A DNA stretch of 64,000 nt from Deltaproteobacteria bacterium (GTDB taxonomy: Bacteria; Myxococcota; Myxococcia; Myxococcales; 40CM-4-68-19). This document shows positions 1-64,000 of this stretch, piece by piece. The position numbers and the translations under genes were made by a program. Within the stretch, counting starts at the first letter, position 1. Each line of letters opens with the position of its first letter. The notes beneath the pieces are model-generated. The model had not been told where the DNA came from and ran no database searches. It saw only the letters and a list, made by a program, of their open reading frames with translations. The DNA is taken from positions 16,981-80,980 of the forward strand of contig VBKI01000093.1 in NCBI GenBank assembly GCA_005879535.1. The letters run 5' to 3'.

Positions 1-753
1 CTCCGGGATCAACTCGATCGCGTCACAGAGGAGGCCCAGCGTCAGGCTGCGCGCCAGGAGACAGGCTCCTCTCCGGACCAGACGTCGGTCCCGGCTCCGC
101 CCCAATCGGGCGGGGAGGAGCTGGTGAGGCTAAAGGCGATGGTCGACGCCAAGGAGCGGGCCATCCAAGACGTGGAAGAACTCCGGCGTCGGCAGCTTGC
201 GGATTTGCAGGCACAGCTCGATCAGAGACGGGCAGTGTTTACCGACGCCTATCCGGCGGTCATCGCGTTGCGGCAGGACATCGAGGCGCTCTCGCACGAC
301 TCGCCGCAGATCGTGAAGCTCCGCGGCGAGCACCAAAAGCTACAGCAGGAGTACCTGGCTCGCCTTGCGCGACGTCGCTCAGTCCCACCGTCCACACGTC
401 CGCGCATGTCGCAGCAAACGGGATCTATCGGTGTGGAGCAGAACGAGGCCGTGCGCGATGCGCGGTTTCAATACCAGCAGGTCGTCGAGCGACTGAACAG
501 CGCGCAACTCGAGCTCGACGCCGCGCGCGTCGCCTTCAAGTACCGTTACAGCGTGATCTGGCCGGCGGAGGTCCCGACCAAGTCAGTATCGCCGAAAGCT
601 TGGAAGGTCTTCGGTCTTGGCATTCCTGGAGCGCTCTTCCTCGCCATGCTCGCTGCAGTTCTGATCGAATTGCGTCGCGCGACCGTTCTGTGCCGGTGGC
701 AAGTCGAGCGCGGCCTTGGGCTTCCCGTCCTGGCAGAATTGAAACGCTCGTAG
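1..753 (+). CDS. polysaccharide chain-length determinant (Wzz/GumC-like) protein, C-terminal part; 5' end lies outside the window
   Basis: Frame 1 is open from base 1, with no stop before the GTG at 124. The sequence is coiled-coil-like and Q/R/E/L-rich, and ends in a TM helix (VFGLGIPGALFLAMLAAVLIEL), as in Wzz/Wzc co-polymerases. Confidence 0.55.
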   Translation, partial: LRDQLDRVTEEAQRQAARQETGSSPDQTSVPAPPQSGGEELVRLKAMVDAKERAIQDVEELRRRQLADLQAQLDQRRAVFTDAYPAVIALRQDIEALSHDSPQIVKLRGEHQKLQQEYLARLARRRSVPPSTRPRMSQQTGSIGVEQNEAVRDARFQYQQVVERLNSAQLELDAARVAFKYRYSVIWPAEVPTKSVSPKAWKVFGLGIPGALFLAMLAAVLIELRRATVLCRWQVERGLGLPVLAELKRS

Positions 754-861
754 CGCAACGCTCATCGAGATACTCCTCGCCTCACCAGTCCACTCGATCA
801 GCAAAGAGCCGGCGATTACGGTTGCGTCCGACGAAGTCGATTCTCCGGCCGATCCAACCGG

Positions 862-1467
862 TCAGCCGATGAGCACGCACCCGGCGACGTGATCGCGTCC
901 GATCAATTCGATCGTGCGACGTACGGCGGAAAGCCGAGTCTTTCCAATCTCGACGCAGATGACCACGACGTCGGCTGCGGTAGCTACTTTTAGCGCAAGC
1001 GGATTCCTGACGACCGGCGGCAGTATGGCGATGCTTCTCACGGGCGCCTTCACCGGACGTGGGATGTCGGCTGCGAAATTCGCGTTGGCAGCGCTGAATA
1101 TGCCTGCGACCGACACGTAGTCGAGCACATCGATGGGCGCGAAGAAGCTGACGCGCTCGTCGAGCATGCGAGCGACTTCGCTGAGCGCATTCGTGATTTC
1201 GCTCGCGGACTCCTCCCGATCTACGGCGACGATTGCCAAAGACCGCCACGACTTGCGCGCGAGAGCGAACCAGAGTTCCTGGTACTCTCGGCGCGGGGGA
1301 TCGCTTTGCGCGTCGTTCTCCTGCAGATTTCTCTCGACGGCAGCGACCATGACGGACTCCGGACCCATCACGGGTTCAGGATGAACGGCGGCTCGGCGGA
1401 TCGTATTCCTCCCCCAGCGCTGAAGCGCGCGAGGCGGAACATACCCGGGATCCCCCGGTTTAGACAA
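862..1467 (-). CDS. BY-kinase/ParA-like domain protein with a degenerate Walker A
   Basis: ORF-track protein. The WRSLAIVAVDREESASEITNALSEVA segment aligns to where EPS tyrosine-autokinase domains carry the GxxGxGKS/T P-loop, but no GK[ST] is present. It is convergent with the Wzz-like gene. The true start is uncertain. Confidence 0.4.
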   Translation of the reverse strand: MSKPGDPGYVPPRALQRWGRNTIRRAAVHPEPVMGPESVMVAAVERNLQENDAQSDPPRREYQELWFALARKSWRSLAIVAVDREESASEITNALSEVARMLDERVSFFAPIDVLDYVSVAGIFSAANANFAADIPRPVKAPVRSIAILPPVVRNPLALKVATAADVVVICVEIGKTRLSAVRRTIELIGRDHVAGCVLIG

Positions 1468-1724
1468 ACGCGAGGTGCAATTTTCTGCTAGGGTGTAATC
1501 CGCTACGACGTGGCCGGGGAAACGTCCATATAGAAGTCCAAGTCAGCACCCATCTGCTTGCGTGCGGGCGCCCGGCAGGGATTTTCATTGTCGAATCAAG
1601 GGATTCGCCTGCGTCGCACTGTATCGAGACGCTCGTGTCCTGCGCTCCGAGGAAAACCGTTCACCCTTTTGCACTCGAACGCGCCGTCGACGCTAGGTCG
1701 AGGGCGTTCGCACTTGTGCTCGGG

Positions 1725-2414
1725 TCAGCTACCCGCTGGAAACGTTCCGCATGCAGTCGTCACGTTGGCGGCGAACGTTTGGGCTCCACCCGCCGCGAGA
1801 TTTGCCGACCCGGGTACGATCGCCACGCTGAGGACTCGTTCTGGCGCAACGTTCACGGTGATGGCAGCGATCTTGCTGGCATCGGCGTGCGCTTGCGCGC
1901 TGACGATGCATGTACCTGTCCCGCGCGCTGACGTGAAGACACCCGCGGTGGTGACCGTGCCGCACGACGGCGGCGCGCTCCAGACGACGCCGGTATCGGT
2001 CGATCCGGTGACAGTCGCGGTCAGCGCAACGGCCTCGCATGCATAGGCGTTCACAGGCGACGTCGCGGCGATGCGGACGCCGCTGTCGACGGTCACGACC
2101 GCCTGGGCATTTGCCGCCGAATTCGTCGTACTGGTCGCGACGACGTGAAAGACGCCCGAGTAACCCGGAGCGGTATAGAATCCGCTCTGGTTGATCGAGC
2201 CGCCGTTCGCCTCCGCCACGCTCCAGGTGACTTGCACCGTAGTCGGCGACAACGTGAACTGTTGCGCATCGTTGGTCGTCAGTTGGACTTTGGAAGGGCG
2301 TATTTCCAGCTGTGCAGCGGTCGGCAAGACCGATCCTTGGTCAGGGGCTTTGTGCTCGGTACCGCACGCTAGGGCAAAAACGATTGCTGACATGACTCGG
2401 AATGGGTGACGCAT
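1725..2414 (-). CDS. lipoprotein with bacterial Ig-like (Big_2-type) domains
   Basis: Internal ATG at 2414 is preceded by GGAGG. Signal/lipobox MRHPFRVMSAIVFALAC. Repeated beta-rich T/S/V/A segments (VQVTWSV..., TATVTGSTDTGVVWS...) are typical of Big_2 domains. Confidence 0.7.
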   Translation of the reverse strand: MRHPFRVMSAIVFALACGTEHKAPDQGSVLPTAAQLEIRPSKVQLTTNDAQQFTLSPTTVQVTWSVAEANGGSINQSGFYTAPGYSGVFHVVATSTTNSAANAQAVVTVDSGVRIAATSPVNAYACEAVALTATVTGSTDTGVVWSAPPSCGTVTTAGVFTSARGTGTCIVSAQAHADASKIAAITVNVAPERVLSVAIVPGSANLAAGGAQTFAANVTTACGTFPAGS

Positions 2415-2717
2415 GTGCCGTACCTCCGACAGTTGCAGCCAACTCCGCGGGCGCGGCGTCCTCGCCAACGAAGAGCGCCGCCGAACGAGCGAAGGCGACG
2501 TCCCCACAAGAACGATCTGTCGAAGGTGCAGCGGGGGGTGCCGACGGAGGTTACGGCCTGCGTGCCCGCAGACATCCGTGTGGTTGCGTAGGCCTATCCG
2601 CTTTCGCCGCCGCATTTAGAACAGCCGCGACGCATCATCTGTGACGGGAGTCACAAGCCGCGAAGTTCACCCTCTCGCCGCGAAGAGCAGTACGAATAGG
2701 CTGTTCAGGCGCTTCGA

Positions 2718-3821
2718 TCAGCGCAGCAGGTTCATCACGTGCTCCGCGATGGCGAGCGACGCCGTCAGCCCTGGGGATTCGATTCCGTACAGAGCGACGA
2801 GCCCGGGAACTGCATGGTCGCGCGGGCCCTGAAAGAGAAAATCCTGAGCGGCGCTCCCGGCCGGCCCGAGCTTCGCCCGAATCCCCGTGTACCCCGGCTG
2901 CAGGCCGTCCGCGGGCAGCGCCGGCCAGTACTGCCGGATCGCCGCCGCGAACTGCGGCGCACGGGTCTCGTCGAACGAGTAGTCGATCGAATCGATCCAC
3001 TGTACGTCGGGCCCGAACCGCGCATGCCCTTCGAGATCCAGCGTCACATGGATCCCCAGCCCGCCCGCGACAGCCACCGGGTACACGAGATGGTGGAACG
3101 GCGACGCTCCCGAGAACACGAAGTAGTGCCCGCGCGCGTAGTAGCAGGGCGGGATCGTCGCTGGAGGGACGCCCTCGATGGATCGCGCGACCGCTTGCGC
3201 GCAGAGGCCTGCCGCGTTCACGACGGCTGCGCAGCGCAAGCGTGTTGGCGCCTCGCCGCCGACGTCCAGTTCGATGCCGTCGGACCGGACCCGCCCGCTC
3301 AGTACGGGTGAGTTGAGCGCGATCGCTGCGCCGTGCGACTCCGCATCAGAGCGCAGCGCACGGAGCAGCCCGTGCGAGTCGATGATTCCAGTCTCCCCGC
3401 TGCACAGCGCCGCCACGCAGCGCACGTCAGGCTCGAGCTCTCGCGCCTCGGCTGCGGAAAGCAGCGAGAGCCCCTCGACACCATTGGCAGCGCCCTGCGC
3501 GGCATACTTCTGCAGCGTCGCGATCTCCGATTCTGAGGTGGCGACGACCAGCTTTCCGACGCGCCGATGCGCGATCCCCTTCTCCTTCGCATACGCGTAG
3601 AGCGATCTGCGCCCGGCGACGCACAGGCGCGCTTTCAGCGAGCCCGGCACGTAGTAGAACCCGGCGTGGAGCACCTCGGAATTGCGCGAGCTGGCGTGCA
3701 TCCCGGGCGCCCGCTCGGCCTCGAGCAGGATGACGTCGCGCCCAGCCAGCGAGAGCGCCCGCGCAATCGCGAAGCCGATGACGCCGCCGCCGATGACTGC
3801 GACGTCGGCCTTCAGGTCCAT
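2718..3821 (-). CDS. FAD-dependent oxidoreductase, L-2-hydroxyglutarate oxidase (LhgO)-like
   Basis: Start MDLKADVAVIGGGVIGFAIA carries a Rossmann GxGxxG motif. There is DAO-family similarity along the full length. The ATG at 3821 overlaps the stop of the upstream gene by 10 nt. Confidence 0.85.
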   Translation of the reverse strand: MDLKADVAVIGGGVIGFAIARALSLAGRDVILLEAERAPGMHASSRNSEVLHAGFYYVPGSLKARLCVAGRRSLYAYAKEKGIAHRRVGKLVVATSESEIATLQKYAAQGAANGVEGLSLLSAAEARELEPDVRCVAALCSGETGIIDSHGLLRALRSDAESHGAAIALNSPVLSGRVRSDGIELDVGGEAPTRLRCAAVVNAAGLCAQAVARSIEGVPPATIPPCYYARGHYFVFSGASPFHHLVYPVAVAGGLGIHVTLDLEGHARFGPDVQWIDSIDYSFDETRAPQFAAAIRQYWPALPADGLQPGYTGIRAKLGPAGSAAQDFLFQGPRDHAVPGLVALYGIESPGLTASLAIAEHVMNLLR

Positions 3822-5227
3822 CGCTGCTCCACGAAGCGTACCGCCGTCCCCGGCCCCGCCTGCGCCAGCAGCGGGAAGTCCGCGGGCATCACCGTCGCGA
3901 TCTTCGCATATCCTCCGGTGACGGGGCGATCGGGACCGAGCACGATGGGCATCCCGTCGCCGGGCACTTGGACGGCGCCCGGAGCGGTCCCTTCGGGCGG
4001 AATGTCGGAACGCCGCGCGAGCGCCATTGCCGGACCGTGGAGACGCAATCCGCGGCGATCGCTGCTCGGCGTGACGCGGTACTCGCGGTCGAAGAAGTCC
4101 TCCGGGCTGGCGAAGAAGTGCCATTGCGGACCGCGATGGGCGCGTACCTCGATGAGCGGCTCGCCCCAGCGGATCGGCAGACGTGGCGGCTCGGCGCCTT
4201 GCCGCCGCGAGCCCGATGCGCCGTGGAGCACTTCGCCAGCAGTCAGCGCGCGAATGGGTTCGCCGGGCAGGGGCAGGGCAAGGCCGCCTTCGGCGGCGAG
4301 GTATGCGCGCACGCCTCGACGCACCTGACCGGTGGCCAGGCGGTCACCGCGCTTGATTGGGCGGACATCGGTTCCGAGCGCCAGTCGCAGGTCCTGCAGC
4401 GCTTCCAGCTCCGGCCCGGTCAGCGTGATCTCCAATGCCGCGGCAAACGGGTCGTTGCCGAGAGCGCGATTCGCCGCCGCAAGGGAAGCGAGATCCATTG
4501 CGCCTCCGGCGGGCACCCCGGACGAAGCGAGCCCATGTCGCGGGCCGCCTTGCACCGAGGTGAATGCTCCGGGAGCGATGACGCGGAGGAGCGGCTCTCC
4601 GGAAGGAGCCGGAGGCCGCGGGCGTCGCGGCGGACGCGGGAGCTTTCGAACCGGTTCGAAAACGACGCGATCTCCCGGCCGCAGCAGCGCAGGAGGATCG
4701 GCGGCCGGATCGAACATGCGCGCGCTGACGCGCCCGAGCAGGCGCCACCCTCCCGGCGTCTCCGCCGGATAGATCCCGGTGTATCCGTCCGCCACCGCCA
4801 GGCTCCCGGCGGGCACGCGGACGCGCGGAGTGTGCAGACGCGCGACGGGAAACCCGCCCGTCATATAAGCGAACCCGGGCGCAAATCCGAGGAACGAGAC
4901 GACGTGCTCGGCGCGAGCATGGCGGCGCACGACTTCTTCCGCGGCGACGCCGAGCTCACGCGCAACCTCCTCGAGATCGGCGCCGTCATAGCAGGCCTGG
5001 ATGCGGACAGTGCGCGGCGGAGGCCGATCTCCGCGGCGCGAAAGATCCAGCCGCTTCACATCGAGCAGGTCGGGATCGTAGAGCAGGAGCAGGGTCCGCG
5101 CGCCGGGAACGGCGTCGAGCAGCCCCTCGGGAGGATCGTCCGCCAACGATGCAGCCAGGTCGAGCGCCTGTTGGTTCGGCAGCGAGAGCAGCGCCGCGCC
5201 GTCGCAGAGCTTTTGCAGCTCAGGCAA
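3812..5227 (-). CDS. fused 5-oxoprolinase subunits PxpB-PxpC (KipI-KipA / allophanate hydrolase subunit 1+2 family)
   Basis: The N-terminal half has KipI/PxpB hallmarks (FLGFAPGFAYM). A proline-rich linker (PRPPRRPRPPAP) follows. The C-terminal half has PxpC/KipA hallmarks (VIAPGAFTSVQGGPRHG..., GGYAKIATV). Confidence 0.85.
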   Translation of the reverse strand: MPELQKLCDGAALLSLPNQQALDLAASLADDPPEGLLDAVPGARTLLLLYDPDLLDVKRLDLSRRGDRPPPRTVRIQACYDGADLEEVARELGVAAEEVVRRHARAEHVVSFLGFAPGFAYMTGGFPVARLHTPRVRVPAGSLAVADGYTGIYPAETPGGWRLLGRVSARMFDPAADPPALLRPGDRVVFEPVRKLPRPPRRPRPPAPSGEPLLRVIAPGAFTSVQGGPRHGLASSGVPAGGAMDLASLAAANRALGNDPFAAALEITLTGPELEALQDLRLALGTDVRPIKRGDRLATGQVRRGVRAYLAAEGGLALPLPGEPIRALTAGEVLHGASGSRRQGAEPPRLPIRWGEPLIEVRAHRGPQWHFFASPEDFFDREYRVTPSSDRRGLRLHGPAMALARRSDIPPEGTAPGAVQVPGDGMPIVLGPDRPVTGGYAKIATVMPADFPLLAQAGPGTAVRFVEQRWT

Positions 5228-6452
5228 CGGCGGCCAGCTCCCGGCCGCGGGTCTCGGGAAGCATCAAGGCCGCGACGAACAGGAGCGCGTAGGCGGACGC
5301 TGCGAAGATGCCGATGGCGCGCCCCAGCGGCATGGAAGCGGCGAGAAAGCCGATCACGGTCGGAAACAGCGCGCCCACTCCGCGCCCGAAGTTGTAGCTG
5401 AAGCCTTGACCCGACCCGCGCACCCGCGTCGGAAACAGCTCGGTGAAGAACGCGCCCATGCCGCTGAAGATGCCGCTCGCGAAGAACCCGAGCGGAAAGC
5501 CCAGCACGAGCATGGCCCGGTCGCTGATCGGGACCAGCGTGTAGATCAGCACCGTCGCCATCGAGCAGAGCGAGAAGAGATAGAAGTTGCGCTTGCGTCC
5601 GAGCTGGTCGGAGAGGACCGCGGACACCAGGTATCCGCAGAAGGAGCCTGCGATCACCACGCCGAGGTACCCGCCGGTGTTGAAGACCGACAACCCGCGC
5701 ACCGTCTTGAGGTACGTCGGCAACCAGGTCGTGATCGCGTAGTAGCCGCCCTGCGCGCCCGTGGCGAGGAGTGCCGCGAGGGCGGTGGTCGCCGCCATGT
5801 CGGGAGCGAAGATCTCCCAGAAGCGGCCTCGCGCGCCGCTCTGCCGCGCAGCGCGGAACACGGCGGGTTCCTCGACGTTGCGCCGGATGTACAGGACGAG
5901 CAGCGAGGGCAGGATGCCGGCGAGGAACAGTACGCGCCAGGCGGTCTGCTCGGGGAGGATGCTGAACATCACCGTGTAGAGGATCGCCGCCGCGCCCCAA
6001 CCGAGCGCCCAGCCGCTCTGGACGGCGCCGACGGCTTTTCCACGGTGCCGCGCCGCGATCACCTCGCCCATCAGCACCGCCCCCGCGGCCCACTCCCCGC
6101 CGAATCCGAGTCCCATCAGGCTGCGCGCGGCGAGCAGCTGCCCGTAGCTCTGCGCCAGTCCGCACAGTCCGGTGAAGAGCGCGAACCAGAGGATGGTGAT
6201 CTGCAGCGTCCGTACGCGCCCGATGCGATCGGCGATCAACCCTGCCATCCAGCCGCCCAACGCGGAAGCGAGCAGCGTGCTCGTCTGCAGGGTGCCCGCT
6301 TGCGCCTTGGAGAGGTGCCAGCCGGCGATCAGCGACGGGATGATGAAGCTGTAGAACTGGAAATCCATGCCGTCGAGCGCCCAGCCGCCGAAGCAGGCCC
6401 GGAAGGTGGCCCGCTCGACCTTCGACATCTCGCGCCAGAAGGACACGACCAC
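5220..6452 (-). CDS. MFS transporter
   Basis: About 12 predicted TM helices. MFS signature-like motif GLIADRIGRVRT between TM2 and TM3. Overlaps the downstream pxpBC start by 8 nt. Confidence 0.85.
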   Translation of the reverse strand: MVVSFWREMSKVERATFRACFGGWALDGMDFQFYSFIIPSLIAGWHLSKAQAGTLQTSTLLASALGGWMAGLIADRIGRVRTLQITILWFALFTGLCGLAQSYGQLLAARSLMGLGFGGEWAAGAVLMGEVIAARHRGKAVGAVQSGWALGWGAAAILYTVMFSILPEQTAWRVLFLAGILPSLLVLYIRRNVEEPAVFRAARQSGARGRFWEIFAPDMAATTALAALLATGAQGGYYAITTWLPTYLKTVRGLSVFNTGGYLGVVIAGSFCGYLVSAVLSDQLGRKRNFYLFSLCSMATVLIYTLVPISDRAMLVLGFPLGFFASGIFSGMGAFFTELFPTRVRGSGQGFSYNFGRGVGALFPTVIGFLAASMPLGRAIGIFAASAYALLFVAALMLPETRGRELAAVA

Positions 6453-6488
6453 CGCCTAGCAAACCGCCGATGCCAAACGCAACTCCGG

Positions 6489-6504
6489 TGTCCGGAAACG
6501 GGAC
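6489..6504 (+). promoter_or_regulatory. candidate enhancer/UAS inverted repeat TGTCCGGAAACGGGAC (GTCC-N7-GGAC)
   Basis: Lies about 60 nt upstream of the -24 element at 6555. An almost identical 16-mer recurs at 9119-9134 in the same position relative to a second sigma-54 promoter. Confidence 0.35.
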
Positions 6505-6554
6505 TGCCGATCCCAAGGGCGGTCATCCCCTCCGGAATCGCCGAGAGCGCCTAT

Positions 6555-6570
6555 TGGCACGGCGTTCGCT
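6555..6570 (+). promoter_or_regulatory. sigma-54 (-24/-12) promoter candidate TGGCACGGCGTTCGCT
   Basis: Matches TGGCACG-N4-TTGCW with correct GG/GC spacing (GG 6556-57, GC 6568-69) and one mismatch (TCGC for TTGC). A sigma-54-dependent activator is encoded in the same locus. Confidence 0.55.
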
Positions 6571-6582
6571 GCAGGGCAGGGG

Positions 6583-6687
6583 ATGGAGAGCTTCGTCCAG
6601 GACGTGCGCTACGGACTGCCCTCGCTGCGGAAAGCGCCCGGATTCACGGTCATTGCCGCCCTGGCGCTCGCTCTGCGGGCGGAGTGA
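6583..6687 (+). pseudogene. ADOP-permease ghost gene (34 codons: N-terminus joined in frame to the C-terminal tail)
   Basis: MESFVQDVRYGLPSLRKAPGFTVIAALALAL|RAE*. The N-terminal 31 aa align to the N-termini of both full-length permeases (M..L..DLRFALRAL...GF...AV..LALG). The tail equals their ...ALR[AT]E* end. The terminal GAG TGA codons supply the GGAG SD for the ATG at 6692. Confidence 0.5.
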
Positions 6688-6691
6688 ATCG

Positions 6692-9112
6692 ATGCTGAAG
6701 GATCTCTTCTACGCACTTCGCGCCCTCCGCCGCAGCCCCGGATTCGCCGTGGCGGCCGTGCTTTCGCTCGCGCTCGGGCTCGGCGCGAACACGGCGCTCT
6801 TCTCCGCCGTCGACGCGGTGCTGCTGCGTCCGCTGCCCTATCGCGATCCGGAGCGCCTGGTGATGGTCTGGTCGGTGACCTCCGCATATCCGCAGATGAA
6901 CGTGGCGCTGCCCGATTTCCAGGCGTACCGGGATCGCACGCAGTCGTTCGCGACCATGGCGGCGTACTACTCGACCCGGCGCAACGTCGGGGTCGCCGGC
7001 GGCGAGCCCGAGCGGGTCCTGATGGACCGGACGACCCATGAGCTCCCTTCTGCGCTCGGCTTCCAGCCGCGGCTCGGCCGCTTCTTCACGGCCGAGGAGG
7101 AGCAATGGGGCCGGCATCAAGTGCTGGTGCTCTCGCACCGGTTCTGGATGCGGCACTTCGCCGGCGATCCCGGCGTGCTGGGAAAGTCGGTCACGCTCGA
7201 CGGTGAACCCTGGACGGTGATCGGCGTGATGCCGCAGGGATTCACCTTCGACGATCCTTCCATCGAGCTGTGGGCGCCGATCTCGTTCAAGCCCGACAGC
7301 GACATGCTCACCCGCGGAAACCATTTTACGCAGGTGATCGCGCGGCTCAAGCCTTCTGTGAGTCTCGAAAGCGCGCAGAAGGACCTCACCCGCGTCGCCG
7401 ATGCGCTCGCGCGCGAGTTCGCGAACAACGTGGGGCAGGGCGCCGCCCTGCAACCGCTCCGCGAAGCAATGTCCGGCGCCTTCCGTCCGGCGCTGCTGCT
7501 GCTGCTCGGAGCGGTGGCGATGGTGCTCCTGATCGCCTGCGCGAACCTGGCTAACCTCCTGCTTGCCCGGGGTGCTGCGCGGGGTCGCGAGATCGCCGTG
7601 CGCGCAGCCCTCGGCGCGACGCGCACCCGGCTGGTCCGGCAGCTCCTGACCGAAAGCGTGATTCTCGCGCTCGCCGGTGGAGCGCTGGGCTGCGCCTGCG
7701 CGGTCTGGGCGCTCAGCGGCATCTCCGCGCTCGGCGGCGACGTCCTCGCCCAGCTCCCGCCCTTGCGGCTAGACCTGCGCGTGCTCGCGTTCGCGGTCGC
7801 GCTCTCCCTCGTCACCGGCGTCGCGTTTGGCCTCGCTCCGGCCCTGCTCCTGTCGCGCCATTCCCTCTCCGAAGCGCTCAAGGACGGCACCGCCACCGTG
7901 TCACCACGGACGGGCCGGCTGCGCTCGGCGCTGGTCGTGGCGGAGGTCGCGCTCTCGGTGGTCCTCCTCGCCGGCGCCGGGCTCCTCCTGCGCAGCCTCC
8001 GTGCCCTGAACCACCTCGATCCGGGGTTCCGGGTGGAGCAGGTGATCACGGCCAACCTGCAGCTTCCGCTGCGCAGATATCCCGACGATGCTGCGCGGCT
8101 CGCTTTCGCGCGCAAGACGATCGACGCGGTGACCGCGTTGCCCGGGGTCGCATCGGTGGGCGTCGGCTCCAACGTGCCGATGTCGAACAACAGCTGGGGC
8201 AAATGGATCAGCGCCGAAGGCGAGCCGGAGCCCGCCAACCTGGACGCGGTGGCGAACTGCCTCTTCCAGCTCGTCACCGGGGACTACTTCCGGACTCTGG
8301 GAATGCAGCTCGTGCGCGGCCGCTTTCCCGACGATCCGAAGGAACCCGCCATCGTGCTCAACGAGACCGCCGCGCGGAAGCTCTTCGGCGTCAAGGAAGC
8401 CATCGGACGACGCGTCTGGCTGGGTCCGCCAGAGCGGTTCCTGCCCGATCAGACGCGGCCGTTTCCCAGGTACACGGTGGTCGGCCTCATCCGCGACGTC
8501 CGGTCGGGCGGTCTCGCCCGAGTCCCGCGCGCGGAAGCGTGGCTGCGGCAGGAGCAGAGCGACGAAGGCGGGAACAGCCTGTATGTGATCGCCCGTTTCG
8601 GCGGCGCATCTGCCCCGCTGATCAAGGCGCTGCGCGACGCGATCCGCGCGATCGATCCCGAGCAGGCCGTCGCGGACGTGAAGACGATGGCGGACCGCGT
8701 GGGAGCGTCGGTCACCCAGGAACGCTTCAGCGCTTTCCTGCTCGCGCTCTTCGCCTCGCTCGCCCTGACTCTCGCAGTCCTGGGTATCTACGCGGTGATG
8801 GCATACACGGTGGCGCAGCGGACGCGCGAGATTGGCGTGCGGATGGCGCTCGGTGCGGCCGGGCGCGACGTCCTGCGCCTGGTCTTCACGCGCGGGTTCC
8901 GGCTGATCGGCGCGGGGCTGGTCATCGGCCTCGTCGGCTCGATGATTGCGTCGCGCGTTCTCGGCGCGCTGCTCTTCGGTGTCTCGGCGACCGATCCGGG
9001 CACCTTTGCAGCCGTTGTCGCCATCCAGGCAAGCGTCGCTGCGGCTGCGCTCTACCTGCCCGCACGCCGGGCGTCACGGTTGCACCCCGCAGTGGCCTTG
9101 CGGACGGAGTAG
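6692..9112 (+). CDS. ABC transporter permease, ADOP-type duplicated MacB/FtsX permease
   Basis: ATG at 6692 with GGAG 7 nt upstream. N-terminus MLKDLFYALRALRRSPGFAVAAVLSLALGLGANTA. Two FtsX/MacB_PCD repeats. C-terminus ...LPARRASRLHPAVALRTE. Confidence 0.9.
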   Translation: MLKDLFYALRALRRSPGFAVAAVLSLALGLGANTALFSAVDAVLLRPLPYRDPERLVMVWSVTSAYPQMNVALPDFQAYRDRTQSFATMAAYYSTRRNVGVAGGEPERVLMDRTTHELPSALGFQPRLGRFFTAEEEQWGRHQVLVLSHRFWMRHFAGDPGVLGKSVTLDGEPWTVIGVMPQGFTFDDPSIELWAPISFKPDSDMLTRGNHFTQVIARLKPSVSLESAQKDLTRVADALAREFANNVGQGAALQPLREAMSGAFRPALLLLLGAVAMVLLIACANLANLLLARGAARGREIAVRAALGATRTRLVRQLLTESVILALAGGALGCACAVWALSGISALGGDVLAQLPPLRLDLRVLAFAVALSLVTGVAFGLAPALLLSRHSLSEALKDGTATVSPRTGRLRSALVVAEVALSVVLLAGAGLLLRSLRALNHLDPGFRVEQVITANLQLPLRRYPDDAARLAFARKTIDAVTALPGVASVGVGSNVPMSNNSWGKWISAEGEPEPANLDAVANCLFQLVTGDYFRTLGMQLVRGRFPDDPKEPAIVLNETAARKLFGVKEAIGRRVWLGPPERFLPDQTRPFPRYTVVGLIRDVRSGGLARVPRAEAWLRQEQSDEGGNSLYVIARFGGASAPLIKALRDAIRAIDPEQAVADVKTMADRVGASVTQERFSAFLLALFASLALTLAVLGIYAVMAYTVAQRTREIGVRMALGAAGRDVLRLVFTRGFRLIGAGLVIGLVGSMIASRVLGALLFGVSATDPGTFAAVVAIQASVAAAALYLPARRASRLHPAVALRTE

Positions 9113-9118
9113 GGCATC

Positions 9119-9134
9119 TGTCCGGAAATGGGAC
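9119..9134 (+). promoter_or_regulatory. candidate enhancer/UAS inverted repeat TGTCCGGAAATGGGAC (second copy)
   Basis: 15 of 16 positions identical to 6489-6504. About 61 nt upstream of the -24 element at 9187. Confidence 0.35.
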
Positions 9135-9186
9135 GACCTTTCCCCGCCCCGGTCACGCAGGGCAGTAATCCCCCTCTGGAGTGGCT

Positions 9187-9202
9187 TGGCACGGACTTCG
9201 CT
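9187..9202 (+). promoter_or_regulatory. sigma-54 (-24/-12) promoter candidate TGGCACGGACTTCGCT
   Basis: 14 of 16 positions identical to 6555-6570. GG at 9188-89 and GC at 9200-01 have canonical spacing. Confidence 0.55.
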
Positions 9203-9217
9203 CAAATGGATCATCCG

Positions 9218-10503
9218 ATGCAGCCAGAGATCTCCAGGATGGAACCGCGCACGAGCGTGGTGGACATTCCGCGCAAACCGCGGAACACGCGGAAGCGCAA
9301 CCTGATCATTGGCGTCAGCGTCGCGGCGGCGCTGGCGGCGATCACGTTCGGCCTTTCCAGGCTGCGAGCGGCGGCGCCCGTCGTGGACCGCTCCGGCCTG
9401 TGGACGGACACGGTGAAGCGCGGCCCGATGCTGCGCGAGGTCAAAGGCCCGGGGACTCTGGTTCCCGAGCAGATCCGTCTGATCACCGCGGACACCGCGG
9501 GCCGCGTGGAGCGGATCCCTCTGCGGCCGGGCGCGCAGGTCGAGCCCGGAACGGTGTTGATGGAGCTGTCCAACCCGGACGTGATGCTGCAGGCGCTCGA
9601 TGCCGAGCGCCAGCTCGCCCAGGCGCAGGCAGACCTGATCAACCTCCGCGCCACCGCCGACGGCAACACGCTCATCACGCGCTCCGGACTCGCCACGCTC
9701 GAGGCCCAGGCCGCCGATGCGCAGCGTCGCGCCAAGGCCGATCAGAAGCTGGCGCAGGACGGCGTGATCAGCGAAGTGGAGGCGCGGCAGCAGATGGAGC
9801 GCGCGCAAGAGCTGACGAGCCGTCTCGAGATCGAGCGCAAGCGACTTGGCGTCGTCGCGGGCAGCGGCAAGGAGCAGGTGGCCGCGCAGATGGCGCAGAT
9901 CGAGCGGCTGAAGGCCGTGGTCGCCTTCCGGCGCAAGCAGGTCGATTCGATGAAGGTGCGCTCCATCGATCGCGGCGTCCTCTCCGAGCTGCCGCTGGAG
10001 CTGGGGCAGTGGGTGACGCCCGGCGCGCTCCTCGCCAAGGTGGTGCAGCCGGAACGGCTCAAGGCGGTGCTGCGCATCCCGGAGACGCAGGCGCGCGATC
10101 TCGCGCTCCATCTTTCCGCCGTCGTGGATACCCGAAACGGCGTGGTCAAAGGCGACGTCTCCCGGATCTCTCCTTCGGCGAACCAGGGGTCGGTCGAGGT
10201 GGACGTGTCCCTTCCCGCCGAGCTCCCTCGTGGCGCGCGGCCGGACCTGACCGTGGAAGGCACCATCGAGATCGAGAAGCTGCAGAACGTTCTCTTCGTC
10301 GGACGACCCGCGGGCGCGCAGCCCGGTGGCCAGACCGAGCTGTTCCGGCTGATCAAGGGAGGCGACGAGGCGCACCGGGTGAAGGTGCGGCTCGGCCGCA
10401 GCTCCGTCAGCACCGTGGAAGTGATCGACGGCCTCGCAGAGGGCGACGCCGTGATCCTCTCCGACATGTCCCAGTGGGACTCTACCGACCGTGTGAGGCT
10501 CCG

Positions 10504-10507
<4 letters not shown>
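9218..10507 (+). CDS. efflux RND/HlyD-family periplasmic adaptor (MacA-like)
   Basis: N-terminal TM anchor (RKRNLIIGVSVAAALAAITFG), coiled-coil middle and beta-barrel C-terminus, typical of HlyD_D23 adaptors. The start is uncertain (9206, 9218 or 9239). The 9128 start in the track would place the sigma-54 promoter inside the gene. Confidence 0.8.
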
Positions 10508-11199
<692 letters not shown>

Positions 11200-11205
11200 G
11201 GCCCG

Positions 11206-11390
11206 ATGGTGAGCGACCTCAAGTTCGCGGCGCGCACCTTGAGGCAGGCAATCCGCGTCGCCCGCAGGGCGGGAATGCCGCTCGCGCCGAGCGCGACGAC
11301 GCCGAGGAGCTCGGCAATGGCGAGGTAGGTACCGTGGACAATTCCGAGTCCCGCGAACTCGATCCGATGACTGCCCTGCGAACGGAGTGA
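11206..11390. pseudogene. scrambled ADOP-permease remnant (N-terminal piece, inverted C-terminal helix, terminal tail)
   Basis: Plus strand 11206-: MVSDLKFAARTLRQ (ADOP N-terminus-like). Minus strand ~11330-11250: TYLAIAELLGVVALGASGIPALRATRI, which matches the permease-2 C-terminus LTYAVIAALLGLVAVAASGVPALRATRI. Plus strand 11361-11390: DPMTALRTE*. The three pieces lie in different frames and strands. Confidence 0.5.
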
Positions 11391-11395
11391 ACTTC

Positions 11396-13804
11396 ATGGA
11401 TCAACTGCTTCGCGATCTCCGCTTTGCGCTGCGCGCCCTCTGGCGAACCAAGGGCTTCACCGCCGCCGCGGTGATCGCCCTGGCTTTGGGCATCGGCGCC
11501 ACGACTGCCATCTTCAGCGTGGTGAATTCCGTGCTGTTGCGTTCTTTCGGCTGGGGCGACGAGAGCCGGCTCGTCTCGGTCTACCGCACTTACGTGGGTA
11601 TCGGGAGCGGCAAGGGAGGGCTTTCCGTCCCCGAGCTCTATGATCTGCCGCAGGCGCAGTCGCTGGAAAGTGTCGGGTCGTTCAACGCCGGGTCGGCGGC
11701 GCTGCAGGGTACTGACCGGGCGGAGCGGGTGCCGGTTGCGCGGGTGACCTCCGGCTTCTTCAGCGCGCTCGGCGTGCGTCCGCAGCTCGGTCGTGCGTTC
11801 GGCCCCGACGAAGATCTCCAGGGCAACGACGCGGTGGCGCTGCTGAGCGCCACTGCGTTTCGCCGGCGATTCGGCGGCGATCCCGGAACGGTCGGACGAT
11901 CGGTGACGCTCGACGGCCGGAGCCGCCGGATCATCGGCATCTTGCCGGACGGCTTCGCCTTCAACGGCGCGCATGAGTTCTTCATCCCGTACGGCTTTAC
12001 CCAGAACGACCGGCTCGTCGACCGCGGGGCGCATTACCTCCTCACCGTCGCGAAGCTGCGCGCCGGCGTGCGGCGGGATGCCGCCAACAAGGAGATCGAG
12101 CAGCTTTCGATCCGCATCGCGAAGGAACACCCGAACAACTACCCGCCCGAATTCCAGTCCATGCTCCATGTGGAGCCTCTGCGCGATCGCTTCGTGGCTT
12201 CTTCCCGCGAGCCCATCCTGGTGTTGTTCGGAGCCGTGCTCCTGGTGCTCTTGATCGCCTGCGGAAACGTCGCGAACCTCCTGCTCGCACGATCCGCGGG
12301 GCGCGAGCGGGAGTTCGCGCTGCGGGCGGCGCTCGGGGCGGAGCGGTCGCGCATCGTCCGCCAGCTCCTCACCGAGGGCCTGCTGCTCGCGGCGGCAGGC
12401 GCCGTGCTCGGGGTCCTGCTCGCGGCCTGGGGACTCGACGTGCTCCTCGCCGTGGCTCCCCGTCAGATCCGCCAGCTCGGAGACGTCCGCGTCGACGGAT
12501 CCGTGCTCGCTTTCTCGGCAGGGCTGACGGTCGCGACCACGCTCGTGTTCGCGCTGGTGCCGGCGCTGCGGGCCAGCCGCGTCGACCTCGCGGCGTCGCT
12601 GAAGGAAGGTGGCCGCGGCACCGGCGGCGTGCCGGCGGCGCGCCTGCGCACGGCGCTCGTGATCGCGCAGGTGGCGATCTGCCTGTTCCTCCTGGTGGGG
12701 GCAGGGCTGCTGCTGCGCAGCTTCGCGCGCATCCTGCACGTCTCACCCGGGTTCGACGTGGAAGGCGCCATCGCCGCGGACCTTGCGCCCGCCGGACCCG
12801 CGTACGCAGACGCCGACGTGCGCGAACGTTATTTCGAGCAAGGCTTGCGCGCTGCCGCGGCGCTTCCGGGCGTGACCGCGGTGGGAGCAAACCTCATCCT
12901 TCCCACCCGCGGTAGGTTCGGGCAGACCATCGAAATCGAGGGATACGAGCGGGCCAGCGGGGAGCCGTGGCCGACCGACGAATTCCGCGCGGTACTGCCA
13001 GGATACTTCGTTGCGATGCGGCAGCGCATCCTGGCGGGCCGGGACTTCTCCGCCGCGGACGACGCGAAGGCGCCGCTGGTGGTCCTCGTGAATGATGCGT
13101 GGGCGCGCCGCTATTTTCCGGGCAAAGAGGTCGTCGGGCGGCGCATCAAGATCGACACCGAGCGGCATCGCGACGCTTGGTGGACCATCGTCGGCGTGGT
13201 GAGCGATGCCCGGGAGTACGGGCTCGACGAGGCGGTGCCGCCGGTCTTCTATTACTCCGCTCCGCAGGAACCGCCCGATCAGATGACGCTGGTGGTGCGC
13301 GGCCGGATCACCCCGGCGGCGGTCCGGCAGGCGCTGTCGCGCGTCGACCCGGCACAACCCGTCGATCGCGTGCTGCCGCTCGAGGACGTGCTCGCGAGCT
13401 CGCTCGCGGTCAGGAGATTTCCTCTGCAATTGCTCGCCGCGTTCGCCGCGCTTGCGCTGCTCCTCTCCGCGGTCGGGATCTACGGCGTCACCTCGTACGC
13501 TGTCGCCCAGCGGACCCGGGAGATCGGCGTGCGGATGGCGGTGGGCGCTTCCGCTGCGAGCGTGATGCGGATGGTGCTGAGCGGTGCGCTGCGCACGGTG
13601 GTCGCGGGCATCTGCGTCGGGGCCGTCGCTGCGCTCGCCGGATCGAAGCTGATCGCTTCCCAGCTCTACGGAATCAGCGCCCGGGATCCGCTCACGTACG
13701 CGGTGATCGCCGCGCTTCTCGGGCTCGTTGCCGTCGCCGCCAGCGGTGTCCCGGCGCTGCGGGCGACGCGGATCGATCCGATGGCTGCCCTCCGGGCGGA
13801 GTGA
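11396..13804 (+). CDS. ABC transporter permease, ADOP-type duplicated MacB/FtsX permease
   Basis: ATG at 11396 with GGAG 8 nt upstream. N-terminus MDQLLRDLRFALRALWRTKGFTAAAVIALALGIGATTA. Duplicated FtsX architecture. C-terminus ...VPALRATRIDPMAALRAE. Confidence 0.9.
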   Translation: MDQLLRDLRFALRALWRTKGFTAAAVIALALGIGATTAIFSVVNSVLLRSFGWGDESRLVSVYRTYVGIGSGKGGLSVPELYDLPQAQSLESVGSFNAGSAALQGTDRAERVPVARVTSGFFSALGVRPQLGRAFGPDEDLQGNDAVALLSATAFRRRFGGDPGTVGRSVTLDGRSRRIIGILPDGFAFNGAHEFFIPYGFTQNDRLVDRGAHYLLTVAKLRAGVRRDAANKEIEQLSIRIAKEHPNNYPPEFQSMLHVEPLRDRFVASSREPILVLFGAVLLVLLIACGNVANLLLARSAGREREFALRAALGAERSRIVRQLLTEGLLLAAAGAVLGVLLAAWGLDVLLAVAPRQIRQLGDVRVDGSVLAFSAGLTVATTLVFALVPALRASRVDLAASLKEGGRGTGGVPAARLRTALVIAQVAICLFLLVGAGLLLRSFARILHVSPGFDVEGAIAADLAPAGPAYADADVRERYFEQGLRAAAALPGVTAVGANLILPTRGRFGQTIEIEGYERASGEPWPTDEFRAVLPGYFVAMRQRILAGRDFSAADDAKAPLVVLVNDAWARRYFPGKEVVGRRIKIDTERHRDAWWTIVGVVSDAREYGLDEAVPPVFYYSAPQEPPDQMTLVVRGRITPAAVRQALSRVDPAQPVDRVLPLEDVLASSLAVRRFPLQLLAAFAALALLLSAVGIYGVTSYAVAQRTREIGVRMAVGASAASVMRMVLSGALRTVVAGICVGAVAALAGSKLIASQLYGISARDPLTYAVIAALLGLVAVAASGVPALRATRIDPMAALRAE

Positions 13805-13808
13805 GACG

Positions 13809-13946
13809 ATGGATACGCTGCTGCGCGATTTCCGGTTTGCCGGCGATTCCAGAGTCATCGGGCGGACGCTGACCATGGCGGCGAGCTGGCTGCCCGCGCG
13901 TCGCGCCACCCGGGTGGACCCGGCAGTGGCGCTGAGGTCGGAATAA
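13809..13946 (+). pseudogene. ADOP-permease ghost gene (45 codons, two in-frame internal deletions)
   Basis: MDTLLRDFRFA|GDSRVIGRTLT|MAASWLPARRATRVDPAVALRSE*. The three pieces correspond to the N-terminus, the conserved periplasmic F[AG]GDPxVxG[RK]xVTLDG block, and the C-terminal tail of the neighbouring permeases. Confidence 0.5.
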
Positions 13947-14047
13947 TGGCCGTCCTGGGCATGCTGCTGGTCGTCCTTGCCGCGGCGCAGGTCTGCGCGG
14001 CCGCGGTGATCGCAGTGGGCGCATTGCTGGCCCGGAGCTTGAGATGA
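13946..14047 (+). CDS. 33-aa hydrophobic mini-ORF, possibly another FtsX-helix fragment
   Basis: MAVLGMLLVVLAAAQVCAAAVIAVGALLARSLR*. TAATG overlap with the upstream ghost gene and ATGA overlap with the downstream ATPase start. Resembles the ...AVLLVLLIAC.NVANLLLARS helix of the full-length permeases. Confidence 0.3.
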   Translation: MAVLGMLLVVLAAAQVCAAAVIAVGALLARSLR

Positions 14048-14706
14048 TCCGACTGCGCAACATCGAGAAAGCGATCAAGCAGGGCGCCGGGCAGATCTTC
14101 CTGCTCCGGCGCATCGACCTGGAGATCGCCGCCGGGGAGTTCGTGACGGTGATGGGTCCGTCGGGAGCCGGGAAGAGCACCTTGCTCGCCATCGTCGGGC
14201 TCCTCGATCACGCCTGGACCGGCGAATACGAGCTGTTCGGCGAGCAGGTGCACAAGCTGAACGCCAGGCAACGCGCGGAGCTGGCGAAACGCACCATCGG
14301 CTTCGTCTTCCAGCAGTACCACCTGCTCGACTCGCTCACGGTGGCAGAAAACCTGGAGGTGCCGCTCAGCTACCGCGACATGAAGTCGTCGGAGCGGCAG
14401 GCGCTGGTCGCGGATACGCTCGATCGCTTCGCGATCGTGGCGAAGAAGGACCTCTATCCAACCCAGCTCTCGGGTGGACAGCAGCAGCTCGTGGGCGTGG
14501 CGCGCGCGGTGATCGCCAAACCGAAGCTCTTGCTCGCGGACGAGCCCACGGGCAACCTGCACTCCGAGCAGGGCGAGGAGATCATGCGGCTGTTCCGCGA
14601 GCTCAACCGGCAGGGAACGACGATCGTGCAGGTGACGCATTCGGAAGTGAACGCCGGATACGGCAACCGTGTGGTGCGGTTGCGGGACGGTTGGATCGCG
14701 GCGTGA
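14044..14706 (+). CDS. ABC transporter ATP-binding protein (MacB/LolD family)
   Basis: Walker A GPSGAGKST, signature LSGGQQQL, Walker B LLADEPT, H-loop VTHS. Confidence 0.9.
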   Translation: MIRLRNIEKAIKQGAGQIFLLRRIDLEIAAGEFVTVMGPSGAGKSTLLAIVGLLDHAWTGEYELFGEQVHKLNARQRAELAKRTIGFVFQQYHLLDSLTVAENLEVPLSYRDMKSSERQALVADTLDRFAIVAKKDLYPTQLSGGQQQLVGVARAVIAKPKLLLADEPTGNLHSEQGEEIMRLFRELNRQGTTIVQVTHSEVNAGYGNRVVRLRDGWIAA

Positions 14707-16058
14707 CCCGGATCATCGCCGCCGACGATCAGCCCGACGTGCTCGAAGCGCTCCGGCTGCTGCTCAAGCGCGAGAGCATGGCCATGGTGCCGGCGACGTC
14801 TCCCGCGGGGGTGCTCTCGGCGCTCGAGCACGAGGACTTCGACGCGGCGCTCATCGACCTGAACTACGCCCGCGACACCACCAGCGGTGGCGAGGGGCTC
14901 GATCTGCTTTCGCGGCTTCGCACGCTCGATCCGACGCTGCCCATCGTGGTGATGACGGCCTGGGGCAGCGTGGAAGGGGCCGTGGAAGCGATGCGCCGCG
15001 GCGCCCGCGACTACGTGCAGAAACCGTGGGACAACGCCCGTCTGCTCGCCACGCTGCGGACGCAGGTCGAGTTGGGACGCGCCTTGCGCCGGAGCCGGCG
15101 CCTCGAGGAGGAAAACTCGCGGCTTCGCGGCAACGTGCCGCAGATGATCGCCCGGTCGCCGGCGATGCAGTCGGTGCTGCGCGTCCTCGAGAAGATCGCG
15201 CCCAGCGAAGCGAACGTGCTGATCACCGGCGAGCACGGGACCGGAAAGGAAGTAGTCGCCCGATACATCCACTCCGCGTCGAAGCGTGCCGGCCGGCCGC
15301 TGGTCACGGTCAACGCGGGCGGCGTCGCCGAAGGTGTCTTCGAGAGCGAGCTGTTCGGCCACCTCCGGGGCGCGTTCACCGATGCGAAGACCGACCGCGC
15401 CGGCGCCTTCGAGGTGGCCGACGGCGGCACGCTGTTCCTCGACGAGGTCGGCAACATGCCCATGCAGCAGCAGGCGAAGCTGCTGCGGGTCCTGCAGACG
15501 GGAGAGTTCACGCCGGTGGGGTCGAGCAAGGTGAAGCGCGCCGACGTGCGCGTCCTCACCGCCACCAATGCCCGCCTCCACGACGAGGTCGGGCAGGGCC
15601 GGTTCCGCGAGGATCTGCTCTACCGGCTCAACACCGTGGAGGTGCAGCTTCCGCCGCTGCGCGACCGCCTCGACGACATTCCCCAGCTGGCGCAGTTCTT
15701 CCTCAAGCGCATCGTCGAGCGCGGCGCGACGCCTGCTCGCCGGTTCTCCGCGGATGCGCTGCACGCGCTCGTCCGACATCCCTGGCGCGGCAACGTCCGC
15801 GAGTTGGAGCACGCCGTGGAGCGCGCGGTGCTGCTCGCGTCCGGCGAGGAGATCGGTCCGCAGGACCTGTTCCTCGGCGCAACTCCCCACGGGGCCGCCC
15901 TGATCGAGCGGATGACGCTCGACGATGCGGAGCGGCACCTGATCCAGCGCGCGCTGGCCCGCTGCGGCGGCAACGTCAGCGACGCGGCGAGAGAGCTCGG
16001 CCTGTCGCGCAGCGCCCTCTATCGCCGGCTGCAGCACCATGGTTTGAAAGCTTCGTGA
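14703..16058 (+). CDS. sigma-54-dependent response regulator (NtrC family: REC-AAA+-HTH)
   Basis: GTG at 14703 forms a GTGA overlap with the ATPase stop (alternative TTG at 14691). Receiver domain, AAA+ Walker A GEHGTGKE, sigma-54 contact loop GAFTDA (consensus GAFTGA), C-terminal Fis-type [24 protein letters not shown]. Confidence 0.9.
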
Positions 16059-17362
16059 TCCGGCGGAAGAAGCGGCTGGCGCACGATCAGCACGTCTTTC
16101 TGCTCTCGCTTGCTGCGGGCGCGCCGGCGGTGCTTGCCTGCGTGCTGCTCCTCCACCTCTACGTCGACGACGGCAAGGTCCGCTGGACCGTGGGCGCCGT
16201 CGCGGTCCTGGTCTGGCTCTTCACGTCGCTGGCTCTCCGCGAGCGCGTCTTGCGCCCGTTGCAGACCGCGGCGAACCTGCTCGCGGCGCTCCGCGAGGAG
16301 GATTTCTCCGTCCGCGGGCGCGGCGCCCGGGCTGGCGATCCCTTGGGCGAGCTGCTCCTCGAGATCAACCACCTCGCGGACACCTTGCACGCCCAGCGCG
16401 TGGGGTCGCTGGAAGCGGGCGCGCTCCTGCGGCGCGTGATGGACGAGATCGAGGTGGCGGTGCTCGCCTTCGACGGCCGCGGCCGGGCGGTGCTGGCGAA
16501 TCGCGCCGCCGGGAAGCTCCTCGGGATCCCTCTTTCCCTGCTCCTCGAGTCGGGTGGACTGGACGCGGGGCGGCTGCGACTGGAGGAAGCGCTCGCAGGG
16601 GAGTCGCCGCGAGTGATGGAGCTGAACCTTCCGGGCGCCAGCGGCCGCTTCGAAATGCGGCGCAGCACCTTCCGGATGGGAGGGTTGCCGCACCAGCTCC
16701 TCGTGCTCGCCGACCTGCGGCGCGCGCTGCGCGAGGAGGAGCGCCTCGCCTGGCAGCGTCTGGTCCGGGTGCTCGGCCACGAGATCAACAACTCGCTTGC
16801 ACCGATCCACAGCATCTCCAGCGGCCTGAAGGGTGCGGCACCCGAGGACGTGGAGGCGGGTCTGGCCGTGATCGAACGGCGCGCGGAAAGCCTGATGCGG
16901 TTCATGAGCGCGTACACCAGGCTGGCGCGCCTGCCTCCGCCGCAGCTCGCTCCGGTCGACGTCGAGGAGTGGATCAAGCGGGTGGCGGCCCTGGAGAAGC
17001 GGATCCCGGTGAGCGTTCGCGGTGGTCCACCGGCCTCGGTCCAGGCCGACGCCGATCAGCTCGAGCAGCTCCTGATCAATCTCATCCGCAATGCCGCCGA
17101 CGCGGCGCTGGAGACCGGGGGAGCCGTGGAGGTGAGCTGGAGCGTCGGCCAGCGACAGCTCGAGATCTCCGTGGTCGACGAAGGTCCCGGCCTCGTGAGC
17201 ACCGCCAATCTCTTCGTCCCCTTCTTCACCACCAAGGCGAACGGGTCCGGCATCGGCCTCGCTCTCTCGCGGCAGATCGCGGAAGCGCACCAGGGATCGC
17301 TCGCGCTCGAGAACCGCCGCGACCGCCGCGGTGCGCGCGCTCGCTTGCGCCTTCCGCTCTGA
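16055..17362 (+). CDS. sensor histidine kinase (2 TM-HAMP-PAS-like-HisKA-HATPase)
   Basis: GTG at 16055 forms a GTGA overlap with the regulator stop. H-box LGHEINNSLAPI, N-box LINLIRNAADA, G-boxes DEGPGL and GSGIGLALS. Only the last 435 aa of the 897-aa track ORF look real. Confidence 0.85.
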   Translation: MIRRKKRLAHDQHVFLLSLAAGAPAVLACVLLLHLYVDDGKVRWTVGAVAVLVWLFTSLALRERVLRPLQTAANLLAALREEDFSVRGRGARAGDPLGELLLEINHLADTLHAQRVGSLEAGALLRRVMDEIEVAVLAFDGRGRAVLANRAAGKLLGIPLSLLLESGGLDAGRLRLEEALAGESPRVMELNLPGASGRFEMRRSTFRMGGLPHQLLVLADLRRALREEERLAWQRLVRVLGHEINNSLAPIHSISSGLKGAAPEDVEAGLAVIERRAESLMRFMSAYTRLARLPPPQLAPVDVEEWIKRVAALEKRIPVSVRGGPPASVQADADQLEQLLINLIRNAADAALETGGAVEVSWSVGQRQLEISVVDEGPGLVSTANLFVPFFTTKANGSGIGLALSRQIAEAHQGSLALENRRDRRGARARLRLPL

Positions 17363-17460
17363 CGCGGCGTCGCCGCTGGAATACGCCCAACGTCGGACAG
17401 TCAAACGTACGGACCTTCCCCGCTGGCGGTCGTACCAAGGCCGCCTAGCTTTGGTGTTCC

Positions 17461-18882
17461 ATGCGCATCCATTTCCTTCCGGTCGCCGCTCTCGCTCTCT
17501 GTTCCTGCTTCCGCAATCCGGCAACGGGCAAGATGCAGCTCGATCTGTTGTCCGAGTCGCAGGAGGTGGAGCTCGGCAAGCAAGCCAAGCAGGAAGCCGA
17601 GCAGGCCTACGGCATCTACAAGGAGAAGCCGGAGCTCAATCAGTACATCGCAGACATCGGCAAGCGGCTCTCCGCGGAGAGCGGGAGAGCGAGCCTGCCC
17701 TGGTCGTACGAGATCGTCGACGACGCGAGCGTGAACGCATTCGCGCTGCCTGGCGGGCCCGTGTTCATCACGCGCGGCATCCTGGGGCATCTGAACACTG
17801 AAGCGGAGCTGGCGGCGGTGCTTGGTCACGAGACGGGTCACGTGGCGGCGCGGCATTCGGCCAACCAGATGAGCAAACAGCAGGTCGCGCAAATCGGACT
17901 CGGCATCGGATCGATCCTGTCTCCGGCGGTTGCCTCGGCCGCTGGGGCCGCGAGCGCGGGTCTGCAACTCCTCTTCCTCAAGTACTCGCGCGACGACGAG
18001 ACGCAGGCCGACGAGCTCGGCTTCCGCTACATGACGAAGGTCGGCTACGACCCGCGGCAGATGGTTCCACTGTTCGAGATGCTGGACGGCGTCTCGAAGG
18101 CAGCGGGCGCGGGCAAGACGCCGGAGTGGCTGCAGACGCACCCCGATCCGGGCAACCGGCTGGAGGCGACGCAGCAGCGGCTGAAGACGGAGCTGAAGGG
18201 TTCGCCCGAGGGGATGAAGGTCGAGCGCGACAAGTATCTGTCGATGATCGACGGAATTACTTTTGGCGAGGATCCGCGGCAGGGCTTCTTCAAGGGCGAC
18301 ACGTTCTACCACCCCGATCTGAAGTTCCAGTGGAAGCTCCCGTCGGGCTGGGCGCACCAGAACACGCCGCAGGCGGTGGCGGCGGCGAGCCCGAAGCAGG
18401 ACGCCATCCTCCAGCTCTCGCCGGCGGGAAAGATGTCGCCGGACGAGGCCGCACAGAAGCTGTTCTCGCAACAGGGGTTCAAGGCTGGTCAGCCCGTCAA
18501 CGTGAAAGGCGCGAAGCTGGCGCGCGCGTTCCAGGCGCAGACGCAGCAGGGCGCGATCGAAGGAGTGCTCGCCTTCTTCTCCTGGCAGGGGAACACGTAT
18601 CTGATGGCCGGGTACACTCCGCAGGGCGGCCTCTCCAACTACGCGAACACGTTCACGGACTCGATGGGCAGCTTCAGCGAGCTCACCGACTCCAGCGCTC
18701 TCTCGGTGAAGCCGGGAAAGCTGAAGCTGGTGAAGATCGATCGCCCGATGTCGGTGACCGAGTTCCAGTCCAGTCATCCCTCCACGGCGAAGCTGGAAGA
18801 GGTCGCGCTGATCAATGGCGTGCAGCAGGGAGGGCAGATCCCTGCCGGTTATGCGAAGCAAATCGTGGGGGGGACGCAGTAA
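17461..18882 (+). CDS. M48 family zinc metalloprotease (BepA/YfgC-like), probable lipoprotein
   Basis: Signal sequence MRIHFLPVAALALCSC. HExxH motif in LGHETGHVAARH. Downstream E in DDETQADE. Confidence 0.9.
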   Translation: MRIHFLPVAALALCSCFRNPATGKMQLDLLSESQEVELGKQAKQEAEQAYGIYKEKPELNQYIADIGKRLSAESGRASLPWSYEIVDDASVNAFALPGGPVFITRGILGHLNTEAELAAVLGHETGHVAARHSANQMSKQQVAQIGLGIGSILSPAVASAAGAASAGLQLLFLKYSRDDETQADELGFRYMTKVGYDPRQMVPLFEMLDGVSKAAGAGKTPEWLQTHPDPGNRLEATQQRLKTELKGSPEGMKVERDKYLSMIDGITFGEDPRQGFFKGDTFYHPDLKFQWKLPSGWAHQNTPQAVAAASPKQDAILQLSPAGKMSPDEAAQKLFSQQGFKAGQPVNVKGAKLARAFQAQTQQGAIEGVLAFFSWQGNTYLMAGYTPQGGLSNYANTFTDSMGSFSELTDSSALSVKPGKLKLVKIDRPMSVTEFQSSHPSTAKLEEVALINGVQQGGQIPAGYAKQIVGGTQ

Positions 18883-18887
18883 GGCAG

Positions 18888-21338
18888 CTACAGGCTGAGC
18901 TGCTCGAGCGGGACCGGACGGGAGAAGAAATACCCCTGGGCGCGCTCGCATCCGAGCCGCCGCAGGAGCTCCGCCTGCTGCAGGGTTTCCACGCCTTCCG
19001 CCACGACGTCGATCCCCAGGCTCTTTCCCAGCACGAGGATGCTCTGGACGATCTTGATCTTGCGCTCGTCGTCTCCCATGGCGCCGACGAAGGAACGGTC
19101 GATCTTGAGAGAGTCGATGGGCAGCTCGTGCAGGTAGCTGAGCGACGAATACCCGGTTCCGAAGTCATCGATGCACAGGCGCACGCCGGTGGCCCGCAGG
19201 TGCGTGAGCGCCGCCCGTGCCGCCGCGCCGTTTCCGATCAGCATGCTCTCCGTCAACTCGAGGCGAAGGCGCGACGGCTCGATCCGGCGGCGCGAGAGCA
19301 TCTCCTTCAGCTCGGCGCAGAACTCCGGCTGGAGCAGCTGCCGGCCGGAAAGGTTCACCGAGAGTGAGATGCGCTCGGGCAGGGCCGCCAGCGCCCGGCA
19401 AGCCTCGTCCAACACCCAGCGCCCGAGCGGTACCACCAGGCCGGTCTCTTCGGCGAGCGGGATGAACTCGCTCGGCGGCACCAGTCCACGCTCCCGATGC
19501 TCCCAGCGCACCAGCGCCTCCACTCCCAGCGTCCGGCCGTTGGCGAGCTCGACGATGGGCTGGTAGTGGACGCGCATCTCGCCGCGCTCGAGAGCGCGGC
19601 GCAGCTCGTTCTCGATGCGCAGCTGTGCCATCGCCCGCTCGTGCATGGAGGAGTCGAACACGGCGTGCCGCGAGCCGCGCACCTTCGCCCGGTACATCGC
19701 GGTGTCGGCGTCGCGCAACAGATGCTCAACGCGCTCGGTCACGGGACCGCCCAGCGCGATACCGATGGAGGCTCCGGCGAACACCTCGTGTCCCTCGATG
19801 AGATAGGGCGGCGCCAGTGCGCGGTGAACCCGCTCGGAGACCGCGATCGCCTCCTCGTCGGTCGAGACGCCCTCGACCAGCAGGGTGAATTCGTCGCCCC
19901 CGAGCCGCGCCACGGTGTCGCCGGCGCGGCGGCAGCTCTCCAGCCGGCGCGCGATCTGGACGAGCAGTTCGTCGCCCGCGCGATGCCCGAGGCTGTCGTT
20001 CACCAGCTTGAACCGGTCCAGGTCGAGGAACAGCACCGCGAAGTGCGCCGCCTCGCGTCCCTTCGCCCGTGCGAACGCCACCTCGAGGCGGTCCTTGAAG
20101 AGAGCGCGGTTCGGCAAGCCGGTGAGCGGGTCGTAGAAGGCCGCCTGCAGCAGTCGGGCCTGCGCCTTGCGGCGCGCGGTCACGTCCGATGCCGCGACCA
20201 GGAGCGCGCGGTGACCCTCGAAGACGACCTCGTGAACCGAGAGCTCCAGGTCGTGGGCTTCTCCCGATGCCGTGCGATGCCGCTCGACCGCCGGCGATCC
20301 CGCGCGCTGCTCCGCGCCAGCACCGGGGTCCAGGCGGAGATCGGCGGAGCGCAGCGTCAGGAACTTCTCGCGCGGCCAGCCGTAATGCCGCACCGCCGCT
20401 TCGTTCACGGCGAGGAACGCGCCACTCTCCGCGTCCTCGACCCACATCGGCTGCGGATTGTTCTCGAAGAGGATCCGGTAGCGCTCCTCGGAAGCGCGGA
20501 GCGCATCGAGCACGCGCACCCGCTGGGTGACCTCGCGCGTGAGAAGCAGCGAGGCGGGGGCCCCGTGGTACTGCACCGGGCTGGCGCTGACCTCGAGGAC
20601 GATGTCCACGTTCCCGCGGCGCAGCACGGTTTCGAAACGGCGGGCGCGCTCGATGGCGGCACGGCCGACGCCGGCATCCGACCAGAGCCCGTGAACGGAG
20701 CTGCCCAGCATGCGATCGCGGGGGACGCCGTACAGATCGCTCGCGCGCGGATTGGCGTCTTGGATGATCCCGGTGCGCGGGTCGACGACGATCAATGCTT
20801 CCGACACGCTCTCGAAAAGATCCCGGTAGCCTCGTTCCACCTTGCGCAGCATTCCCTCCGCGGGTTTTTGCTCGATGACGCGCCCCAATTCCGCGCAGGC
20901 ACGGGTGACTCCCGACAGCAGCGCATCGTCGGGTGGCTCCGAGGCCGCCGAGAAGAATTCGACTGCCGCCACCGTCCGCTGATGGGCGACGGCGGGAAAA
21001 GCGAAGACCGCCCCCGCGCCATCCTCGGCATCGGGGCGCCACTGCGGAGCGCCGTCGCGCAGCACCTGTCCGGCGAGGCCCGATCCGCGCGTGCGCCGCC
21101 GCCGCTCCGCCACCGGCCTCAGGCTGGAAAGGCGCTCGGGCTGATCGAGGTGCCAGACGCTGCGCGGCGGCTCGTCGGCAGGGTCCACGAACTCGACCCG
21201 ACCCGCCTGCCAACCCGTGGCCGCACAGATCCGTTGCAGCGCCGCGCGAAGGGCGTCTTCTCTGCTACCCGCGCGCTGTGCTGCTTCACGGATCGACCGC
21301 AGGAGCTGCGGTTCGCGAGCCTTTGGGGGAGGCTGCAC
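18888..21338 (-). CDS. GAF-PAS-PAS-GGDEF-EAL signalling protein (c-di-GMP turnover)
   Basis: RLGGDEFTLLV (GGDEF), GVEALVRW (EAL) and DDFGTGYSS motifs. N-terminal GAF-like and PAS segments. Confidence 0.9.
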   Translation of the reverse strand: MQPPPKAREPQLLRSIREAAQRAGSREDALRAALQRICAATGWQAGRVEFVDPADEPPRSVWHLDQPERLSSLRPVAERRRRTRGSGLAGQVLRDGAPQWRPDAEDGAGAVFAFPAVAHQRTVAAVEFFSAASEPPDDALLSGVTRACAELGRVIEQKPAEGMLRKVERGYRDLFESVSEALIVVDPRTGIIQDANPRASDLYGVPRDRMLGSSVHGLWSDAGVGRAAIERARRFETVLRRGNVDIVLEVSASPVQYHGAPASLLLTREVTQRVRVLDALRASEERYRILFENNPQPMWVEDAESGAFLAVNEAAVRHYGWPREKFLTLRSADLRLDPGAGAEQRAGSPAVERHRTASGEAHDLELSVHEVVFEGHRALLVAASDVTARRKAQARLLQAAFYDPLTGLPNRALFKDRLEVAFARAKGREAAHFAVLFLDLDRFKLVNDSLGHRAGDELLVQIARRLESCRRAGDTVARLGGDEFTLLVEGVSTDEEAIAVSERVHRALAPPYLIEGHEVFAGASIGIALGGPVTERVEHLLRDADTAMYRAKVRGSRHAVFDSSMHERAMAQLRIENELRRALERGEMRVHYQPIVELANGRTLGVEALVRWEHRERGLVPPSEFIPLAEETGLVVPLGRWVLDEACRALAALPERISLSVNLSGRQLLQPEFCAELKEMLSRRRIEPSRLRLELTESMLIGNGAAARAALTHLRATGVRLCIDDFGTGYSSLSYLHELPIDSLKIDRSFVGAMGDDERKIKIVQSILVLGKSLGIDVVAEGVETLQQAELLRRLGCERAQGYFFSRPVPLEQLSL

Positions 21339-21492
21339 CGGCGGAAGTTACGCACTGGTATGGGGTGGGCGGAAAGGGGCAGCGGGTGGTTCAGGCTGGG
21401 ACGTTCTCCGCCGGCAGCGCACCCACGCGCCGCAGGAGGGTCGCGCCGGACGTGATTCCGAGCCTGTTGCCAACCGTTCGACTTCATGAACG

Positions 21493-22011
21493 ATGATTTG
21501 GGTCACCTCCATACCGGCACGCACTGGAGACCGCCATGAAGGCATCCCTGCTCGTCGCTACGCGCTCATCGATTACACGCTCCATGCGAACCAGCTCGGC
21601 CAGACCGGCACGATCCGTGTCGAGAAGGACCAAGTCTCCTTCGAGCGACTGGAAGGCACGAACCGACGCACCCGCATTGAGCGCCAGGAAGGTACCATCG
21701 GCTTTCAACTCCAGGCTGTCGAGGCGCAACCGGGACAGACGCGAATCCGGATGAAGCCCTCCAGCTTCCTCGTGGGGATGCTGGTCGACCCCGTGTACTT
21801 CACGTTCGAGAGCGGTACCGGGAAGCTCGTCCGCCTGGAAGGCCGGGTCCCGCCCAAGGTCCGCGCCGGCAAAGGGTGGCGCGACTTTGATGCGCGCGTC
21901 GAGTACCGCTACGTCGCGGGCGAGTACAAGTACCTTGCGAAGGCCGCCGGCGCCGGCCGCCTGCCTCCCCGCATCCTTGGCGGGCTGGCCGCAAATCCGG
22001 GCCCACCGTAG
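21493..22011 (+). CDS. hypothetical protein (possibly a 5'-truncated gene)
   Basis: Codon usage is consistent with coding, and beta-rich segments look plausible (FLVGMLVDPVYFTFESGTGKLVRLEGRV...). There is no signal peptide or recognisable N-terminus, and an in-frame stop sits just upstream at 21487. Confidence 0.3.
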   Translation: MIWVTSIPARTGDRHEGIPARRYALIDYTLHANQLGQTGTIRVEKDQVSFERLEGTNRRTRIERQEGTIGFQLQAVEAQPGQTRIRMKPSSFLVGMLVDPVYFTFESGTGKLVRLEGRVPPKVRAGKGWRDFDARVEYRYVAGEYKYLAKAAGAGRLPPRILGGLAANPGPP

Positions 22012-22020
22012 GTTTCGACC

Positions 22021-22317
22021 ATGGCAAGAGGAATCGGAGAGGATCCGAGGCGCAGCCCCGCGGCGCAACTTGCGCAGGTGGAATATCCGGTCACGCGCGA
22101 GGACCTGGTGGAGACCGCCGAGGACAACGAGGCGCCGGTCGAGGTGATCAACTTCTTCAAGGCGCTGCCGAAGGAACGCTACGGCTCGGCGGAAGAGGTG
22201 CTGCGCGACTTCGCCGAGGCCGAGCGGCGCTTTGCGCTGGGGAACGCTCCTGACGATCGCGGTCGGCGCGACAACATCGGCAAGGTCGCCGCGGAGGATC
22301 AGTCCAAACACCCGTGA
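22021..22317 (+). CDS. DUF2795 domain protein
   Basis: The pattern LAQVEYPVTREDLVETAEDNEAPVEVINFFKALPKERYGSAEEV matches the DUF2795 pattern as I recall it (L..v.yPa.k.dLv..A...ga...v...l..lp...Y.s..ev). Confidence 0.65.
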   Translation: MARGIGEDPRRSPAAQLAQVEYPVTREDLVETAEDNEAPVEVINFFKALPKERYGSAEEVLRDFAEAERRFALGNAPDDRGRRDNIGKVAAEDQSKHP

Positions 22318-22338
22318 CGCCGGCCGCCGGCGCGAAGC

Positions 22339-22755
22339 TCACTCGGGCATTTCATGCTCGAGCAGACCTTCCGGCTGCGAGCGCTCCGTCCCGAACGGCG
22401 CTCCCGCCGGCGTGGCCGGGCGGAACCGCGTGGCCACGTCCGCCACAGTGAAGAAGAGGAGCAGGGCGACGAAGACCAGCGAGGTGACGAAAACCAGGCG
22501 CGTCATGCCCGACGAGTCTTTCAGGTGCATGAAGATGAGCGCCACCAGCACGCTCTTGGTGCAGGCGATGGCCAGCGCGATGAACAGCGCCCAGGTGCCG
22601 AGGTGCTGCTTGCCGGTGAACCAGGTCAGGAAGGTGAAGAACACCAATGCGATCCAGACGGCGATGTACCAGATCGCCGATAGCTCGTGCTCCTCGTGAA
22701 GATCCCCGGGATGGAGCGCCACCCCGGCCCGTCCGCTCGGTCCACTCTCGCTCAC
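22339..22755 (-). CDS. ctaF: cytochrome c oxidase subunit IV (prokaryotic COX4 family)
   Basis: Three TM helices. The COX4_pro-like core WYIAVWIALVFFTFLTW...ACTKSVLVALIFMHLK is present. Last gene of the oxidase operon. Confidence 0.75.
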   Translation of the reverse strand: MSESGPSGRAGVALHPGDLHEEHELSAIWYIAVWIALVFFTFLTWFTGKQHLGTWALFIALAIACTKSVLVALIFMHLKDSSGMTRLVFVTSLVFVALLLFFTVADVATRFRPATPAGAPFGTERSQPEGLLEHEMPE

Positions 22756-22765
22756 GCGCAGCTCC

Positions 22766-23416
22766 TCAGATCAGGTACAGCAGCGGGTAGAGGAAAATCC
22801 AGATCAGGTCGACGAGGTGCCAGTAGAGGCCGCCGAGCTCGAGCCCCGTGTAGTACTTCGAACTGTAACGGCCCTGGACGGTGCGCCAGAGGATCCAGGC
22901 GAGCACGCTCATCCCGATCACGACGTGCAGTCCGTGCAGCCCCGTCATCAGGAAGTAGAGCGAGTAGAACATCGCCGCGCCGGGCACCTTCACTGCCTCG
23001 AAGGCGTAGTACTTCCCGGGCAGCGCGCGCTCGTGGAAGTGTTCGGTGTACTCGATGGCCTTGATGCCGAGGAACCCGAGGGCGAAGAGGATGGTGAGGA
23101 CGAGGCAGATCACCGCGGCGCGCTGCCGGTTGGTGCGCGCGAAGTGGATGGCGAGCGCGACGGTAAGGCTGGAGGTAATCAGCACCAGCGTGTTCACCGT
23201 TCCGGCGGTGAGATTCAGGTGCCGGCTGCACTCGGCGAACGCGAGCTGGAACTGGAAGCGGTACACCGCGTAGCCGCAGAAGAGCCCGCCGAAGAGCAGG
23301 ATCTCGGTGGCGAGGAAGAGCCACATTCCCAGGCGCATCGCCTCGTTCTGGCGGGCGAGCGAGGAGAAGTGGTGGCCGAGAATCCCTTCCGGCAGGCCGG
23401 CAACTTCATGCGACAC
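22766..23416 (-). CDS. ctaE: cytochrome c oxidase subunit III
   Basis: Heme-copper oxidase subunit III similarity (LFLATEILLFGGLF..., YWHLVDLIWIFLYPLLY). Confidence 0.9.
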   Translation of the reverse strand: MSHEVAGLPEGILGHHFSSLARQNEAMRLGMWLFLATEILLFGGLFCGYAVYRFQFQLAFAECSRHLNLTAGTVNTLVLITSSLTVALAIHFARTNRQRAAVICLVLTILFALGFLGIKAIEYTEHFHERALPGKYYAFEAVKVPGAAMFYSLYFLMTGLHGLHVVIGMSVLAWILWRTVQGRYSSKYYTGLELGGLYWHLVDLIWIFLYPLLYLI

Positions 23417-25055
23417 TGATCACCCCCGGCGGCTCATGCGTGCGGTAGTCGTGCGGCATCTGGGTGATGGTCGGGATCTGATCGAAGTTGTGCGTCGGCG
23501 GCGGCGATGCCGTCATCCATTCGAATCCCTTGCTGCCCCAGGGATTGGACTCGGAGCGCTGCCCGTACCTGAGCGCGATGGCGAGGTAGATGACGATGAT
23601 GACGAATCCGAACCCGAGCAGCGTCGCGCCGGCGGTGGAAGCGACATTCAGCGCCTGGAAATGCTCCGGGTACTGGTAGTACCGGCGGGGCATCCCGTAG
23701 TTGCCGAGCAGGAACTGCGGGATGAAGGTGGCGTTGAATCCGAGGATGATGAGCGAGGCCGCAACCAGGCCCCACCCCTCGTGGTAGACGCGGCCGAACA
23801 TCTTCGGGAACCAGTAGTGGAGCGCCGCGAGGAAGGCCATCACCGACGCGCCCACCATGATGAAGTGGAAGTGCGCGATGATGAAGTAGGTGTCGTGCCA
23901 GTGGATGTCCAGCGACGTCGTGGCCAGCGCGACGCCGGTCATGCCGCCGAAGACGAGGAAGTAGAGGAAGCCGCAGATGTACGCGAAGGGCGTCCGGAAG
24001 GTGATGGCGCCGCGGTACATCGTCCCCACCCAGTTGAAGACCTTGATGGCCGTGAAGATGCCGACGAACATCGAGAGCAGCCCGAAGGCGCCGCCCACGA
24101 ACGTGCTCTGCCCGGCCACGAACAAGTGGTGTCCCCAGGTGAAGAACCCGACGAAGGCGATCCCAATGGAGCTGAAGGCGATGGCCCGGTAGCCGAACGC
24201 GTTCTTGCGCGAGAAGGCGCAGACGCACTCGGAGATCACGCCCATCGCCGGCAGGATCATGATGTAGACGGCCGGGTGCGAGTAGAACCAGAACATGTGC
24301 TGGAAGAGCACCGGGTCGCCGCCGCGCGCCGGATCGAAGAGGCCGAATCCGCCGATGCGCTCGACGGTGACGATCAGCAGCGTGATCCCGAGCACCGGCG
24401 TGGCGAGGATCTGGATGATGCTGGTCGCGTACGTGCTCCAGACGAAGAGCGGCAGCTTCATCCAGTTCAGCCCCGGCGCGCGCAGGGTGTGCACGGTAAC
24501 GATGAAGTTGACGCCAGTGAGGATGGAGCTGAATCCGACGATGAACGCGCCGAGGAGGATCGGCGCCACCTGTGTGGGCGAGGTGCTCGAGTAGGGCGTG
24601 TAGAACGTCCAGCCCGTGTCCGCGCCCCCGTGCACCATCCCCCACAGCGCTACCGCCGCTCCGATCAGATACAGGTAGTAGGAGAAGAGATTGAGCCGGG
24701 GGAAGGCGACGTCTCGCGCGCCGATCATCAGCGGGAGCACGAAGTTCCCGAATGCGCTGGGGATGGAGGGGATGAGGAAGAGGAAGATCATCACCACGCC
24801 GTGAAGCGTGAACATGCGGTTGTAGCTGATGGCATCGACGAAGAACGGGCCAGGCTGGAGCAGCTTGAAGCGCAAAAGCAGCGCGAAGATCCCCCCGACG
24901 AAGAAGAAGAAGATCACCGACGCCAGGAACATCACCCCCACGCGCTTGTGATCGCGCGTGTTCAGCCACGACAGCACGGTGGTGCCGTCCTCCAGGTATG
25001 TCGGCGCGGGCGGCGCGCCGGCCAGCGCCTGGCTATCGGCCTCGGATAGGCGCAT
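23406..25055 (-). CDS. ctaD: cytochrome c oxidase subunit I
   Basis: Canonical subunit I motifs: GGGDPVLFQHMFWFYSHPAVY and HHLFV..., with 12 TM helices. Confidence 0.95.
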   Translation of the reverse strand: MRLSEADSQALAGAPPAPTYLEDGTTVLSWLNTRDHKRVGVMFLASVIFFFFVGGIFALLLRFKLLQPGPFFVDAISYNRMFTLHGVVMIFLFLIPSIPSAFGNFVLPLMIGARDVAFPRLNLFSYYLYLIGAAVALWGMVHGGADTGWTFYTPYSSTSPTQVAPILLGAFIVGFSSILTGVNFIVTVHTLRAPGLNWMKLPLFVWSTYATSIIQILATPVLGITLLIVTVERIGGFGLFDPARGGDPVLFQHMFWFYSHPAVYIMILPAMGVISECVCAFSRKNAFGYRAIAFSSIGIAFVGFFTWGHHLFVAGQSTFVGGAFGLLSMFVGIFTAIKVFNWVGTMYRGAITFRTPFAYICGFLYFLVFGGMTGVALATTSLDIHWHDTYFIIAHFHFIMVGASVMAFLAALHYWFPKMFGRVYHEGWGLVAASLIILGFNATFIPQFLLGNYGMPRRYYQYPEHFQALNVASTAGATLLGFGFVIIVIYLAIALRYGQRSESNPWGSKGFEWMTASPPPTHNFDQIPTITQMPHDYRTHEPPGVISVA

Positions 25056-26085
25056 AGGCGGGTCCTTCCGACGGTCCGGTGCGGACCGCGTCGCTCTGCA
25101 GCGACTTGATGTATTCGACGAGCGCAGCCACCTCGGGCCCGGCGAGCTTCCCCTGGAAGCTGGGCATTACCGGCTGGAAGCCCTCCACGACCTTGAGCGC
25201 GGGATCCATCATCGATTCGGTGAGATAAGCCTCGTCGGCTTCCACCGTCTTGCCGTCGGTCAGCTTCTCGCGGCGGTGGTAGAGGTCGAGCCAGGTGGGC
25301 CCGATGTGCCGGGTGCCGTCCGTGGAGTGGCACTTGACGCAGCCCTGCTCGGCCGCGATCCGCCGCCCCTGATCGACCATGTTCCCCAGCGGCGGCGCGA
25401 AGTCGAGCGCCGTCGGCTGGCCATCCTGGGTGGCGACCACCCCGCGGTGCTGGAAAGCGAGCCAGTCCTCGAAGTCCTGGGCCTTGAGGACGATGACCTC
25501 GCCGCGCATGATCGAATGACCGGCGCCGCAGTACTCGGCGCAGAGGATCTGGTACCGCCCGGGCGTGGTGGCATTGAACCAGGTCTGCGTGTACCGGCCC
25601 GGCAAGACGTCCTGCTTGATGCGGAATTCCGGCACGTAGAACGAGTGGATGACGTCGCGGGAAGTCATCAGCAGGCGGACGTTGCGTCCCGCCGGGACCC
25701 GCAGGACGTTGATCGCGTTGGGGCCGTCCGGATAGGCGAACTTCCACATCCACTTCTTGCCCATCACGTAGACGTCCATCGAGTCGGCGGGTGGCGTCTG
25801 CTGGCGCACGAACTCGCGGTATCCGAGGAAGAACCAGAGGGTGAAGAAGCTGAGCGGAACGCCGATGAAGAGCGCCTCCATCCACATCGGCGGCTCGATG
25901 TGCGGGGTGGTCTGCGTCTCGGAGCGGCGGCGGTAGCGGATGAAGAAGAGGATGGTGGTGAGGCCCACCGCCGTGGACATCACGAAGGTGGTGAGGATGA
26001 CGAAGTAGTGCAGCCGGTCGACGTCGCGGGCGAACGTCGACGCCTGATCGGGCAGGAAGAGCAGCTTGCGCAGGACCTCGTTCAT
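25033..26085 (-). CDS. ctaC: cytochrome c oxidase subunit II with C-terminal cytochrome c domain (caa3-type)
   Basis: CuA site CAEYCGAGHSIM. C-terminal heme c motif CVKCHS. The ATG at 26085 forms an ATGA overlap with the SCO stop. Confidence 0.9.
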   Translation of the reverse strand: MNEVLRKLLFLPDQASTFARDVDRLHYFVILTTFVMSTAVGLTTILFFIRYRRRSETQTTPHIEPPMWMEALFIGVPLSFFTLWFFLGYREFVRQQTPPADSMDVYVMGKKWMWKFAYPDGPNAINVLRVPAGRNVRLLMTSRDVIHSFYVPEFRIKQDVLPGRYTQTWFNATTPGRYQILCAEYCGAGHSIMRGEVIVLKAQDFEDWLAFQHRGVVATQDGQPTALDFAPPLGNMVDQGRRIAAEQGCVKCHSTDGTRHIGPTWLDLYHRREKLTDGKTVEADEAYLTESMMDPALKVVEGFQPVMPSFQGKLAGPEVAALVEYIKSLQSDAVRTGPSEGPAYAPIRGR

Positions 26086-26882
26086 GCGCCCGTCCCCCTC
26101 GATGGCGAAGGACGCCCGGCGCGCGCGGACTTGATCTCCCGCCACCAGAGGAAGCCCAACAGCGCGGCCAGCGCCAACGCGAACCCGCTGGCGCCGAGCC
26201 GGAGCGCACCCATGACGTAGAAGTGGTATTTGCGCGAGGCGGGATCGTACTTGAAGCAGCGGAGGATCACGCGGTCGAGGGTGGTCCCGACTTTTCCCTC
26301 GGACGCTTCCACGACGGCGAGCCGGAGATCGCGCGCCGGGAATTCCACGCCGTACAGGTAGCGGGAGATCCGGCCGTCGGGGCCGAGGATCATGCTCACC
26401 GCGGGATGCTCGTACTGCTCCGCCTCCTTGTCGTACCGGTAGCGGAAGCCCAGCGATTCGGCGAGCGTCCTGATCGCGGTGTCCCCGCCGGTGAGGAACG
26501 GCCAGTGCGCGGGATACGCTCTTCCGGCGTTGCGCAGCGTCTGCAGATATCCGCCTTGGCGCAGCCGCGCTTCCGGAACGCGGTCCTTGGGCGAGAAGCT
26601 GACCGTCAGTCCGTAGTAGTCCTCGGCGAGCCGAAGCCCGCTCTCGTTGATCGCCTTGATCACGCCTTTCTGCACCAGGCTGCAGAGCATCGGGCAGTCG
26701 AAGTAGATGAGCGTGAGGACGACCGGCTTTCCCCGCGCAGTCAGGTTACGGAGCTCCACGCGGTTGGATTCGCTGTCCATGAACCAGGCGTTGGCGACCC
26801 GCTCGCCCAGACGCTCGACCACGTCGACCGGCGCATCCTGCGCCGCCGCCACCTGTGCGAGGAGCATCAGCGCGAGAATCAC
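26082..26882 (-). CDS. SCO1/SenC family copper chaperone
   Basis: Thioredoxin-fold CxxxC motif in LIYFDCPMLCSL. Conserved downstream histidine region. C-terminal TM helix. GTGA overlap with the upstream gene. Confidence 0.85.
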   Translation of the reverse strand: MILALMLLAQVAAAQDAPVDVVERLGERVANAWFMDSESNRVELRNLTARGKPVVLTLIYFDCPMLCSLVQKGVIKAINESGLRLAEDYYGLTVSFSPKDRVPEARLRQGGYLQTLRNAGRAYPAHWPFLTGGDTAIRTLAESLGFRYRYDKEAEQYEHPAVSMILGPDGRISRYLYGVEFPARDLRLAVVEASEGKVGTTLDRVILRCFKYDPASRKYHFYVMGALRLGASGFALALAALLGFLWWREIKSARAGRPSPSRGTGA

Positions 26883-27277
26883 TTCTTCGGCTCCTTCTGC
26901 TCGGCGAGCACCAGATCCATCGCGCGATCGATGGGGATGTGGATGGTCCCCTGCTTGCGATCCATCCAGCCCCAGCTGGACAGGCGCTCGATGCGTTCGC
27001 TGCGGTACGCCTGCGAGGCCCGCGTCACGTCGAACGGCACCTGATCGACGATGCCCACCTCCGCCTTGCCCATCTCCGCCGGGATGGGAAGCGGCCCGAC
27101 GGGCTGGAGCGATCTCTCGCGCTGCTCCATGTACCGGTAGACGACGAAGGTCGCGATCGTGAAGATGAGGATGGACGCGAAGCCGGTGCCGATGACGCCG
27201 AACCAGCGGATTCCTTCCTCCGCCTGCTCCGGTGGTGGGGACATGTGCTCGGTCGAATGGGACGGTTCGTGGCTCAT
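26879..27277 (-). CDS. small membrane protein of the ACIII-caa3 cluster (uncharacterised; ActG-like position)
   Basis: 132 aa with one TM helix (WFGVIGTGFASILIFTIATFVVY) and a soluble C-terminal domain. ATGA overlap with actF upstream and GTGA overlap with SCO downstream. It is buried in a 550-aa artefactual track ORF. Confidence 0.6.
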   Translation of the reverse strand: MSHEPSHSTEHMSPPPEQAEEGIRWFGVIGTGFASILIFTIATFVVYRYMEQRERSLQPVGPLPIPAEMGKAEVGIVDQVPFDVTRASQAYRSERIERLSSWGWMDRKQGTIHIPIDRAMDLVLAEQKEPKK

Positions 27278-28485
27278 GGCTGCACGTACCTCAGAGAATC
27301 GCTCAGGAACGGATCGCCCACTGGCACTGGCCGGGCGGCGCGGAAGAGGAAGAGGGCCGCGGCGATGCTGACGCCGCCCACGCCGGCGAAGGCGGTGACG
27401 TGCGTCCAATGCAGACCGAGGCGCGCCTCCTCGGCGGCGGGCATCACCACCCAGTAGAGATCGATGTAGTGGATGACCAGCATCCAGGCGGCGACGCCAC
27501 CGAGCGCCGGCGCGCTGCGCTTCAGGTCGCGGGAAAGCAGCAGGAAGAAGGGCACCACGAAGTGTCCGACCAGGATGAGGATGCCGACCGGCCGCCACAC
27601 GCCGTGGCTGCGGACCACGATCCACTGCAACTCTTCGGGGAGGTTGCCCGCCCAGATCAGCATGTACTGCGAGAACGCCATGTACGCCCAGAAGGCGGTG
27701 AAGGCGAGCAGCAGCTTGCCGGCGTTGTGCTGCTGGTCCACCGAGATCACCGCGCCGAGCGCCGACCCGCTGGAGCGCACTCCGGTGATCACCAGGCAGA
27801 GCAGCGCGATCGAAGCGACGAAGGCGCCGATGTAGATGTAGAGGCCGAAAATGGTCGAGTACCAGGTGGGTTGCAGCGACATCAGCCAGTCGAAGGCCGC
27901 GAACGTGAAGGTGATGGCGAAGAGCAAGAGACCCGGCGGCGACCACCAGCGCGCGCGCACGGTCAAGGCCGGATCCGCCGTCTCGTCCTGACGCAGCGAC
28001 CAGGCGCGCATCAGCCAGGCGAACGCGCTCCAGACGGCGAAGTAGATCGCCGCGCGGACGATGAAGAAGCCGAGGTTCAGGTAAGGACGCTTGTGGTGCA
28101 GCAGCTCGTGCATCTCCTTGCTGACCGGTTCGTGCGGCGCGACCCAGAACCAGACGTGCTTCGCGCCGAAGAGCAGCGGGAGGAAGAGGACGATGAACAG
28201 CGGGATGACGGCGCCGAACGTCTCGCTGAAGCGGCGAACGGTCACGTTCCAGCGTGCGCCGGCCGCGTGATTCGCCATCACTAGCGTCACCGCGCCGATG
28301 GCGAGGCCGAGCCAGTACACGTAGGCGACGAGGTACGCGAGCAGCGCCCGCTGGGGCGAAACGGCCATGCCGATGAACGTCAAGAGGAGGCCGACGGCGC
28401 CGGCGATGGCCGCGCCCATGACCTGCGTCCGGCCGCCTGACCACGGGGGCAGGTTGGCATCGGGCAGCGCGCGCCGCTCCGTCAT
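27274..28485 (-). CDS. actF: Alternative Complex III subunit ActF (NrfD-like membrane subunit)
   Basis: Polytopic membrane protein homologous to ActC/NrfD. The ATG at 28485 forms an ATGA overlap with the actE stop. Confidence 0.85.
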   Translation of the reverse strand: MTERRALPDANLPPWSGGRTQVMGAAIAGAVGLLLTFIGMAVSPQRALLAYLVAYVYWLGLAIGAVTLVMANHAAGARWNVTVRRFSETFGAVIPLFIVLFLPLLFGAKHVWFWVAPHEPVSKEMHELLHHKRPYLNLGFFIVRAAIYFAVWSAFAWLMRAWSLRQDETADPALTVRARWWSPPGLLLFAITFTFAAFDWLMSLQPTWYSTIFGLYIYIGAFVASIALLCLVITGVRSSGSALGAVISVDQQHNAGKLLLAFTAFWAYMAFSQYMLIWAGNLPEELQWIVVRSHGVWRPVGILILVGHFVVPFFLLLSRDLKRSAPALGGVAAWMLVIHYIDLYWVVMPAAEEARLGLHWTHVTAFAGVGGVSIAAALFLFRAARPVPVGDPFLSDSLRYVQP

Positions 28486-29060
28486 CGTTCCTTCTCCGCG
28501 CGCAGCTTCTGCCGGATGTCCGGCGGGGCATCGGCGAGCGTCGCGGATTGGCTCCGCCGCAGCGCCTGCAGATACGCCACCACCGCCCACCTTTCCTGGG
28601 GCGTGAGCTCGGGGGCGTAGGAGGCCATCAGGCCGTAGCCCTCGCTGATCACCTGGAAGACGTGGCCGGGGCCTGGATTGCTCAGCTTGTGCAGGTTGGG
28701 CGGCGGCCGCAGCGACATCTGCGTGGCGACCAGGGAGACCCCGTCGCCCACCAGACCGTGGCAGACGGCGCAGTGGATCTCGAACTTCGTACGACCCTGC
28801 AGCATCAGCTCGCGCGTCAGCGGGATGGGGATGGCGCTGACGATCTGACCGGCGCGGTCGCGCCCGGTGGTGATTTCCGGGCGCAGCGTCTGCCGCTCGC
28901 GCGGAACCGTGCCCTCGGGCGGCTGGCGCATGGCGCGCCCGTCCTCGTAGAGCGGGTTGCCGGCGAACGGCTTGAACTTGGGCTGACGCTCCATCGGATC
29001 GAACAGCGTGGTGTCGCCGCAGGCGGTCGCGAGCGCCGCGAGGAGGAGGAGGCGCTTCAT
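28482..29060 (-). CDS. actE: Alternative Complex III subunit ActE (monoheme cytochrome c lipoprotein)
   Basis: Lipobox [14 protein letters not shown]. Single CAVCH heme motif. ATGA overlap at both ends. Confidence 0.85.
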   Translation of the reverse strand: MKRLLLLAALATACGDTTLFDPMERQPKFKPFAGNPLYEDGRAMRQPPEGTVPRERQTLRPEITTGRDRAGQIVSAIPIPLTRELMLQGRTKFEIHCAVCHGLVGDGVSLVATQMSLRPPPNLHKLSNPGPGHVFQVISEGYGLMASYAPELTPQERWAVVAYLQALRRSQSATLADAPPDIRQKLRAEKER

Positions 29061-29587
29061 GTGGCCTCCGCCACGGTGTGCACCTTGTGCGCGCCCGCTT
29101 CGCGGAACTTCCTCTCCAGATCGGCGACGGCGTTCTCGTCGGAGGTTTCCGCGCTGATCCAGAAGGCGTCGAGCGAGGCGGTGCGGAACCGCTCGGACTC
29201 GAAGACCGGGTGGTAGGTGCGCGGCAGCCTGAAGAACCAGAAGATCGAGCCGAAGAAGATCGAGAGCACCGCGATCAGCACGCCGGACTCGAAGGTGATG
29301 GGAATGTTCGTCCAGAAGCCGTGCTGGGGACGGCTGCCCACGTTGATCGGGTATGCCCTGCTGTTCAGGTACCATTGCAGGGTGTAGCCGCCGAGCGCGC
29401 CCAAGACGCCTCCGGTGAGGGCCACCACCGGCACCTTGCTGCGCTGAATCGCCAAGGCATCGTCGATCCCGTGCAGGGGATAGGGCGAGTACGCATCGAG
29501 GCCCTGGACGCCGCCCTCGCGCAGCCTGCGCGCCGCCTCGACGCAGGCGTCGGGCTCGGTGAATTCGCCGAGGACGAAGCGCCTCAT
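29057..29587 (-). CDS. actD: Alternative Complex III subunit ActD (DUF3341)
   Basis: Typical ActD layout: an N-terminal soluble part, two TM helices and a C-terminal domain. Position lies between actC and actE. Confidence 0.85.
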
Positions 29588-30987
29588 GGACGCGCTCCTT
29601 CCAGCTCGCTCATTCCGCCCCCGTGAGCCAGCTCATGGTTCAGCTCCTTCAACTCGCTCGTGGCCACGGCCGGAAGGAACTTGAGGAAGATGAGGAAGAG
29701 GGTCCCGAAGAAGCAGATGGTCCCGAAGAGGAGCGAGAGATCCACCCAGGTCGGGTAGTACATCGCCCAGTTCGAGGGAATGAAGTCCTGGTGCAGCGAA
29801 GTGACGATGATGTTGAAGCGCTCGAACCACATCCCGACGTTCACCAGCACCGCCCCGATCCACAGCGTCCAGACGTTCCGGCGCGCCCACCGGGTCCAGA
29901 ACATCTGCGGCACGACCACGTTGCAGAACATCTGGGTGAAGTAGGCCCAGGCGTAGGGGCCCCTGGGGCGGGTGACGAAGAAGATGTGCTGCTCGTATTC
30001 GTTGCCGCTGTACCAGGCGGCGAAGTGCTCCATCAGATAGCCGTACTCGACGATCAGGCCGGTGAGCAGCATCACCTTGGCCATCGCTTCCAGGTGACGG
30101 GCAGTCACGACGTGCTTCAGCCCCATGTAGCGGCGCGCCGGGATGAGCAGCGTCAACACCATGGCGAAGCCCGAGAAGACGGCGCCGGCGACGAAGTACG
30201 GCGGGAAGATGGTGGTGTGCCAGCCGGGCAGGATGGAAAGGGCGAAGTCCCAGGACACGATGGTGTGGACCGAGAGCACCAGCGGCGTGGCGAGGCCCGC
30301 CAGCAGCAGGTACGCGATCTTGTAGTGGTGCCAGTGCCGCGCGCTGCCGCGCCACCCGAGCGCGAAGATGCCGTAACCGATGCGGGCGCGCCGGCTGGTA
30401 GAGCTGTCGCGCAGTGCAGCCAGGTCGGGGATCAGTCCCAGGTACCAGAAGAGCAGCGAAGTGATGAAGTACGTGCTCACCGCGAACACGTCCCACATCA
30501 GGGGGCTCTTGAACTGCGGCCAGATCGAATTCGTGCTCGGGTATGGGAACAGCCAGTAGATGGCGAACCACGGGCGCCCGGTGTGCAGCACCGGGAACAA
30601 CGCCGCCTGCATGACGGCGAAGAGCGTCATAGCCTCGGCGAACCGGTTGATGCTGGTGCGCCACTTCTGCTGGAAGAGGAGCAGGATCGCGCTGATCAGC
30701 GTGCCGGCGTGCCCGATCCCGATCCACCAGACGAAATTGATGATCCCGAACGCCCAGCCGACGGGGATGTTGTTGCCCCACAGCCCGATGCCCTTCGCGA
30801 TGGTCAGCGCGATCGCCGAGAAGAGCACGCCGGTGCCGGCCATGCCGAGCAGCAGCAGCGCGAGCCATCCCCGCTGCGGCGCCTGCCAGACGTAGGCGTT
30901 GAGCGACTTGTTCAGCGTGCCGTCGTCCTGGGCCCCCTCGATCAGAGGAAGCGGGAGCAGCCGCGCGTCGAGGACCGCTTCCGCCAT
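29584..30987 (-). CDS. actC: Alternative Complex III subunit ActC (NrfD/PsrC-like quinol-interacting membrane subunit)
   Basis: Real start is [11 protein letters not shown] at 30987 (TGATG junction with actB). NrfD-like 10-TM protein. The upstream part of the 702-aa track ORF is out-of-frame actB sequence. Confidence 0.9.
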
Positions 30988-33938
30988 CACGCCAGCTCCG
31001 GGTTGGGGTTCATGACGCGCGCCAGGTACGCGGTCCGCGGCCGCGTCCCCAGCTCGTGCAGCAGGTCGTAGCGGCGCTCCGCTTCGTGCAGCTTGCGCAC
31101 CTTCGCGTTCGAGTCGTTGAGATCGCCGAAGACGATGGCTTCGGCGGGGCAGGCCTGCTGGCAGGCCGTGAGCACCTCGCCGTCGCGGATCCGGCGATCC
31201 TGCAGGCGGGTGTGGATGCGGGCGCGCTCGATCCGCTGCACGCAATAGGTGCACTTCTCCATGACGCCGCGCGCGCGCACCGTCACGTCCGGGTTGAAGG
31301 CCATCTTCTCCGTGTCGGTGTAGTCCGACGTGTACGAGAAGAAGTTGAACCGGCGGACCTTGTACGGGCAGTTGTTCGAGCAGTACCGCGTGCCGACGCA
31401 CCGGTTGTAGACCATCTCGTTGAGGCCCTCGTCGCTGTGGACGGTCGCGTTGACGGGGCACACGTACTCGCAGGGCGCATATTCGCAGTGCACGCACATC
31501 AGCGGCTGGAAGACGACGCCGGGGTTCCCGGTATCGTCGCCGGTGAAGTAGCGGTCGACGCGCAGCCAGTGCATTTCGCGGCTCTTCGCCACCTGCTCCT
31601 TGCCGACCATCGGAATGTTGTTCTCGGCGACGCAGGCGATCATGCAGGAGCTGCAGCCGGTGCAGCGCGAGAGATCGATCGCCATGCCCCATCGGTACCC
31701 GGCGTAGCTGTCCCCCGGGTATGCGGTCAGGAGCGAGCCCCGGTGCTCGGCCAGCTCCTCGCCGGTCTCCTTCAGTTTCGCCACGGTAGTGGAGGCCGCG
31801 ATCAGCCGACCCTCCATCGAGTGGTGCTCCTGCGTCTGCGCGATCAGCGCTCTTCCGCCGACTCGCGTGACCGTCAAGCCCGGCGCAAACCAGGGGTGGT
31901 CGCTGTGGCGCAAGGTGCTGGTGTCGAATCCCAGATCACGACAGAGCGCTTCGCCCGCTCCGCGGCGCCCGTATCCGAGGGAGACGGTGACGCAGTCCTC
32001 GGCATGACCCGGCGCGAGCACGACCGGAGCGTGCGCCGGCGGCCCGCGGAGGCCGAGATCGACGCGCTCACCCTGGCTGAGGCCGAGCTTCTTCGCGGTG
32101 TTCGGCGCGATCAGCGCCGCGTTCTCCCAGGTGACCTTCGTCACCGGATCAGGCAGTTCCTGCAGCCAGGAGATGTTGCCGAATCGGCCGTCCCAAACGC
32201 GGTAGTCCGGGACGATGTTGATCTCCAGGCCTGGCGCCGACTCCGACGCCGGGACCTGCATCGCCGCGGCGAGGATCTGCTCGTGGCGCACTGCCGGCGA
32301 TTCAGGGCGTGTCGCCGTGCCCGAGATGAAGCCGTCGGCGAGCCATTTCTCCCAATTGAGCGCGAACTCGCCGGGCCTCTGCGACTGCCAGAGCTCGCGC
32401 AGCTGCGTGTACGCCGTGCGATCGCCCTCGCCGAGAAAAGCGGCGAGCGTCTCGGCCTCGCTCACGCCGGCATAGAGCGGCGAGATCAGCGGCTGCACGA
32501 AGGTGACGGTCCCGTCGTGCGCCCGCGCGTCGCCCCAGCTCTCCAGCGGATGTAGCGCCGGGAGTACCCAGCCGGCGCGCTCCGCCGTCTCGTCGAGGTA
32601 CAGCGAGCGGTACACGGAGAAGGGCACCTGCGAAAGCGCCTTTCCGAAATTGAGGTCGGCAGGCGCGCCGTAGACCGGGTTCCACGCGGTGATCACGAGC
32701 GTGCCGACGCGGCCGGCGCGCATCTCCTCGCTGAGCTGACGCAGCGAGCGCGGGCCGGCGTCGGTCTCGTGCAGCACCGGGCGCGCGACGGCGGCGCAGG
32801 CGCTGACCAAGGCGGTGTTGATCGCGTGCGCCACGGCGTGCAGCACCGGCGGCTGGCGCGCCCCGACGCAGACCAGGGAGCCGCCGGCGGCCTTCACCAG
32901 ATCCTTCGCCACGGCATCGGCGAACTTCGCGCTCTCCGCTGGCAGCCGGAACCGCTGTTGCAGCGGCGCGTAGCGCGCGAGCGCCGGCACCTGCGCCGCG
33001 AGCCGGCCCAGCAACGCGAGCCCGAAGCGATGCACGTCGGTCGGCTTCAGGCGCAGGCGGTGATCGGCGTTCATTCCCGTCACCGTCAGGTTGCTTTCGA
33101 CGGCGTAGAGCCTCGCCATCGGCCCCTGTTCGGGGTCGCGCTTTGCCGCCCAATCGCCCATCGCGGAAAGCGTCCCCGGCAGGGCCGCGAGAAGGTCCGA
33201 GTCCAGCGAAAGCACGACGCGCGCCCGGGAAAGATCGAGGCGCGTCTCGTAAGCGCCGCCGTAGGCGAGCTGCGCTCCGTCGTGGACCTGCTGCAGCGGG
33301 ATGGCGCTCCAGGAGGAGAACCTGGCGCGCGGATAGAGGTCGGTCAGCCGCTGGCGCAGGTGCGCGATGAGCGGCGAGGAACCGGGCTCCATCAGGAAGC
33401 GCAGCCCCTCTCCGCGGGCGTCGCGCACGGCCCGCGCTCTTGCGGCCGCGGCCTGGAGGAAGTCGCGCCAGGATCGATCCTGGCCGCGGTTCTGCACGAC
33501 CTTCAGGCGTTGCGGGTCGTACAGTCTCAGCAGCTCCGCCTGTTCCAGCGGCCCCACCGCTCCGCGGCTCGAGGGGTGATCGGGATTGCCCTCGATCTTC
33601 GTCGGCCGCCCTTCGTTGGCGGTGACCAGCAGGCCGGTGGCGCGGCCGTCGATGGTGGTCGCCGTCGCGTAGTGAAGAGGATTTCCGGGCGTCACTTCCG
33701 GCGGCTGTCGCGTGTACGGAAGGATCTTTTCGTCCGGCGGCTTCAGGCATCCACCGAGGGTGGCCAGCGCGGCCGAGGCGCCAAGGAGCTGCAGCACGCT
33801 TCGCCGCGAAGTCGCGTCGTCGGGAGGTGCCTCGGGTCGCAGCTCCCGTGAGAGAGCCGGCGCCGCAGCGTGCTCGTCGAGGCCGCGCCAAACCTTCTGC
33901 CGCTGGCCGGCAATGGGAAGTGACTTCAGCGATGGCAT
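30987..33938 (-). CDS. actB: Alternative Complex III subunit ActB (molybdopterin-like domain fused to a 4Fe-4S ferredoxin domain)
   Basis: Tat-like signal [21 protein letters not shown]. The C-terminal part has multiple CxxCxxCxxxC clusters ([35 protein letters not shown]). Confidence 0.9.
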
Positions 33939-34579
33939 GTGGTGCAGCTCGTGCGGGTCTCGACGTGGTACTGCTCTTTCAGCTCCCGGCCGATCGCGAG
34001 CTGATCGCTCTTCGGCTTGTAGGTCATGCTGGTGACCTGATCGCGCGGTCGCAGATATCTCTCCGGCTGGCGATGGCACTCCAGGCACCACCCCATGGTC
34101 AGCGGTTGCGCCTTTTCCACCTGCGCCATCTCGTCGACGCGGCCATGGCAGGTGACGCAACCGACACCCTGCTTCACGTGGATGGAATGGTTGAAGTAGA
34201 CGAAGTGCGGCAGCTTGTTGACCTTGTTCCAGACGATGGGCCGGTCGGCGAAATAGCTCTCGCGGACCGGCGCTAGCTTGGGGCTCTTGTTCCAGATCTG
34301 CTCGTGGCAGTTCAGGCAGAGCGAGGTCGGCGGCACGCCGGCTGCAGGCGACTTCTCCACCAGGTAATGGCAGTAGCGGCAGTCGATGCCTTCATCGCCG
34401 ACGTGGTGGCGATGGTCGAACTGCACCGGCTGGTCCACCGGATCCTGTTGCTGCGTATAGAACGGCGTCCGTACGTAGATCATCGGGCCTGCAATCAACC
34501 CGCCGCCGAATAGCAGCGCGAGGGCGAACAGCGCGATCCGGAACGCGGTGTTCGAAGAGGGCTTGAACAGAGAGCTCAT
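33926..34579 (-). CDS. actA: Alternative Complex III subunit ActA (pentaheme cytochrome c)
   Basis: N-terminal TM anchor plus five CxxCH motifs (CRYCH, CLNCH, CVTCH, CLECH, CTTCH). Confidence 0.9.
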   Translation of the reverse strand: MSSLFKPSSNTAFRIALFALALLFGGGLIAGPMIYVRTPFYTQQQDPVDQPVQFDHRHHVGDEGIDCRYCHYLVEKSPAAGVPPTSLCLNCHEQIWNKSPKLAPVRESYFADRPIVWNKVNKLPHFVYFNHSIHVKQGVGCVTCHGRVDEMAQVEKAQPLTMGWCLECHRQPERYLRPRDQVTSMTYKPKSDQLAIGRELKEQYHVETRTSCTTCHR

Positions 34580-34799
34580 TCCGTTCTCACGGGGTCCGGA
34601 CTGCCCAGGCTTTTGGTAGCCGAAAAATTTTCGCGGAAGCGGATGCAGAATGCCGCAGCGACCGAACGTCGCACTCCCTCAGTCGCCTGCGAGCGCGCGA
34701 GGGTGTGAGGATGCTGCCCATTGATCCACCGAGTTGGCAAGCGCCGACTCGGCACGTGTCCTGTGCGCGTCAGGTAACTACCCTGACACGGAGGCTCGT

Positions 34800-36605
34800 A
34801 TGGCAAAGACGGTGGGCGATTTTCTCTACCAGCGGCTGCGCGCGTGGGGAGTGCAGCGGGTCTTTGGCTATCCCGGGGACGGGATCAACGGGATCATGGC
34901 CGCGTTCGAGCACGCGGGCGACGAGCGACCGCGGTTCATCCAGGCGCGTCACGAGGAACTGGCCGCATTCATGGCCGGCGCCCATGCAAAGTTTACCGGC
35001 GAACCCGGAGTATGCCTCGCGACCTCGGGACCCGGCGCGATCCACCTGCTCAACGGCCTTTACGACGCCGCGATGGATCACCAGCCGGTGGTGGCCATCG
35101 TCGGGCAGTCCGCGACCACGGCGCTCGGCGGCGAATACCAGCAGGAGGTCGACCTCCAGAACCTGTTCAAGGACGTGGCGCACAACTACGTGACGACGGT
35201 GACGGCACCCTCGTCGGTCCGTCACGCGATCGATCGCGCCTTCCGCATTGCAATCTCCGAGAAGTGCGTCACCTGCGTCATCGTTCCGAAGGACTTGCAG
35301 GAGGAGAAGGCGGTCGAGCAGCAGGAACACGCGCACAACACCATCCACTCCAGCGTCGGCTACACGGCGCCCCGCATCGTTCCCCGCGACGAAGACCTGA
35401 AGCGCGCCGCGGAGGTGCTCAATGCCGGGCAGAAGGTGGCGATGCTCGTCGGCGCCGGCTGCATGCGTGCGGCGGCCGAGGTGGTGCAGGTGGCGGACGT
35501 GCTCGGCGCGGGCATTGCCAAGGCGCTATTGGGAAAGGCCGTCCTTCCCGACGATACCCCCGGGTGCACCGGAAGCATTGGTCTGCTCGGCACCAAGGCG
35601 TCGTGGAAGATGATGAGCGAGTGCGACACGCTGCTGATGGTGGGCTCGTCGTTCCCCTACTCGGAGTTCCTCCCGAAGGAGGGTCAGGCTCGCGGCGTGC
35701 AGATCGATCTGAAGGGCCGCATGCTCGGGATCCGCTATCCGATGGAGGTGAACCTGCACGGCGACGCGGCGGAGACCCTGCGGGCGCTCCTTCCGTATCT
35801 GAAGCGGAAGGTGAATCGCGGCTGGCGCCAGCAGATCGAGGGCAGCATGCGCGAATGGCGGCAGATCCTCGAGGCGCACGCTGCCGTGGAGGCGAAGCCG
35901 ATCAACCCGGCGTTCGTGTACCGCGAGTTGAACAAGCGCCTCCCGGAGCGCGCGATCTTCACCGCCGACTCCGGCAGCTCGGCTACCTGGTACGCGCGGT
36001 ATCTCGATTTCCGGGCGGGAATGATGGGCTCGCTCTCGGGCAATCTGGCGACCATGGGCCCGGCGATGCCCTATGCCGTGGCGGCGAAGTTTGCTTACCC
36101 GGACCGGCCGGTCTTCGCGCTCGTCGGCGACGGCGCGATGCAGATGAACGGCAACAACGTCCTCGTCACCGTCAAGAAGTACTGGAGGGAGTGGAAGGAC
36201 CCGCGCTTCGTCGTGCTCGTCCTCAACAACCGCGATCTCAACATGGTCACCTGGGAGCTGCGAGCGCAGGCCGGCGAGCCCAAGTTCGAAGGGTCGCAAG
36301 AGATCCCGGACTTTCCCTACGCGGGGTACGCCGAATCTCTCGGCTTGCTCGGTCTTCGCGTCGACCGGCCCGAGGACGTCGGACGGACCTGGGATGCCGC
36401 CCTGGCGGCGGACCGGCCGGTGCTGGTGGAAGCGCTCGTGGATCCGGAATTTCCCATGATGCCGCCGCACGTCACGCTCGAGGAAGCGAAGGCGTACGCG
36501 AAGGCGGTTCTCAAGGGGGATCCCGACAAGCGGCACATGATCGGCGAGACGATCAAAGCGGCGGTGGCCGGCGTCTTCAAGAAAGACGGCGAGAAAGGCG
36601 GATAA
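34800..36605 (+). CDS. thiamine-pyrophosphate enzyme, pyruvate oxidase/PoxB-like
   Basis: ATG at 34800 with GGAGG upstream. The TPP_enzyme N, M and C domains are present, with a GDG..QMN motif (VGDGAMQMNGNN). Confidence 0.9.
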   Translation: MAKTVGDFLYQRLRAWGVQRVFGYPGDGINGIMAAFEHAGDERPRFIQARHEELAAFMAGAHAKFTGEPGVCLATSGPGAIHLLNGLYDAAMDHQPVVAIVGQSATTALGGEYQQEVDLQNLFKDVAHNYVTTVTAPSSVRHAIDRAFRIAISEKCVTCVIVPKDLQEEKAVEQQEHAHNTIHSSVGYTAPRIVPRDEDLKRAAEVLNAGQKVAMLVGAGCMRAAAEVVQVADVLGAGIAKALLGKAVLPDDTPGCTGSIGLLGTKASWKMMSECDTLLMVGSSFPYSEFLPKEGQARGVQIDLKGRMLGIRYPMEVNLHGDAAETLRALLPYLKRKVNRGWRQQIEGSMREWRQILEAHAAVEAKPINPAFVYRELNKRLPERAIFTADSGSSATWYARYLDFRAGMMGSLSGNLATMGPAMPYAVAAKFAYPDRPVFALVGDGAMQMNGNNVLVTVKKYWREWKDPRFVVLVLNNRDLNMVTWELRAQAGEPKFEGSQEIPDFPYAGYAESLGLLGLRVDRPEDVGRTWDAALAADRPVLVEALVDPEFPMMPPHVTLEEAKAYAKAVLKGDPDKRHMIGETIKAAVAGVFKKDGEKGG

Positions 36606-36608
36606 CCG

Positions 36609-37691
36609 TTGGCGGAGATCGGCGAAATCCAGGTCTCCGCTTACGACGTTCCGACGGAGAGCCAGCCGGAGTCGGATGGCACCGCCATCTGGAGCAAGAC
36701 CACGCTGGTCGTGGTGGAGGTTCAAGCGGGAGCCTGGCGCGGGCTCGGATACACGTACGCGGATGCCGGCGCGGCGCGCCTCCTCCGCGACGTGGTCGCC
36801 CCGGCGGTGCGCGGGCTCCATCCGTTCGATACGCGCCGAATCTACGAGGCAGCGTGCGCGTCCGTCCGCAACCACGGCCGCTCCGGCGCCGGAGCGATGG
36901 CGATCTCGGCACTGGATGTCGCCGCCTGGGACCTCAAGGCGAAGATGCTCGGCGTTCCGGTCGCGAAGCTGCTCGGGACGGTGCGCTCCGAGGTTCCGGC
37001 CTACGGCAGCGGAGGGTTCACCTCGTATCCGGAATCCCGGCTCGCTGACCAGCTCTCGCGATGGGCCGACGAAGGGTTCCGCTTCGTGAAGATGAAGGTG
37101 GGCCGCGAGCCGGATCGCGACCTGCAGCGCGTGCGGACGGCGCGCAAGGCGATTGGGCGGGGACGCGGGCTGTTCGTCGACGCAAACGGCGCGTACTCGC
37201 GCAAACAGGCGCTCCGGTTTGCGCGCGACTTCGCCGAAGAGGGCGTGAGCTGGTTCGAGGAGCCCGTGGTGAAGACCGATCTCCAGGGGCTGCGGCTCGT
37301 CCGTGACGCGGCACCGATGGAGGTCACGGGCGGGGAGTACGCATGGGAGCCGCACGACTTCCGCGAGCTGCTGCCCGTGCTCGACGTGGTCCAGGCGGAC
37401 GTGACCCGCTGCGGTGGGTTCACCGGATTTCTCGACGCGCACGCGCTGGTGCGCGCCCATGAATTGCCGATGTCCACGCATTGCGCACCGGCGCTGCACG
37501 TGGCTCTTGGATGCGCGCTTCCGGGCGTGCGGCACCTCGAATGGTTCTTCGACCACCAGAGAATCGAGCGGATGCTCTTCGACGGCGCGCCGACCCCGGT
37601 TCACGGCTTGCTGCGGCCGGATCTCTCGCGTCCGGGGCTGGGACTCGTGTTCAAGGTTCAGGACGCCGCGCAGTTCGGTGTGCAGCTTTAG
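36609..37691 (+). CDS. enolase-superfamily enzyme (mandelate racemase/muconate lactonizing family)
   Basis: FVKMKVG, DANGAY and EEP metal-ligand-type motifs, and a C-terminal TIM-barrel. TTG start 3 nt after the previous stop. Confidence 0.85.
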   Translation: MAEIGEIQVSAYDVPTESQPESDGTAIWSKTTLVVVEVQAGAWRGLGYTYADAGAARLLRDVVAPAVRGLHPFDTRRIYEAACASVRNHGRSGAGAMAISALDVAAWDLKAKMLGVPVAKLLGTVRSEVPAYGSGGFTSYPESRLADQLSRWADEGFRFVKMKVGREPDRDLQRVRTARKAIGRGRGLFVDANGAYSRKQALRFARDFAEEGVSWFEEPVVKTDLQGLRLVRDAAPMEVTGGEYAWEPHDFRELLPVLDVVQADVTRCGGFTGFLDAHALVRAHELPMSTHCAPALHVALGCALPGVRHLEWFFDHQRIERMLFDGAPTPVHGLLRPDLSRPGLGLVFKVQDAAQFGVQL

Positions 37692-37708
37692 TTTGGGGTC
37701 AAACGAAG

Positions 37709-40700
37709 ATGCCCAGCCTTCAGACCTTGGTCCGTCTACGACCGCGCTCCCTGGAGTCGCGAGCCGAGGTGGACGTCCGCGCCCTGGAACGCAAGCTGCG
37801 ACAGCGCACGTCCGGTGAAGTGCGATTCGACGCCGGAAGCCGCGCGCTGTATGCCACCGACGCTTCGAACTACCGGCAGGTGCCCATCGGCGTCGTGCTG
37901 CCGCGCACGGCGCGGGACGTGATCGAGGCCGTGGCGTGCGCCCGCGATGCCGGGGCGCCGATCGTGGCGCGCGGCGGCGGCACTTCGCTCGCCGGCCAGT
38001 GCTGCAACGTCGCGCTGGTGATCGATACTTCGAAGTACCTGGACCGCATCCTCTGGCTCGACCCCTCGCGACGCCGGGCCCGCGTGCAGCCCGGCGTGAT
38101 CCTCGATCGCCTGCGGGAACGCGCCGAGGCGCACCACCTGACCTTCGCTCCCGATCCGGCCACGCACAATCACTGCACCCTTGGAGGGATGATCGGGAAC
38201 AACTCTTGCGGCGTGCACTCGGTGATGGGCGGCGTGACCAGCGACAACGTCGTGGAGCTGGACGTGCTTCTCTACGACGGCACGCGCCTGACCGTCGGAC
38301 CGACCACTCCGGACGAGCTCGAGCAGATCTGCGCCGGCGACGGCAGGCGCGGAGAGATCTACCGGCAGCTCCGCGCGCTGCGCGACCGCCACTCTGCGAG
38401 CATTCGCAGCCGCTTCCCGATGATCCCGAGGCGCGTCTCCGGCTACGACCTGCCGCAGCTTCTGCCCGAGCGCGGGTTCAACGTTGCCCGTGCCCTGGTC
38501 GGGACCGAAGGGACCTGCGCCCTGGTGCTCGCGGCGACGGTGCGGCTCGTCCATAGTCCGCCGTGCCGATCGCTGCTGGTGCTCGGGTACGAGGACGTTT
38601 ATCACGCCGCCGATCACATCCCGGAGGTGATGGAGGCGGAGCCGATCGGGTGTGAGGGCATCGACGAGCTGCTCGTGCAGCAGATGAAGTGGAAGGGCAT
38701 CCACCCCGATGACGTGAAGCTGCTGCCCGAAGGACGGGGCTGGCTGATGGTCGAGTTCGGCGGCGAGACCCGGGAAGAGGCGGACGCGAAGGCGCGCAAG
38801 CTGATGGACCGGCTCCGCGGCGGCCCCTCGATGAAGCTGTTCGATACCAAGTCGGAGGAGAAGCACCTCTGGAGGGTGCGGGAGGCGGGGCTCGGGGCGA
38901 CGGCGCGGAAGGAGAACGGAAAGGAGAACTGGGAGGGATGGGAGGATTCATCGGTCCCACCGGCACGTCTGGGGGAGTACCTGCGCAGACTGCGCAAGCT
39001 GTTCGACGATTACGGATACGATGGCGCTCTCTACGGCCACTTCGGACAGGGTTGCGTCCACACCCGCATCGACTTCGATCTCAGGACCGCGGACGGAATC
39101 GCGAAGTATCGCCGCTTCATTTCGGATGCCGTCGACCTGGTGGTTGCGCATGGAGGATCGATCTCCGGCGAGCACGGCGACGGCCAAAGCAAGGCGGAGT
39201 TCCTTCCCAGGATGTACGGCCCCGAACTGGTGGATGCATTCGAGGAGTTCAAGCGCATCTGGGACCCGGACTGGAAGCTGAATCCGGGCAAGGTGGTGCG
39301 TCCCAACCGGATCGACGACGATCTCCGGATCGGCGCGCACTACCGCCCTCCGACGCCGCGCACGCACTTTCACTACCAGGAGGATGACTACAGCTTCGCG
39401 AAGGCGAGCGCCCGGTGCGTAGGAATCGGCGAGTGCCGCAAGACCGACGCGGGCACCATGTGCCCGAGCTACATGGTAACGATGGAGGAGATGCACTCGA
39501 CGCGGGGGAGGGCGCATCTCTTGTTCGAGATGCTCCAAGGGAACCCGCTGCGCGGAGGCTGGCGGGATCCGGCGGTGAAAGAGGCGCTGGATCTCTGCCT
39601 GGCGTGCAAGGGCTGCAAAGGCGAGTGCCCCGTCAACGTGGACATCGCGACGTACAAGGCGGAGTTCCTTGCGCACTACTATGCTGGCCGCCTGCGCCCC
39701 CGCAGCGCGTATGCGATGGGGCTGATCCATTGGTGGTCGCGCATCGCCTCCCGCGTGCCCTCGGTGGCCAACGCGATCTCGCGCACTCCCGTCTTCAAGT
39801 GGGCCGGCGGCGTCGCGCTGTCGCGCGAGGTTCCGAAGTTCGCACCGCAGACGTTCCGTTCGTGGTTCGAAGCGCGGCCCCGTGTCGGCGGCGCGGGCGA
39901 GCGCGTCCTGCTTTGGGCAGACACCTTCAACAACTTCTTCCATCCGGAAGTGGCGCAGGCCGCGGTCGAGGTGCTCGAGGACGCGGGCTTCCAGGTCCTC
40001 ATCCAGGCGGAGCGACTCTGCTGCGGCAGGCCACTCTACGATTACGGAATGCTCGATCTGGCGAAGCGCAAGCTGCGCCAGATCCTCGACGACCTGCACG
40101 ACGAGATCGAGCGCGGGACGCCGGTGGTCGGCCTGGAGCCGAGCTGCGTCTCGGTGCTCCGCGACGAGCTCCTCGGCCTCTTCCCGCACGACACCGACGC
40201 GCAGCGGCTCGCACAGCAGACGCACACGCTCGCGGGTTTCTTGCGGGCGCGGGCGCCGCACTGGCGGCCTCCGCCGCTGCGCCAGCGCGCGCTCGTCCAC
40301 GGACATTGCCACCACAAGGCCGTGCTCCGCTGGGAGAAGGAGCAGGAGCTGATCCGGGCGGTGCTGCCGGATTGCGAGGTGGTCGACTCCGGGTGCTGCG
40401 GGATGGCGGGCTCGTTCGGTTACGAAGCGGACAAGTACGACGTGTCGATGCGCATCGGCGAGCGCCGTCTGCTTCCCAGGGTCCGCGAGGTGGACGACGA
40501 GACGCTGATCGTCTCCGACGGCTTCAGCTGCCACGGCCAGATCTCGACGACCGGCAAGCGGCCGCTACACATCGCGCAGGCGCTGCAGATGGCGGTCCGG
40601 CAGCGGAAACGCGAGCCCCGCGCATCGCGGATCGCCACGCGACGGGTACGCAGGAGGCGCGTCCTGCTGCGGCTCGCGCTCTTCGGAGCCGCCGCCTTCG

Positions 40701-40738
40701 CGGTGGCTGCTGTACGCATGCGCCGACGCGCGGGTTGA
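37709..40738 (+). CDS. FAD-binding oxidoreductase fused to an Fe-S/CCG-domain module (GlcD-GlcF-like), C-terminal TM tail
   Basis: FAD_binding_4 motif (VARGGGTSLAGQ). 4Fe-4S motifs (CVGIGECRK, CLACKGCKGECP). Two CCG-type cysteine-rich regions. The start is an internal ATG of the 1085-aa track ORF. Confidence 0.9.
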   Translation: MPSLQTLVRLRPRSLESRAEVDVRALERKLRQRTSGEVRFDAGSRALYATDASNYRQVPIGVVLPRTARDVIEAVACARDAGAPIVARGGGTSLAGQCCNVALVIDTSKYLDRILWLDPSRRRARVQPGVILDRLRERAEAHHLTFAPDPATHNHCTLGGMIGNNSCGVHSVMGGVTSDNVVELDVLLYDGTRLTVGPTTPDELEQICAGDGRRGEIYRQLRALRDRHSASIRSRFPMIPRRVSGYDLPQLLPERGFNVARALVGTEGTCALVLAATVRLVHSPPCRSLLVLGYEDVYHAADHIPEVMEAEPIGCEGIDELLVQQMKWKGIHPDDVKLLPEGRGWLMVEFGGETREEADAKARKLMDRLRGGPSMKLFDTKSEEKHLWRVREAGLGATARKENGKENWEGWEDSSVPPARLGEYLRRLRKLFDDYGYDGALYGHFGQGCVHTRIDFDLRTADGIAKYRRFISDAVDLVVAHGGSISGEHGDGQSKAEFLPRMYGPELVDAFEEFKRIWDPDWKLNPGKVVRPNRIDDDLRIGAHYRPPTPRTHFHYQEDDYSFAKASARCVGIGECRKTDAGTMCPSYMVTMEEMHSTRGRAHLLFEMLQGNPLRGGWRDPAVKEALDLCLACKGCKGECPVNVDIATYKAEFLAHYYAGRLRPRSAYAMGLIHWWSRIASRVPSVANAISRTPVFKWAGGVALSREVPKFAPQTFRSWFEARPRVGGAGERVLLWADTFNNFFHPEVAQAAVEVLEDAGFQVLIQAERLCCGRPLYDYGMLDLAKRKLRQILDDLHDEIERGTPVVGLEPSCVSVLRDELLGLFPHDTDAQRLAQQTHTLAGFLRARAPHWRPPPLRQRALVHGHCHHKAVLRWEKEQELIRAVLPDCEVVDSGCCGMAGSFGYEADKYDVSMRIGERRLLPRVREVDDETLIVSDGFSCHGQISTTGKRPLHIAQALQMAVRQRKREPRASRIATRRVRRRRVLLRLALFGAAAFAVAAVRMRRRAG

Positions 40739-40758
40739 TCCAGGTACGATCCGGAGGG

Positions 40759-41823
40759 ATGCTGGGTTCGTTCATGCTCCCCGGGCGAGCGACAGCCGAA
40801 GGCACGGCGCGGTTCCGCGAGGACGCGGATTCGGCGTCAGGGCACTTCCGCGAAGCGGAAGGGCTGTCGGTGTCGTCGCTGGGTATCGGCACGTATCTGG
40901 GCCGCGACGACGCGAAGACCGACGCGCTCTACGCCGCCTCCGTCCGCCGCTCGATCCAGCTCGGCCTCAATGTCGTCGACACGGCGATCAACTATCGCAA
41001 CCAGCGCAGCGAGCGCGCAGTCGGGGCGGCCCTGCGCGAGAGTGGGCAGCAGCGCGACGGGGTCGTGCTCTGCACCAAGGGCGGCTACCTCGCCTTCGAC
41101 GGCGGGCGCCCGCACGATGCGCGTGCGTACGTCGAGGAGACGTTCCTCCGCAGCGGCATTCTGGAGGCTGACGACATCGTCGCCGGCTGCCACTCGCTGG
41201 CGCCACGTTTTCTCCAGGACCAGATCGACCGCAGCCGCCGCAACCTCGGTGTCGAATGCATCGACGTCTACTACCTGCACAATCCCGAGACGCAGCTCGG
41301 CGAAGTGCCTCGCCCCGAATTCCTGCGCCGGCTCCGCGTTGCATTCCAGGCGCTGGAGCGCGCGTGTGCCGACGGGCGCATCGGCTGGTACGGGACCGCG
41401 ACCTGGAATGGCTACCGGGTCGAATCCGACGACGAGGAGCACCTCTCGCTCGCGGAAGTCCTCGCCGCCGCCCGCGACGTCGCCGGCGATCGGCACCGCT
41501 TCCGCGCCGTCCAGCTACCGTTCAACGTCGAAATGGACGAGGCCGCCACCTTGCGCAACCAGGACGGCTCGACCTTCCTCGAGGCCGCGCAGGCATCGCG
41601 GCTGATGGTGTTCGCTTCCGCGAGCGTGCTGCAAGGGCGGCTCACGCACGAGCTTCCCCAGGCGGTCCGCGATGCGCTGGCGGGCGTGGAAACGGACGCG
41701 CAGCGGGCCCTGCAGTTCGCCCGCAGCACGAAGGGGATCACCTGCGCGCTGGTCGGGATGAAAACGCCGGCTCATGTGGACGAGAACGCGGCGCTGGCAG
41801 GCGTCGAGCCGCTTTCGCTGTAG
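40759..41823 (+). CDS. aldo/keto reductase
   Basis: AKR-family similarity (VDTAINYRNQRSERAVG, DVYYLHNP). Only the last 354 aa of the 802-aa track ORF look real. Confidence 0.85.
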   Translation: MLGSFMLPGRATAEGTARFREDADSASGHFREAEGLSVSSLGIGTYLGRDDAKTDALYAASVRRSIQLGLNVVDTAINYRNQRSERAVGAALRESGQQRDGVVLCTKGGYLAFDGGRPHDARAYVEETFLRSGILEADDIVAGCHSLAPRFLQDQIDRSRRNLGVECIDVYYLHNPETQLGEVPRPEFLRRLRVAFQALERACADGRIGWYGTATWNGYRVESDDEEHLSLAEVLAAARDVAGDRHRFRAVQLPFNVEMDEAATLRNQDGSTFLEAAQASRLMVFASASVLQGRLTHELPQAVRDALAGVETDAQRALQFARSTKGITCALVGMKTPAHVDENAALAGVEPLSL

Positions 41824-42028
41824 GAGGTGGAATGCTGGGGAGCCGCACGTCCGAAGAGTGAGCTTCGACCCGAGCCGGAATAGACGGCGTCTTCACGGTG
41901 AACATGCGCGCACGGCGCAGGAGCGAGAGCGTGCCCGTCACTGGAGCAAGCAGCCATCCCGCGAGCGCCCCGACCTTTCTCCGACGTCCACGCTTTCAAA
42001 CTGCTGCGTGGACGTTCAGCGAGCACAC

Positions 42029-42226
42029 TCAGTTGGGCATCGCGCGGAGGGGCGTGACCCGTCCCTGGGACAAGGCGGAATGCACCGGGCGCTCCTGCTT
42101 CACCACCGGCGGCCTGCGCGGTGCGGTCGCGGCATTGAACGACGCGAAGTCGGCCATCGCCATCGCCGCCATCACCACCCAGAGAATCGCGAGCGCGATC
42201 GGGAACCAGCTCTTCAACAGCCGCAT
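42029..42226 (-). CDS. small hypothetical membrane protein (65 aa)
   Basis: ATG at 42226 with AAGGAG 5 nt upstream. One TM helix (WFPIALAILWVVMAAMAMA). It forms the tail of an artefactual 428-aa track ORF. Confidence 0.3.
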   Translation of the reverse strand: MRLLKSWFPIALAILWVVMAAMAMADFASFNAATAPRRPPVVKQERPVHSALSQGRVTPLRAMPN

Positions 42227-42294
42227 GGCATCTCCTTCTGCGTGCCCTTCGTGAGGTCCTACGCAGCAGGAGTGTCCGCATTTCAGGCGTGGTT

Positions 42295-42981
42295 TCAGGC
42301 CGAAAGGGGGATCATTTCGCGCAACAGTGCGAGGGCGGCGGGGAACATCCGCTCCGCCCACACATCGTAGCCGAGGGCGCTGGGGTGGAAACCGTCCGGC
42401 GAGAAGAGCTCCGGGTGCCCGGGGAGGGCGTGGCGGCTCCAGTCGTACAGATCGACCAGCGACAATTTGTGCCGCGCCGCCGTGGCCGTGACGTGCTCGT
42501 TGAACAGCTCGATGCGGCGCTCGTAGAACGAACGCTCCACCATCCGCGCCACCGCAGGCGAAAGCGCAAGATCCGGCATGTTCGCGATGACGATGGGGGC
42601 GGCAAGCTTCCGCAACGGCACTACAATCTCTTCCAGGTTCACCGCGAAGGCATCGTCGGGACGCTGCAGGCCTACATCGTTGATCCCGATCCCGATGGTC
42701 ACCAGGCGGGGCCGGGTACGCAGCGCGCGCGGCAGTTGGATCTCGATCACGTCGGAGGTCGTGGCGCCGCTGCCGCCGAGGTTGACGAGCTTCAGCGTCG
42801 GAAACGCTCCGCGGAGCTTCGCCGCGAGTCGTTCCGGATAGCCGCCGCCGCTCGGCGCGCCGATCCCGACCGCCGTGGAGTCGCCGAGCGCCAGATAGAG
42901 GAGTTCCGCCGGCACTGCGACAATGTAGGCATCGCGCAGTCTTGCCGGGCGGGTGCGACCGCCGCCTACCCTGGCCAACAA
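42295..42981 (-). CDS. SGNH/GDSL hydrolase family protein
   Basis: Block I LYLALGDSTAVG, block II NLGGSGATT, block III GINDV, block V DGFHPS. The start is uncertain (TTG 42981 or GTG 42915). Confidence 0.8.
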   Translation of the reverse strand: MLARVGGGRTRPARLRDAYIVAVPAELLYLALGDSTAVGIGAPSGGGYPERLAAKLRGAFPTLKLVNLGGSGATTSDVIEIQLPRALRTRPRLVTIGIGINDVGLQRPDDAFAVNLEEIVVPLRKLAAPIVIANMPDLALSPAVARMVERSFYERRIELFNEHVTATAARHKLSLVDLYDWSRHALPGHPELFSPDGFHPSALGYDVWAERMFPAALALLREMIPLSA

Positions 42982-43022
42982 ACAGGCGAATTTGCACCCC
43001 GATGCTAAGCTGGCAGGCGTCG

Positions 43023-45872
43023 ATGATCTCAGGGAAGGACCTCCTCAACCAGTTCAAGGCTGCGTCGTGGAGGGCCCCCGACGAGGTGGAGCGATTCGTC
43101 GCGGAAGCGGAAGCGCCGCAGACCGCGGAGCTCCTGAAACTGCTGGACATCGTCACGGGAAAAGCGCCGGACGCGAGCGTGCAGCGCGCGCGGCTGACGG
43201 TGTTCGCGCGCTTGATCGACAAGAACCCGGACAAGGCGCTCTGCGCGCCGTTCGTGAAGGCGCTGAAGTCGGCGGAGCCGGCGCTGCGAACCACGCTCGC
43301 CGCGCTGCTGCCCAAGGTGAACAGCGCGACCGAGCACGCGGTGCTGGTCGACTACCTGCGCTCGTCCGATAGCGGGCTGCGCGCCACCGTCGCGCGTACC
43401 CTGCAGCAGCTCGGCGGCAGCCGCGCGCTGTTCGATCTGCTCGGCCGCGCGGTGGCCGAGGCGGGTTTCGCAGGCCGCATCGAAGCGATGGACGTCCTGG
43501 TAGGCTTCGCCAAGCAACAGGCGATCCCCGCCCTGCAAGCGGCGCTCATCTCCGGCTCGGCGGCGGAAAAGGTACACGCGCTCAAGCACCTCGGCAACGC
43601 CGCGGTGATGGGCAAGGACCCTGCCGCTGCCCTCAAGGCCATCGCGCCGCTGCTCGACGCGCAGAAGGAGCAGGAGGCGGTCGTCGTCCAGGCCGTCCTC
43701 GCCTTCTCGGCCCTCGCCACTGAGGATGACTGGTTCGAGTACGTGGGCATCTTCCTCGACTCCGACACGGTGGGAATGGTCAAGGCGGCGGTCGACGGAC
43801 TGCGCCGCTTCAGCTCCGCCCGCGTGATGGCCGCGCTGGAGCGGAAGATGCGCGCCGGCCCGCGCGTCATCCGCCTCGCGGTGCTCGGAGCGCTGGAGGC
43901 CATCGGCACCGACGCCGTGCTGCCGCCGCTGGTCGACGCCCTCGCCCACAACCAGATCCCGGTGCGAAACCGCGCCGCCGAAGTTCTCAAGCAGCTCTCG
44001 ATGGAGGGCAAGCTCGACGTCTCGCGGACGGTGATCTGGCTGCTGCGCAGCCGCGACGTCAACGTACGCCGGATGGCGACGGAGATCATCCGCACAGTCG
44101 CCGATCCCGATCAACAGCTCTGGCCAAAGCTGATGGGCGTGCTGCGGGACGAGGACTGGTGGGTGCGCGAGCGCGTCATGGACGCGCTGATCGAACTCGG
44201 CGGCGTTCGCCTCACGGCCCACGTCGTGTCCCTGCTCACGGATGCCAGCGACGTGATCCGGCGCTTCGCGGTCAGCGTGCTCGGCCGGATCAAGGATCCC
44301 AAGGCTTTGCGCTCGCTGGTGCAGATGGCCACCGAGGATACCGATTGGTGGGTGAAGGAGACCGCCATCGAGTCGGTGGCTGCGATCAACGACGCGCGCA
44401 CGGTCCCGCACCTCCTGCACATCATGGCTGCAGATGCCGACGTGCAGCCGGTGTGCATCCAGGCGCTGATCGACATGGGCGTGAAGACAGCAAGCCCGCA
44501 GGTTGCGTCCCTCTGCGCATCGGAAAGCGCGGACGTGCGGTACCTGGTGGTGAAGTATCTCGACAAGTTCGATGCCAGCGATCAGTCGGGGGCGGTGGCG
44601 AAACTGAACGACGATCCGCATCCCAAAGTGCGCTCAGCGGCGCGCGATCTGATCACCCGCTGGCGGATCACTGCCCAAGGGAAGCCAGCGCACGCGGTCC
44701 CGCTGCTCGACCGGCTCCTCCTTCAGCTCGCACAGGCCGAGGGCGACGACCTGATCATCGCTTCCGGCAAGCCCGTGTTCATGAAGAAGGTCGGACGCGT
44801 CAACGCCGTGAACGCGACGCCGCTGGAAGAAGAGCAGGTCAAGGCGCTGCTTTTGCCGCATCTCTCCACCGACCAGCTGATGGCGCTGCAGGCGATGCAG
44901 GACGTCGACTACTCGCACGAGGTGAAGAGCGAGGGGCTACGGTTTCGCGCCAACATCTTCTACCAGCTGGGAGGCCTCTCCGGCGTCTTCCGGCGCATCC
45001 GCGGGACGCTGCCGCAGTTCGAGAAGCTCGGCCTGCCGCCGCTGGTCCGTACCTTCGGCGACCTCAAGAACGGGCTGGTGTTGGTGGGCGGGCCGACGGG
45101 CTCGGGCAAGTCGACCACGCTCGCCGCGCTGATCGATTACATCAACCGGACCGCGTCGCGGCACATCATCGCGCTCGAGGATCCCATCGAGGTGATCCAC
45201 AAGCGCAAGGAGAGTCTCGTCAACCAGCGCGAGGTCGGCAGTCATACCCGCACCTTCGCCGCCGCCCTGCGATCGACGCTGCGCGAGGACCCGAACGTCA
45301 TCCTGGTCGGCGAGATGCGCGACCTGCCGACCATCGAGTTCACCGTGGTCGCGGCGGAAACGGGCCACCTGGTGTTCGGGACCGTGCACACGGTTTCCGC
45401 CGCCACCACCGTCGACCGCATCGTCAGCGCGTTTCCCCCGGGACAACAGCAGCAGGTGCGCTCGACGCTCGCCGACTCCCTGCGCGCCGTGGTCTGCCAG
45501 TATCTCATGAAGGAGAAAACCGGCCCGGGTCGCGTGCTCGCCGTGGAGCTGCTGGTGAACAACGAAGCCGTCTCCAACCTGATCCGGAAAGGAAAGGCCT
45601 TCCAGCTTCCCTCGGTGATCTCCACCTCTCGCGAGCAGGGCATGCAGCTGATGGATTCCGACCTGATGCGTTTGGTGAAGGAGAACCGGATCAGCGCCGC
45701 CGACGCGTACGTGAAGGCGCTGAGCAAGAAGGATTTCGAGCCGCTGCTGGATGCGGAGGAAAAGCTCGCGCAGCAGAAGCGCATTCCGATTTTCAAGCCG
45801 TCGGCAGCCATCCCCACGCGGCCGCAACCGATCGCCGCAGTCCGTACGGCACCGGCAACGAGGAAGGAATAG
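43023..45872 (+). CDS. HEAT-repeat domain fused to a PilT-family hexameric secretion ATPase
   Basis: The N-terminal ~555 aa hold multiple HEAT_2/PBS-type repeats (e.g. LRDEDWWVRERVMDALIELGG, ATEDTDWWVKETAIESVAAIND, LNDDPHPKVRSAARDL). The C-terminal ~390 aa form a complete PilT core: Walker A GGPTGSGKSTT, Asp box ALEDPIE, Walker B ILVGEMRD, His box GHLVFGTVHT, and AVSNLIRKGK. An alternative ATG lies at 43002. Confidence 0.85.
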   Translation: MISGKDLLNQFKAASWRAPDEVERFVAEAEAPQTAELLKLLDIVTGKAPDASVQRARLTVFARLIDKNPDKALCAPFVKALKSAEPALRTTLAALLPKVNSATEHAVLVDYLRSSDSGLRATVARTLQQLGGSRALFDLLGRAVAEAGFAGRIEAMDVLVGFAKQQAIPALQAALISGSAAEKVHALKHLGNAAVMGKDPAAALKAIAPLLDAQKEQEAVVVQAVLAFSALATEDDWFEYVGIFLDSDTVGMVKAAVDGLRRFSSARVMAALERKMRAGPRVIRLAVLGALEAIGTDAVLPPLVDALAHNQIPVRNRAAEVLKQLSMEGKLDVSRTVIWLLRSRDVNVRRMATEIIRTVADPDQQLWPKLMGVLRDEDWWVRERVMDALIELGGVRLTAHVVSLLTDASDVIRRFAVSVLGRIKDPKALRSLVQMATEDTDWWVKETAIESVAAINDARTVPHLLHIMAADADVQPVCIQALIDMGVKTASPQVASLCASESADVRYLVVKYLDKFDASDQSGAVAKLNDDPHPKVRSAARDLITRWRITAQGKPAHAVPLLDRLLLQLAQAEGDDLIIASGKPVFMKKVGRVNAVNATPLEEEQVKALLLPHLSTDQLMALQAMQDVDYSHEVKSEGLRFRANIFYQLGGLSGVFRRIRGTLPQFEKLGLPPLVRTFGDLKNGLVLVGGPTGSGKSTTLAALIDYINRTASRHIIALEDPIEVIHKRKESLVNQREVGSHTRTFAAALRSTLREDPNVILVGEMRDLPTIEFTVVAAETGHLVFGTVHTVSAATTVDRIVSAFPPGQQQQVRSTLADSLRAVVCQYLMKEKTGPGRVLAVELLVNNEAVSNLIRKGKAFQLPSVISTSREQGMQLMDSDLMRLVKENRISAADAYVKALSKKDFEPLLDAEEKLAQQKRIPIFKPSAAIPTRPQPIAAVRTAPATRKE

Positions 45873-46949
45873 ATGGCCCGGATCGACTCCTTCCTGCGAC
45901 TGGTGGCGGAGCAGGGCGCGAGCGACCTGCATTTCCATGCCGGCAACGTGCCAATCATCCGGTACGAGGGCGCGCTGATGCCGCTTCCATTCCGCGTGCT
46001 CTCGGAGGTGGAGACCAGCCGGTTCCTGCTCGAGCTTCTTGCCGAAGACCAGCGCGCCGAGTTCGAGAAGACGCAGGAAGCGGACCTCGTCTACGCGATC
46101 GAGGGCGTAGCGCGGTTCCGGGTGAACATCTTCGTGCAGTCGCAGGGGCTGGGCGCCGTGTTCCGCGTGATCCCCAACAAGGTCCCCACGCTGCAGGACC
46201 TGCGGCTGCCCCCGGCGGTCAAGAAGCTCACCCTGCTGGCCAACGGGTTGGTGCTGGTCACCGGCCCCACCGGATCGGGGAAGAGCACCACGCTGGCGGC
46301 GATGGTGGACGAGATCAACAAGTCGTCGCAGCGCCACGTGATCAGCATCGAGGATCCGATCGAGTTCCTCCACCAGCCCATCAAGGGCGCCATCACGCAG
46401 CGGCAAGTGGGAAAGCACGCCGAGTCGTTCTCCAGCGCCCTGCGGTCGGCGCTGCGCGAGAGTCCCGACGTGCTGGTGGTCGGCGAGATGCGCGATCTGG
46501 AGACCATCCACCTCGCCATCGCCGCGGCCGAGACGGGCGTGCTGGTGATCGGAACGCTGCATTCGAACAGCGCCGCGAAGGCGATCGACCGCATCATCGA
46601 CGTGATCCCGGAGGAGAGCCGCGACCAGGTGCGCAGCACGCTCTCCGTGCTCTTGCGCGGCGTGATCTCGCAGCACCTCGCCAAGCACGCCAGCGGAGAG
46701 GGGCGCGTGGCGGTGATGGAGGTGCTGCTGCAGAGCTACGCGGTCGCCAACCTGATCCGCGAAAACAAGATCTTCCAGATCGACGGCTATCTCGACAGCG
46801 CCTCCAACGACGGCAGCGGGATGCAGAGCCTCGACGCCAGCCTGTTCAGGCTGCTCAAGCAGGGCGACATCACCGTCGAGGAGGCGATCAAGCTCGCGAA
46901 TCTACCCGAGTCGCTCAAGCGCCTGGCGGCGGAAATGCAGGAGGAGTGA
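45873..46949 (+). CDS. pilT: PilT-family type IV pilus retraction-type ATPase paralog
   Basis: Full-length PilT similarity: GPTGSGKSTT, IEDPIE, LVVGEMRD, GVLVIGTLHS, AVANLIRENK. The ATG immediately follows the upstream TAG. Confidence 0.9.
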   Translation: MARIDSFLRLVAEQGASDLHFHAGNVPIIRYEGALMPLPFRVLSEVETSRFLLELLAEDQRAEFEKTQEADLVYAIEGVARFRVNIFVQSQGLGAVFRVIPNKVPTLQDLRLPPAVKKLTLLANGLVLVTGPTGSGKSTTLAAMVDEINKSSQRHVISIEDPIEFLHQPIKGAITQRQVGKHAESFSSALRSALRESPDVLVVGEMRDLETIHLAIAAAETGVLVIGTLHSNSAAKAIDRIIDVIPEESRDQVRSTLSVLLRGVISQHLAKHASGEGRVAVMEVLLQSYAVANLIRENKIFQIDGYLDSASNDGSGMQSLDASLFRLLKQGDITVEEAIKLANLPESLKRLAAEMQEE

Positions 46950-48964
46950 TGGATGCCAAGGCCCGCGAGAAGGCGCTGGATCGAGCGCGGGGCCTGGAGA
47001 AGGCCGGGCAAGGCGACGCCGCCGCGAGACTCTTCCGCGACGTGGGCGCGGTGGAGGAAGCGGCGCGCGTGCTCGGCTCGCTGCGGCGGCCGCGCGACGC
47101 CGGGCAGCTCTTGCTGGAGAGCCTGGGAGTGCAACCGGGGCAGGTCGGACGGCTCGATTCTGCGGGAAGGAAGCGCGCCCTGATGGCAGCCATCTTCTTC
47201 GGGCGCGCGAGGGAGAACCAGACCGCAGTGCAGATGTTCATGGCCCTCGGCGAGCAGCAGCGCGCGGTGGAGGTCCTGCAGAAAGCCGGCGATTCGGTAG
47301 GCGCTGCGAAGCTGTCCTCGATGAAGCCGGGGCAGTTCGAGACCGGGCCGCTGCTGGCGCCGTCGAAGGCCACCGCCGTGGGCGGGCAGGCCGTCTCGAT
47401 GGTCTCGGCGCAAAAGCTCGAGCAGCAGGGCAAGCACGAAGCTGCCCTGCAATCGTACGTGCAGCTGAAGCGCTTCGCGGACGCAGCCCGCATGGCGAAA
47501 GTGCTGGGGCGGAAGGCCGACGCGGCCCAACTCTACGCCGACGCGGGGGCGCCGTTCGAGGCCGCGCAGGCCTACCTCGAGCTCGGGGATACCGGAAAGG
47601 CGCTGGAGAACCTCTGCCGCGTACCCGCCGAAGACGCGCAGTACCGCGTGGCGGCGGCCATCGCGGTGCGCCTGGCTACGAACCTCAACGTGCTCGATTT
47701 CCGCTTCGAGCACTTCGTCGGCCCGTACGTGCGCAGTGGGCCGCGCGACGCCGCGGAGCTGCAGGTCTTCGACCTGCTCGCGGCGCTGTACGACTCGCAT
47801 GGGTTTCCCGAGAACGCCCGCGAAGCGTTGCAGAAGCTGCTCGCAGCGCAGCCCGCGCATCCGGGCGCGCGCGAGCGCCTGGGCCGCGTCGAAGAGCAGC
47901 TCCGGCCTTCGGCGATGGTCGCGCGCCAGGTCCTCTCCAACGCGGACCTCCACAAGAAGCGCATGCCGTCGTTGCCGGACCTGGGCGATCTGCCGGATTT
48001 GCCCGGCGGCGGCTCGGCCACGGTTCTTCGCACCGATCCCGGGTTGTTGAAGAAGGTGAGCAGGTCGCCGGAAACCACGCCGCCGGAATTGCTCGCGGAA
48101 GCCGAAGTCGTGGTCGGACAACCCGTCTCTTCCGAGGAGAAGTTCGAAGTCGGCGCGACCGTGGCCGGCCGCTATCGCCTCGAGGCGAAGATCGGCCAGG
48201 GTGGCATGGCGACCGTCTTCCGCGCGTTCGATCTGGAGCTGGAGGAAAACGTCGCGCTCAAGGTCTTCAACCTGGAGCAGGCGTCGGAGGTGCTCGTGGC
48301 GCGGTTCAAGCAGGAGCTGAAGCTCTCGCGCCAGCTCATCCACCCGAACATCATCCGGCTGTACGACATCGGCGCGCACAACGGACATCGGTACATCAGC
48401 ATGGAGCTGCTGGTGGGCAAGAGCCTCAAGGACTGCATGCGCCAGCCCATCGAGTTCCGCACCGCGCTCGGGTACCTGCTGCAGGCGTGCCACGGCCTGC
48501 AGGCGGCGCACGACGCGGGCGTCATCCACCGCGACGTAAAGCCGGACAACTTCTTCGTTACCGAGGACGGTATCCTCAAAGTGATGGACTTCGGCATCGC
48601 CAAGCAGTACGCCACGCCGGGTGTGACGGTGGCCGGGGCCATCGCTGGAACTCCGCTCTACATGTCGCCGGAACAGATCGGAAACTTCAGCACCGTGACG
48701 CACCTGACCGACATCTACGCGCTGGGCGTCTGCGCCTACGAGATGTTCACCGGGCAGGTGCCGTTCTTCCACGAGGAGCTGGTGCCGATCCTGATGATGC
48801 ACGTGAACAACCGACCGGTGCCGCCGCGGGAAAAGAACCCGCACGTGCCAGCCGAGCTGGACGCGATCATCGTCCGGCTGCTCGCCAAGGACCCCAGGCA
48901 GCGGTACCAGAGTTGCCGCGAGCTGGCGCAGGAGCTGGGCGCGATTCGCGACGCGTACGCATGA
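46949..48964 (+). CDS. Ser/Thr protein kinase with N-terminal ~370-aa helical-repeat (TPR-like) domain
   Basis: TGATG junction with pilT. The C-terminal Hanks kinase has GQGGMATVF, VALKV, HRDVKPDN, DFG and SPE motifs. The N-terminus is alpha-helical repeat sequence. Only the last 671 aa of the 1601-aa track ORF look real. Confidence 0.9.
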   Translation: MDAKAREKALDRARGLEKAGQGDAAARLFRDVGAVEEAARVLGSLRRPRDAGQLLLESLGVQPGQVGRLDSAGRKRALMAAIFFGRARENQTAVQMFMALGEQQRAVEVLQKAGDSVGAAKLSSMKPGQFETGPLLAPSKATAVGGQAVSMVSAQKLEQQGKHEAALQSYVQLKRFADAARMAKVLGRKADAAQLYADAGAPFEAAQAYLELGDTGKALENLCRVPAEDAQYRVAAAIAVRLATNLNVLDFRFEHFVGPYVRSGPRDAAELQVFDLLAALYDSHGFPENAREALQKLLAAQPAHPGARERLGRVEEQLRPSAMVARQVLSNADLHKKRMPSLPDLGDLPDLPGGGSATVLRTDPGLLKKVSRSPETTPPELLAEAEVVVGQPVSSEEKFEVGATVAGRYRLEAKIGQGGMATVFRAFDLELEENVALKVFNLEQASEVLVARFKQELKLSRQLIHPNIIRLYDIGAHNGHRYISMELLVGKSLKDCMRQPIEFRTALGYLLQACHGLQAAHDAGVIHRDVKPDNFFVTEDGILKVMDFGIAKQYATPGVTVAGAIAGTPLYMSPEQIGNFSTVTHLTDIYALGVCAYEMFTGQVPFFHEELVPILMMHVNNRPVPPREKNPHVPAELDAIIVRLLAKDPRQRYQSCRELAQELGAIRDAYA

Positions 48965-49794
48965 TCGGCGTTGCGCTCGCGCTCGCGGTGGGCGCATCGG
49001 ACAAGGTCGACGTGCGACCCGCGGCGGATCTCACCGTCGCCGGAGTGGCCCTCGTCGGATGGATCGTTCCGGAGCTCTCGCGGAACCAGCTCGTGCCGGC
49101 CCACTGCCGGCTCTGCGACGGCGCCGACAATACCGGCCTTCCCGGGACGGGGTCGCGCGGCTCGCTGAACGGCGTCGACGCCTGGTTTCACGACGCCATG
49201 ACGGGATGGGTTTTGTCGCGGTCGACGGCGGGCGTCGCCAGCGACGTCGTCGCGTACCTTCTCGTGCCGGCTGCGGCGATTGCCGGCGCCTGGACCACGA
49301 CGGGGCCGCACGCAAGCGACGGGGCCGATTGGCGTGCCGTGTCCATTGTCATGGAGTCGGCTCTCCTCTCCGGCGCCCTCGCGGAGGGTGTGAAGTTCAT
49401 CGCCGCGCGCAAGCGGCCATACGTGCGCTACGGCACCGGCGAAGCGGAGGGAACGTACGGCGTGACCGACGTGGGCAGCCACCTCGGCTTTCCCTCAGGC
49501 CATACCGCGTGGGTGACGTCGCTCGGCGTCGCCCTGGCGACCACCGCGACCATTGAGGAATCCGCCGCGGCTCCGTGGCTCTGGGCCGGCGCCGCCGTCG
49601 GCTCAGTGACGACCTCGGCGCTGCGCATGATCGCTGAGAAGCACTACTTCACCGACGTGGCGGCCGGCGCCGCCATCGGGGCGGCCTGCGGCGTCGTCGT
49701 GCCGCTTCTCCACCGGCGCGGCGGGCCGTTGTCCAGCGGCTCGCTGTCGGTTGCCGCGCAGGGGCCCTCGTTTGCGCTGACCGGCCGTTTCTAA
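48961..49794 (+). CDS. PAP2-family membrane phosphatase
   Basis: ATGA overlap with the kinase stop. PAP2 motifs KFIAARKRP, PSGH and SALRMIAEKHYFTD. Several TM helices. Confidence 0.8.
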   Translation: MIGVALALAVGASDKVDVRPAADLTVAGVALVGWIVPELSRNQLVPAHCRLCDGADNTGLPGTGSRGSLNGVDAWFHDAMTGWVLSRSTAGVASDVVAYLLVPAAAIAGAWTTTGPHASDGADWRAVSIVMESALLSGALAEGVKFIAARKRPYVRYGTGEAEGTYGVTDVGSHLGFPSGHTAWVTSLGVALATTATIEESAAAPWLWAGAAVGSVTTSALRMIAEKHYFTDVAAGAAIGAACGVVVPLLHRRGGPLSSGSLSVAAQGPSFALTGRF

Positions 49795-49812
49795 GGCGGT
49801 AGATTCCCGCGC

Positions 49813-51423
49813 ATGACCCATCCGCTCGCCGGAAAGCCGGCCCCGCGCGAATTGTTGATCGATGTCGAGCGGCTGCGCCGGCTCTATTACGAAGAGAAGC
49901 CCGATCCCGCGGATCCGCAGCAGCGCGTGGCGTTCGGGACCAGCGGCCACCGCGGTACCGCACTGAAGCGTGCGTTCAACGAGGCGCACATCCTCGCCGT
50001 GACCCAGGCCGTCTGCGAGTACCGCAAGGCCCAGGGGACGAGCGGCCCGCTTTATCTCGGCAAGGACACGCACGCGCTCTCGGATCCGGCGCAGGACACT
50101 GCCCTGTCGGTTCTCGCGGCCAACGACGTGCACGTCCTCTGGTCGCGCCGCGCCACGCCCACGCCGGTGATCTCGCACGCGATCCTCACGTACAACCGCG
50201 GGCTCTCGCGCGGGTTCGCGGACGGGATCGTGATCACGCCGTCGCACAATCCGCCCGAGGATGGTGGCATCAAGTACAACCCGCCGAGCGGCGGACCGGC
50301 CGACACCGCGGCGACGGGATGGATCGAGAACCGCGCGAACGACCTCTTGCGGAACCCGGACTCGATCGGACGCGCGGTGCGGCCCGGGATGCTTGAGGAG
50401 CACGATTTCATCACACCTTACGTGCGCGATCTGGGCAACGTCGTCGATCTGGAGCCCGTGCGCGGGTTGCGGCTGGGAGTCGATCCGCTCGGCGGATCGA
50501 ACCTCGATTACTGGGATCCGATCGCGTCGGAGTACGGCCTCGACATCACCGTGGTGAACCGGACGGTCGATCCGACGTTCGGGTTCATGACGGTCGATCA
50601 CGACGGCAAGATCCGGATGGACTGCTCGTCGCCCTACGCAATGGCGAAGCTGGTGGGGCTCAAGGATCAGTACCAGCTCGCCTTCGGCAACGACACGGAC
50701 TCCGACCGGCACGGGATCGTCACGCCCGGCGCCGGGCTGATGAACCCCAATCACTATCTCGCGGTCGCGATCCAGTACTTGTTCACGAACCGGACCTGGC
50801 CGGCTCGCGCGGCAGTGGGGAAGACGCTCGTGTCTTCCGCGCTGATCGATCGTGTGGCGCGGAAGATCGGGCGGACGCTGCGCGAGGTGCCGGTCGGGTT
50901 CAAATGGTTCGTCGACGGGCTCCTCGACGGGTCGCTGGGCTTCGGCGGAGAAGAGAGCGCCGGCGCGTCATTCCTCCGCCTTGACGGGAGCGTGTGGGCC
51001 ACGGACAAGGACGGGATCATCATGGACTTGCTCGCGGCCGAGATCCTCGGACGCACCGGCAAGGATCCTGGCGTGCTCTATCAGAAGATCTCCGCCGAGC
51101 TCGGACGCCCGGTGTACACGCGCATCGATGCGCCCGCGACACCGGCACAGAAGGCGGCGCTGAAGAAGCTCTCCGCCGACGTAGTCCGCGCCGGCACGCT
51201 CGCTGGGGAGCCAATCACGGCGAAGCTGACGAAGGCGCCAGGAAACGGCGCCGACATCGGCGGCCTCAAGGTCGTCGCGCAGAACGGCTGGTTCGCAGCT
51301 CGGCCGTCAGGTACCGAGGACGTCTACAAGATCTACGCGGAAAGCTTCCGCGACGAGACGCACCTGCAACGCATCGTCGACGAGGCGAAAGCCATCGTGG
51401 CGGAAGCGATCAAGACGGTCTGA
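49813..51423 (+). CDS. pgm: phosphoglucomutase (alpha-D-glucose phosphate-specific)
   Basis: Full-length Pgm similarity, including the active-site region [15 protein letters not shown] and GEESAG. Confidence 0.9.
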
Positions 51424-51471
51424 CCGCGGCGAATTCCGGGACGAATCGGCGGGGTGCGTTAGACTTCGAGG

Positions 51472-53235
51472 ATGCCCTTCGACCCCGGCGCTTCCTTCGG
51501 CAAGTCGCTGTTCTTCGGCGACATCCTCGAGGACCAGCTCTTCCCCTACCCGGAGATGCCGCGAGACCAGGCCGAGCTGGTTGCGCCGATCTGCGAGACC
51601 ATCGACCGGTACATGGCCGGGATCGACAGGCGCAAGCTGGATCGCGACGGTGAGTTCCCTGCGGAGCTGCTCCAGTCGCTGAAGGAGATGGGCCTGTTCG
51701 GGCTGATCGTGCCGGAAGAGCACGGCGGCCTCGGGCTCTCCAACTCCGGTTACGCGAGAGTGATGCAGCAGGTTGCTTCCTGGGACGCGTCGATCGCCGT
51801 GACCCTCGGCGCACATTCCAGCATCGGTTTCAAAGGCCTCCTGCTGTTCGGCAACGACGCGCAGAAGCGGCGCTACCTTCCGAAGCTCGCATCGGGCGAG
51901 AACATCGCTGCGTTCTGCCTGACCGAGCCGGGGAGCGGGTCGGACGCGTTCTCGATCAAGACCAGCGCGCGCCGTGACGGCGACTTCTACGTCCTCAACG
52001 GGCAGAAGCTCTGGATCACCAACGGCGGCATCGCGGACTTCTACACCGTGTTCGCGAAGACGACTCTGGATACGGCGGAGCAGAAGGGAAAGATCACCGC
52101 CTTCATCGTCACCCGCGACCTCGGCGGCATCACGCACGGCCCGCACGAGGACAAGATGGGGATTCGCGCCTCGAACACGACCGCCGTCTTCTTCGACAAC
52201 GTGCGCGTGCCTGCGACGAACGTCCTCGGCGAGGAAGGCAAGGGCTTCAAGGTGGCGATGAGCATCCTCAACCACGGCCGCACCGGCCTGGGCGCTGGCG
52301 CGGTGGGAGGGCAGCGCAAGCTCCTTCAGCTCGCGATCGCGCATGCGGCCGAGCGCAAGCAGTTTGGCCGTCCGCTCGCGAGCTTCGGCAAGATCAAGGA
52401 GAAGCTCGGGCGGATCGCGACGAACCTCTACGTCAGCGAGTCCCTCTGCTACTTCGTCTCCTCGACCATCGATCGCGGGGCGGTCGACTACTCGGTGGAA
52501 GGAGCCGCCACCAAGGTCTTCAACTCCGAGGCGGTGTGGAGCGCCACCGACGAGGCGCTGCAGATCGCCGGCGGCATGGGCTACATGCGCGAGCAGCCCT
52601 ACGAGCAAGCGATGCGCGACACCCGCATCAACCGCATCTTCGAGGGGACGAACGAGATCCTGCGGCAGTACATCGGGCTGACCGGGCTGCAGAAGCCAGG
52701 CGAGTACCTGAAGGGTCTCGGCAAGGATCTGTCGAGCTCGCTCAGGGACCCGATCAAGGGATTCGGGCTCTTGCGCGAATACGCCGTCCGGAAAGCGCGC
52801 CAGACCGTGCCGATGCAGGCAGTGCCCTACGGGCGGACGCCGCAGATCGGCAAGGCGCATCCCACTTTGCACGAGCAGGTCGTGTACCTGGAGGACGCGG
52901 CCCAGGCGCTGGCCGCGCTCTGCGAGACGTCGCTGCGCAGGCATGGGCGCAACATCGTCGAGCAGCAGCTGCAAGTGGGCCGCATCGCCGACATCGCCAT
53001 CGATCTGCTGGCCCTCGCCGCCGCCCTCGCCCGCACGACACGGATCATCGAGCAGCGCGGCGTGGAGAAGGCGAAGAACGAGATCTCGATGACGTATACG
53101 TTCTACTCGGACGCGCGGACGCGCATCCGCGCCAACTCGCGCGCCAGCGGCGGGCACAACAACGACCAGTCGCTCCAGGACGTCGCCGACGCGGCCGTCG
53201 CCGCCGGCGGCTACCAGAACGACTTCCTCAAGTGA
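51472..53235 (+). CDS. acyl-CoA dehydrogenase (long, VLCAD/ACAD9-like with C-terminal extension)
   Basis: ACAD N, M and C domains (AFCLTEPGSGSD, QIAGGMGYM, RIFEGTNEI) plus a ~180-aa C-terminal extension. Confidence 0.9.
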   Translation: MPFDPGASFGKSLFFGDILEDQLFPYPEMPRDQAELVAPICETIDRYMAGIDRRKLDRDGEFPAELLQSLKEMGLFGLIVPEEHGGLGLSNSGYARVMQQVASWDASIAVTLGAHSSIGFKGLLLFGNDAQKRRYLPKLASGENIAAFCLTEPGSGSDAFSIKTSARRDGDFYVLNGQKLWITNGGIADFYTVFAKTTLDTAEQKGKITAFIVTRDLGGITHGPHEDKMGIRASNTTAVFFDNVRVPATNVLGEEGKGFKVAMSILNHGRTGLGAGAVGGQRKLLQLAIAHAAERKQFGRPLASFGKIKEKLGRIATNLYVSESLCYFVSSTIDRGAVDYSVEGAATKVFNSEAVWSATDEALQIAGGMGYMREQPYEQAMRDTRINRIFEGTNEILRQYIGLTGLQKPGEYLKGLGKDLSSSLRDPIKGFGLLREYAVRKARQTVPMQAVPYGRTPQIGKAHPTLHEQVVYLEDAAQALAALCETSLRRHGRNIVEQQLQVGRIADIAIDLLALAAALARTTRIIEQRGVEKAKNEISMTYTFYSDARTRIRANSRASGGHNNDQSLQDVADAAVAAGGYQNDFLK

Positions 53236-53240
53236 GAGCA

Positions 53241-53267
53241 CCGGGCGCTCCAGGACGGAGCGCCCGG
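53241..53267. terminator. bidirectional hairpin between convergent genes
   Basis: Perfect 11-bp GC-rich stem CCGGGCGCTCC/GGAGCGCCCGG with a 5-nt loop, placed between the stops at 53235 (+) and 53279 (-). There is no clear U-tract. Confidence 0.45.
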
Positions 53268-53278
53268 CACCGACCAGC

Positions 53279-53752
53279 TTAGAGCGAGAGCACCCCAGTC
53301 CGGATCAGGTAGGCGAGCTGCGCCCGTTGTCCGGAGTCGAGCAGCGCGTGGATCCGCCCGAGGGCCTTGATCACCGCATCGCGCAGCCGCTCGGCGCTCT
53401 TCACCCGCAGGTCGCCGCCCTCGCGCGCGCGGGCCTCGTCGAACGCGTCGAGCCCGAGCGCGTCGGCGAACGACGCGACCGTCCGGCGATCGTCCACGGC
53501 CGCCTGCGCGCGCTCGGTCTTCAGCTCGTCGAGGATCTTCGCGAGCTGCGAGACCTGCTCCTCGCTCAAGTTCAGCTTGTAGGCCAGGAACCGGAGCGGC
53601 CTGCGGACGCCGAATGCGCCGCTGCCAAAGTCGTCTCCGGGACCGCGCCACGGGCCGGCTTGCCAGCCGCCACCTTCACCCGCGGAAGCGCCTTCGCTGC
53701 CGCAGCCGTGCCGGCGCGCGTTCTTCCACCACCACATCATGCCTGGATGCAT
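53279..53752 (-). CDS. Spy/CpxP (LTxxQ-type) family protein
   Basis: ATG at 53752 with GGAGG 5 nt upstream. Helical repeats with LNLSEEQ and LDSGQRAQ (LTxxQ-like) motifs. Gly/Trp-rich N-terminus with no obvious signal peptide. Confidence 0.55.
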   Translation of the reverse strand: MHPGMMWWWKNARRHGCGSEGASAGEGGGWQAGPWRGPGDDFGSGAFGVRRPLRFLAYKLNLSEEQVSQLAKILDELKTERAQAAVDDRRTVASFADALGLDAFDEARAREGGDLRVKSAERLRDAVIKALGRIHALLDSGQRAQLAYLIRTGVLSL

Positions 53753-53938
53753 CGTTCCTCCAACTCGCCGGGGCCATTCGCTCCCGGCGGGGATTTCGGG
53801 CGTGGGCACCATGCCTCACGCCGTCCCTTGAACCTAACCTCCGCGCCCGCCACGTCAACACCGCGGCGCGCCATCGGCTTTTCCCCAGTCAGATCCTTTT
53901 GCTGAAGGCGGCGTTCACTCAGCGCAGGAGGTGCTGCC

Positions 53939-54757
53939 ATGATGGCTGTCCTGTTCCTGGTTGCAGCGGCGAACGTGCCGCGGATCGACGTGGCGTTCGC
54001 TCTCGATACCACCGGCTCGATGGGCGACGAGATCGATGTGGTGAAGGAGAAGATCGTCGCCATCGCGCGCAACGTCTCCGCCGGGCAACCGCGACCCGAC
54101 GTGCGCTTCGGAATCGTCGCTTTCCGCGATCGCGGCGACGCCTACGTGACCAAGGCGTTTCCCTTCTCGCGAGAAATCGCGGACGTGCAGAAAACGCTGC
54201 GGAGCCTCGACGCGGAAGGTGGCGGCGACGAGCCCGAATCAGTGGCCGAAGGCCTGTACGCCGCCGTGCACGAGCTGCAGTGGGATTTCTCGAAGAGCAC
54301 CGCGCGGCTGATCTTCCTCGTTGGGGATGCCGGCCCGCATCACTATCCGGATGGCAAAGACTGGCGGAAGGTCGCTTCGGAAGCGGCGGAGAAGGGGATC
54401 ACCATCAACGTGATCGCCTGCTCCGGTCTGTCTGCTGAAGGAGAGCGCGTGTTCGAGAGGATCGCGAAGATGTCGGACGGGACGATGACGCACCTGACGT
54501 ACACCCGGGTTGCCCAGAGGGCCGACGGGCGCAAGTTCAGCGTGCTCAACGAAGGCGGCAAGACCTGGGTCGCAGACCGGAAGCTGAAGGAGTCTGAATG
54601 GAAGAAGGGCGCCGCCGCGCTCGCGAAAGAGGGCAAGATCCATGTCGCTGCCGCTCCGCCCCCGATCCCTGCAGATACAGTTCCGATGAACAACCTCGAC
54701 GCCGAGATCGCCAGCACCGTCCGCGCCAAGGCGGAGTCGCTCGGAGTCAGCTACTGA
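53939..54757 (+). CDS. von Willebrand factor A (VWA) domain protein
   Basis: AGGAGG SD. MIDAS motif DTTGSMGDE. VWA fold pattern (IVAFRD..., GGGDEPE, IFLVGDAGPH). Confidence 0.85.
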   Translation: MMAVLFLVAAANVPRIDVAFALDTTGSMGDEIDVVKEKIVAIARNVSAGQPRPDVRFGIVAFRDRGDAYVTKAFPFSREIADVQKTLRSLDAEGGGDEPESVAEGLYAAVHELQWDFSKSTARLIFLVGDAGPHHYPDGKDWRKVASEAAEKGITINVIACSGLSAEGERVFERIAKMSDGTMTHLTYTRVAQRADGRKFSVLNEGGKTWVADRKLKESEWKKGAAALAKEGKIHVAAAPPPIPADTVPMNNLDAEIASTVRAKAESLGVSY

Positions 54758-54796
54758 AGGCGCCGGCGTGGATGGGGTACATTCCCGTCCACGCCG

Positions 54797-56236
54797 ATGA
54801 TCACCGTCCTCGAGATCCTGGAGAGAGCGCGGAGCGGGGGCCAGCGGCTGCCCTACAACGAGGCCGCGGTCCTGTTCGCGGCCGCCGTGCGCCTCGCCGC
54901 CGCGAACGATTCCACGCTGCGCGCGCGGCTCCTCCAGATCGACGATGCAGGCGGGCTGCGCCTGGCGCCATTCGACGAAGACGAGCCCGAGGCGGACCCT
55001 GCGTATCTCGCGCCGGAGCTGCTCTCGCCCGATGCTCCCGACAAGAACGACCCGAAGGTGCAGGTGTACGCCGCAGGTGTGCTGGGTTACGAGCTGCTGA
55101 CTGGCAAGCACGCGCCGCTCTCCGGTCACTCCACCGACCTCTCCGGGCCCCTCGGCGAAGTGCTGCAGCTGGCGCTGGCCTCCGACCGGCGGACGCGCAT
55201 CGAGGACCTCAAGCAGCTCGAAGAGGCGGTGGAGGGAGTGCAGCCGCGGCCGCCGGCGGAAGGCGAGCGGAACATTCTCGTCTCTTTACGGCACCGCTCG
55301 TCGCGCCCGCCGCCGGAGAAGGACGCCGTGGCGAGACTGATCGACCGGCTGCAGCAGCTCGAGACGCAAGTCGCGACCCTGGGGAGGGTGCAGTCGCGCA
55401 TGGAGGCGGCGCAGCGACAGTCGCTGGAGACGATGGAGCGGTTCGAAGTGGGTCAGCTCCGCGCTGGCGATGCAGGTCGGCGGCGGCAGCCTGTGGTTGC
55501 CCCGGCCATCCTCGCCGGCACGCTGTCGGCTGCGGCCGTCGTCGCTGTGGCGTGGGCGCTGGGCGTGTTTGCGTTTCCTGTGCCGCGGCCTCCGCCTCCG
55601 CCGGCGACGGCCGAATCCGCGCCGCCGGAGGCGAAGCCCGCAACGACGGAACCGAAGCCCGCAGCCGACGCAACGCCCGTCGCCAACGAAGCGAAACCTG
55701 CGCGCAGTGAGCCTCCGGCTTCACGCGACGCGAGCTCTACCCAGATCAGTGCGGACGCTGCCGCCGAGGCGGAGACTGCCCCAACCGATGCCGCTGCAAC
55801 AGTCGAATCGAAGTCTGCCCAAATCAACCCCGGGGACTCGGCCGCCGACGCCGGCGCCGGCGCGGCGGGGGACGGCGGCACCGCCCCGCAAGCCGCCACC
55901 TCCGCGCCGCCCGCGAGAAAGCGCGCGGCCGGCCCCAGCTCGCAGGCCGCCATGCTGCACGCACTCGCGCTCTCGCAGGTCCGCCGCGGCGAGGCTGCCC
56001 TGGAACAGGGCAACACCGACGATGCGCTGGCCAGCTTCCGCGCTGCGCTCGAGAACGAGCCCACCATCGCCGTCGCCTTCCGGGGCCTGGGCATGGCGTA
56101 CGCGATGCAGGGACACGACGCGGAGGCGCTGCAGGCGTACGACAAGTACCTGCGCCTCTCGCCGAAGGCGTCGGACGCGCCGGAGATCCGCAAGTCGATC
56201 CGCGAGCTGCGCACGCGCGCGAAGGGCGCAGAATGA
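54797..56236 (+). CDS. pseudokinase-like (kinase C-lobe remnant)-coiled coil-TM-Pro/Ala-rich-TPR protein
   Basis: The N-terminus retains the kinase substrate-lobe pattern (AYLAPELL..., VYAAGVLGYELLTGKHAP). It lacks the G-loop, VAIK Lys, HRD and DFG motifs. A TM helix (PAILAGTLSAAAVVAVAWALGVFAF), a P/A/E-rich spacer and C-terminal TPR repeats follow. Confidence 0.7.
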   Translation: MITVLEILERARSGGQRLPYNEAAVLFAAAVRLAAANDSTLRARLLQIDDAGGLRLAPFDEDEPEADPAYLAPELLSPDAPDKNDPKVQVYAAGVLGYELLTGKHAPLSGHSTDLSGPLGEVLQLALASDRRTRIEDLKQLEEAVEGVQPRPPAEGERNILVSLRHRSSRPPPEKDAVARLIDRLQQLETQVATLGRVQSRMEAAQRQSLETMERFEVGQLRAGDAGRRRQPVVAPAILAGTLSAAAVVAVAWALGVFAFPVPRPPPPPATAESAPPEAKPATTEPKPAADATPVANEAKPARSEPPASRDASSTQISADAAAEAETAPTDAAATVESKSAQINPGDSAADAGAGAAGDGGTAPQAATSAPPARKRAAGPSSQAAMLHALALSQVRRGEAALEQGNTDDALASFRAALENEPTIAVAFRGLGMAYAMQGHDAEALQAYDKYLRLSPKASDAPEIRKSIRELRTRAKGAE

Positions 56237-56239
56237 TCA

Positions 56240-56268
56240 GTCGCGGCCGCCGAAGGCGGCCTAGCGAC
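56240..56268. terminator. hairpin between convergent genes
   Basis: GTCGC GGCCGCC gaa GGCGGCC ta GCGAC stem-loop directly after the stop at 56236. There is no U-tract. Confidence 0.35.
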
Positions 56269-56303
56269 CGCGCCTCAAGGCTGTACAAGTCATGAGATGT
56301 GTC

Positions 56304-56747
56304 CTAGCGCGGCCGGCGCGCGAACATCCCGGAAGACCGCACGAAGTAGACGCGTTCCCCCTGCCTGTCGAAGAGCTCCCCGAACGTAGCCACGGTGCCG
56401 CGGCTGGGGCTCTTCGACGACGGTCTCACGGATGTGATGGTGACGCGCCCCCGCAGCACGTCGCCGGGGCGCACCGGTTTGAGCCAGCGCAATTCATCGA
56501 CGCCGGCCGACCCCAGGCTCGCCGAATCCAGCAGCAGCCCGCGCACGAGCAGGCCCATGTACATCGACGCGGTTTGCCAGCCGCTCGCGATCAGCCCGCG
56601 GAACATCGAGTGCTGCGCCGCCGCCTGGTCGACGTGGAACGGTTGCGGATCGTACTTGCGGGCGAACTCGAGAATCTCGGCCTCGCTGATGCTCGCCTCC
56701 CCCAGCTCGTAGACCTGTCCCTCGGCGAAGTCTTCGAAGTAACGCAT
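56304..56747 (-). CDS. MaoC-like (R)-specific enoyl-CoA hydratase/dehydratase
   Basis: Hot-dog fold MaoC pattern (YDPQPFHVD..., GLIASGWQT). Confidence 0.85.
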   Translation of the reverse strand: MRYFEDFAEGQVYELGEASISEAEILEFARKYDPQPFHVDQAAAQHSMFRGLIASGWQTASMYMGLLVRGLLLDSASLGSAGVDELRWLKPVRPGDVLRGRVTITSVRPSSKSPSRGTVATFGELFDRQGERVYFVRSSGMFARRPR

Positions 56748-56750
56748 GAG

Positions 56751-58109
56751 CTATCTCGCCAGTTGCAGCGTCACCTCGCGCAGGAACCTGACGCCGTCGC
56801 CGATCCAGCGGATCGGACGCCGCTCGTCCGCGCCGTGCGCCGCGCGGCCGGCGCGAGCGTCCTCGCGGGTCCCCGGAGCGCCGCCGAGGCCATAGGACTG
56901 GATGCCGACTTCGCGCAGGTGCCGCGAATCCGTCGCGCCGGTCCCCATCGCGTGCACGACTGCCACATCACCCCAGACGGCGCGTGCGGCAGCGTGCACG
57001 GCATCGTTCACCGCGCCAGCGATCGGCGACGGCTTCGCCGAGTAGAAGTCTTCCGTCGGCTTCAGGTCGACGGCCGCATCGCCGATGGCCTGCGCCAGCT
57101 TCGTCTGGGTCTGCTCCCGCGTCTCATCGGGCAGGATGCGGCAATTCACAGTCGCTTCCGCCGTGGTGGGCAAGACGTTGTCCTGCGGCGCGGCTTTCAG
57201 CATGGTCGTCACGCAGGTAGTGCGGAGCTGGGCATTCGCAAGCCGGTCCTTGCTGATCAGGGCATCGTCCTCGGGCGAGACGGTGCCCGTATCCGCCACG
57301 CGCTTGAGCGCGTCGGACAGCGGCGGCTTCTCGTATCGGGCGGAGAGGGCGATCCCTTCGCGCGCCTCCGGGGTGACCTTGGCAGGAAACCGCAGCTCGC
57401 CAATCCGCTGCAGGGCGCGGGCGAGCGTCACGACCGGATCGACATCCGTGGGCGGCACGGACGAATGACCGCCCTTTCCCTTCACGGTCAGGTGGTAGCT
57501 CTGGAAGGTCTTCTCGGCCACGCCGATCTGCACTGCTTCCATCCGCGAAAGATCGGGCGCCACGAGCAGGCTTCCGCCCTCGTTCAACGCCAGCTCGGCA
57601 TCGAGCAGATCACGGTGGTTCTGCGCCAGCCACCTCACGCCGACCAGCCCGCCCGTCTCCTCGCCCGCCGTGAGCGCGACGATCAGGTCGTGCGAGAGCT
57701 TCTGCGGACCGCGCGCCGCTTCCAGCGCGATGGCGGTGAACGCGGCGGCCATCGCCTTGTCGTCGCTGACGCCGCGCGCATAGAGAAAGCCGTCCTTCTC
57801 GGTAGGCTGGAACGGCGGCACCGTCCATGGTTGCCCTTCCACCGGCACGACGTCGATGTGTGCGAGCAGGAGCAGCGGCCGCTTCTTGCCGGTCCCGGGG
57901 ACGCGGGCGATCAGATTTCCACGCCCCGGCGCCGACTCGAGGATCTGCGCGCGAATGCCCGCCTGCTGGAAGCGGGCAAGCACCGGCTGCAGCGCCGCCG
58001 TCTCGTTGCCGTGGCTCGTATCGACGCGCAGGAGCTGGTCGAGGATCTGGCGGGCTTCGGTTTCGACGGCGGTGGCCGCGAGCGCGACGCAGGCGAGCGC
58101 GAGAAGCAT
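56751..58109 (-). CDS. M20/M25/M40 family metallopeptidase, secreted
   Basis: Signal peptide MLLALACVALAATA. M20 motifs (LLLAHIDVV, GVSDDK, GEETGG). Confidence 0.85.
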   Translation of the reverse strand: MLLALACVALAATAVETEARQILDQLLRVDTSHGNETAALQPVLARFQQAGIRAQILESAPGRGNLIARVPGTGKKRPLLLLAHIDVVPVEGQPWTVPPFQPTEKDGFLYARGVSDDKAMAAAFTAIALEAARGPQKLSHDLIVALTAGEETGGLVGVRWLAQNHRDLLDAELALNEGGSLLVAPDLSRMEAVQIGVAEKTFQSYHLTVKGKGGHSSVPPTDVDPVVTLARALQRIGELRFPAKVTPEAREGIALSARYEKPPLSDALKRVADTGTVSPEDDALISKDRLANAQLRTTCVTTMLKAAPQDNVLPTTAEATVNCRILPDETREQTQTKLAQAIGDAAVDLKPTEDFYSAKPSPIAGAVNDAVHAAARAVWGDVAVVHAMGTGATDSRHLREVGIQSYGLGGAPGTREDARAGRAAHGADERRPIRWIGDGVRFLREVTLQLAR

Positions 58110-58167
58110 CTGTCACCTCCCGTGGGGCGCGCACCCTACCACGCGCCTCCACGGGTCGCGCTCCTGT

Positions 58168-59265
58168 CTATTGGCACTGTGGCTTGTGAAGCTGGATATT
58201 GCCGCCCGCGAGGAAGTTGTCAGAGTTTACTGGAGCCCCGTTCAAGAGCAATTGGAACCTGTCGACTCCGCGGCCTGACTCAGCATTATCGGCGACGTCC
58301 GCCTCATATGATTCGGTGGTGCCATCGACGTCGGCCAAGCCGAGCGTCTTCCTGCCGTTCGATCCGAAAGCAGGGTACGCGCCGTAACCGGTCACTGCGG
58401 TTCCTTTGACGCGCAACGGCTTGCCGTGGTCGAGGTACATCAGGTGACCCCAGAACAACCCGTTCTTGATGCCACCCGCCACGGCGAAGTTTGCCTTGGC
58501 ATTCGGATCTGACGGCGATGCAATCCATCCCCCACCGGTGACGAAGTCGGCGGCGGTCGCGTCGCACGGCGGCGGCGACGCAGGACAGGTGATGTCGGCA
58601 TGTGCATGGGAGACGATCACCTCGGCGAGCGGCGCCGATCCCGACGCCGGGTTGTTGACTACGACGTGCAGGGCGTTGACGTCCATCGTGCCCGACTGGC
58701 CGTTGACCGAGCTCGACTGCTCGTTGATCACGACTGACCCTGCATTGAGCGGCAGTGGGACGGTCTGGTTGGTGGCTCCGGAAACGTCGATGCTCTGACC
58801 GTTGATGACGACTTTGGCCAGATCGGACCTGCCGCTGACGGATGGGCTTGTCCCTGTGCATTGGGCGCTGGCCTCCGACATCAGGAAGTCGGCGGCGATC
58901 GTGTTTCCGGCGGCAGTCAGGCTGAGATCGGCGACCGATGCCTCTGACCGGCTCGCGTTTCCCCGGCCGATCGTCGTGGCATGTGCAACGTCAGCTCCAT
59001 TCAAGCCCCCGGCGGTGCCCAGCGAGATCGGCGGGACGTCCAGAAGGGAGGCTTCCTGCGCGCCTCCACTGGAAGGGAGGGGACCGGTGTCGGCGACGGT
59101 GATCGGCAAGAGCGGCGGGACGGTGGCCTGTACGACGTAAGCCTGCCCACTGAAAGTGGGCGTGGAGGATGTCTGCGCGATGCTCCTTGCGGGTGCAGCG
59201 AACAGCGACATCAGGGCGACGAGGATGAAGCGGCGCGAAGCATGACATGTCTTCTCGTGTGCCAC
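58168..59265 (-). CDS. secreted two-domain hypothetical protein
   Basis: Best start is GTG 59265 (or ATG 59352), giving the signal peptide RRFILVALMSLFAAPARSIA. The N-terminal domain has GQAYVVQATV...VINEQ...NALHVVV. The C-terminal domain has VTGGGWI...GGNIQLH and ends in Cys-x-Cys-like KPQCQ. My recollection that these resemble 'choice-of-anchor' type families is unverified. Confidence 0.6.
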   Translation of the reverse strand: MAHEKTCHASRRFILVALMSLFAAPARSIAQTSSTPTFSGQAYVVQATVPPLLPITVADTGPLPSSGGAQEASLLDVPPISLGTAGGLNGADVAHATTIGRGNASRSEASVADLSLTAAGNTIAADFLMSEASAQCTGTSPSVSGRSDLAKVVINGQSIDVSGATNQTVPLPLNAGSVVINEQSSSVNGQSGTMDVNALHVVVNNPASGSAPLAEVIVSHAHADITCPASPPPCDATAADFVTGGGWIASPSDPNAKANFAVAGGIKNGLFWGHLMYLDHGKPLRVKGTAVTGYGAYPAFGSNGRKTLGLADVDGTTESYEADVADNAESGRGVDRFQLLLNGAPVNSDNFLAGGNIQLHKPQCQ

Positions 59266-59713
59266 AGACACAACCCAATCCTTTCTCTTTGCCAGCTGCC
59301 TGAGCGCAGCGGCGGTCGAAGGCAACCTGGGGCACTTCGCCGCAAGCGCCATTCGGCAAGATTGACGAGAGAAGAAGATCGTCCCGAAATCGCGGTCACT
59401 TAAAGGTTTCGCCAATGATGGAATTGGATTTTCAAGTCGTACTTTTCGAAATTTGCAGACTCATGCGAGCAAAGCAAAGCAACGATGCGCGCCGCCCTGG
59501 GCATCTATCCATCGAGGAGGGCCACCTGTAATCTGCCAGCGCAGATGACCGTGTGCCGGCCTGCTTCATCCACCAACGCGCGGTGCTGCTCGGCTCGTTT
59601 GCCGTGTGGGCTCAAGGTTCGAGGGACAGTCGTGGTCACGGACGCCGTCAACCGCGTGGCGATCGGTCGGACGCCGGGCGATCAGGCGCCGATCTCGCGA
59701 AGCGCGCGAGACT

Positions 59714-60409
59714 CTACGACTTTGCGAGAGATGCGAAGCGCCTGGCGTATTCCGTCCCGGCCGCAGAATCTTCGTGCTTGAAGTAGACGAAGACCTCGCC
59801 GGTGTACGTCTTCACGAACTCTGCCCATTTCAATAAAGCCGCAGAGTCGTAGTCCTGGCGGCGCAGACGCAGGTACCCGAAGTCCGCCGTGCGCACCGCG
59901 GGCGTCGCCAGCTCCTCGTTCTCCGCGATGCACAGCGCCGCCCCGGCGTCGCGCAAGGCTGCGTACGTCTCATCCGCGAACCAGCTCGCGTGGCGGAACT
60001 CGAAGGCCGCACGCAGGTCGCGAGGGAGCTGCTGGAGAAAGTTTCGTAGGAGCGGCAAGTCCGCCTTCAGATTCGGAGGGAGCTGGTAAAGCACGGGGGC
60101 CAGTCGCGCGCCGAGCGTACGAGCCGCGTCCACGAATCCTTCCACCAGCTCGCTGCTCTCCCGCAGCCGCTTCTGGTGCGTGATTCGCTGCCATGCCTTG
60201 AGCGCGAACCGGAACCGTTCCGGCACCTGCGCCGCCCATCCCTCGAGGATCTTCGTCGTCGGCTTGCGGTAGAACGAATAGTTGATCTCGACGGTATCGA
60301 ACTGCTCCGCGTAGTACCCGAGCATCTTCTTTGACGAGAGGTCCTCGGGGTAGAAGCTGCCTCTCCAGGCTTCGTAGTTGTATCCGCTGGTGCCGACGTG
60401 CACCGTCAC
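59714..60409 (-). CDS. DUF72 (YecE-like) family protein
   Basis: Hallmark N-terminus VHVGTSGYNYEAWRGSFYP and family-wide similarity. GTGA overlap with the upstream MerR-TPR gene. Confidence 0.85.
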   Translation of the reverse strand: MTVHVGTSGYNYEAWRGSFYPEDLSSKKMLGYYAEQFDTVEINYSFYRKPTTKILEGWAAQVPERFRFALKAWQRITHQKRLRESSELVEGFVDAARTLGARLAPVLYQLPPNLKADLPLLRNFLQQLPRDLRAAFEFRHASWFADETYAALRDAGAALCIAENEELATPAVRTADFGYLRLRRQDYDSAALLKWAEFVKTYTGEVFVYFKHEDSAAGTEYARRFASLAKS

Positions 60410-61212
60410 GCCTGCACCAGCTTGCGATAGGTGCGCAAATGGCGCAGCGCCGCTGTTCCTTCGCCCCGCGCCTCGTAGAGTTGGGAGAGGTTGTAGTGCG
60501 CGTCGGCGCAGGCAGCGTCGGCGGCCAGCGCCGTCCGGTAGGCCAGGATCGCCTCCTCGGGCATCCGGAGGTCCTCGAGGGCGACGCCAAGATTGAACAG
60601 CGCGACCCCGTTGTCCGGGTTCAGTTCGATCGCCTTCCGATAGTGCTGGGCGGCAGCGCGAGCGTCTCCGGCTTCGTGGAGCAGCCGCCCGAGATTCACC
60701 CAGGCGCCCGCATGCGATGGATCGAGCTCCAGCGTCCGGCGGTACGCGGCCGCCGCGTCATCCGGTGCCGTTTCTTCCAGATCGCAGGCGCGCTCGTACC
60801 AGTCGGAGGCGTCGCCGCCGCGGGCCCGGATCTGCAGCGGCGCCACCTTGCGGGCCAGCTCCTTCGTCTCGAAGTCGAAGAGCACCTGTCCCGACTCCGG
60901 GCTCCACGAGGCGCGATCGTCGCCGACGACGATGCGATCTCCCTCCGCGTGGATGTGGACGCCGCGCAGCGGCCTGCCTTCGGGAAGCTGCTCCTTCAGC
61001 TTGCGCAATGCGCTGCGCACGCGCCGCGGCGCAATGCGCGCGGAGACCAGCCCTTGCGCCGTGCGCAGCAGCACCAGATCCTGGAAGGAGAACCGCAGCT
61101 CGCCGCGCGGCCCCCGCGTAGGCTCGAGGAAGCCCGCGCGCACGTACGCGCGCACCTGTGACACGGAGAGGCCGAGCATCTTCGCCACCTCGCGCGCTCC
61201 GTAGCCGCTCAT
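60406..61212 (-). CDS. MerR-type HTH transcriptional regulator fused to TPR repeats
   Basis: N-terminal MerR HTH (YGAREVAKMLGLSVSQVRAYVRAGFL). C-terminal TPRs (AAYRRTLELDPSHAGAWVNLG, HYRKAIELNPDNGVALFNLG). Confidence 0.8.
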   Translation of the reverse strand: MSGYGAREVAKMLGLSVSQVRAYVRAGFLEPTRGPRGELRFSFQDLVLLRTAQGLVSARIAPRRVRSALRKLKEQLPEGRPLRGVHIHAEGDRIVVGDDRASWSPESGQVLFDFETKELARKVAPLQIRARGGDASDWYERACDLEETAPDDAAAAYRRTLELDPSHAGAWVNLGRLLHEAGDARAAAQHYRKAIELNPDNGVALFNLGVALEDLRMPEEAILAYRTALAADAACADAHYNLSQLYEARGEGTAALRHLRTYRKLVQA

Positions 61213-61236
61213 CGCGGCCGAAGATCGCACGGAGGG

Positions 61237-62124
61237 CTACTTCCGGGAAGAAGCCTTTTTCTCCGCCTTGGCCTCGCCGGCGGCGCGCTTGGCCGGCTTC
61301 CGCTCTTCGGGCCTCGCCGGCGCGGGCGCGCTCTCCCTTGCCGGACCGAGGCCCTTGGCGGCCAGCGAAGCCTTGAGCGCCTCCATCAGATCGATGATCT
61401 GCGTCTGCGGCGCGGCGGGCTGCTCGATCTGGATCTCCTGCCCCTCGACCTTTCGCTGGATCTGCTCCTGGATGCGCGTGCGCACGTCGTCCTTGTACTT
61501 CTCGGGCTTGAACTCGTCGGTCGAGATCTGCTCGATGATCTGCCGCGCCAGCGCCAGCTCCTGGTCCTTCACCTCGGCGGGCTCGACGCCGACTTCCGAG
61601 AACGGGCGGATCTCGTCGGCGTACATGAGATTCTGCATCACCAGGCCGCCTTCGGGCAGCGGCCGGATCTGCACCAGGTACTGCTTGCCGCGGGCGGCGT
61701 AGCGCGCCAGCGCGGTCTTGCCGCTGCGCCGCATCGCCTCCGCCAGCAGCCGGTAGGCGCGATCGGCGCCTTTCTCCGGTCCGAGGTAGTAGGCCTTGTC
61801 GAAGTAGACAGGATCGATCTTCTCGCTGGGAACGAATTCGGCGATTTCGATCTGCTGTGACGCTTTCTCCTCCAGCGCCTTCAACTCTTCCGGCGTGAAG
61901 GTGACGTAGCGGTCCTTGGCGAACTCATACCCCTTCACCATCTCCTCGCGCGGGACCACCGCATTGTCGTCGCGCGGGCAGATGTACTGCTGCTTGACCC
62001 GGCCACCGCACTTGGCGTGCAGCATGTTGAACGAGATCGCCGCCGACGACTCGGTGGCCGAGAACAGCTTCACCGGGATGGAAACCAGCCCGAAGGAAAT
62101 GGTCCCCGTAGCAAGTGGCCTCAT
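61237..62124 (-). CDS. ku: Ku protein (NHEJ DNA end-binding)
   Basis: MRPLATGTISFGLVSIPVKLFSATE is the canonical bacterial Ku N-terminus. Lys-rich C-terminal tail. Confidence 0.9.
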   Translation of the reverse strand: MRPLATGTISFGLVSIPVKLFSATESSAAISFNMLHAKCGGRVKQQYICPRDDNAVVPREEMVKGYEFAKDRYVTFTPEELKALEEKASQQIEIAEFVPSEKIDPVYFDKAYYLGPEKGADRAYRLLAEAMRRSGKTALARYAARGKQYLVQIRPLPEGGLVMQNLMYADEIRPFSEVGVEPAEVKDQELALARQIIEQISTDEFKPEKYKDDVRTRIQEQIQRKVEGQEIQIEQPAAPQTQIIDLMEALKASLAAKGLGPARESAPAPARPEERKPAKRAAGEAKAEKKASSRK

Positions 62125-62153
62125 GGGGCGTGGATGATAACCTCGCCGCACGA

Positions 62154-64000
62154 ATGTCCAAATTGCTGGACGAATACCGGCGCAAGCGGTCGGCCGATCG
62201 CACCCCGGAGCCGATGGGCGCGGGAGCAGCGCGGCCCGGCGTTTTTGTCGTGCAAAAACACAGCGCTTCGCGCATGCATTACGACCTGCGACTCGAGTGG
62301 GACGGCGTGCTCAAGTCCTGGGCGGTGCCGCGCGGTCCGCATCCGGATCCGGCCGAGAAAAGGCTGGCAATGCAGACCGAGGATCACCCGGTCGAGTACG
62401 CGGACTTCGAGGGGGTCATTCCGGACGGGGAATACGGCGCTGGTCCCATGATCGTCTGGGACCGCGGGCTGTGGCGTCCGGTCGGAGACCCGCCCGAGGG
62501 AGTCAGGGCCGGCAAGCTGCTCTTCGAGCTGAAGGGCTTCAAGCTGAAGGGGATGTGGACGTTGGTTCGGATCAAGGGCGAGACGGGAAAGGAGTGGTTG
62601 CTGATCAAGGAGACCGGCGACGGGCACGTGCGCCGCGGCGTCGCCGAGCCCTACGAAGACTCTTCCATCCTTTCCGGTCTCGCGGTCGAGGAGCTGCGCG
62701 AGCGCGGCAAGCGGGCGGCGGGGATGCGCGCGCACTGCGAGGCGCTGAAGGCCCCGCGGCGCCCGGTGGTTGGGGAGGACGTGCAGCCGATGCTGGCCGA
62801 GCCGCGCAGCGACCCGTTCGACGACCGCGACACGACGGCGCGCGTCCGCGGATCTTCTATCGCCGCGGAGCGGACGCCACGGCGGTCTTTCCGGATCTCG
62901 CGCGCGCGTTGCTGGCGCTCCCCGCCGAGCGGTTCATTGCGGACGGAGAGATCGCGGTGCTCGACGATACCGGCCGTCCCGTCTTCCAGCGGCTGCAGAA
63001 GCGCGCGCTGCTCACCGCGCCGCGCGACGTGGAGCGCGCGGCAGCGGAGCTGCCTGCGACGCTGTTCCTCTTCGACCTTCTGGCGTTCGAGGACTTCGAT
63101 CTGCGGACGCTGCCGCTGATCGAGCGGAAGAAGCTGCTGCTGCAACTCGTCCCGGCCGCGGGTCCCATTCGCGCCGTCGATTACGTCGAGGGTCAGGGCC
63201 GCGCTCTCTATGCGAGCGTGCGCGAGCTCGGTCTCGAAGGAATCGTGGCGAAGCGGGCGCAATCCGCCTACCGGAGCGGCCGATTCCGCGACTGGCAGAA
63301 GATCCGCATCGACCGCGTGGGAGATTTCGCGGTGGTGGGGTTCACGCGCGCGGAGGGATCGAGGACGGGCTTCGGCTCCGTCCACGTCGCCGTGCAGAAC
63401 ACGGAGGGTCTCGTCTACGTGGGGAAGGTCGGCGGCGGCTTCAGCGAGAAGGAGCTCACGTCCGCGCGCGCCGAGCTCGAAGCGCTGCGGCTGGACAAGC
63501 CGCCCTGCATGGGACCGCTTCCGGGCGGCCGCGGGCACACCTGGGTGCAGCCGAAGCTGGTGGTCGAGGTGCGCTACAAGGAGATCACCGAGGACGGGCT
63601 CTTGCGACAGCCGACGTTCCTCAGGTTCCGCAGCGACAAGGCGCCCGCCGAATGCATCGAGCCGGGGGCGCCGCCCGTGACGCTGTTGCCGCGCGAAGTC
63701 CCGTTCAGCAACCTGGACAAGGTCTTCTGGCCCGAGGACGGTTACACCAAGGGTGACCTGATCGATTACTACCGCGCGGTCTCTCCGTGGCTGCTCCCGT
63801 ACCTTCGCGACCGCCCCGTGGTACTGACGCGATATCCCGACGGGATCGCCGGCAAGAGCTTCTTCCAGAAGGATGCTCCCGATTACGTTCCCGCGTGGGT
63901 GCGGACCGCGAGAGTCTGGAGCGAGGAGGGTGGCCGGGACATCGACTTCTTCGTCTGCGAGGACGTCGACACCCTCCTGTACGTCATCAATCTCGGCACC
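62154..64000 (+). pseudogene. ligD: DNA ligase D (PE-Lig-Pol order), apparently disrupted at ~62831; 3' end lies outside the window
   Basis: The phosphoesterase domain (FVVQKHSASRMHYDLRLE...) is in frame 3 up to PFDDRD (62814-62831). The ligase and polymerase domains (HDGARPRIFYRRGADATAVFPDL...EGIVAKR...WQKIR...VPFSNLDKVFWPEDGYTKGDLIDYY...) continue in frame 2, open to base 64000; that frame has no stop in the window and is not listed in the ORF track. The segment carrying ligase motif I (KxDG) is absent from all frames. Confidence 0.6.

What the first reader, a model, noticed from the sequence alone, without database searches (positions are those of the whole stretch)
43023..49794. Orphan, translationally coupled operon: HEAT::PilT fusion, PilT paralog, repeat-domain Ser/Thr kinase, PAP2 phosphatase
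Four plus-strand genes are joined with no spacer: TAG|ATG at 45872/45873, TGATG at 46947-46951, and ATGA at 48961-48964.

Both ATPases keep intact Walker A, Walker B, Asp-box and His-box motifs, so they look catalytically competent. No pilus fibre, platform, secretin or PilB gene lies anywhere in the 64-kb window.

Two PilT-type motors are hard-wired to a eukaryotic-like kinase and a membrane lipid-phosphate phosphatase. This suggests a signalling or envelope module that uses PilT-like hexamers for something other than classical pilus retraction, or a phosphorylation-controlled retraction switch. I do not know of a characterised system with this composition.
Basis: partly seen in the sequence, partly recalled or inferred. 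Interest (0 to 1): 0.72.

Follow-up and report, generated by a model that had tools for sequence, protein, structure and literature searches.

The report
Kinase-linked double PilT motor module
Two pilus-retraction-type motor ATPases (one with a large HEAT-repeat arm) and a dedicated Ser/Thr kinase form a three-gene unit kept together across soil Myxococcota; its function is untested, and the phosphatase gene next to it is only a local neighbour.

Summary
Domains are confirmed: HEAT-solenoid::PilT, a second PilT, a helical-repeat::Hanks kinase, and PAP2. One claim fails. The second PilT has Val in place of the first His of the His box, and this holds family-wide.

Across 80 species-level genomes anchored on the HEAT domain:
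- PilT2 follows HEAT::PilT in 72/72 loci with room.
- The kinase follows PilT2 in 64/66.
- PAP2 follows the kinase in only 5/50, all close relatives, and one further relative carries a deletion remnant.
- No other neighbour is conserved.

So the real unit is three genes, not four. The kinase's N-terminal domain is almost exclusive to this kinase family (416 cluster representatives; 90/93 full-length ones carry the kinase).

The 64-kb window holds no pilus genes. One of the 80 relatives has pilB-pilT-pilC-pilA next to the module.

Best reading (inferred, about 0.45): an accessory, kinase-regulated pair of type IVa pilus retraction motors. They may correspond to the uncharacterised M. xanthus paralogues MXAN_6705/6706, but I could not test that orthology. 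I rate it a new variant of a known kind, of moderate interest.

The parts
42916..43022 (.). 107-bp divergent intergenic region between a GDSL-lipase gene (42298-42915, -) and g1. It is the presumed promoter region of the module.
   Evidence: Gene map, Pfam, sequence. There is no sigma-70 consensus hit, so the promoter is inferred only.
43023..45872 (+). g1: HEAT-solenoid::PilT fusion, 949 aa. Residues 1-555 (43023-44687) form an all-alpha HEAT/ARM-like solenoid. Residues 562-905 (44706-45737) are a complete PilT core with Walker A, Asp box, Walker B, both His-box histidines and AVSNLIRK. A roughly 45-aa C-terminal tail follows.
   Evidence: (PaPilT 3jvu E 9e-86; alphaRep HEAT designs E 1e-32), and 59 (AF2 mean pLDDT 81.9; solenoid mostly 85-96). 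The start at 43023 is supported by N-terminal conservation in homologues.
45873..46949 (+). g2: stand-alone PilT-family ATPase, 358 aa. Walker A, Asp box, Walker B and the second His are intact. The first His of the His box is replaced by Val (ETGVLVIGTLHS). The AIRNLIRE equivalent reads AVANLIRE.
   Evidence: TIGR01420, 424 bits; 3jvu E 8e-96; 49% identity to PaPilT; 44% to the g1 core.
46949..48964 (+). g3: cytoplasmic Hanks-type Ser/Thr kinase, 671 aa. Residues 1-335 (46949-47953) are a dedicated alpha-helical repeat (TPR-like) domain. Residues 336-400 are a disordered linker with a conserved LPDLxDLPG motif. Residues 409-658 (48173-48922) are the kinase domain, with K438, D529 (HRD) and D547 (DFG).
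   Evidence: catalytic residues 94-98% conserved; AF2: N-domain pLDDT 94-98, linker below 50; N-domain family of 416 representatives; 90/93 full-length ones carry the kinase; no TM segment.
48961..49794 (+). g4: PAP2-superfamily membrane phosphatase, 277 aa, with KX6RP, PSGH and RX5HX3D present. It is a lineage-specific neighbour, not part of the conserved module.
   Evidence: motifs; present after the kinase in 5/50 loci; ATGA overlap kept in L001, L002 and L006; own start plus signal peptide in L009; deletion remnant in L005.
49813..53235 (+). Phosphoglucomutase (49813-51423) and acyl-CoA dehydrogenase (51472-53235). They are same-strand followers, possibly co-transcribed, and are syntenic only in the closest relatives.

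Best explanation
The region carries a conserved three-gene module found in Myxococcota and in a lineage labelled Vicinamibacteria.

1. A PilT-family hexameric ATPase whose N-terminus is a roughly 550-residue HEAT solenoid.
2. A second PilT-family ATPase that naturally lacks the first His-box histidine.
3. A soluble Hanks Ser/Thr kinase with its own TPR-like solenoid.

Shown:
- The three genes are abutting or overlapping here, and stay adjacent in the same order while every other neighbour changes.
- All catalytic motifs except that one histidine are conserved.
- Both solenoids are confidently predicted as folded.

Inferred:
- The two ATPases work as a pair of accessory type IVa pilus retraction motors beside the canonical PilT, in the manner of PilT-PilU.
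- PilT2 engages the pilus platform. The HEAT::PilT ring stacks on it through its C-terminal face, so the six HEAT arms point into the cytoplasm.
- The kinase docks there through its solenoid or its conserved linker motif, and switches motor activity or recruitment by phosphorylation.

PAP2, pgm and the acyl-CoA dehydrogenase gene are local passengers of this clade's operon.
For: - Synteny: 72/72 loci for PilT2 and 64/66 for the kinase. No other gene family recurs in more than 8 of 80 loci.
- Spacing is conserved and tight.
- Independent gene calls with the same architecture are seen in L081, L083 and L084.
- A natural single-ORF HEAT-PilT-PilT fusion, followed by the kinase, exists (P0063). 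Its C-terminus-to-N-terminus join fits ring stacking.
- Both ATPases score as PilT rather than PilU, PilB or GspE.
- In L021 the module sits beside pilB-pilT-pilC-pilA. That genome's canonical PilT keeps both histidines and AIRNLVRE, while its module copies show the g1-type and g2-type signatures. The module ATPases are therefore extra paralogues.
- PaPilT H222A, the same position as the g2 Val, still works but retracts more slowly and falls off the machine (PMC10187167).
- M. xanthus deleted for MXAN_6706 has a partial S-motility defect (PMC13584747).
- Kinase catalytic residues are conserved, and its N-domain is dedicated to this family.
Against: - There is no direct evidence of transcription, interaction, phosphorylation or pilus function. 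The soil metatranscriptomes gave only cross-hits at conserved motifs.
- Pilus genes are adjacent in only 1 of 80 loci.
- Six 60-kDa HEAT arms might be incompatible with docking inside the PilM ring.
- Orthology to MXAN_6705/6706 was not tested. The M. xanthus paper calls the 6705 N-terminus 'intrinsically disordered', which does not fit a confidently folded solenoid.
- No cultured-species orthologue of the kinase was retrieved.
- The single fusion ORF could be a sequencing error.
Confidence: 0.45

Rival explanations
1. The two ATPases power something other than a type IVa pilus, with the kinase as its regulator. Candidates are another type IV filament-like or secretion machine, or a cytoplasmic remodelling task that uses the HEAT arms as substrate adaptors.
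For: - The module is free-standing in 79 of 80 loci and in the 64-kb window.
- A 550-residue HEAT solenoid on a PilT is not a feature of any solved PilT or PilU.
- g1 and g2 are each only 44-49% identical to canonical PilTs.
Against: - Both proteins are full-length PilT-subfamily members above the NCBIfam cutoff, with an AIRNLIRE-like motif.
- One relative has the module next to the pil cluster.
- The M. xanthus paralogue deletion affects S-motility, if orthologous.
- No alternative machine genes co-occur.
Confidence: 0.2
2. This is a four-gene signalling/envelope operon in which the PAP2 lipid-phosphate phosphatase is an integral partner of the motors and the kinase.
For: - The ATGA overlap of kinase and PAP2 in the window is kept in L001, L002 and L006, with GTGA in L004.
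- The PAP2 catalytic motifs are intact.
Against: - PAP2 follows the kinase in only 5/50 loci, all at 65% or more identity in the HEAT domain.
- The close relative L005 has lost it and keeps a remnant, while the three core genes remain.
Confidence: 0.07
3. These are ordinary redundant PilT/PilU-like spare copies, and the kinase is merely a neighbour with an unrelated job.
For: - Multiple PilT paralogues are common (PMC8833165).
- Myxobacteria encode very many Hanks kinases.
Against: - Adjacency holds in 64/66 loci across lineages whose HEAT domains are only 37-50% identical, with 4-nt or 1-nt overlaps frequent, while all other neighbours turn over.
- The kinase N-domain occurs almost only in this kinase family.
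Confidence: 0.1
4. It is an anti-phage defence module built around a PD-T4-6/MADS-like Ser/Thr kinase.
For: PADLOC PD-T4-6 and mad6 models hit the kinase domain (E down to 3e-82).
Against: - The hits cover only the generic Hanks domain. The NCBIfam MADS6 score is 170 against a cutoff of 460.
- The ATPases hit only through their P-loops, and PAP2 does not hit at all.
- The module is vertically conserved in a housekeeping context with native codon usage (GC3 0.85-0.93) and no mobile-element or defence-island neighbours.
Confidence: 0.03

Closest known systems
Myxococcus xanthus PilT paralogue pair MXAN_6705 / MXAN_6706 (Clausen et al. 2009; Rahman et al. 2026, PMC13584747)
   Same: - Two adjacent PilT-family genes, the first with an extended N-terminus.
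- Reported as widely conserved in Myxococcota.
- Walker A, Walker B, Asp and His boxes are reported.
- Function is unknown apart from partial S-motility defects, strongest for deletion of MXAN_6706.
   Different: - Orthology was not tested here, because the sequences could not be fetched.
- The paper calls the 6705 N-terminus intrinsically disordered. Here it is a confidently folded HEAT solenoid.
- The paper mentions no linked kinase and does not note the His-to-Val change in the second ATPase.
PilT-PilU dual retraction motors (P. aeruginosa, V. cholerae, M. xanthus PilU = MXAN_1995)
   Same: - Two PilT-family hexameric ATPases act together.
- There is a proposed ring-on-ring arrangement through the N-terminus of one and the C-terminus of the other.
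- One partner is an accessory, weaker motor.
   Different: - Neither g1 nor g2 is PilU-like. PDB PilU scores are lower than PilT scores, and both keep an AIRNLIRE-like motif.
- PilU has no HEAT domain and no dedicated kinase.
- In gammaproteobacteria pilT and pilU sit at or near pil loci.
Canonical PilT (PaPilT 3JVU/3JVV; Geobacter PilT4 6OJX)
   Same: - 47-49% identity over the full core.
- The same N-terminal and C-terminal ATPase domains.
   Different: - g1 has a 555-aa N-terminal solenoid and a C-terminal tail.
- g2 lacks the first His-box histidine. The H222A change at this position in PaPilT slows retraction (PMC10187167).
Hanks-type bacterial Ser/Thr kinases with TPR-like sensor or scaffold domains (for example PknD, or PknB-like by NCBIfam)
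   Same: A catalytic domain with all key residues, and a repeat-domain partner region.
   Different: - The order is reversed, with the repeat domain N-terminal and the kinase C-terminal.
- There is no transmembrane segment.
- The N-domain has no Pfam model above threshold and no solved relative. The best PDB hit is the IFT140 TPR region at E 0.006.

Membership tests
PilT/PilU family type IVa pilus ATPase (NCBIfam TIGR01420) | Full-length match above the curated cutoff (319 bits) | tested here: met
   g1 residues 562-903 score 403.8 bits and g2 residues 4-345 score 424.1 bits. The best PDB relatives are PilT structures.
PilT/PilU family type IVa pilus ATPase (NCBIfam TIGR01420) | Walker A (GPTGSGKST), Asp box (EDPIE) and Walker B with catalytic Glu (GEMRD) | tested here: met
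   These are invariant or nearly so in 76 g1-type and 58 g2-type sequences, the window's own included.
PilT/PilU family type IVa pilus ATPase (NCBIfam TIGR01420) | His box with two histidines (PaPilT H222 and H229) | tested here: not met
   g1 keeps both. g2 has Val at the first position (V in 55/58) and keeps the second. The same split is seen within one genome, L021, whose canonical PilT has both. So the feature is met for g1 and not met for g2.
PilT (as opposed to PilU) | AIRNLIRE motif near the C-terminus | tested here: inconclusive
   g2 reads AVANLIRE (6/8) and g1 reads AVSNLIRK (5/8). The family consensus is A-V/I-A/S-N-L/M-I-R-E/K. Both are similar to the motif but not identical.
PilT retraction motor | Hexamer that docks on PilC/PilM of a T4aP machine and depolymerises pili | not testable with these tools
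   The only evidence is genomic: one of 80 loci lies next to pilB-pilT-pilC-pilA.
M. xanthus MXAN_6705/6706 orthologues | Reciprocal best-hit or phylogenetic orthology, and the same domain architecture | not tested
   The M. xanthus sequences could not be retrieved. The link rests on the text of PMC13584747.
Hanks-type Ser/Thr protein kinase (Pfam PF00069) | Pkinase match above cutoff, with the VAxK Lys, HRD Asp, DFG Asp and xPE | tested here: met
   170.8 bits against a cutoff of 31.7. K438, D529, D547 and P574-E575 are 93-98% conserved in 54 orthologues.
PAP2 / type 2 phosphatidic acid phosphatase superfamily (PF01569) | Pfam match above cutoff, and motifs C1 KX6RP, C2 PSGH and C3 (S)RX5HX3D | tested here: met
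   58.7 bits against a cutoff of 27.2. The motifs are K145-X6-RP, PSGH at 178 and R222-X5-H-X3-D. The residue before the C3 Arg is Leu, not Ser.
PD-T4-6 / MADS kinase defence systems | Whole-protein match to the system's kinase, and a defence-island context | tested here: not met
   Only the generic kinase domain matches. The NCBIfam MADS6 score is 169.7 against a cutoff of 460. The context is conserved and chromosomal.

The most novel reading that the evidence does not exclude
A phosphorylation-gated, two-ring PilT motor. A His-box-degenerate PilT ring and a HEAT-armed PilT ring form one obligate complex. A dedicated solenoid kinase controls its engagement with the pilus machine, or with a still unknown substrate. 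This would give Myxococcota a switchable 'clutch' for retraction that has no counterpart in the proteobacterial PilT/PilU paradigm.
Probability: 0.25. Interest if true: 0.8.

Novelty: new variant of a known kind. Interest (0 to 1): 0.55.

Why it matters
What the extra PilT paralogues of myxobacteria do has been open since 2009. PilT-independent retractions in M. xanthus are only partly explained by PilU.

This analysis changes how that question can be approached:
- Two of these paralogues, or their relatives, belong to a fixed three-gene unit with a dedicated kinase.
- One ATPase carries a folded HEAT platform.
- The other carries a natural 'slow-motor' substitution.

Together these turn a vague redundancy question into specific, testable hypotheses about ring pairing, kinase substrates and docking through the solenoids. 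They would also be a first case of Hanks-kinase control wired directly to a type IV pilus motor.

Tried and rejected
- **RNA evidence for a single transcript.** Only three small soil metatranscriptomes from a related study exist. The contigs that aligned were 90-95% matches at Walker and other conserved motifs from other organisms, so they were uninformative.
- **Promoter and terminator scan.** No sigma-70-like site and no + strand terminator lies in 41800-53900. The scan does not cover other promoter types, so it neither supports nor limits the operon.
- **Retrieving the M. xanthus MXAN_6704-6708 locus or a cultured-species orthologue.**
  - The genome-contig scan returned only MAGs in its best 80.
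  - Two further homologue searches, with the L015 kinase and with a 62-sequence kinase profile, returned only about 25-30 orthologues each, none from cultured species.
  - Cluster look-up of 10 representatives gave only metagenome or MAG sources.
  - Clausen 2009 and the kinome paper are not held.
  - Six supplement searches or listings found no MXAN_6705-6708 rows.
- **Fold search with the g1 model.** It returned only PilT-family chains and said nothing about the solenoid. I did not run it on the kinase model, because kinase hits would swamp the N-domain.
- **Sequence search of the kinase N-domain against the PDB.** It gave only a marginal IFT140 TPR hit.
- **Defence-system reading.** Considered and rejected.
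- **PAP2 as a core member.** Rejected on synteny.


Full report
**Observation**

The window is about 68% G+C. A GC3-based gene map and direct translation confirm four + strand genes:
- g1, 43023-45872
- g2, 45873-46949
- g3, 46949-48964
- g4, 48961-49794

- TAG then ATG with no spacer, preceded by GAGGAAGGAA
- TGATG, a one-base overlap
- ATGA, a four-base overlap

The same-strand run continues. A phosphoglucomutase gene starts 18 nt after g4 and an acyl-CoA dehydrogenase gene 48 nt after that. No terminator-like site lies on the + strand. Upstream, a GDSL-lipase gene is divergent and leaves a 107-bp intergenic region. Abutting or overlapping junctions of this kind are ordinary in compact high-GC operons, so they suggest co-translation but are not remarkable on their own.

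**Gene identities**

- **g1 (949 aa).** It has five HEAT_2 matches (E 1e-38). Residues 562-903 are a full-length PilT/PilU-subfamily core (TIGR01420, 404 bits against a cutoff of 319). Against the PDB, the core matches P. aeruginosa PilT (E 9e-86). Residues about 250-520 match designed HEAT-like alphaRep proteins (E 1e-32).
- **g2 (358 aa).** It is a stand-alone PilT-subfamily protein (424 bits; PaPilT E 8e-96).
- **g3 (671 aa).** It has a C-terminal Hanks kinase domain (Pkinase E 5e-50) and only weak TPR hits in the N-terminal 400 residues.
- **g4 (277 aa).** It is a PAP2 phosphatase with KX6RP, PSGH and RX5HX3D present.

g1's core and g2 are 44% identical to each other and 47% and 49% identical to PaPilT. 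They are two old, distinct PilT-lineage paralogues, not a recent duplication. Both score higher against PilT than against PilU structures.

I aligned 76 g1-type and 58 g2-type sequences with PaPilT.
- Walker A, the Asp box, the Walker B glutamate and the second His-box histidine are invariant or nearly so in both families.
- g2-type proteins carry Val instead of the first His-box histidine (55/58). The window reads ETGVLVIGTLHS.
- g1-type proteins keep both histidines.
- The AIRNLIRE equivalents are AVSNLIRK in g1 and AVANLIRE in g2.

One relative, L021, also encodes a canonical PilT. That protein has SETGHLAFATLHT and AIRNLVRE, while the module copies in the same genome show the g1-type and g2-type signatures. 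In P. aeruginosa PilT, H222A at this position leaves a working but slower motor that falls off the machine more often (PMC10187167).

**Conservation**

The HEAT::PilT fusion is a large family.
- A word-indexed search found 567 clusters.

The best 80 loci are all MAGs. They are labelled Myxococcales, Myxococcaceae, Polyangia/Polyangiales, Bradymonadia or 'Deltaproteobacteria'. Twelve are labelled Vicinamibacteria or Acidobacteriota, and these form two or three coherent clades in a neighbour-joining tree.

I placed the window's proteins on these loci with tblastn:

| Gene pair | Loci with the pair / loci with enough DNA |
|---|---|
| PilT2 directly after HEAT::PilT | 72/72 |
| Solenoid kinase after PilT2 | 64/66 (exceptions L050, L079) |
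| PAP2 after the kinase | 5/50 |

Further points:
- All-against-all clustering of 841 called ORFs found no other family in more than 8 of the 80 loci.
- With rough start calls, g1-to-g2 gaps are mostly -1 to +55 nt. g2-to-g3 gaps are mostly -4, -1 or up to +8 nt.
- Independent gene calls with precomputed Pfam hits show the same trio in three more contigs found from the kinase side.
- One JGI contig encodes HEAT-PilT-PilT as a single 1296-aa ORF followed by the kinase (P0063).

The loci were chosen by the HEAT domain. The statistic is therefore conditional on HEAT::PilT being present.

**PAP2 and downstream genes**

PAP2, pgm, the acyl-CoA dehydrogenase and the upstream GDSL lipase are syntenic only in the closest relatives, those at 65% or more HEAT-domain identity.
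- The ATGA overlap of kinase and PAP2 recurs in L001, L002 and L006. L004 has GTGA.
- L009 has a separate start with a clear signal peptide.
- L005 has lost the gene and keeps a short remnant between the kinase stop and pgm.

PAP2 is therefore a lineage-specific insertion into this clade's operon and not a partner of the module.

**Structure predictions**

- **g1**, with a 48-sequence alignment, gives mean pLDDT 81.9. Residues 1-550 form an uninterrupted all-alpha solenoid, mostly pLDDT 85-96. A short low-confidence hinge follows, then a PilT core. A fold search returns only PilT, PilU, DotB and PilB chains.
- **g3**, with 25 orthologues, gives a very confident N-terminal solenoid (pLDDT 94-98) of about 10-residue helices with a period of about 13 residues. 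A disordered linker (334-395) contains invariant prolines in a conserved LPDLxDLPG motif. A normal kinase fold follows. No transmembrane segment is predicted.

The catalytic Lys, HRD, DFG and xPE are 93-98% conserved in 54 orthologues.

An exhaustive HMMER search of 1.84 billion cluster representatives with the N-domain alone found 416 proteins at E up to 1e-3 and 247 at E up to 1e-10. Of the 93 listed representatives of 550 aa or more, 90 carry the kinase domain C-terminally. The domain is essentially private to this kinase.

**Pilus context**

Pfam scans of all called genes in the window found no pilin, PilB, PilC or PilM-Q. What they found is listed under 'Noticed in passing'. No type IV pilin leader motif occurs in any frame.

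Among the 80 loci, only L021 has pilus genes within 10 kb. It carries a pilB-pilT-pilC, two-component-like pair, pilA cluster, divergent from the module and separated from it by one MurJ-like gene. I could not see beyond the window, so whether this organism has a T4aP machine elsewhere is unknown.

**Literature**

The closest described objects are the M. xanthus PilT paralogues MXAN_6705 and MXAN_6706. According to PMC13584747:
- they are adjacent;
- they are 'highly conserved across Myxococcales';
- 6705 has a longer N-terminus that the authors call intrinsically disordered;
- deletion of MXAN_6706 gives one of the stronger partial S-motility defects.

That paper mentions no kinase. Searches for HEAT plus PilT, for the neighbouring locus tags, and for a kinase-PilT paralogue link found nothing relevant. 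I could not obtain the M. xanthus sequences, so orthology is a lead, not a result. The 'disordered' description is either a discrepancy in that paper or a sign that 6705 is a reduced relative.

**Mechanism**

Shown:
- The three genes form a fixed, tightly spaced unit.
- The catalytic machinery is conserved, except for one histidine in PilT2.
- Both solenoids are predicted as folded.
- The kinase N-domain is dedicated to this kinase family.
- The ATPases are extra PilT paralogues alongside a canonical PilT, in at least one genome.

Inferred (about 0.45):
- The two ATPases act as an accessory retraction-motor pair on the T4aP machine, comparable to PilT-PilU.
- The single natural fusion joins g1's C-terminus to g2's N-terminus. 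This matches the PilT N-terminus to PilU C-terminus stacking described for PilT-PilU.
- That geometry would put PilT2 at the machine and the HEAT::PilT ring below it, with its arms facing the cytoplasm.
- The kinase would dock on these arms, or on the rings, through its solenoid or linker motif, and set motor activity or recruitment by phosphorylation.

Rivals, in order of weight:
1. A non-pilus job for the motors (0.2).
2. Coincidental neighbours (0.1, against 64/66 conservation).
4. A defence system (0.03). Only the generic kinase domain hits PADLOC models.

**Verdict**

The motor-kinase coupling is real, widespread and, as far as I could find, undescribed. PAP2 is not part of it, and the His box of PilT2 is not intact. 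The thing is a new variant of a known kind: PilT-family paralogues with a HEAT fusion and a private kinase. It is of moderate interest and becomes high interest if the phosphorylation-gated two-ring motor is borne out.

Noticed in passing
L021:67-12775: This is the one relative of 80 with pilus genes nearby. It has a canonical pilB-pilT-pilC, histidine-kinase-like and NtrC-like pair, pilA cluster on the - strand. The cluster is divergent from the HEAT::PilT module and only a MurJ-like gene separates them. The canonical PilT there keeps both His-box histidines and AIRNLVRE.
   Followed up: yes
P0063 (JGI contig of 8819 bp; no DNA available): A single 1296-aa ORF fuses HEAT-PilT to PilT2 through a linker of about 30 residues, and the solenoid kinase follows it. 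P0002 (1222 aa) is a second, internally deleted fusion-like sequence. These could be real Rosetta-stone fusions or sequencing errors.
   Followed up: partly
L005:6040-6124: In this close relative the PAP2 gene is reduced to a short remnant (ATGACCATCGCCGCGCAGGGGCCAGCCCTCG...) between the kinase stop and pgm. PAP2 was lost here while the three-gene core stayed.
   Followed up: partly
window 47954-48148 (g3 residues 336-400): The disordered linker between the solenoid and the kinase domain holds a conserved proline motif (LPDLxDLPG). P340 is invariant, and P343 and P349 nearly so. It looks like a short linear docking motif.
   Followed up: no
L019, L030, L034, L043, L044, L051, L055-L057, L063, L069, L073, L078: Twelve or more MAGs labelled Vicinamibacteria or Acidobacteriota carry the module and form coherent clades in the g1 tree. 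One clade has a shorter kinase N-domain. This is either a real spread beyond Myxococcota or a consistent taxonomic mislabel. L071 and L075 are labelled Klebsiella and Enterobacterales, which is surely a binning or labelling error.
   Followed up: partly
L024:3724-5721 and L081:10763-11440: L024 has an extra 665-aa T2SSE-family ATPase immediately upstream of HEAT::PilT on the same strand. L081 has a PilZ-domain gene convergent just downstream of the kinase.
   Followed up: no
window 22342-34579 (- strand): A respiratory cluster. It holds cytochrome c oxidase subunits IV, III, I and II (the last with a cytochrome c domain), a SCO1-like gene, c-type cytochromes, an NrfD-like membrane subunit, a 1030-aa 4Fe-4S protein and a multihaem c7-like cytochrome. 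It resembles an alternative complex III plus aa3-oxidase supercluster.
   Followed up: no
window 6653-17350: Two MacB-type ABC exporter sets (FtsX/MacB_PCD permeases, an HlyD adaptor and ABC ATPases) are followed by a sigma-54 response regulator (14691-16058). A sensor kinase probably lies on the + strand around 16100-17350, where my codon-bias caller chose the wrong strand. A GAF-PAS-GGDEF-EAL protein lies at 18888-21338 (-).
   Followed up: no
window 61237-64000: A Ku gene (-) and a divergent LigD-type ATP-dependent ligase/primase-polymerase gene (+, running off the window) form a bacterial NHEJ pair. A MerR-TPR regulator lies next to them at 60406-61230.
   Followed up: no
window 1-2700 and 58168-59700: These two patches have lower G+C (0.63 against about 0.68) and weak or no coding signal. 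The 365-aa ORF at 58168-59265 has no Pfam hit. There are no tRNA genes and no Rfam family anywhere in the window.
   Followed up: partly

Follow-up and report, generated by a model that had tools for sequence, protein, structure and literature searches.

Why should an ATPase of the PilT/PilU family, whose single-module members are ~340-400 aa long, be encoded as a protein of 949 aa, and does the excess, a 551-aa N-terminal solenoid, really belong to the motor? What determines which of several PilT-type motors a bacterium uses, and how a pair of rings works together to reach very high force, are active questions, with work on PilT-PilU coordination extending from 2019 to 2026. The locus considered here lies in a window of 64,000 nucleotides from a soil myxobacterium (the whole stretch of DNA that was analyzed) and offers a natural case of a motor that would carry its own large protein-docking scaffold while being tied genetically to both a second motor and a eukaryote-like kinase. 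The core of this protein, HEAT-PilT, belongs to the known PilT/PilU family; for the HEAT arm and the kinase module we found no published description, a literature search for a HEAT-PilT fusion or its three-gene module having returned none. The current database label, 'PilT/PilU family ATPase', hides the HEAT architecture.

Architecture of HEAT-PilT

The gene and the parts of its product are as follows.

43023-45872, + strand: HEAT-PilT gene, a single open frame of 949 codons
43023-44675, + strand: HEAT solenoid, residues 1-551, ~34 helices in ~17 repeats (HEAT_2, AF2, Foldseek)
44676-44702, + strand: linker, residues 552-560, from the solenoid to the PilT N-terminal domain
44703-45737, + strand: PilT/PilU-family ATPase core, residues 561-905, N-terminal and ATPase domains (TIGR01420, 3jvu, Foldseek)
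45090-45116, + strand: Walker A motif GPTGSGKST, residues 690-698
45177-45191, + strand: Asp box motif EDPIE, residues 719-723
45288-45323, + strand: Walker B motif DPNVILVGEMRD (VGEMRD) with the catalytic Glu, residues 756-767
45360-45392, + strand: His box motif TGHLVFGTVHT with both histidines, residues 780-790
45567-45590, + strand: AVSNLIRK, the counterpart of the PilT motif AIRNLIRE, residues 849-856
45738-45869, + strand: C-terminal tail, residues 906-949, helical to ~919 and then disordered (AF2)

The initial annotation had read a complete PilT core behind about 555 aa of HEAT/PBS-lyase-type repeats in one ORF, and profile, PDB and structure searches all bear this out. For the core, the NCBIfam profile TIGR01420 (pilT_fam) scores 403.8 bits against a cut-off of 319.1 and spans residues 562-903, or profile positions 2-342 of 343. 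Pfam T2SSE matches at 8e-38, and a PDB sequence search finds Pseudomonas aeruginosa PilT (3jvu) at 9e-86 over residues 566-905. Foldseek comparison with PilT4, PilT, and PilU structures (TMt 0.74-0.89, E 1e-20 to 1e-23) recovers the two-domain PilT fold, an N-terminal domain followed by a RecA-like ATPase domain. AVSNLIRK equals AIRNLIRE at five of eight positions and retains the NLIR core. Within the His box, the second histidine alone contacts the gamma-phosphate (McCallum 2019). That residue is kept in 23 of the 24 HEAT-PilT proteins sampled and in both ATPases of the window, HEAT-PilT and the paralog encoded next to it, PilT2. A pseudo-ATPase reading of the HEAT-PilT clade was ruled out, every catalytic motif being intact.

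Repeats of the HEAT/ARM type are likewise present in residues 1-555 by profile search. Pfam HEAT_2 (PF13646) matches five stretches at 1e-38, HEAT (PF02985) matches at 2e-12, and HEAT_PBS (PF03130) matches at 2e-7, with scores of 131.9, 46.4, and 31.5 bits against gathering cut-offs of 27.7, 23.5, and 20.9, respectively. AF2 models residues 4-551 as 34 helices with pLDDT ~90, forming an alpha-alpha solenoid of paired antiparallel helices, whose top Foldseek matches are PR65, karyopherin, and CAND1. The linker falls below pLDDT 50 at residues 553-558, and with a monomer pTM of 0.50 the relative orientation of the domains is uncertain. The recurring D.DWWVR motif that had been reported for the arm holds for two sites, DEDWWVRE (376-383) and DTDWWVKE (439-446); elsewhere, at 116, 345, 410, and 425, the pattern is a looser D..VR..A. 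Both DWWV motifs lie within the best-conserved block of the arm, residues 335-460, a block marked out by invariant columns in A1 and A2. The HEAT repeats are ancient and detectable only at the protein level; a search for DNA-level repeats in the HEAT region gave no more than two trivial micro-repeats.

Reality of the fusion

Translation from ATG 43023 gives an N-terminus that agrees with the consensus of 60 homologs, MxxGKDLLxQFKAAxW. Alternative starts are ATG 43002, seven codons upstream, and TTG 42942, from which the enclosing ORF (42942-45872, + strand) is open for 976 codons. The predicted product is one polypeptide of 104 kDa. A scan for sigma-70 promoters and terminators yielded nothing useful.

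It could be argued that translation starts internally, near residues 555-560, and yields only a PilT of normal length, with the HEAT region separate or untranslated, or that the long frame is an artefact of assembly or gene calling. Spurious long ORFs do arise in GC-rich DNA, a 1601-codon ORF overlaps HEAT-PilT in another frame, and none of the RNA runs searched for the HEAT-PilT sequence contains it. Against this, the frame is covered without stop or frameshift by unitigs from four, possibly non-independent, soil metagenome runs, and no indels are reported. Two of these runs, X2 and X3, each span 42900-45118 with one unitig that crosses the HEAT/PilT junction with 0 gaps, and 20 sequencing runs each contain 80% or more of the sequence words. 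The best domain E-value within the frame is 1e-121. Relative to 10 relatives, dN/dS is 0.13-0.38 for the HEAT part, with its strong profile matches, and 0.09-0.25 for the PilT part; values so far below 1 indicate that purifying selection acts on both regions. All eight of the complete single-stretch family members scanned combine HEAT with T2SSE, and the top 150 representatives include no free-standing arm. Because the arm is under purifying selection and is conserved in 370 species genomes, internal initiation is unlikely, and we regard this alternative as a whole as very improbable. The earlier judgment that the fusion is unlikely to be an ORF-calling artefact is upheld by the gap-free unitigs, the dN/dS values, and the breadth of genomes that encode the arm.

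Several family members deserve separate mention. Two 650-aa candidates for a free-standing arm were rejected, since in each case the contig ends inside the PilT N-terminal domain. In one variant, P0130, the HEAT arm is itself preceded by an MshEN domain at the N-terminus, which fits the N-terminus being a regulatory or targeting module. In a 1296-aa protein, P0064, HEAT-PilT reads through into PilT2, and another, P0003, looks chimeric; as two cases among thousands, these are treated as possible sequencing or assembly errors and not as evidence.

A conserved three-gene module

The fusion is not a one-off but a member of a conserved three-gene module that the earlier reading of the sequence did not notice. 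Downstream of HEAT-PilT in the window are three further genes.

45873-46949, + strand: PilT2, a 358-aa PilT paralog (TIGR01420, 424 bits), whose ATG abuts the HEAT-PilT TAG
46949-48964, + strand: 671-aa protein with a TPR-like N-terminal part and a C-terminal Hanks-type Ser/Thr kinase (Pkinase 5e-50, TPR_14), in ATGA overlap with PilT2
48961-49794, + strand: PAP2-family membrane phosphatase (PAP2 6.5e-16), in ATGA overlap with the kinase

The junctions (TAG|ATG, then ATGA, then ATGA) indicate a translationally coupled operon that begins with HEAT-PilT. PilT2 retains AVANLIRE, and its His box, TGVLVIGTLHS, has lost the first histidine (TGV versus TGH) and kept the second. Across the 80 best loci, the arm continues in frame into the PilT core, and PilT2 comes next at nearly all loci where the sequence extends far enough; a homolog of the N-terminal half of the kinase is next in nearly all as well, and the third gene encodes an N-terminal TPR and a C-terminal Ser/Thr kinase in 10 of the 10 diverse loci scanned. 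The PAP2 gene occurs at one of the 80 loci, and the GDSL hydrolase and PAP2 genes are common to close relatives only. Judged by these neighborhoods, the conserved module comprises HEAT-PilT, PilT2, and the TPR-Ser/Thr kinase, with PAP2 belonging to the operon in the window yet lying outside the module. A scan of the 80 loci for other conserved neighbors or pil genes around the module found none.

The three-gene set is common to hundreds of mostly uncultured Myxococcota. Some contigs that carry the arm are labelled Acidobacteriota, and the arm is found in 0 of 80 other genomes of that phylum. Among sampled Myxococcota genomes, ~20 of 201 (~10%) carry the module, and a complement this sparse suggests that it is dispensable for ordinary pili. 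In phylogenetic analysis, HEAT-PilT and PilT2 each form a monophyletic clade (100/100), and the largely parallel sub-clades point to co-inheritance. Both clades are separate from those of PilT, PilU, and MXAN_6705/6706 in a tree with an unresolved backbone. PilT2 was also considered as a PilU and rejected, since its own clade lies outside PilU and the host genome has its PilU-like gene elsewhere, on contig C10; the pilB-pilT-pilC cluster of the same genome is on contig C85.

Possible function of the module

We propose that the arms are docking scaffolds and that the module is a kinase-linked accessory motor pair for retraction that acts on the type IVa pilus machine, a reading to which we give about an even chance. 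By homology to PilT structures, the core would form a hexameric, ATP-hydrolysing ring. Because the linker is short (~10 residues), six HEAT arms would be placed directly on the N-terminal-domain side of this ring, where they may hold partners that co-evolve with them: the PilT2 ring, the kinase's TPR domain, or both. Linked to phosphorylation, the module would then act on the pilus machine that the cell encodes elsewhere (pilB-pilT-pilC), in an arrangement analogous to that in which a PilT ring bridges PilU to the PilC platform (bioRxiv 10.1101/2025.10.30.685630). We favor an accessory retraction motor because the catalytic motifs are intact, the module is conserved, co-inherited, and coupled, both halves of HEAT-PilT are under purifying selection, and there are precedents for two-ring motors. 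That the arm would radically alter what the ring can dock to, as had been suggested from the sequence, is plausible.

The absence of any link to pilus machine genes at the 80 loci counts against a pilus role, and the invariable kinase could equally mean a pilus-independent signalling role. The module might instead be a self-contained, ATP-driven regulator composed of rings, scaffold, and kinase, serving for example polarity, secretion, or envelope remodelling and leaving the pilus platform untouched. Consistent with such a regulator, its only conserved neighbors are its own three genes, its distribution is patchy, its ATPase clades stand apart from canonical PilT and PilU, the TPR-kinase recurs in every diverse locus scanned, and a PAP2 lipid phosphatase is coupled to the module in the window. 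Nevertheless, both ATPases score well over the curated PilT/PilU cut-off (404 and 424 bits versus 319) and retain NLIR, the core of the AIRNLIRE motif that is specific to retraction, and the genome contains a full pilB-pilT-pilC cluster that is available to be served. PilT paralogs of Neisseria and Geobacter act on pili, as do the Myxococcus paralogs that have been studied. Deletions of the latter, that of MXAN_6706 included, cause partial S-motility defects (bioRxiv 10.64898/2026.05.11.724270). On balance, we consider a pilus-independent regulator somewhat unlikely.

Taken further, the accessory-motor reading leads to a bolder and more doubtful picture, that of a kinase-gated double-ring motor in which six PR65-like arms clamp the PilT2 hexamer and/or the TPR domain, and Ser/Thr phosphorylation sets when the stacked, high-force motor engages the pilus platform or, alternatively, drives a pilus-independent process. 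If the arm does tether partners, it would provide a direct handle on how motors stack, how they are targeted, and how pilus retraction is controlled post-translationally in Myxococcota.

Comparison with known systems

The core most closely resembles the PilT proteins of P. aeruginosa (3jvu/3jvv), Geobacter (PilT4, 6ojx/5zfq), and Aquifex (2ewv), at 41-44% identity over ~340-360 Foldseek columns. HEAT-PilT shares with them the Walker A motif, the Asp box, the Walker B glutamate, both His-box histidines, and the NLIR core. It differs in adding the 551-residue HEAT solenoid and a 45-residue C-terminal tail, in reading AVSNLIRK for AIRNLIRE, in being unlinked to pilB and pilC, and in belonging to a clade apart from the canonical PilT of the same genome.

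The PilT-PilU systems of Vibrio, Pseudomonas, and Acinetobacter, and the M. xanthus PilU MXAN_1995, offer a parallel in that two PilT-family ATPases are likewise adjacent and co-expressed. PilU has VREMIEDKD and lacks the AIRNLIRE motif, whereas HEAT-PilT and PilT2 keep the NLIR core and are in this respect PilT-like; neither a HEAT arm nor a kinase is known from PilT-PilU systems.

The MXAN_6705/MXAN_6706 pair, widespread in Myxococcales, resembles the HEAT pair in being also an overlapping, translationally coupled tandem of PilT paralogs with an N-terminal extension on the first member. The HEAT pair might then be its local ortholog, the arm being a lineage-specific replacement of the ~260-aa extension of 6705. 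In keeping with this, 6706-like proteins have lost the first His-box histidine, as PilT2 has. The counterpart of MXAN_6706 in a Myxococcus-type genome (G118) shows the same His-to-Val signature, and the TG[VI] signature is confined to the second member of the pair. Of two genomes in one family, that of the window carries the HEAT pair but lacks a 6705/6706-like pair, and the other shows the reverse. However, the 6705 extension has no HEAT match and is disordered and PA-rich in part, and in 6705-like proteins Asn replaces the essential gamma-phosphate histidine that HEAT-PilT keeps. The four groups form separate clades, although the tree backbone does not order them, and no TPR-kinase homolog was found beside the Myxococcus-type pair. 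Several genomes hold the HEAT pair together with further tandem PilT pairs, of whatever type, and for this reason we set simple replacement aside; orthology of this kind seems to us quite improbable.

As for the arm, its repeat subtype (HEAT_PBS, HEAT_2) is that of the PBS-lyase-type proteins CpcE/CpcF and NblB, and chains of the alphaRep proteins, which are consensus designs, match it at 1e-32 in the PDB sequence search. A phycobilin lyase or NblB function was rejected: the NblB, CpcE, and CpeY profiles score 23-61 bits on the arm (61 of the required 300 bits for NF045915, 52 of 330 for NF058502, and 23 of 600 for NF058505), and Myxococcota are not known to have phycobilisomes. The closest structural match is the PP2A scaffold subunit A (PR65, 15 HEAT repeats; 1b3u, 2npp), of similar length, over ~600 columns; at 14-17% identity and TM 0.35-0.45, we take this as a generic solenoid resemblance and not as evidence of functional homology. 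In PP2A, the flexible, horseshoe-shaped PR65 brings together an enzyme and a regulatory subunit, whereas the HEAT-PilT arm is covalently joined to its enzyme. Should the arm prove to tether partners, HEAT-PilT would show, in a bacterium, an AAA+-type ring to which a PR65-like scaffold is fused.

A HEAT-repeat arm fused to a PilT-type ATPase

The genes considered here lie side by side in the window:

42295-42981, upstream of HEAT-PilT and transcribed divergently: GDSL hydrolase
43023-45872, plus strand: HEAT-PilT, 949 aa, a HEAT arm followed by a PilT-type ATPase core
45873-46949: PilT2, a second PilT paralog, 358 aa
46949-48964: TPR-Ser/Thr kinase, 671 aa
48961-49794: PAP2 membrane phosphatase

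Our analysis shows that HEAT-PilT is a real fusion under selection, in which a HEAT arm the size of PR65 precedes a PilT-type ATPase that is catalytically intact. The initial annotation had read HEAT/PBS-lyase-type repeats ahead of a complete PilT core in one ORF, and profile searches bear this out: Pfam returns HEAT_2 (1e-38, in five stretches), HEAT, HEAT_PBS and T2SSE (8e-38), while the NCBIfam PilT/PilU family model TIGR01420 matches residues 562-903 at 403.8 bits (cut-off 319.1 bits) over profile positions 2-342 of 343. For phycobilin-lyase and NblB models, the scores fall well short of the cut-offs. The D.DWWVR motif does recur as described, with DWWV present twice (residues 376-383 and 439-446) and looser D..VR..A repeats nearby.

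Because the G+C content of the window is about 68% and other frames hold spurious long ORFs, we tested whether the HEAT-PilT frame is real. It is open for 976 codons from a TTG at 42942; the N-terminus that follows from the ATG at 43023 agrees with the consensus of 60 full-length homologs, and an ATG seven codons 5' of it is a possible alternative start. Against ten relatives, dN/dS is 0.13-0.38 in the HEAT half and 0.09-0.25 in the PilT half. At least 80% of the sequence words are present in 20 soil-metagenome runs; in four of these runs, which may not be independent of the source assembly, unitigs extend over the whole frame and no indels are reported, and in two of the four a single unitig (42900-45118, 0 gaps, two substitutions) bridges the domain junction. 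The low dN/dS in both halves and the unitig coverage uphold the earlier view that the fusion is no ORF-calling artefact, and we consider it very improbable that it reflects an artefact or an internal start.

Summed contig depth in soil metagenomes rises from about 8 to 100-170 at 45040-45146 and 45254-45360, coinciding exactly with the Walker A and Walker B/His-box codons. We rejected copy number as the explanation, as these conserved words are common to PilT genes of many other organisms.

An AlphaFold2 model built on a 60-sequence alignment (mean pLDDT 85) places a long helix stack before a PilT fold, and all four ATPase motifs are intact.

Table. Structural elements and ATPase motifs of HEAT-PilT
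Helix stack: residues 4-551; 34 helices, uninterrupted; AlphaFold2 pLDDT ~90
Linker: residues 553-558; low confidence in AlphaFold2
Two-domain PilT fold: residues 561-905; AlphaFold2
Disordered tail: last 30 residues; AlphaFold2
Walker A: GPTGSGKST; intact
Asp box: EDPIE; intact
Walker B: DPNVILVGEMRD; intact
His box: TGHLVFGTVHT; intact

The closest solved structure is P. aeruginosa PilT (3jvu, 9e-86, residues 566-905), and the modelled core superposes on Geobacter PilT4 and on P. aeruginosa PilT and PilU with TMt of 0.74-0.89. The PilT-specific AIRNLIRE motif reads AVSNLIRK in HEAT-PilT. Modelled by itself, the arm (pLDDT 88) finds its best match in PR65, the A subunit of PP2A, with about 600 columns aligned, ahead of alphaRep designs, karyopherins, CAND1 and SF3B1; the predicted fold is that of a generic, PR65-sized HEAT scaffold.

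A translationally coupled three-gene module

HEAT-PilT, PilT2 and the TPR-kinase form a translationally coupled module. The ATG of PilT2 (TIGR01420, 424 bits) directly abuts the TAG of HEAT-PilT, and the kinase ATG overlaps the TGA of PilT2. The kinase combines a TPR-like N-terminal half with a C-terminal Hanks-type kinase domain (Pkinase, 5e-50). Its domain order is inverted, the TPR-like sensor half being N-terminal, and the HRD, DFG and Gly-loop motifs are intact. The PAP2 phosphatase is in turn coupled to the kinase, its ATG overlapping the kinase stop; this gene and the GDSL hydrolase are neighbours common to close relatives only.

Scanning one genome per species with an arm alignment revealed relatives in 370 genomes. 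In the best 80 of these loci, all from metagenome-assembled genomes, the arm is continued in frame by a PilT core, PilT2 comes next wherever the contig extends, and a homolog of the kinase N-terminal half is then present in nearly all. The TPR-N/kinase-C architecture of the third gene was found in 10 of 10 diverse loci. Clustering all flanking ORFs of the best 80 loci found no additional conserved neighbour or pilus machine gene. The literature searched yielded no description of the fusion, and source databases label its homologs plainly as "PilT/PilU family type 4a pilus ATPase" or "twitching motility protein PilT". For this clade, our analysis adds that the third gene is invariably a TPR-kinase, together with the structure of the clades and their motif signatures.

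Distribution and variants

A full-length arm in an open frame of about 950 codons occurs in about 20 of 201 sampled Myxococcota genomes, in two copies in some. It is absent from two genomes of other genera in the window's own family, one of which (G121) carries instead a tandem PilT pair like MXAN_6705/MXAN_6706 of Myxococcus xanthus. The module is also found on contigs L042, L056, L098, L047, L080 and L100, labelled by submitters as Vicinamibacteria, Acidobacteria or Thermoanaerobaculaceae, and one such contig is 1.9 Mb long. Because none of 80 other genomes of that contig's phylum carries the arm, the module is mainly a Myxococcota feature that is sporadic elsewhere, which suggests lateral transfer or mislabelling.

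When 1.8 billion representatives were searched with a profile, the best 150 included about 45 single-stretch full-length matches (890-1160 aa). All eight complete representatives scanned for domains combine HEAT and T2SSE, and 650-aa representatives are truncated within the PilT N-terminal domain. In one 1336-aa protein (P0130), an MshEN domain and a long Pro/Ala/Ser-rich linker precede the HEAT arm and PilT core; in MshE, the MshEN-type N-terminal domain binds c-di-GMP. Two further proteins run HEAT-PilT into PilT2, one directly with the MARLDSF start still recognisable (P0064, 1296 aa), the other lacking the first ~70 residues of PilT2 (P0003, 1222 aa). Both are either natural fusions of a rare kind or products of misassembly.

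Possible function of the module

The window genome carries a pilB-pilT-pilC cluster on contig C85, whose canonical PilT is 85% identical to Myxococcus-type PilT, and a PilU-like gene on C10. It has three T2SSF-family platform genes, two of them beyond the C85 cluster, on C52 and C57. A GspE/PilB-like ATPase gene lies just upstream of that on C52.

Judging by homology, the HEAT-PilT core would form a hexamer that hydrolyses ATP, and the 10-residue linker would place six HEAT arms on the N-terminal-domain side of the ring. The arms may dock PilT2 and/or the TPR domain of the kinase, in which case the module would serve the type IVa pilus machine as an accessory retraction motor linked to phosphorylation. 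We give this docking and accessory-motor role an even chance of being correct, on the strength of synteny, co-inheritance and the bridging model published for PilC-PilT-PilU. The main rival, a role independent of pili, seems rather unlikely to us; it would fit the module's lack of any pil linkage, its patchy distribution and its obligatory kinase.

Comparison with the MXAN_6705/MXAN_6706-type pair

In a maximum-likelihood tree of 58 PilT cores, HEAT-PilT and PilT2 each form a clade with 100/100 support, and their sub-clades are largely parallel. Both stand apart from canonical PilT, PilU and the 6705-like and 6706-like counterparts of the M. xanthus pair, with a backbone that does not resolve relations among the groups. 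The second His-box histidine alone touches the gamma-phosphate, and its mutation abolishes twitching (McCallum et al. 2019). HEAT-PilT retains both His-box histidines in 23 of 24 sampled proteins, whereas PilT2 and all 24 sampled orthologs replace TGH with TG[V/I/T] while keeping the gamma-phosphate histidine. Myxococcus-type 6706-like proteins share this change at the first histidine; 6705-like proteins differ in having Asn at the essential second one, so that the 6705-like protein of a Myxococcus-type genome (G118; L101:5287-7122) probably partners the 6706-like protein with its own catalysis impaired.

This G118 protein also has an N-terminal extension, of ~260 aa, in which a small folded-looking segment precedes PA-rich repeats and no HEAT match was found. 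Just upstream on the opposite strand are genes for an Arf/MglA-like small GTPase and a histidine kinase, with no TPR-kinase nearby. The sole remark on the MXAN_6705 extension in a 2026 Myxococcus PilU paper is that the N-terminus is longer and disordered (bioRxiv 10.64898/2026.05.11.724270). Because several genomes hold the HEAT pair together with further tandem PilT pairs, counted regardless of type, the HEAT pair seems to be no simple replacement of the 6705/6706 pair.
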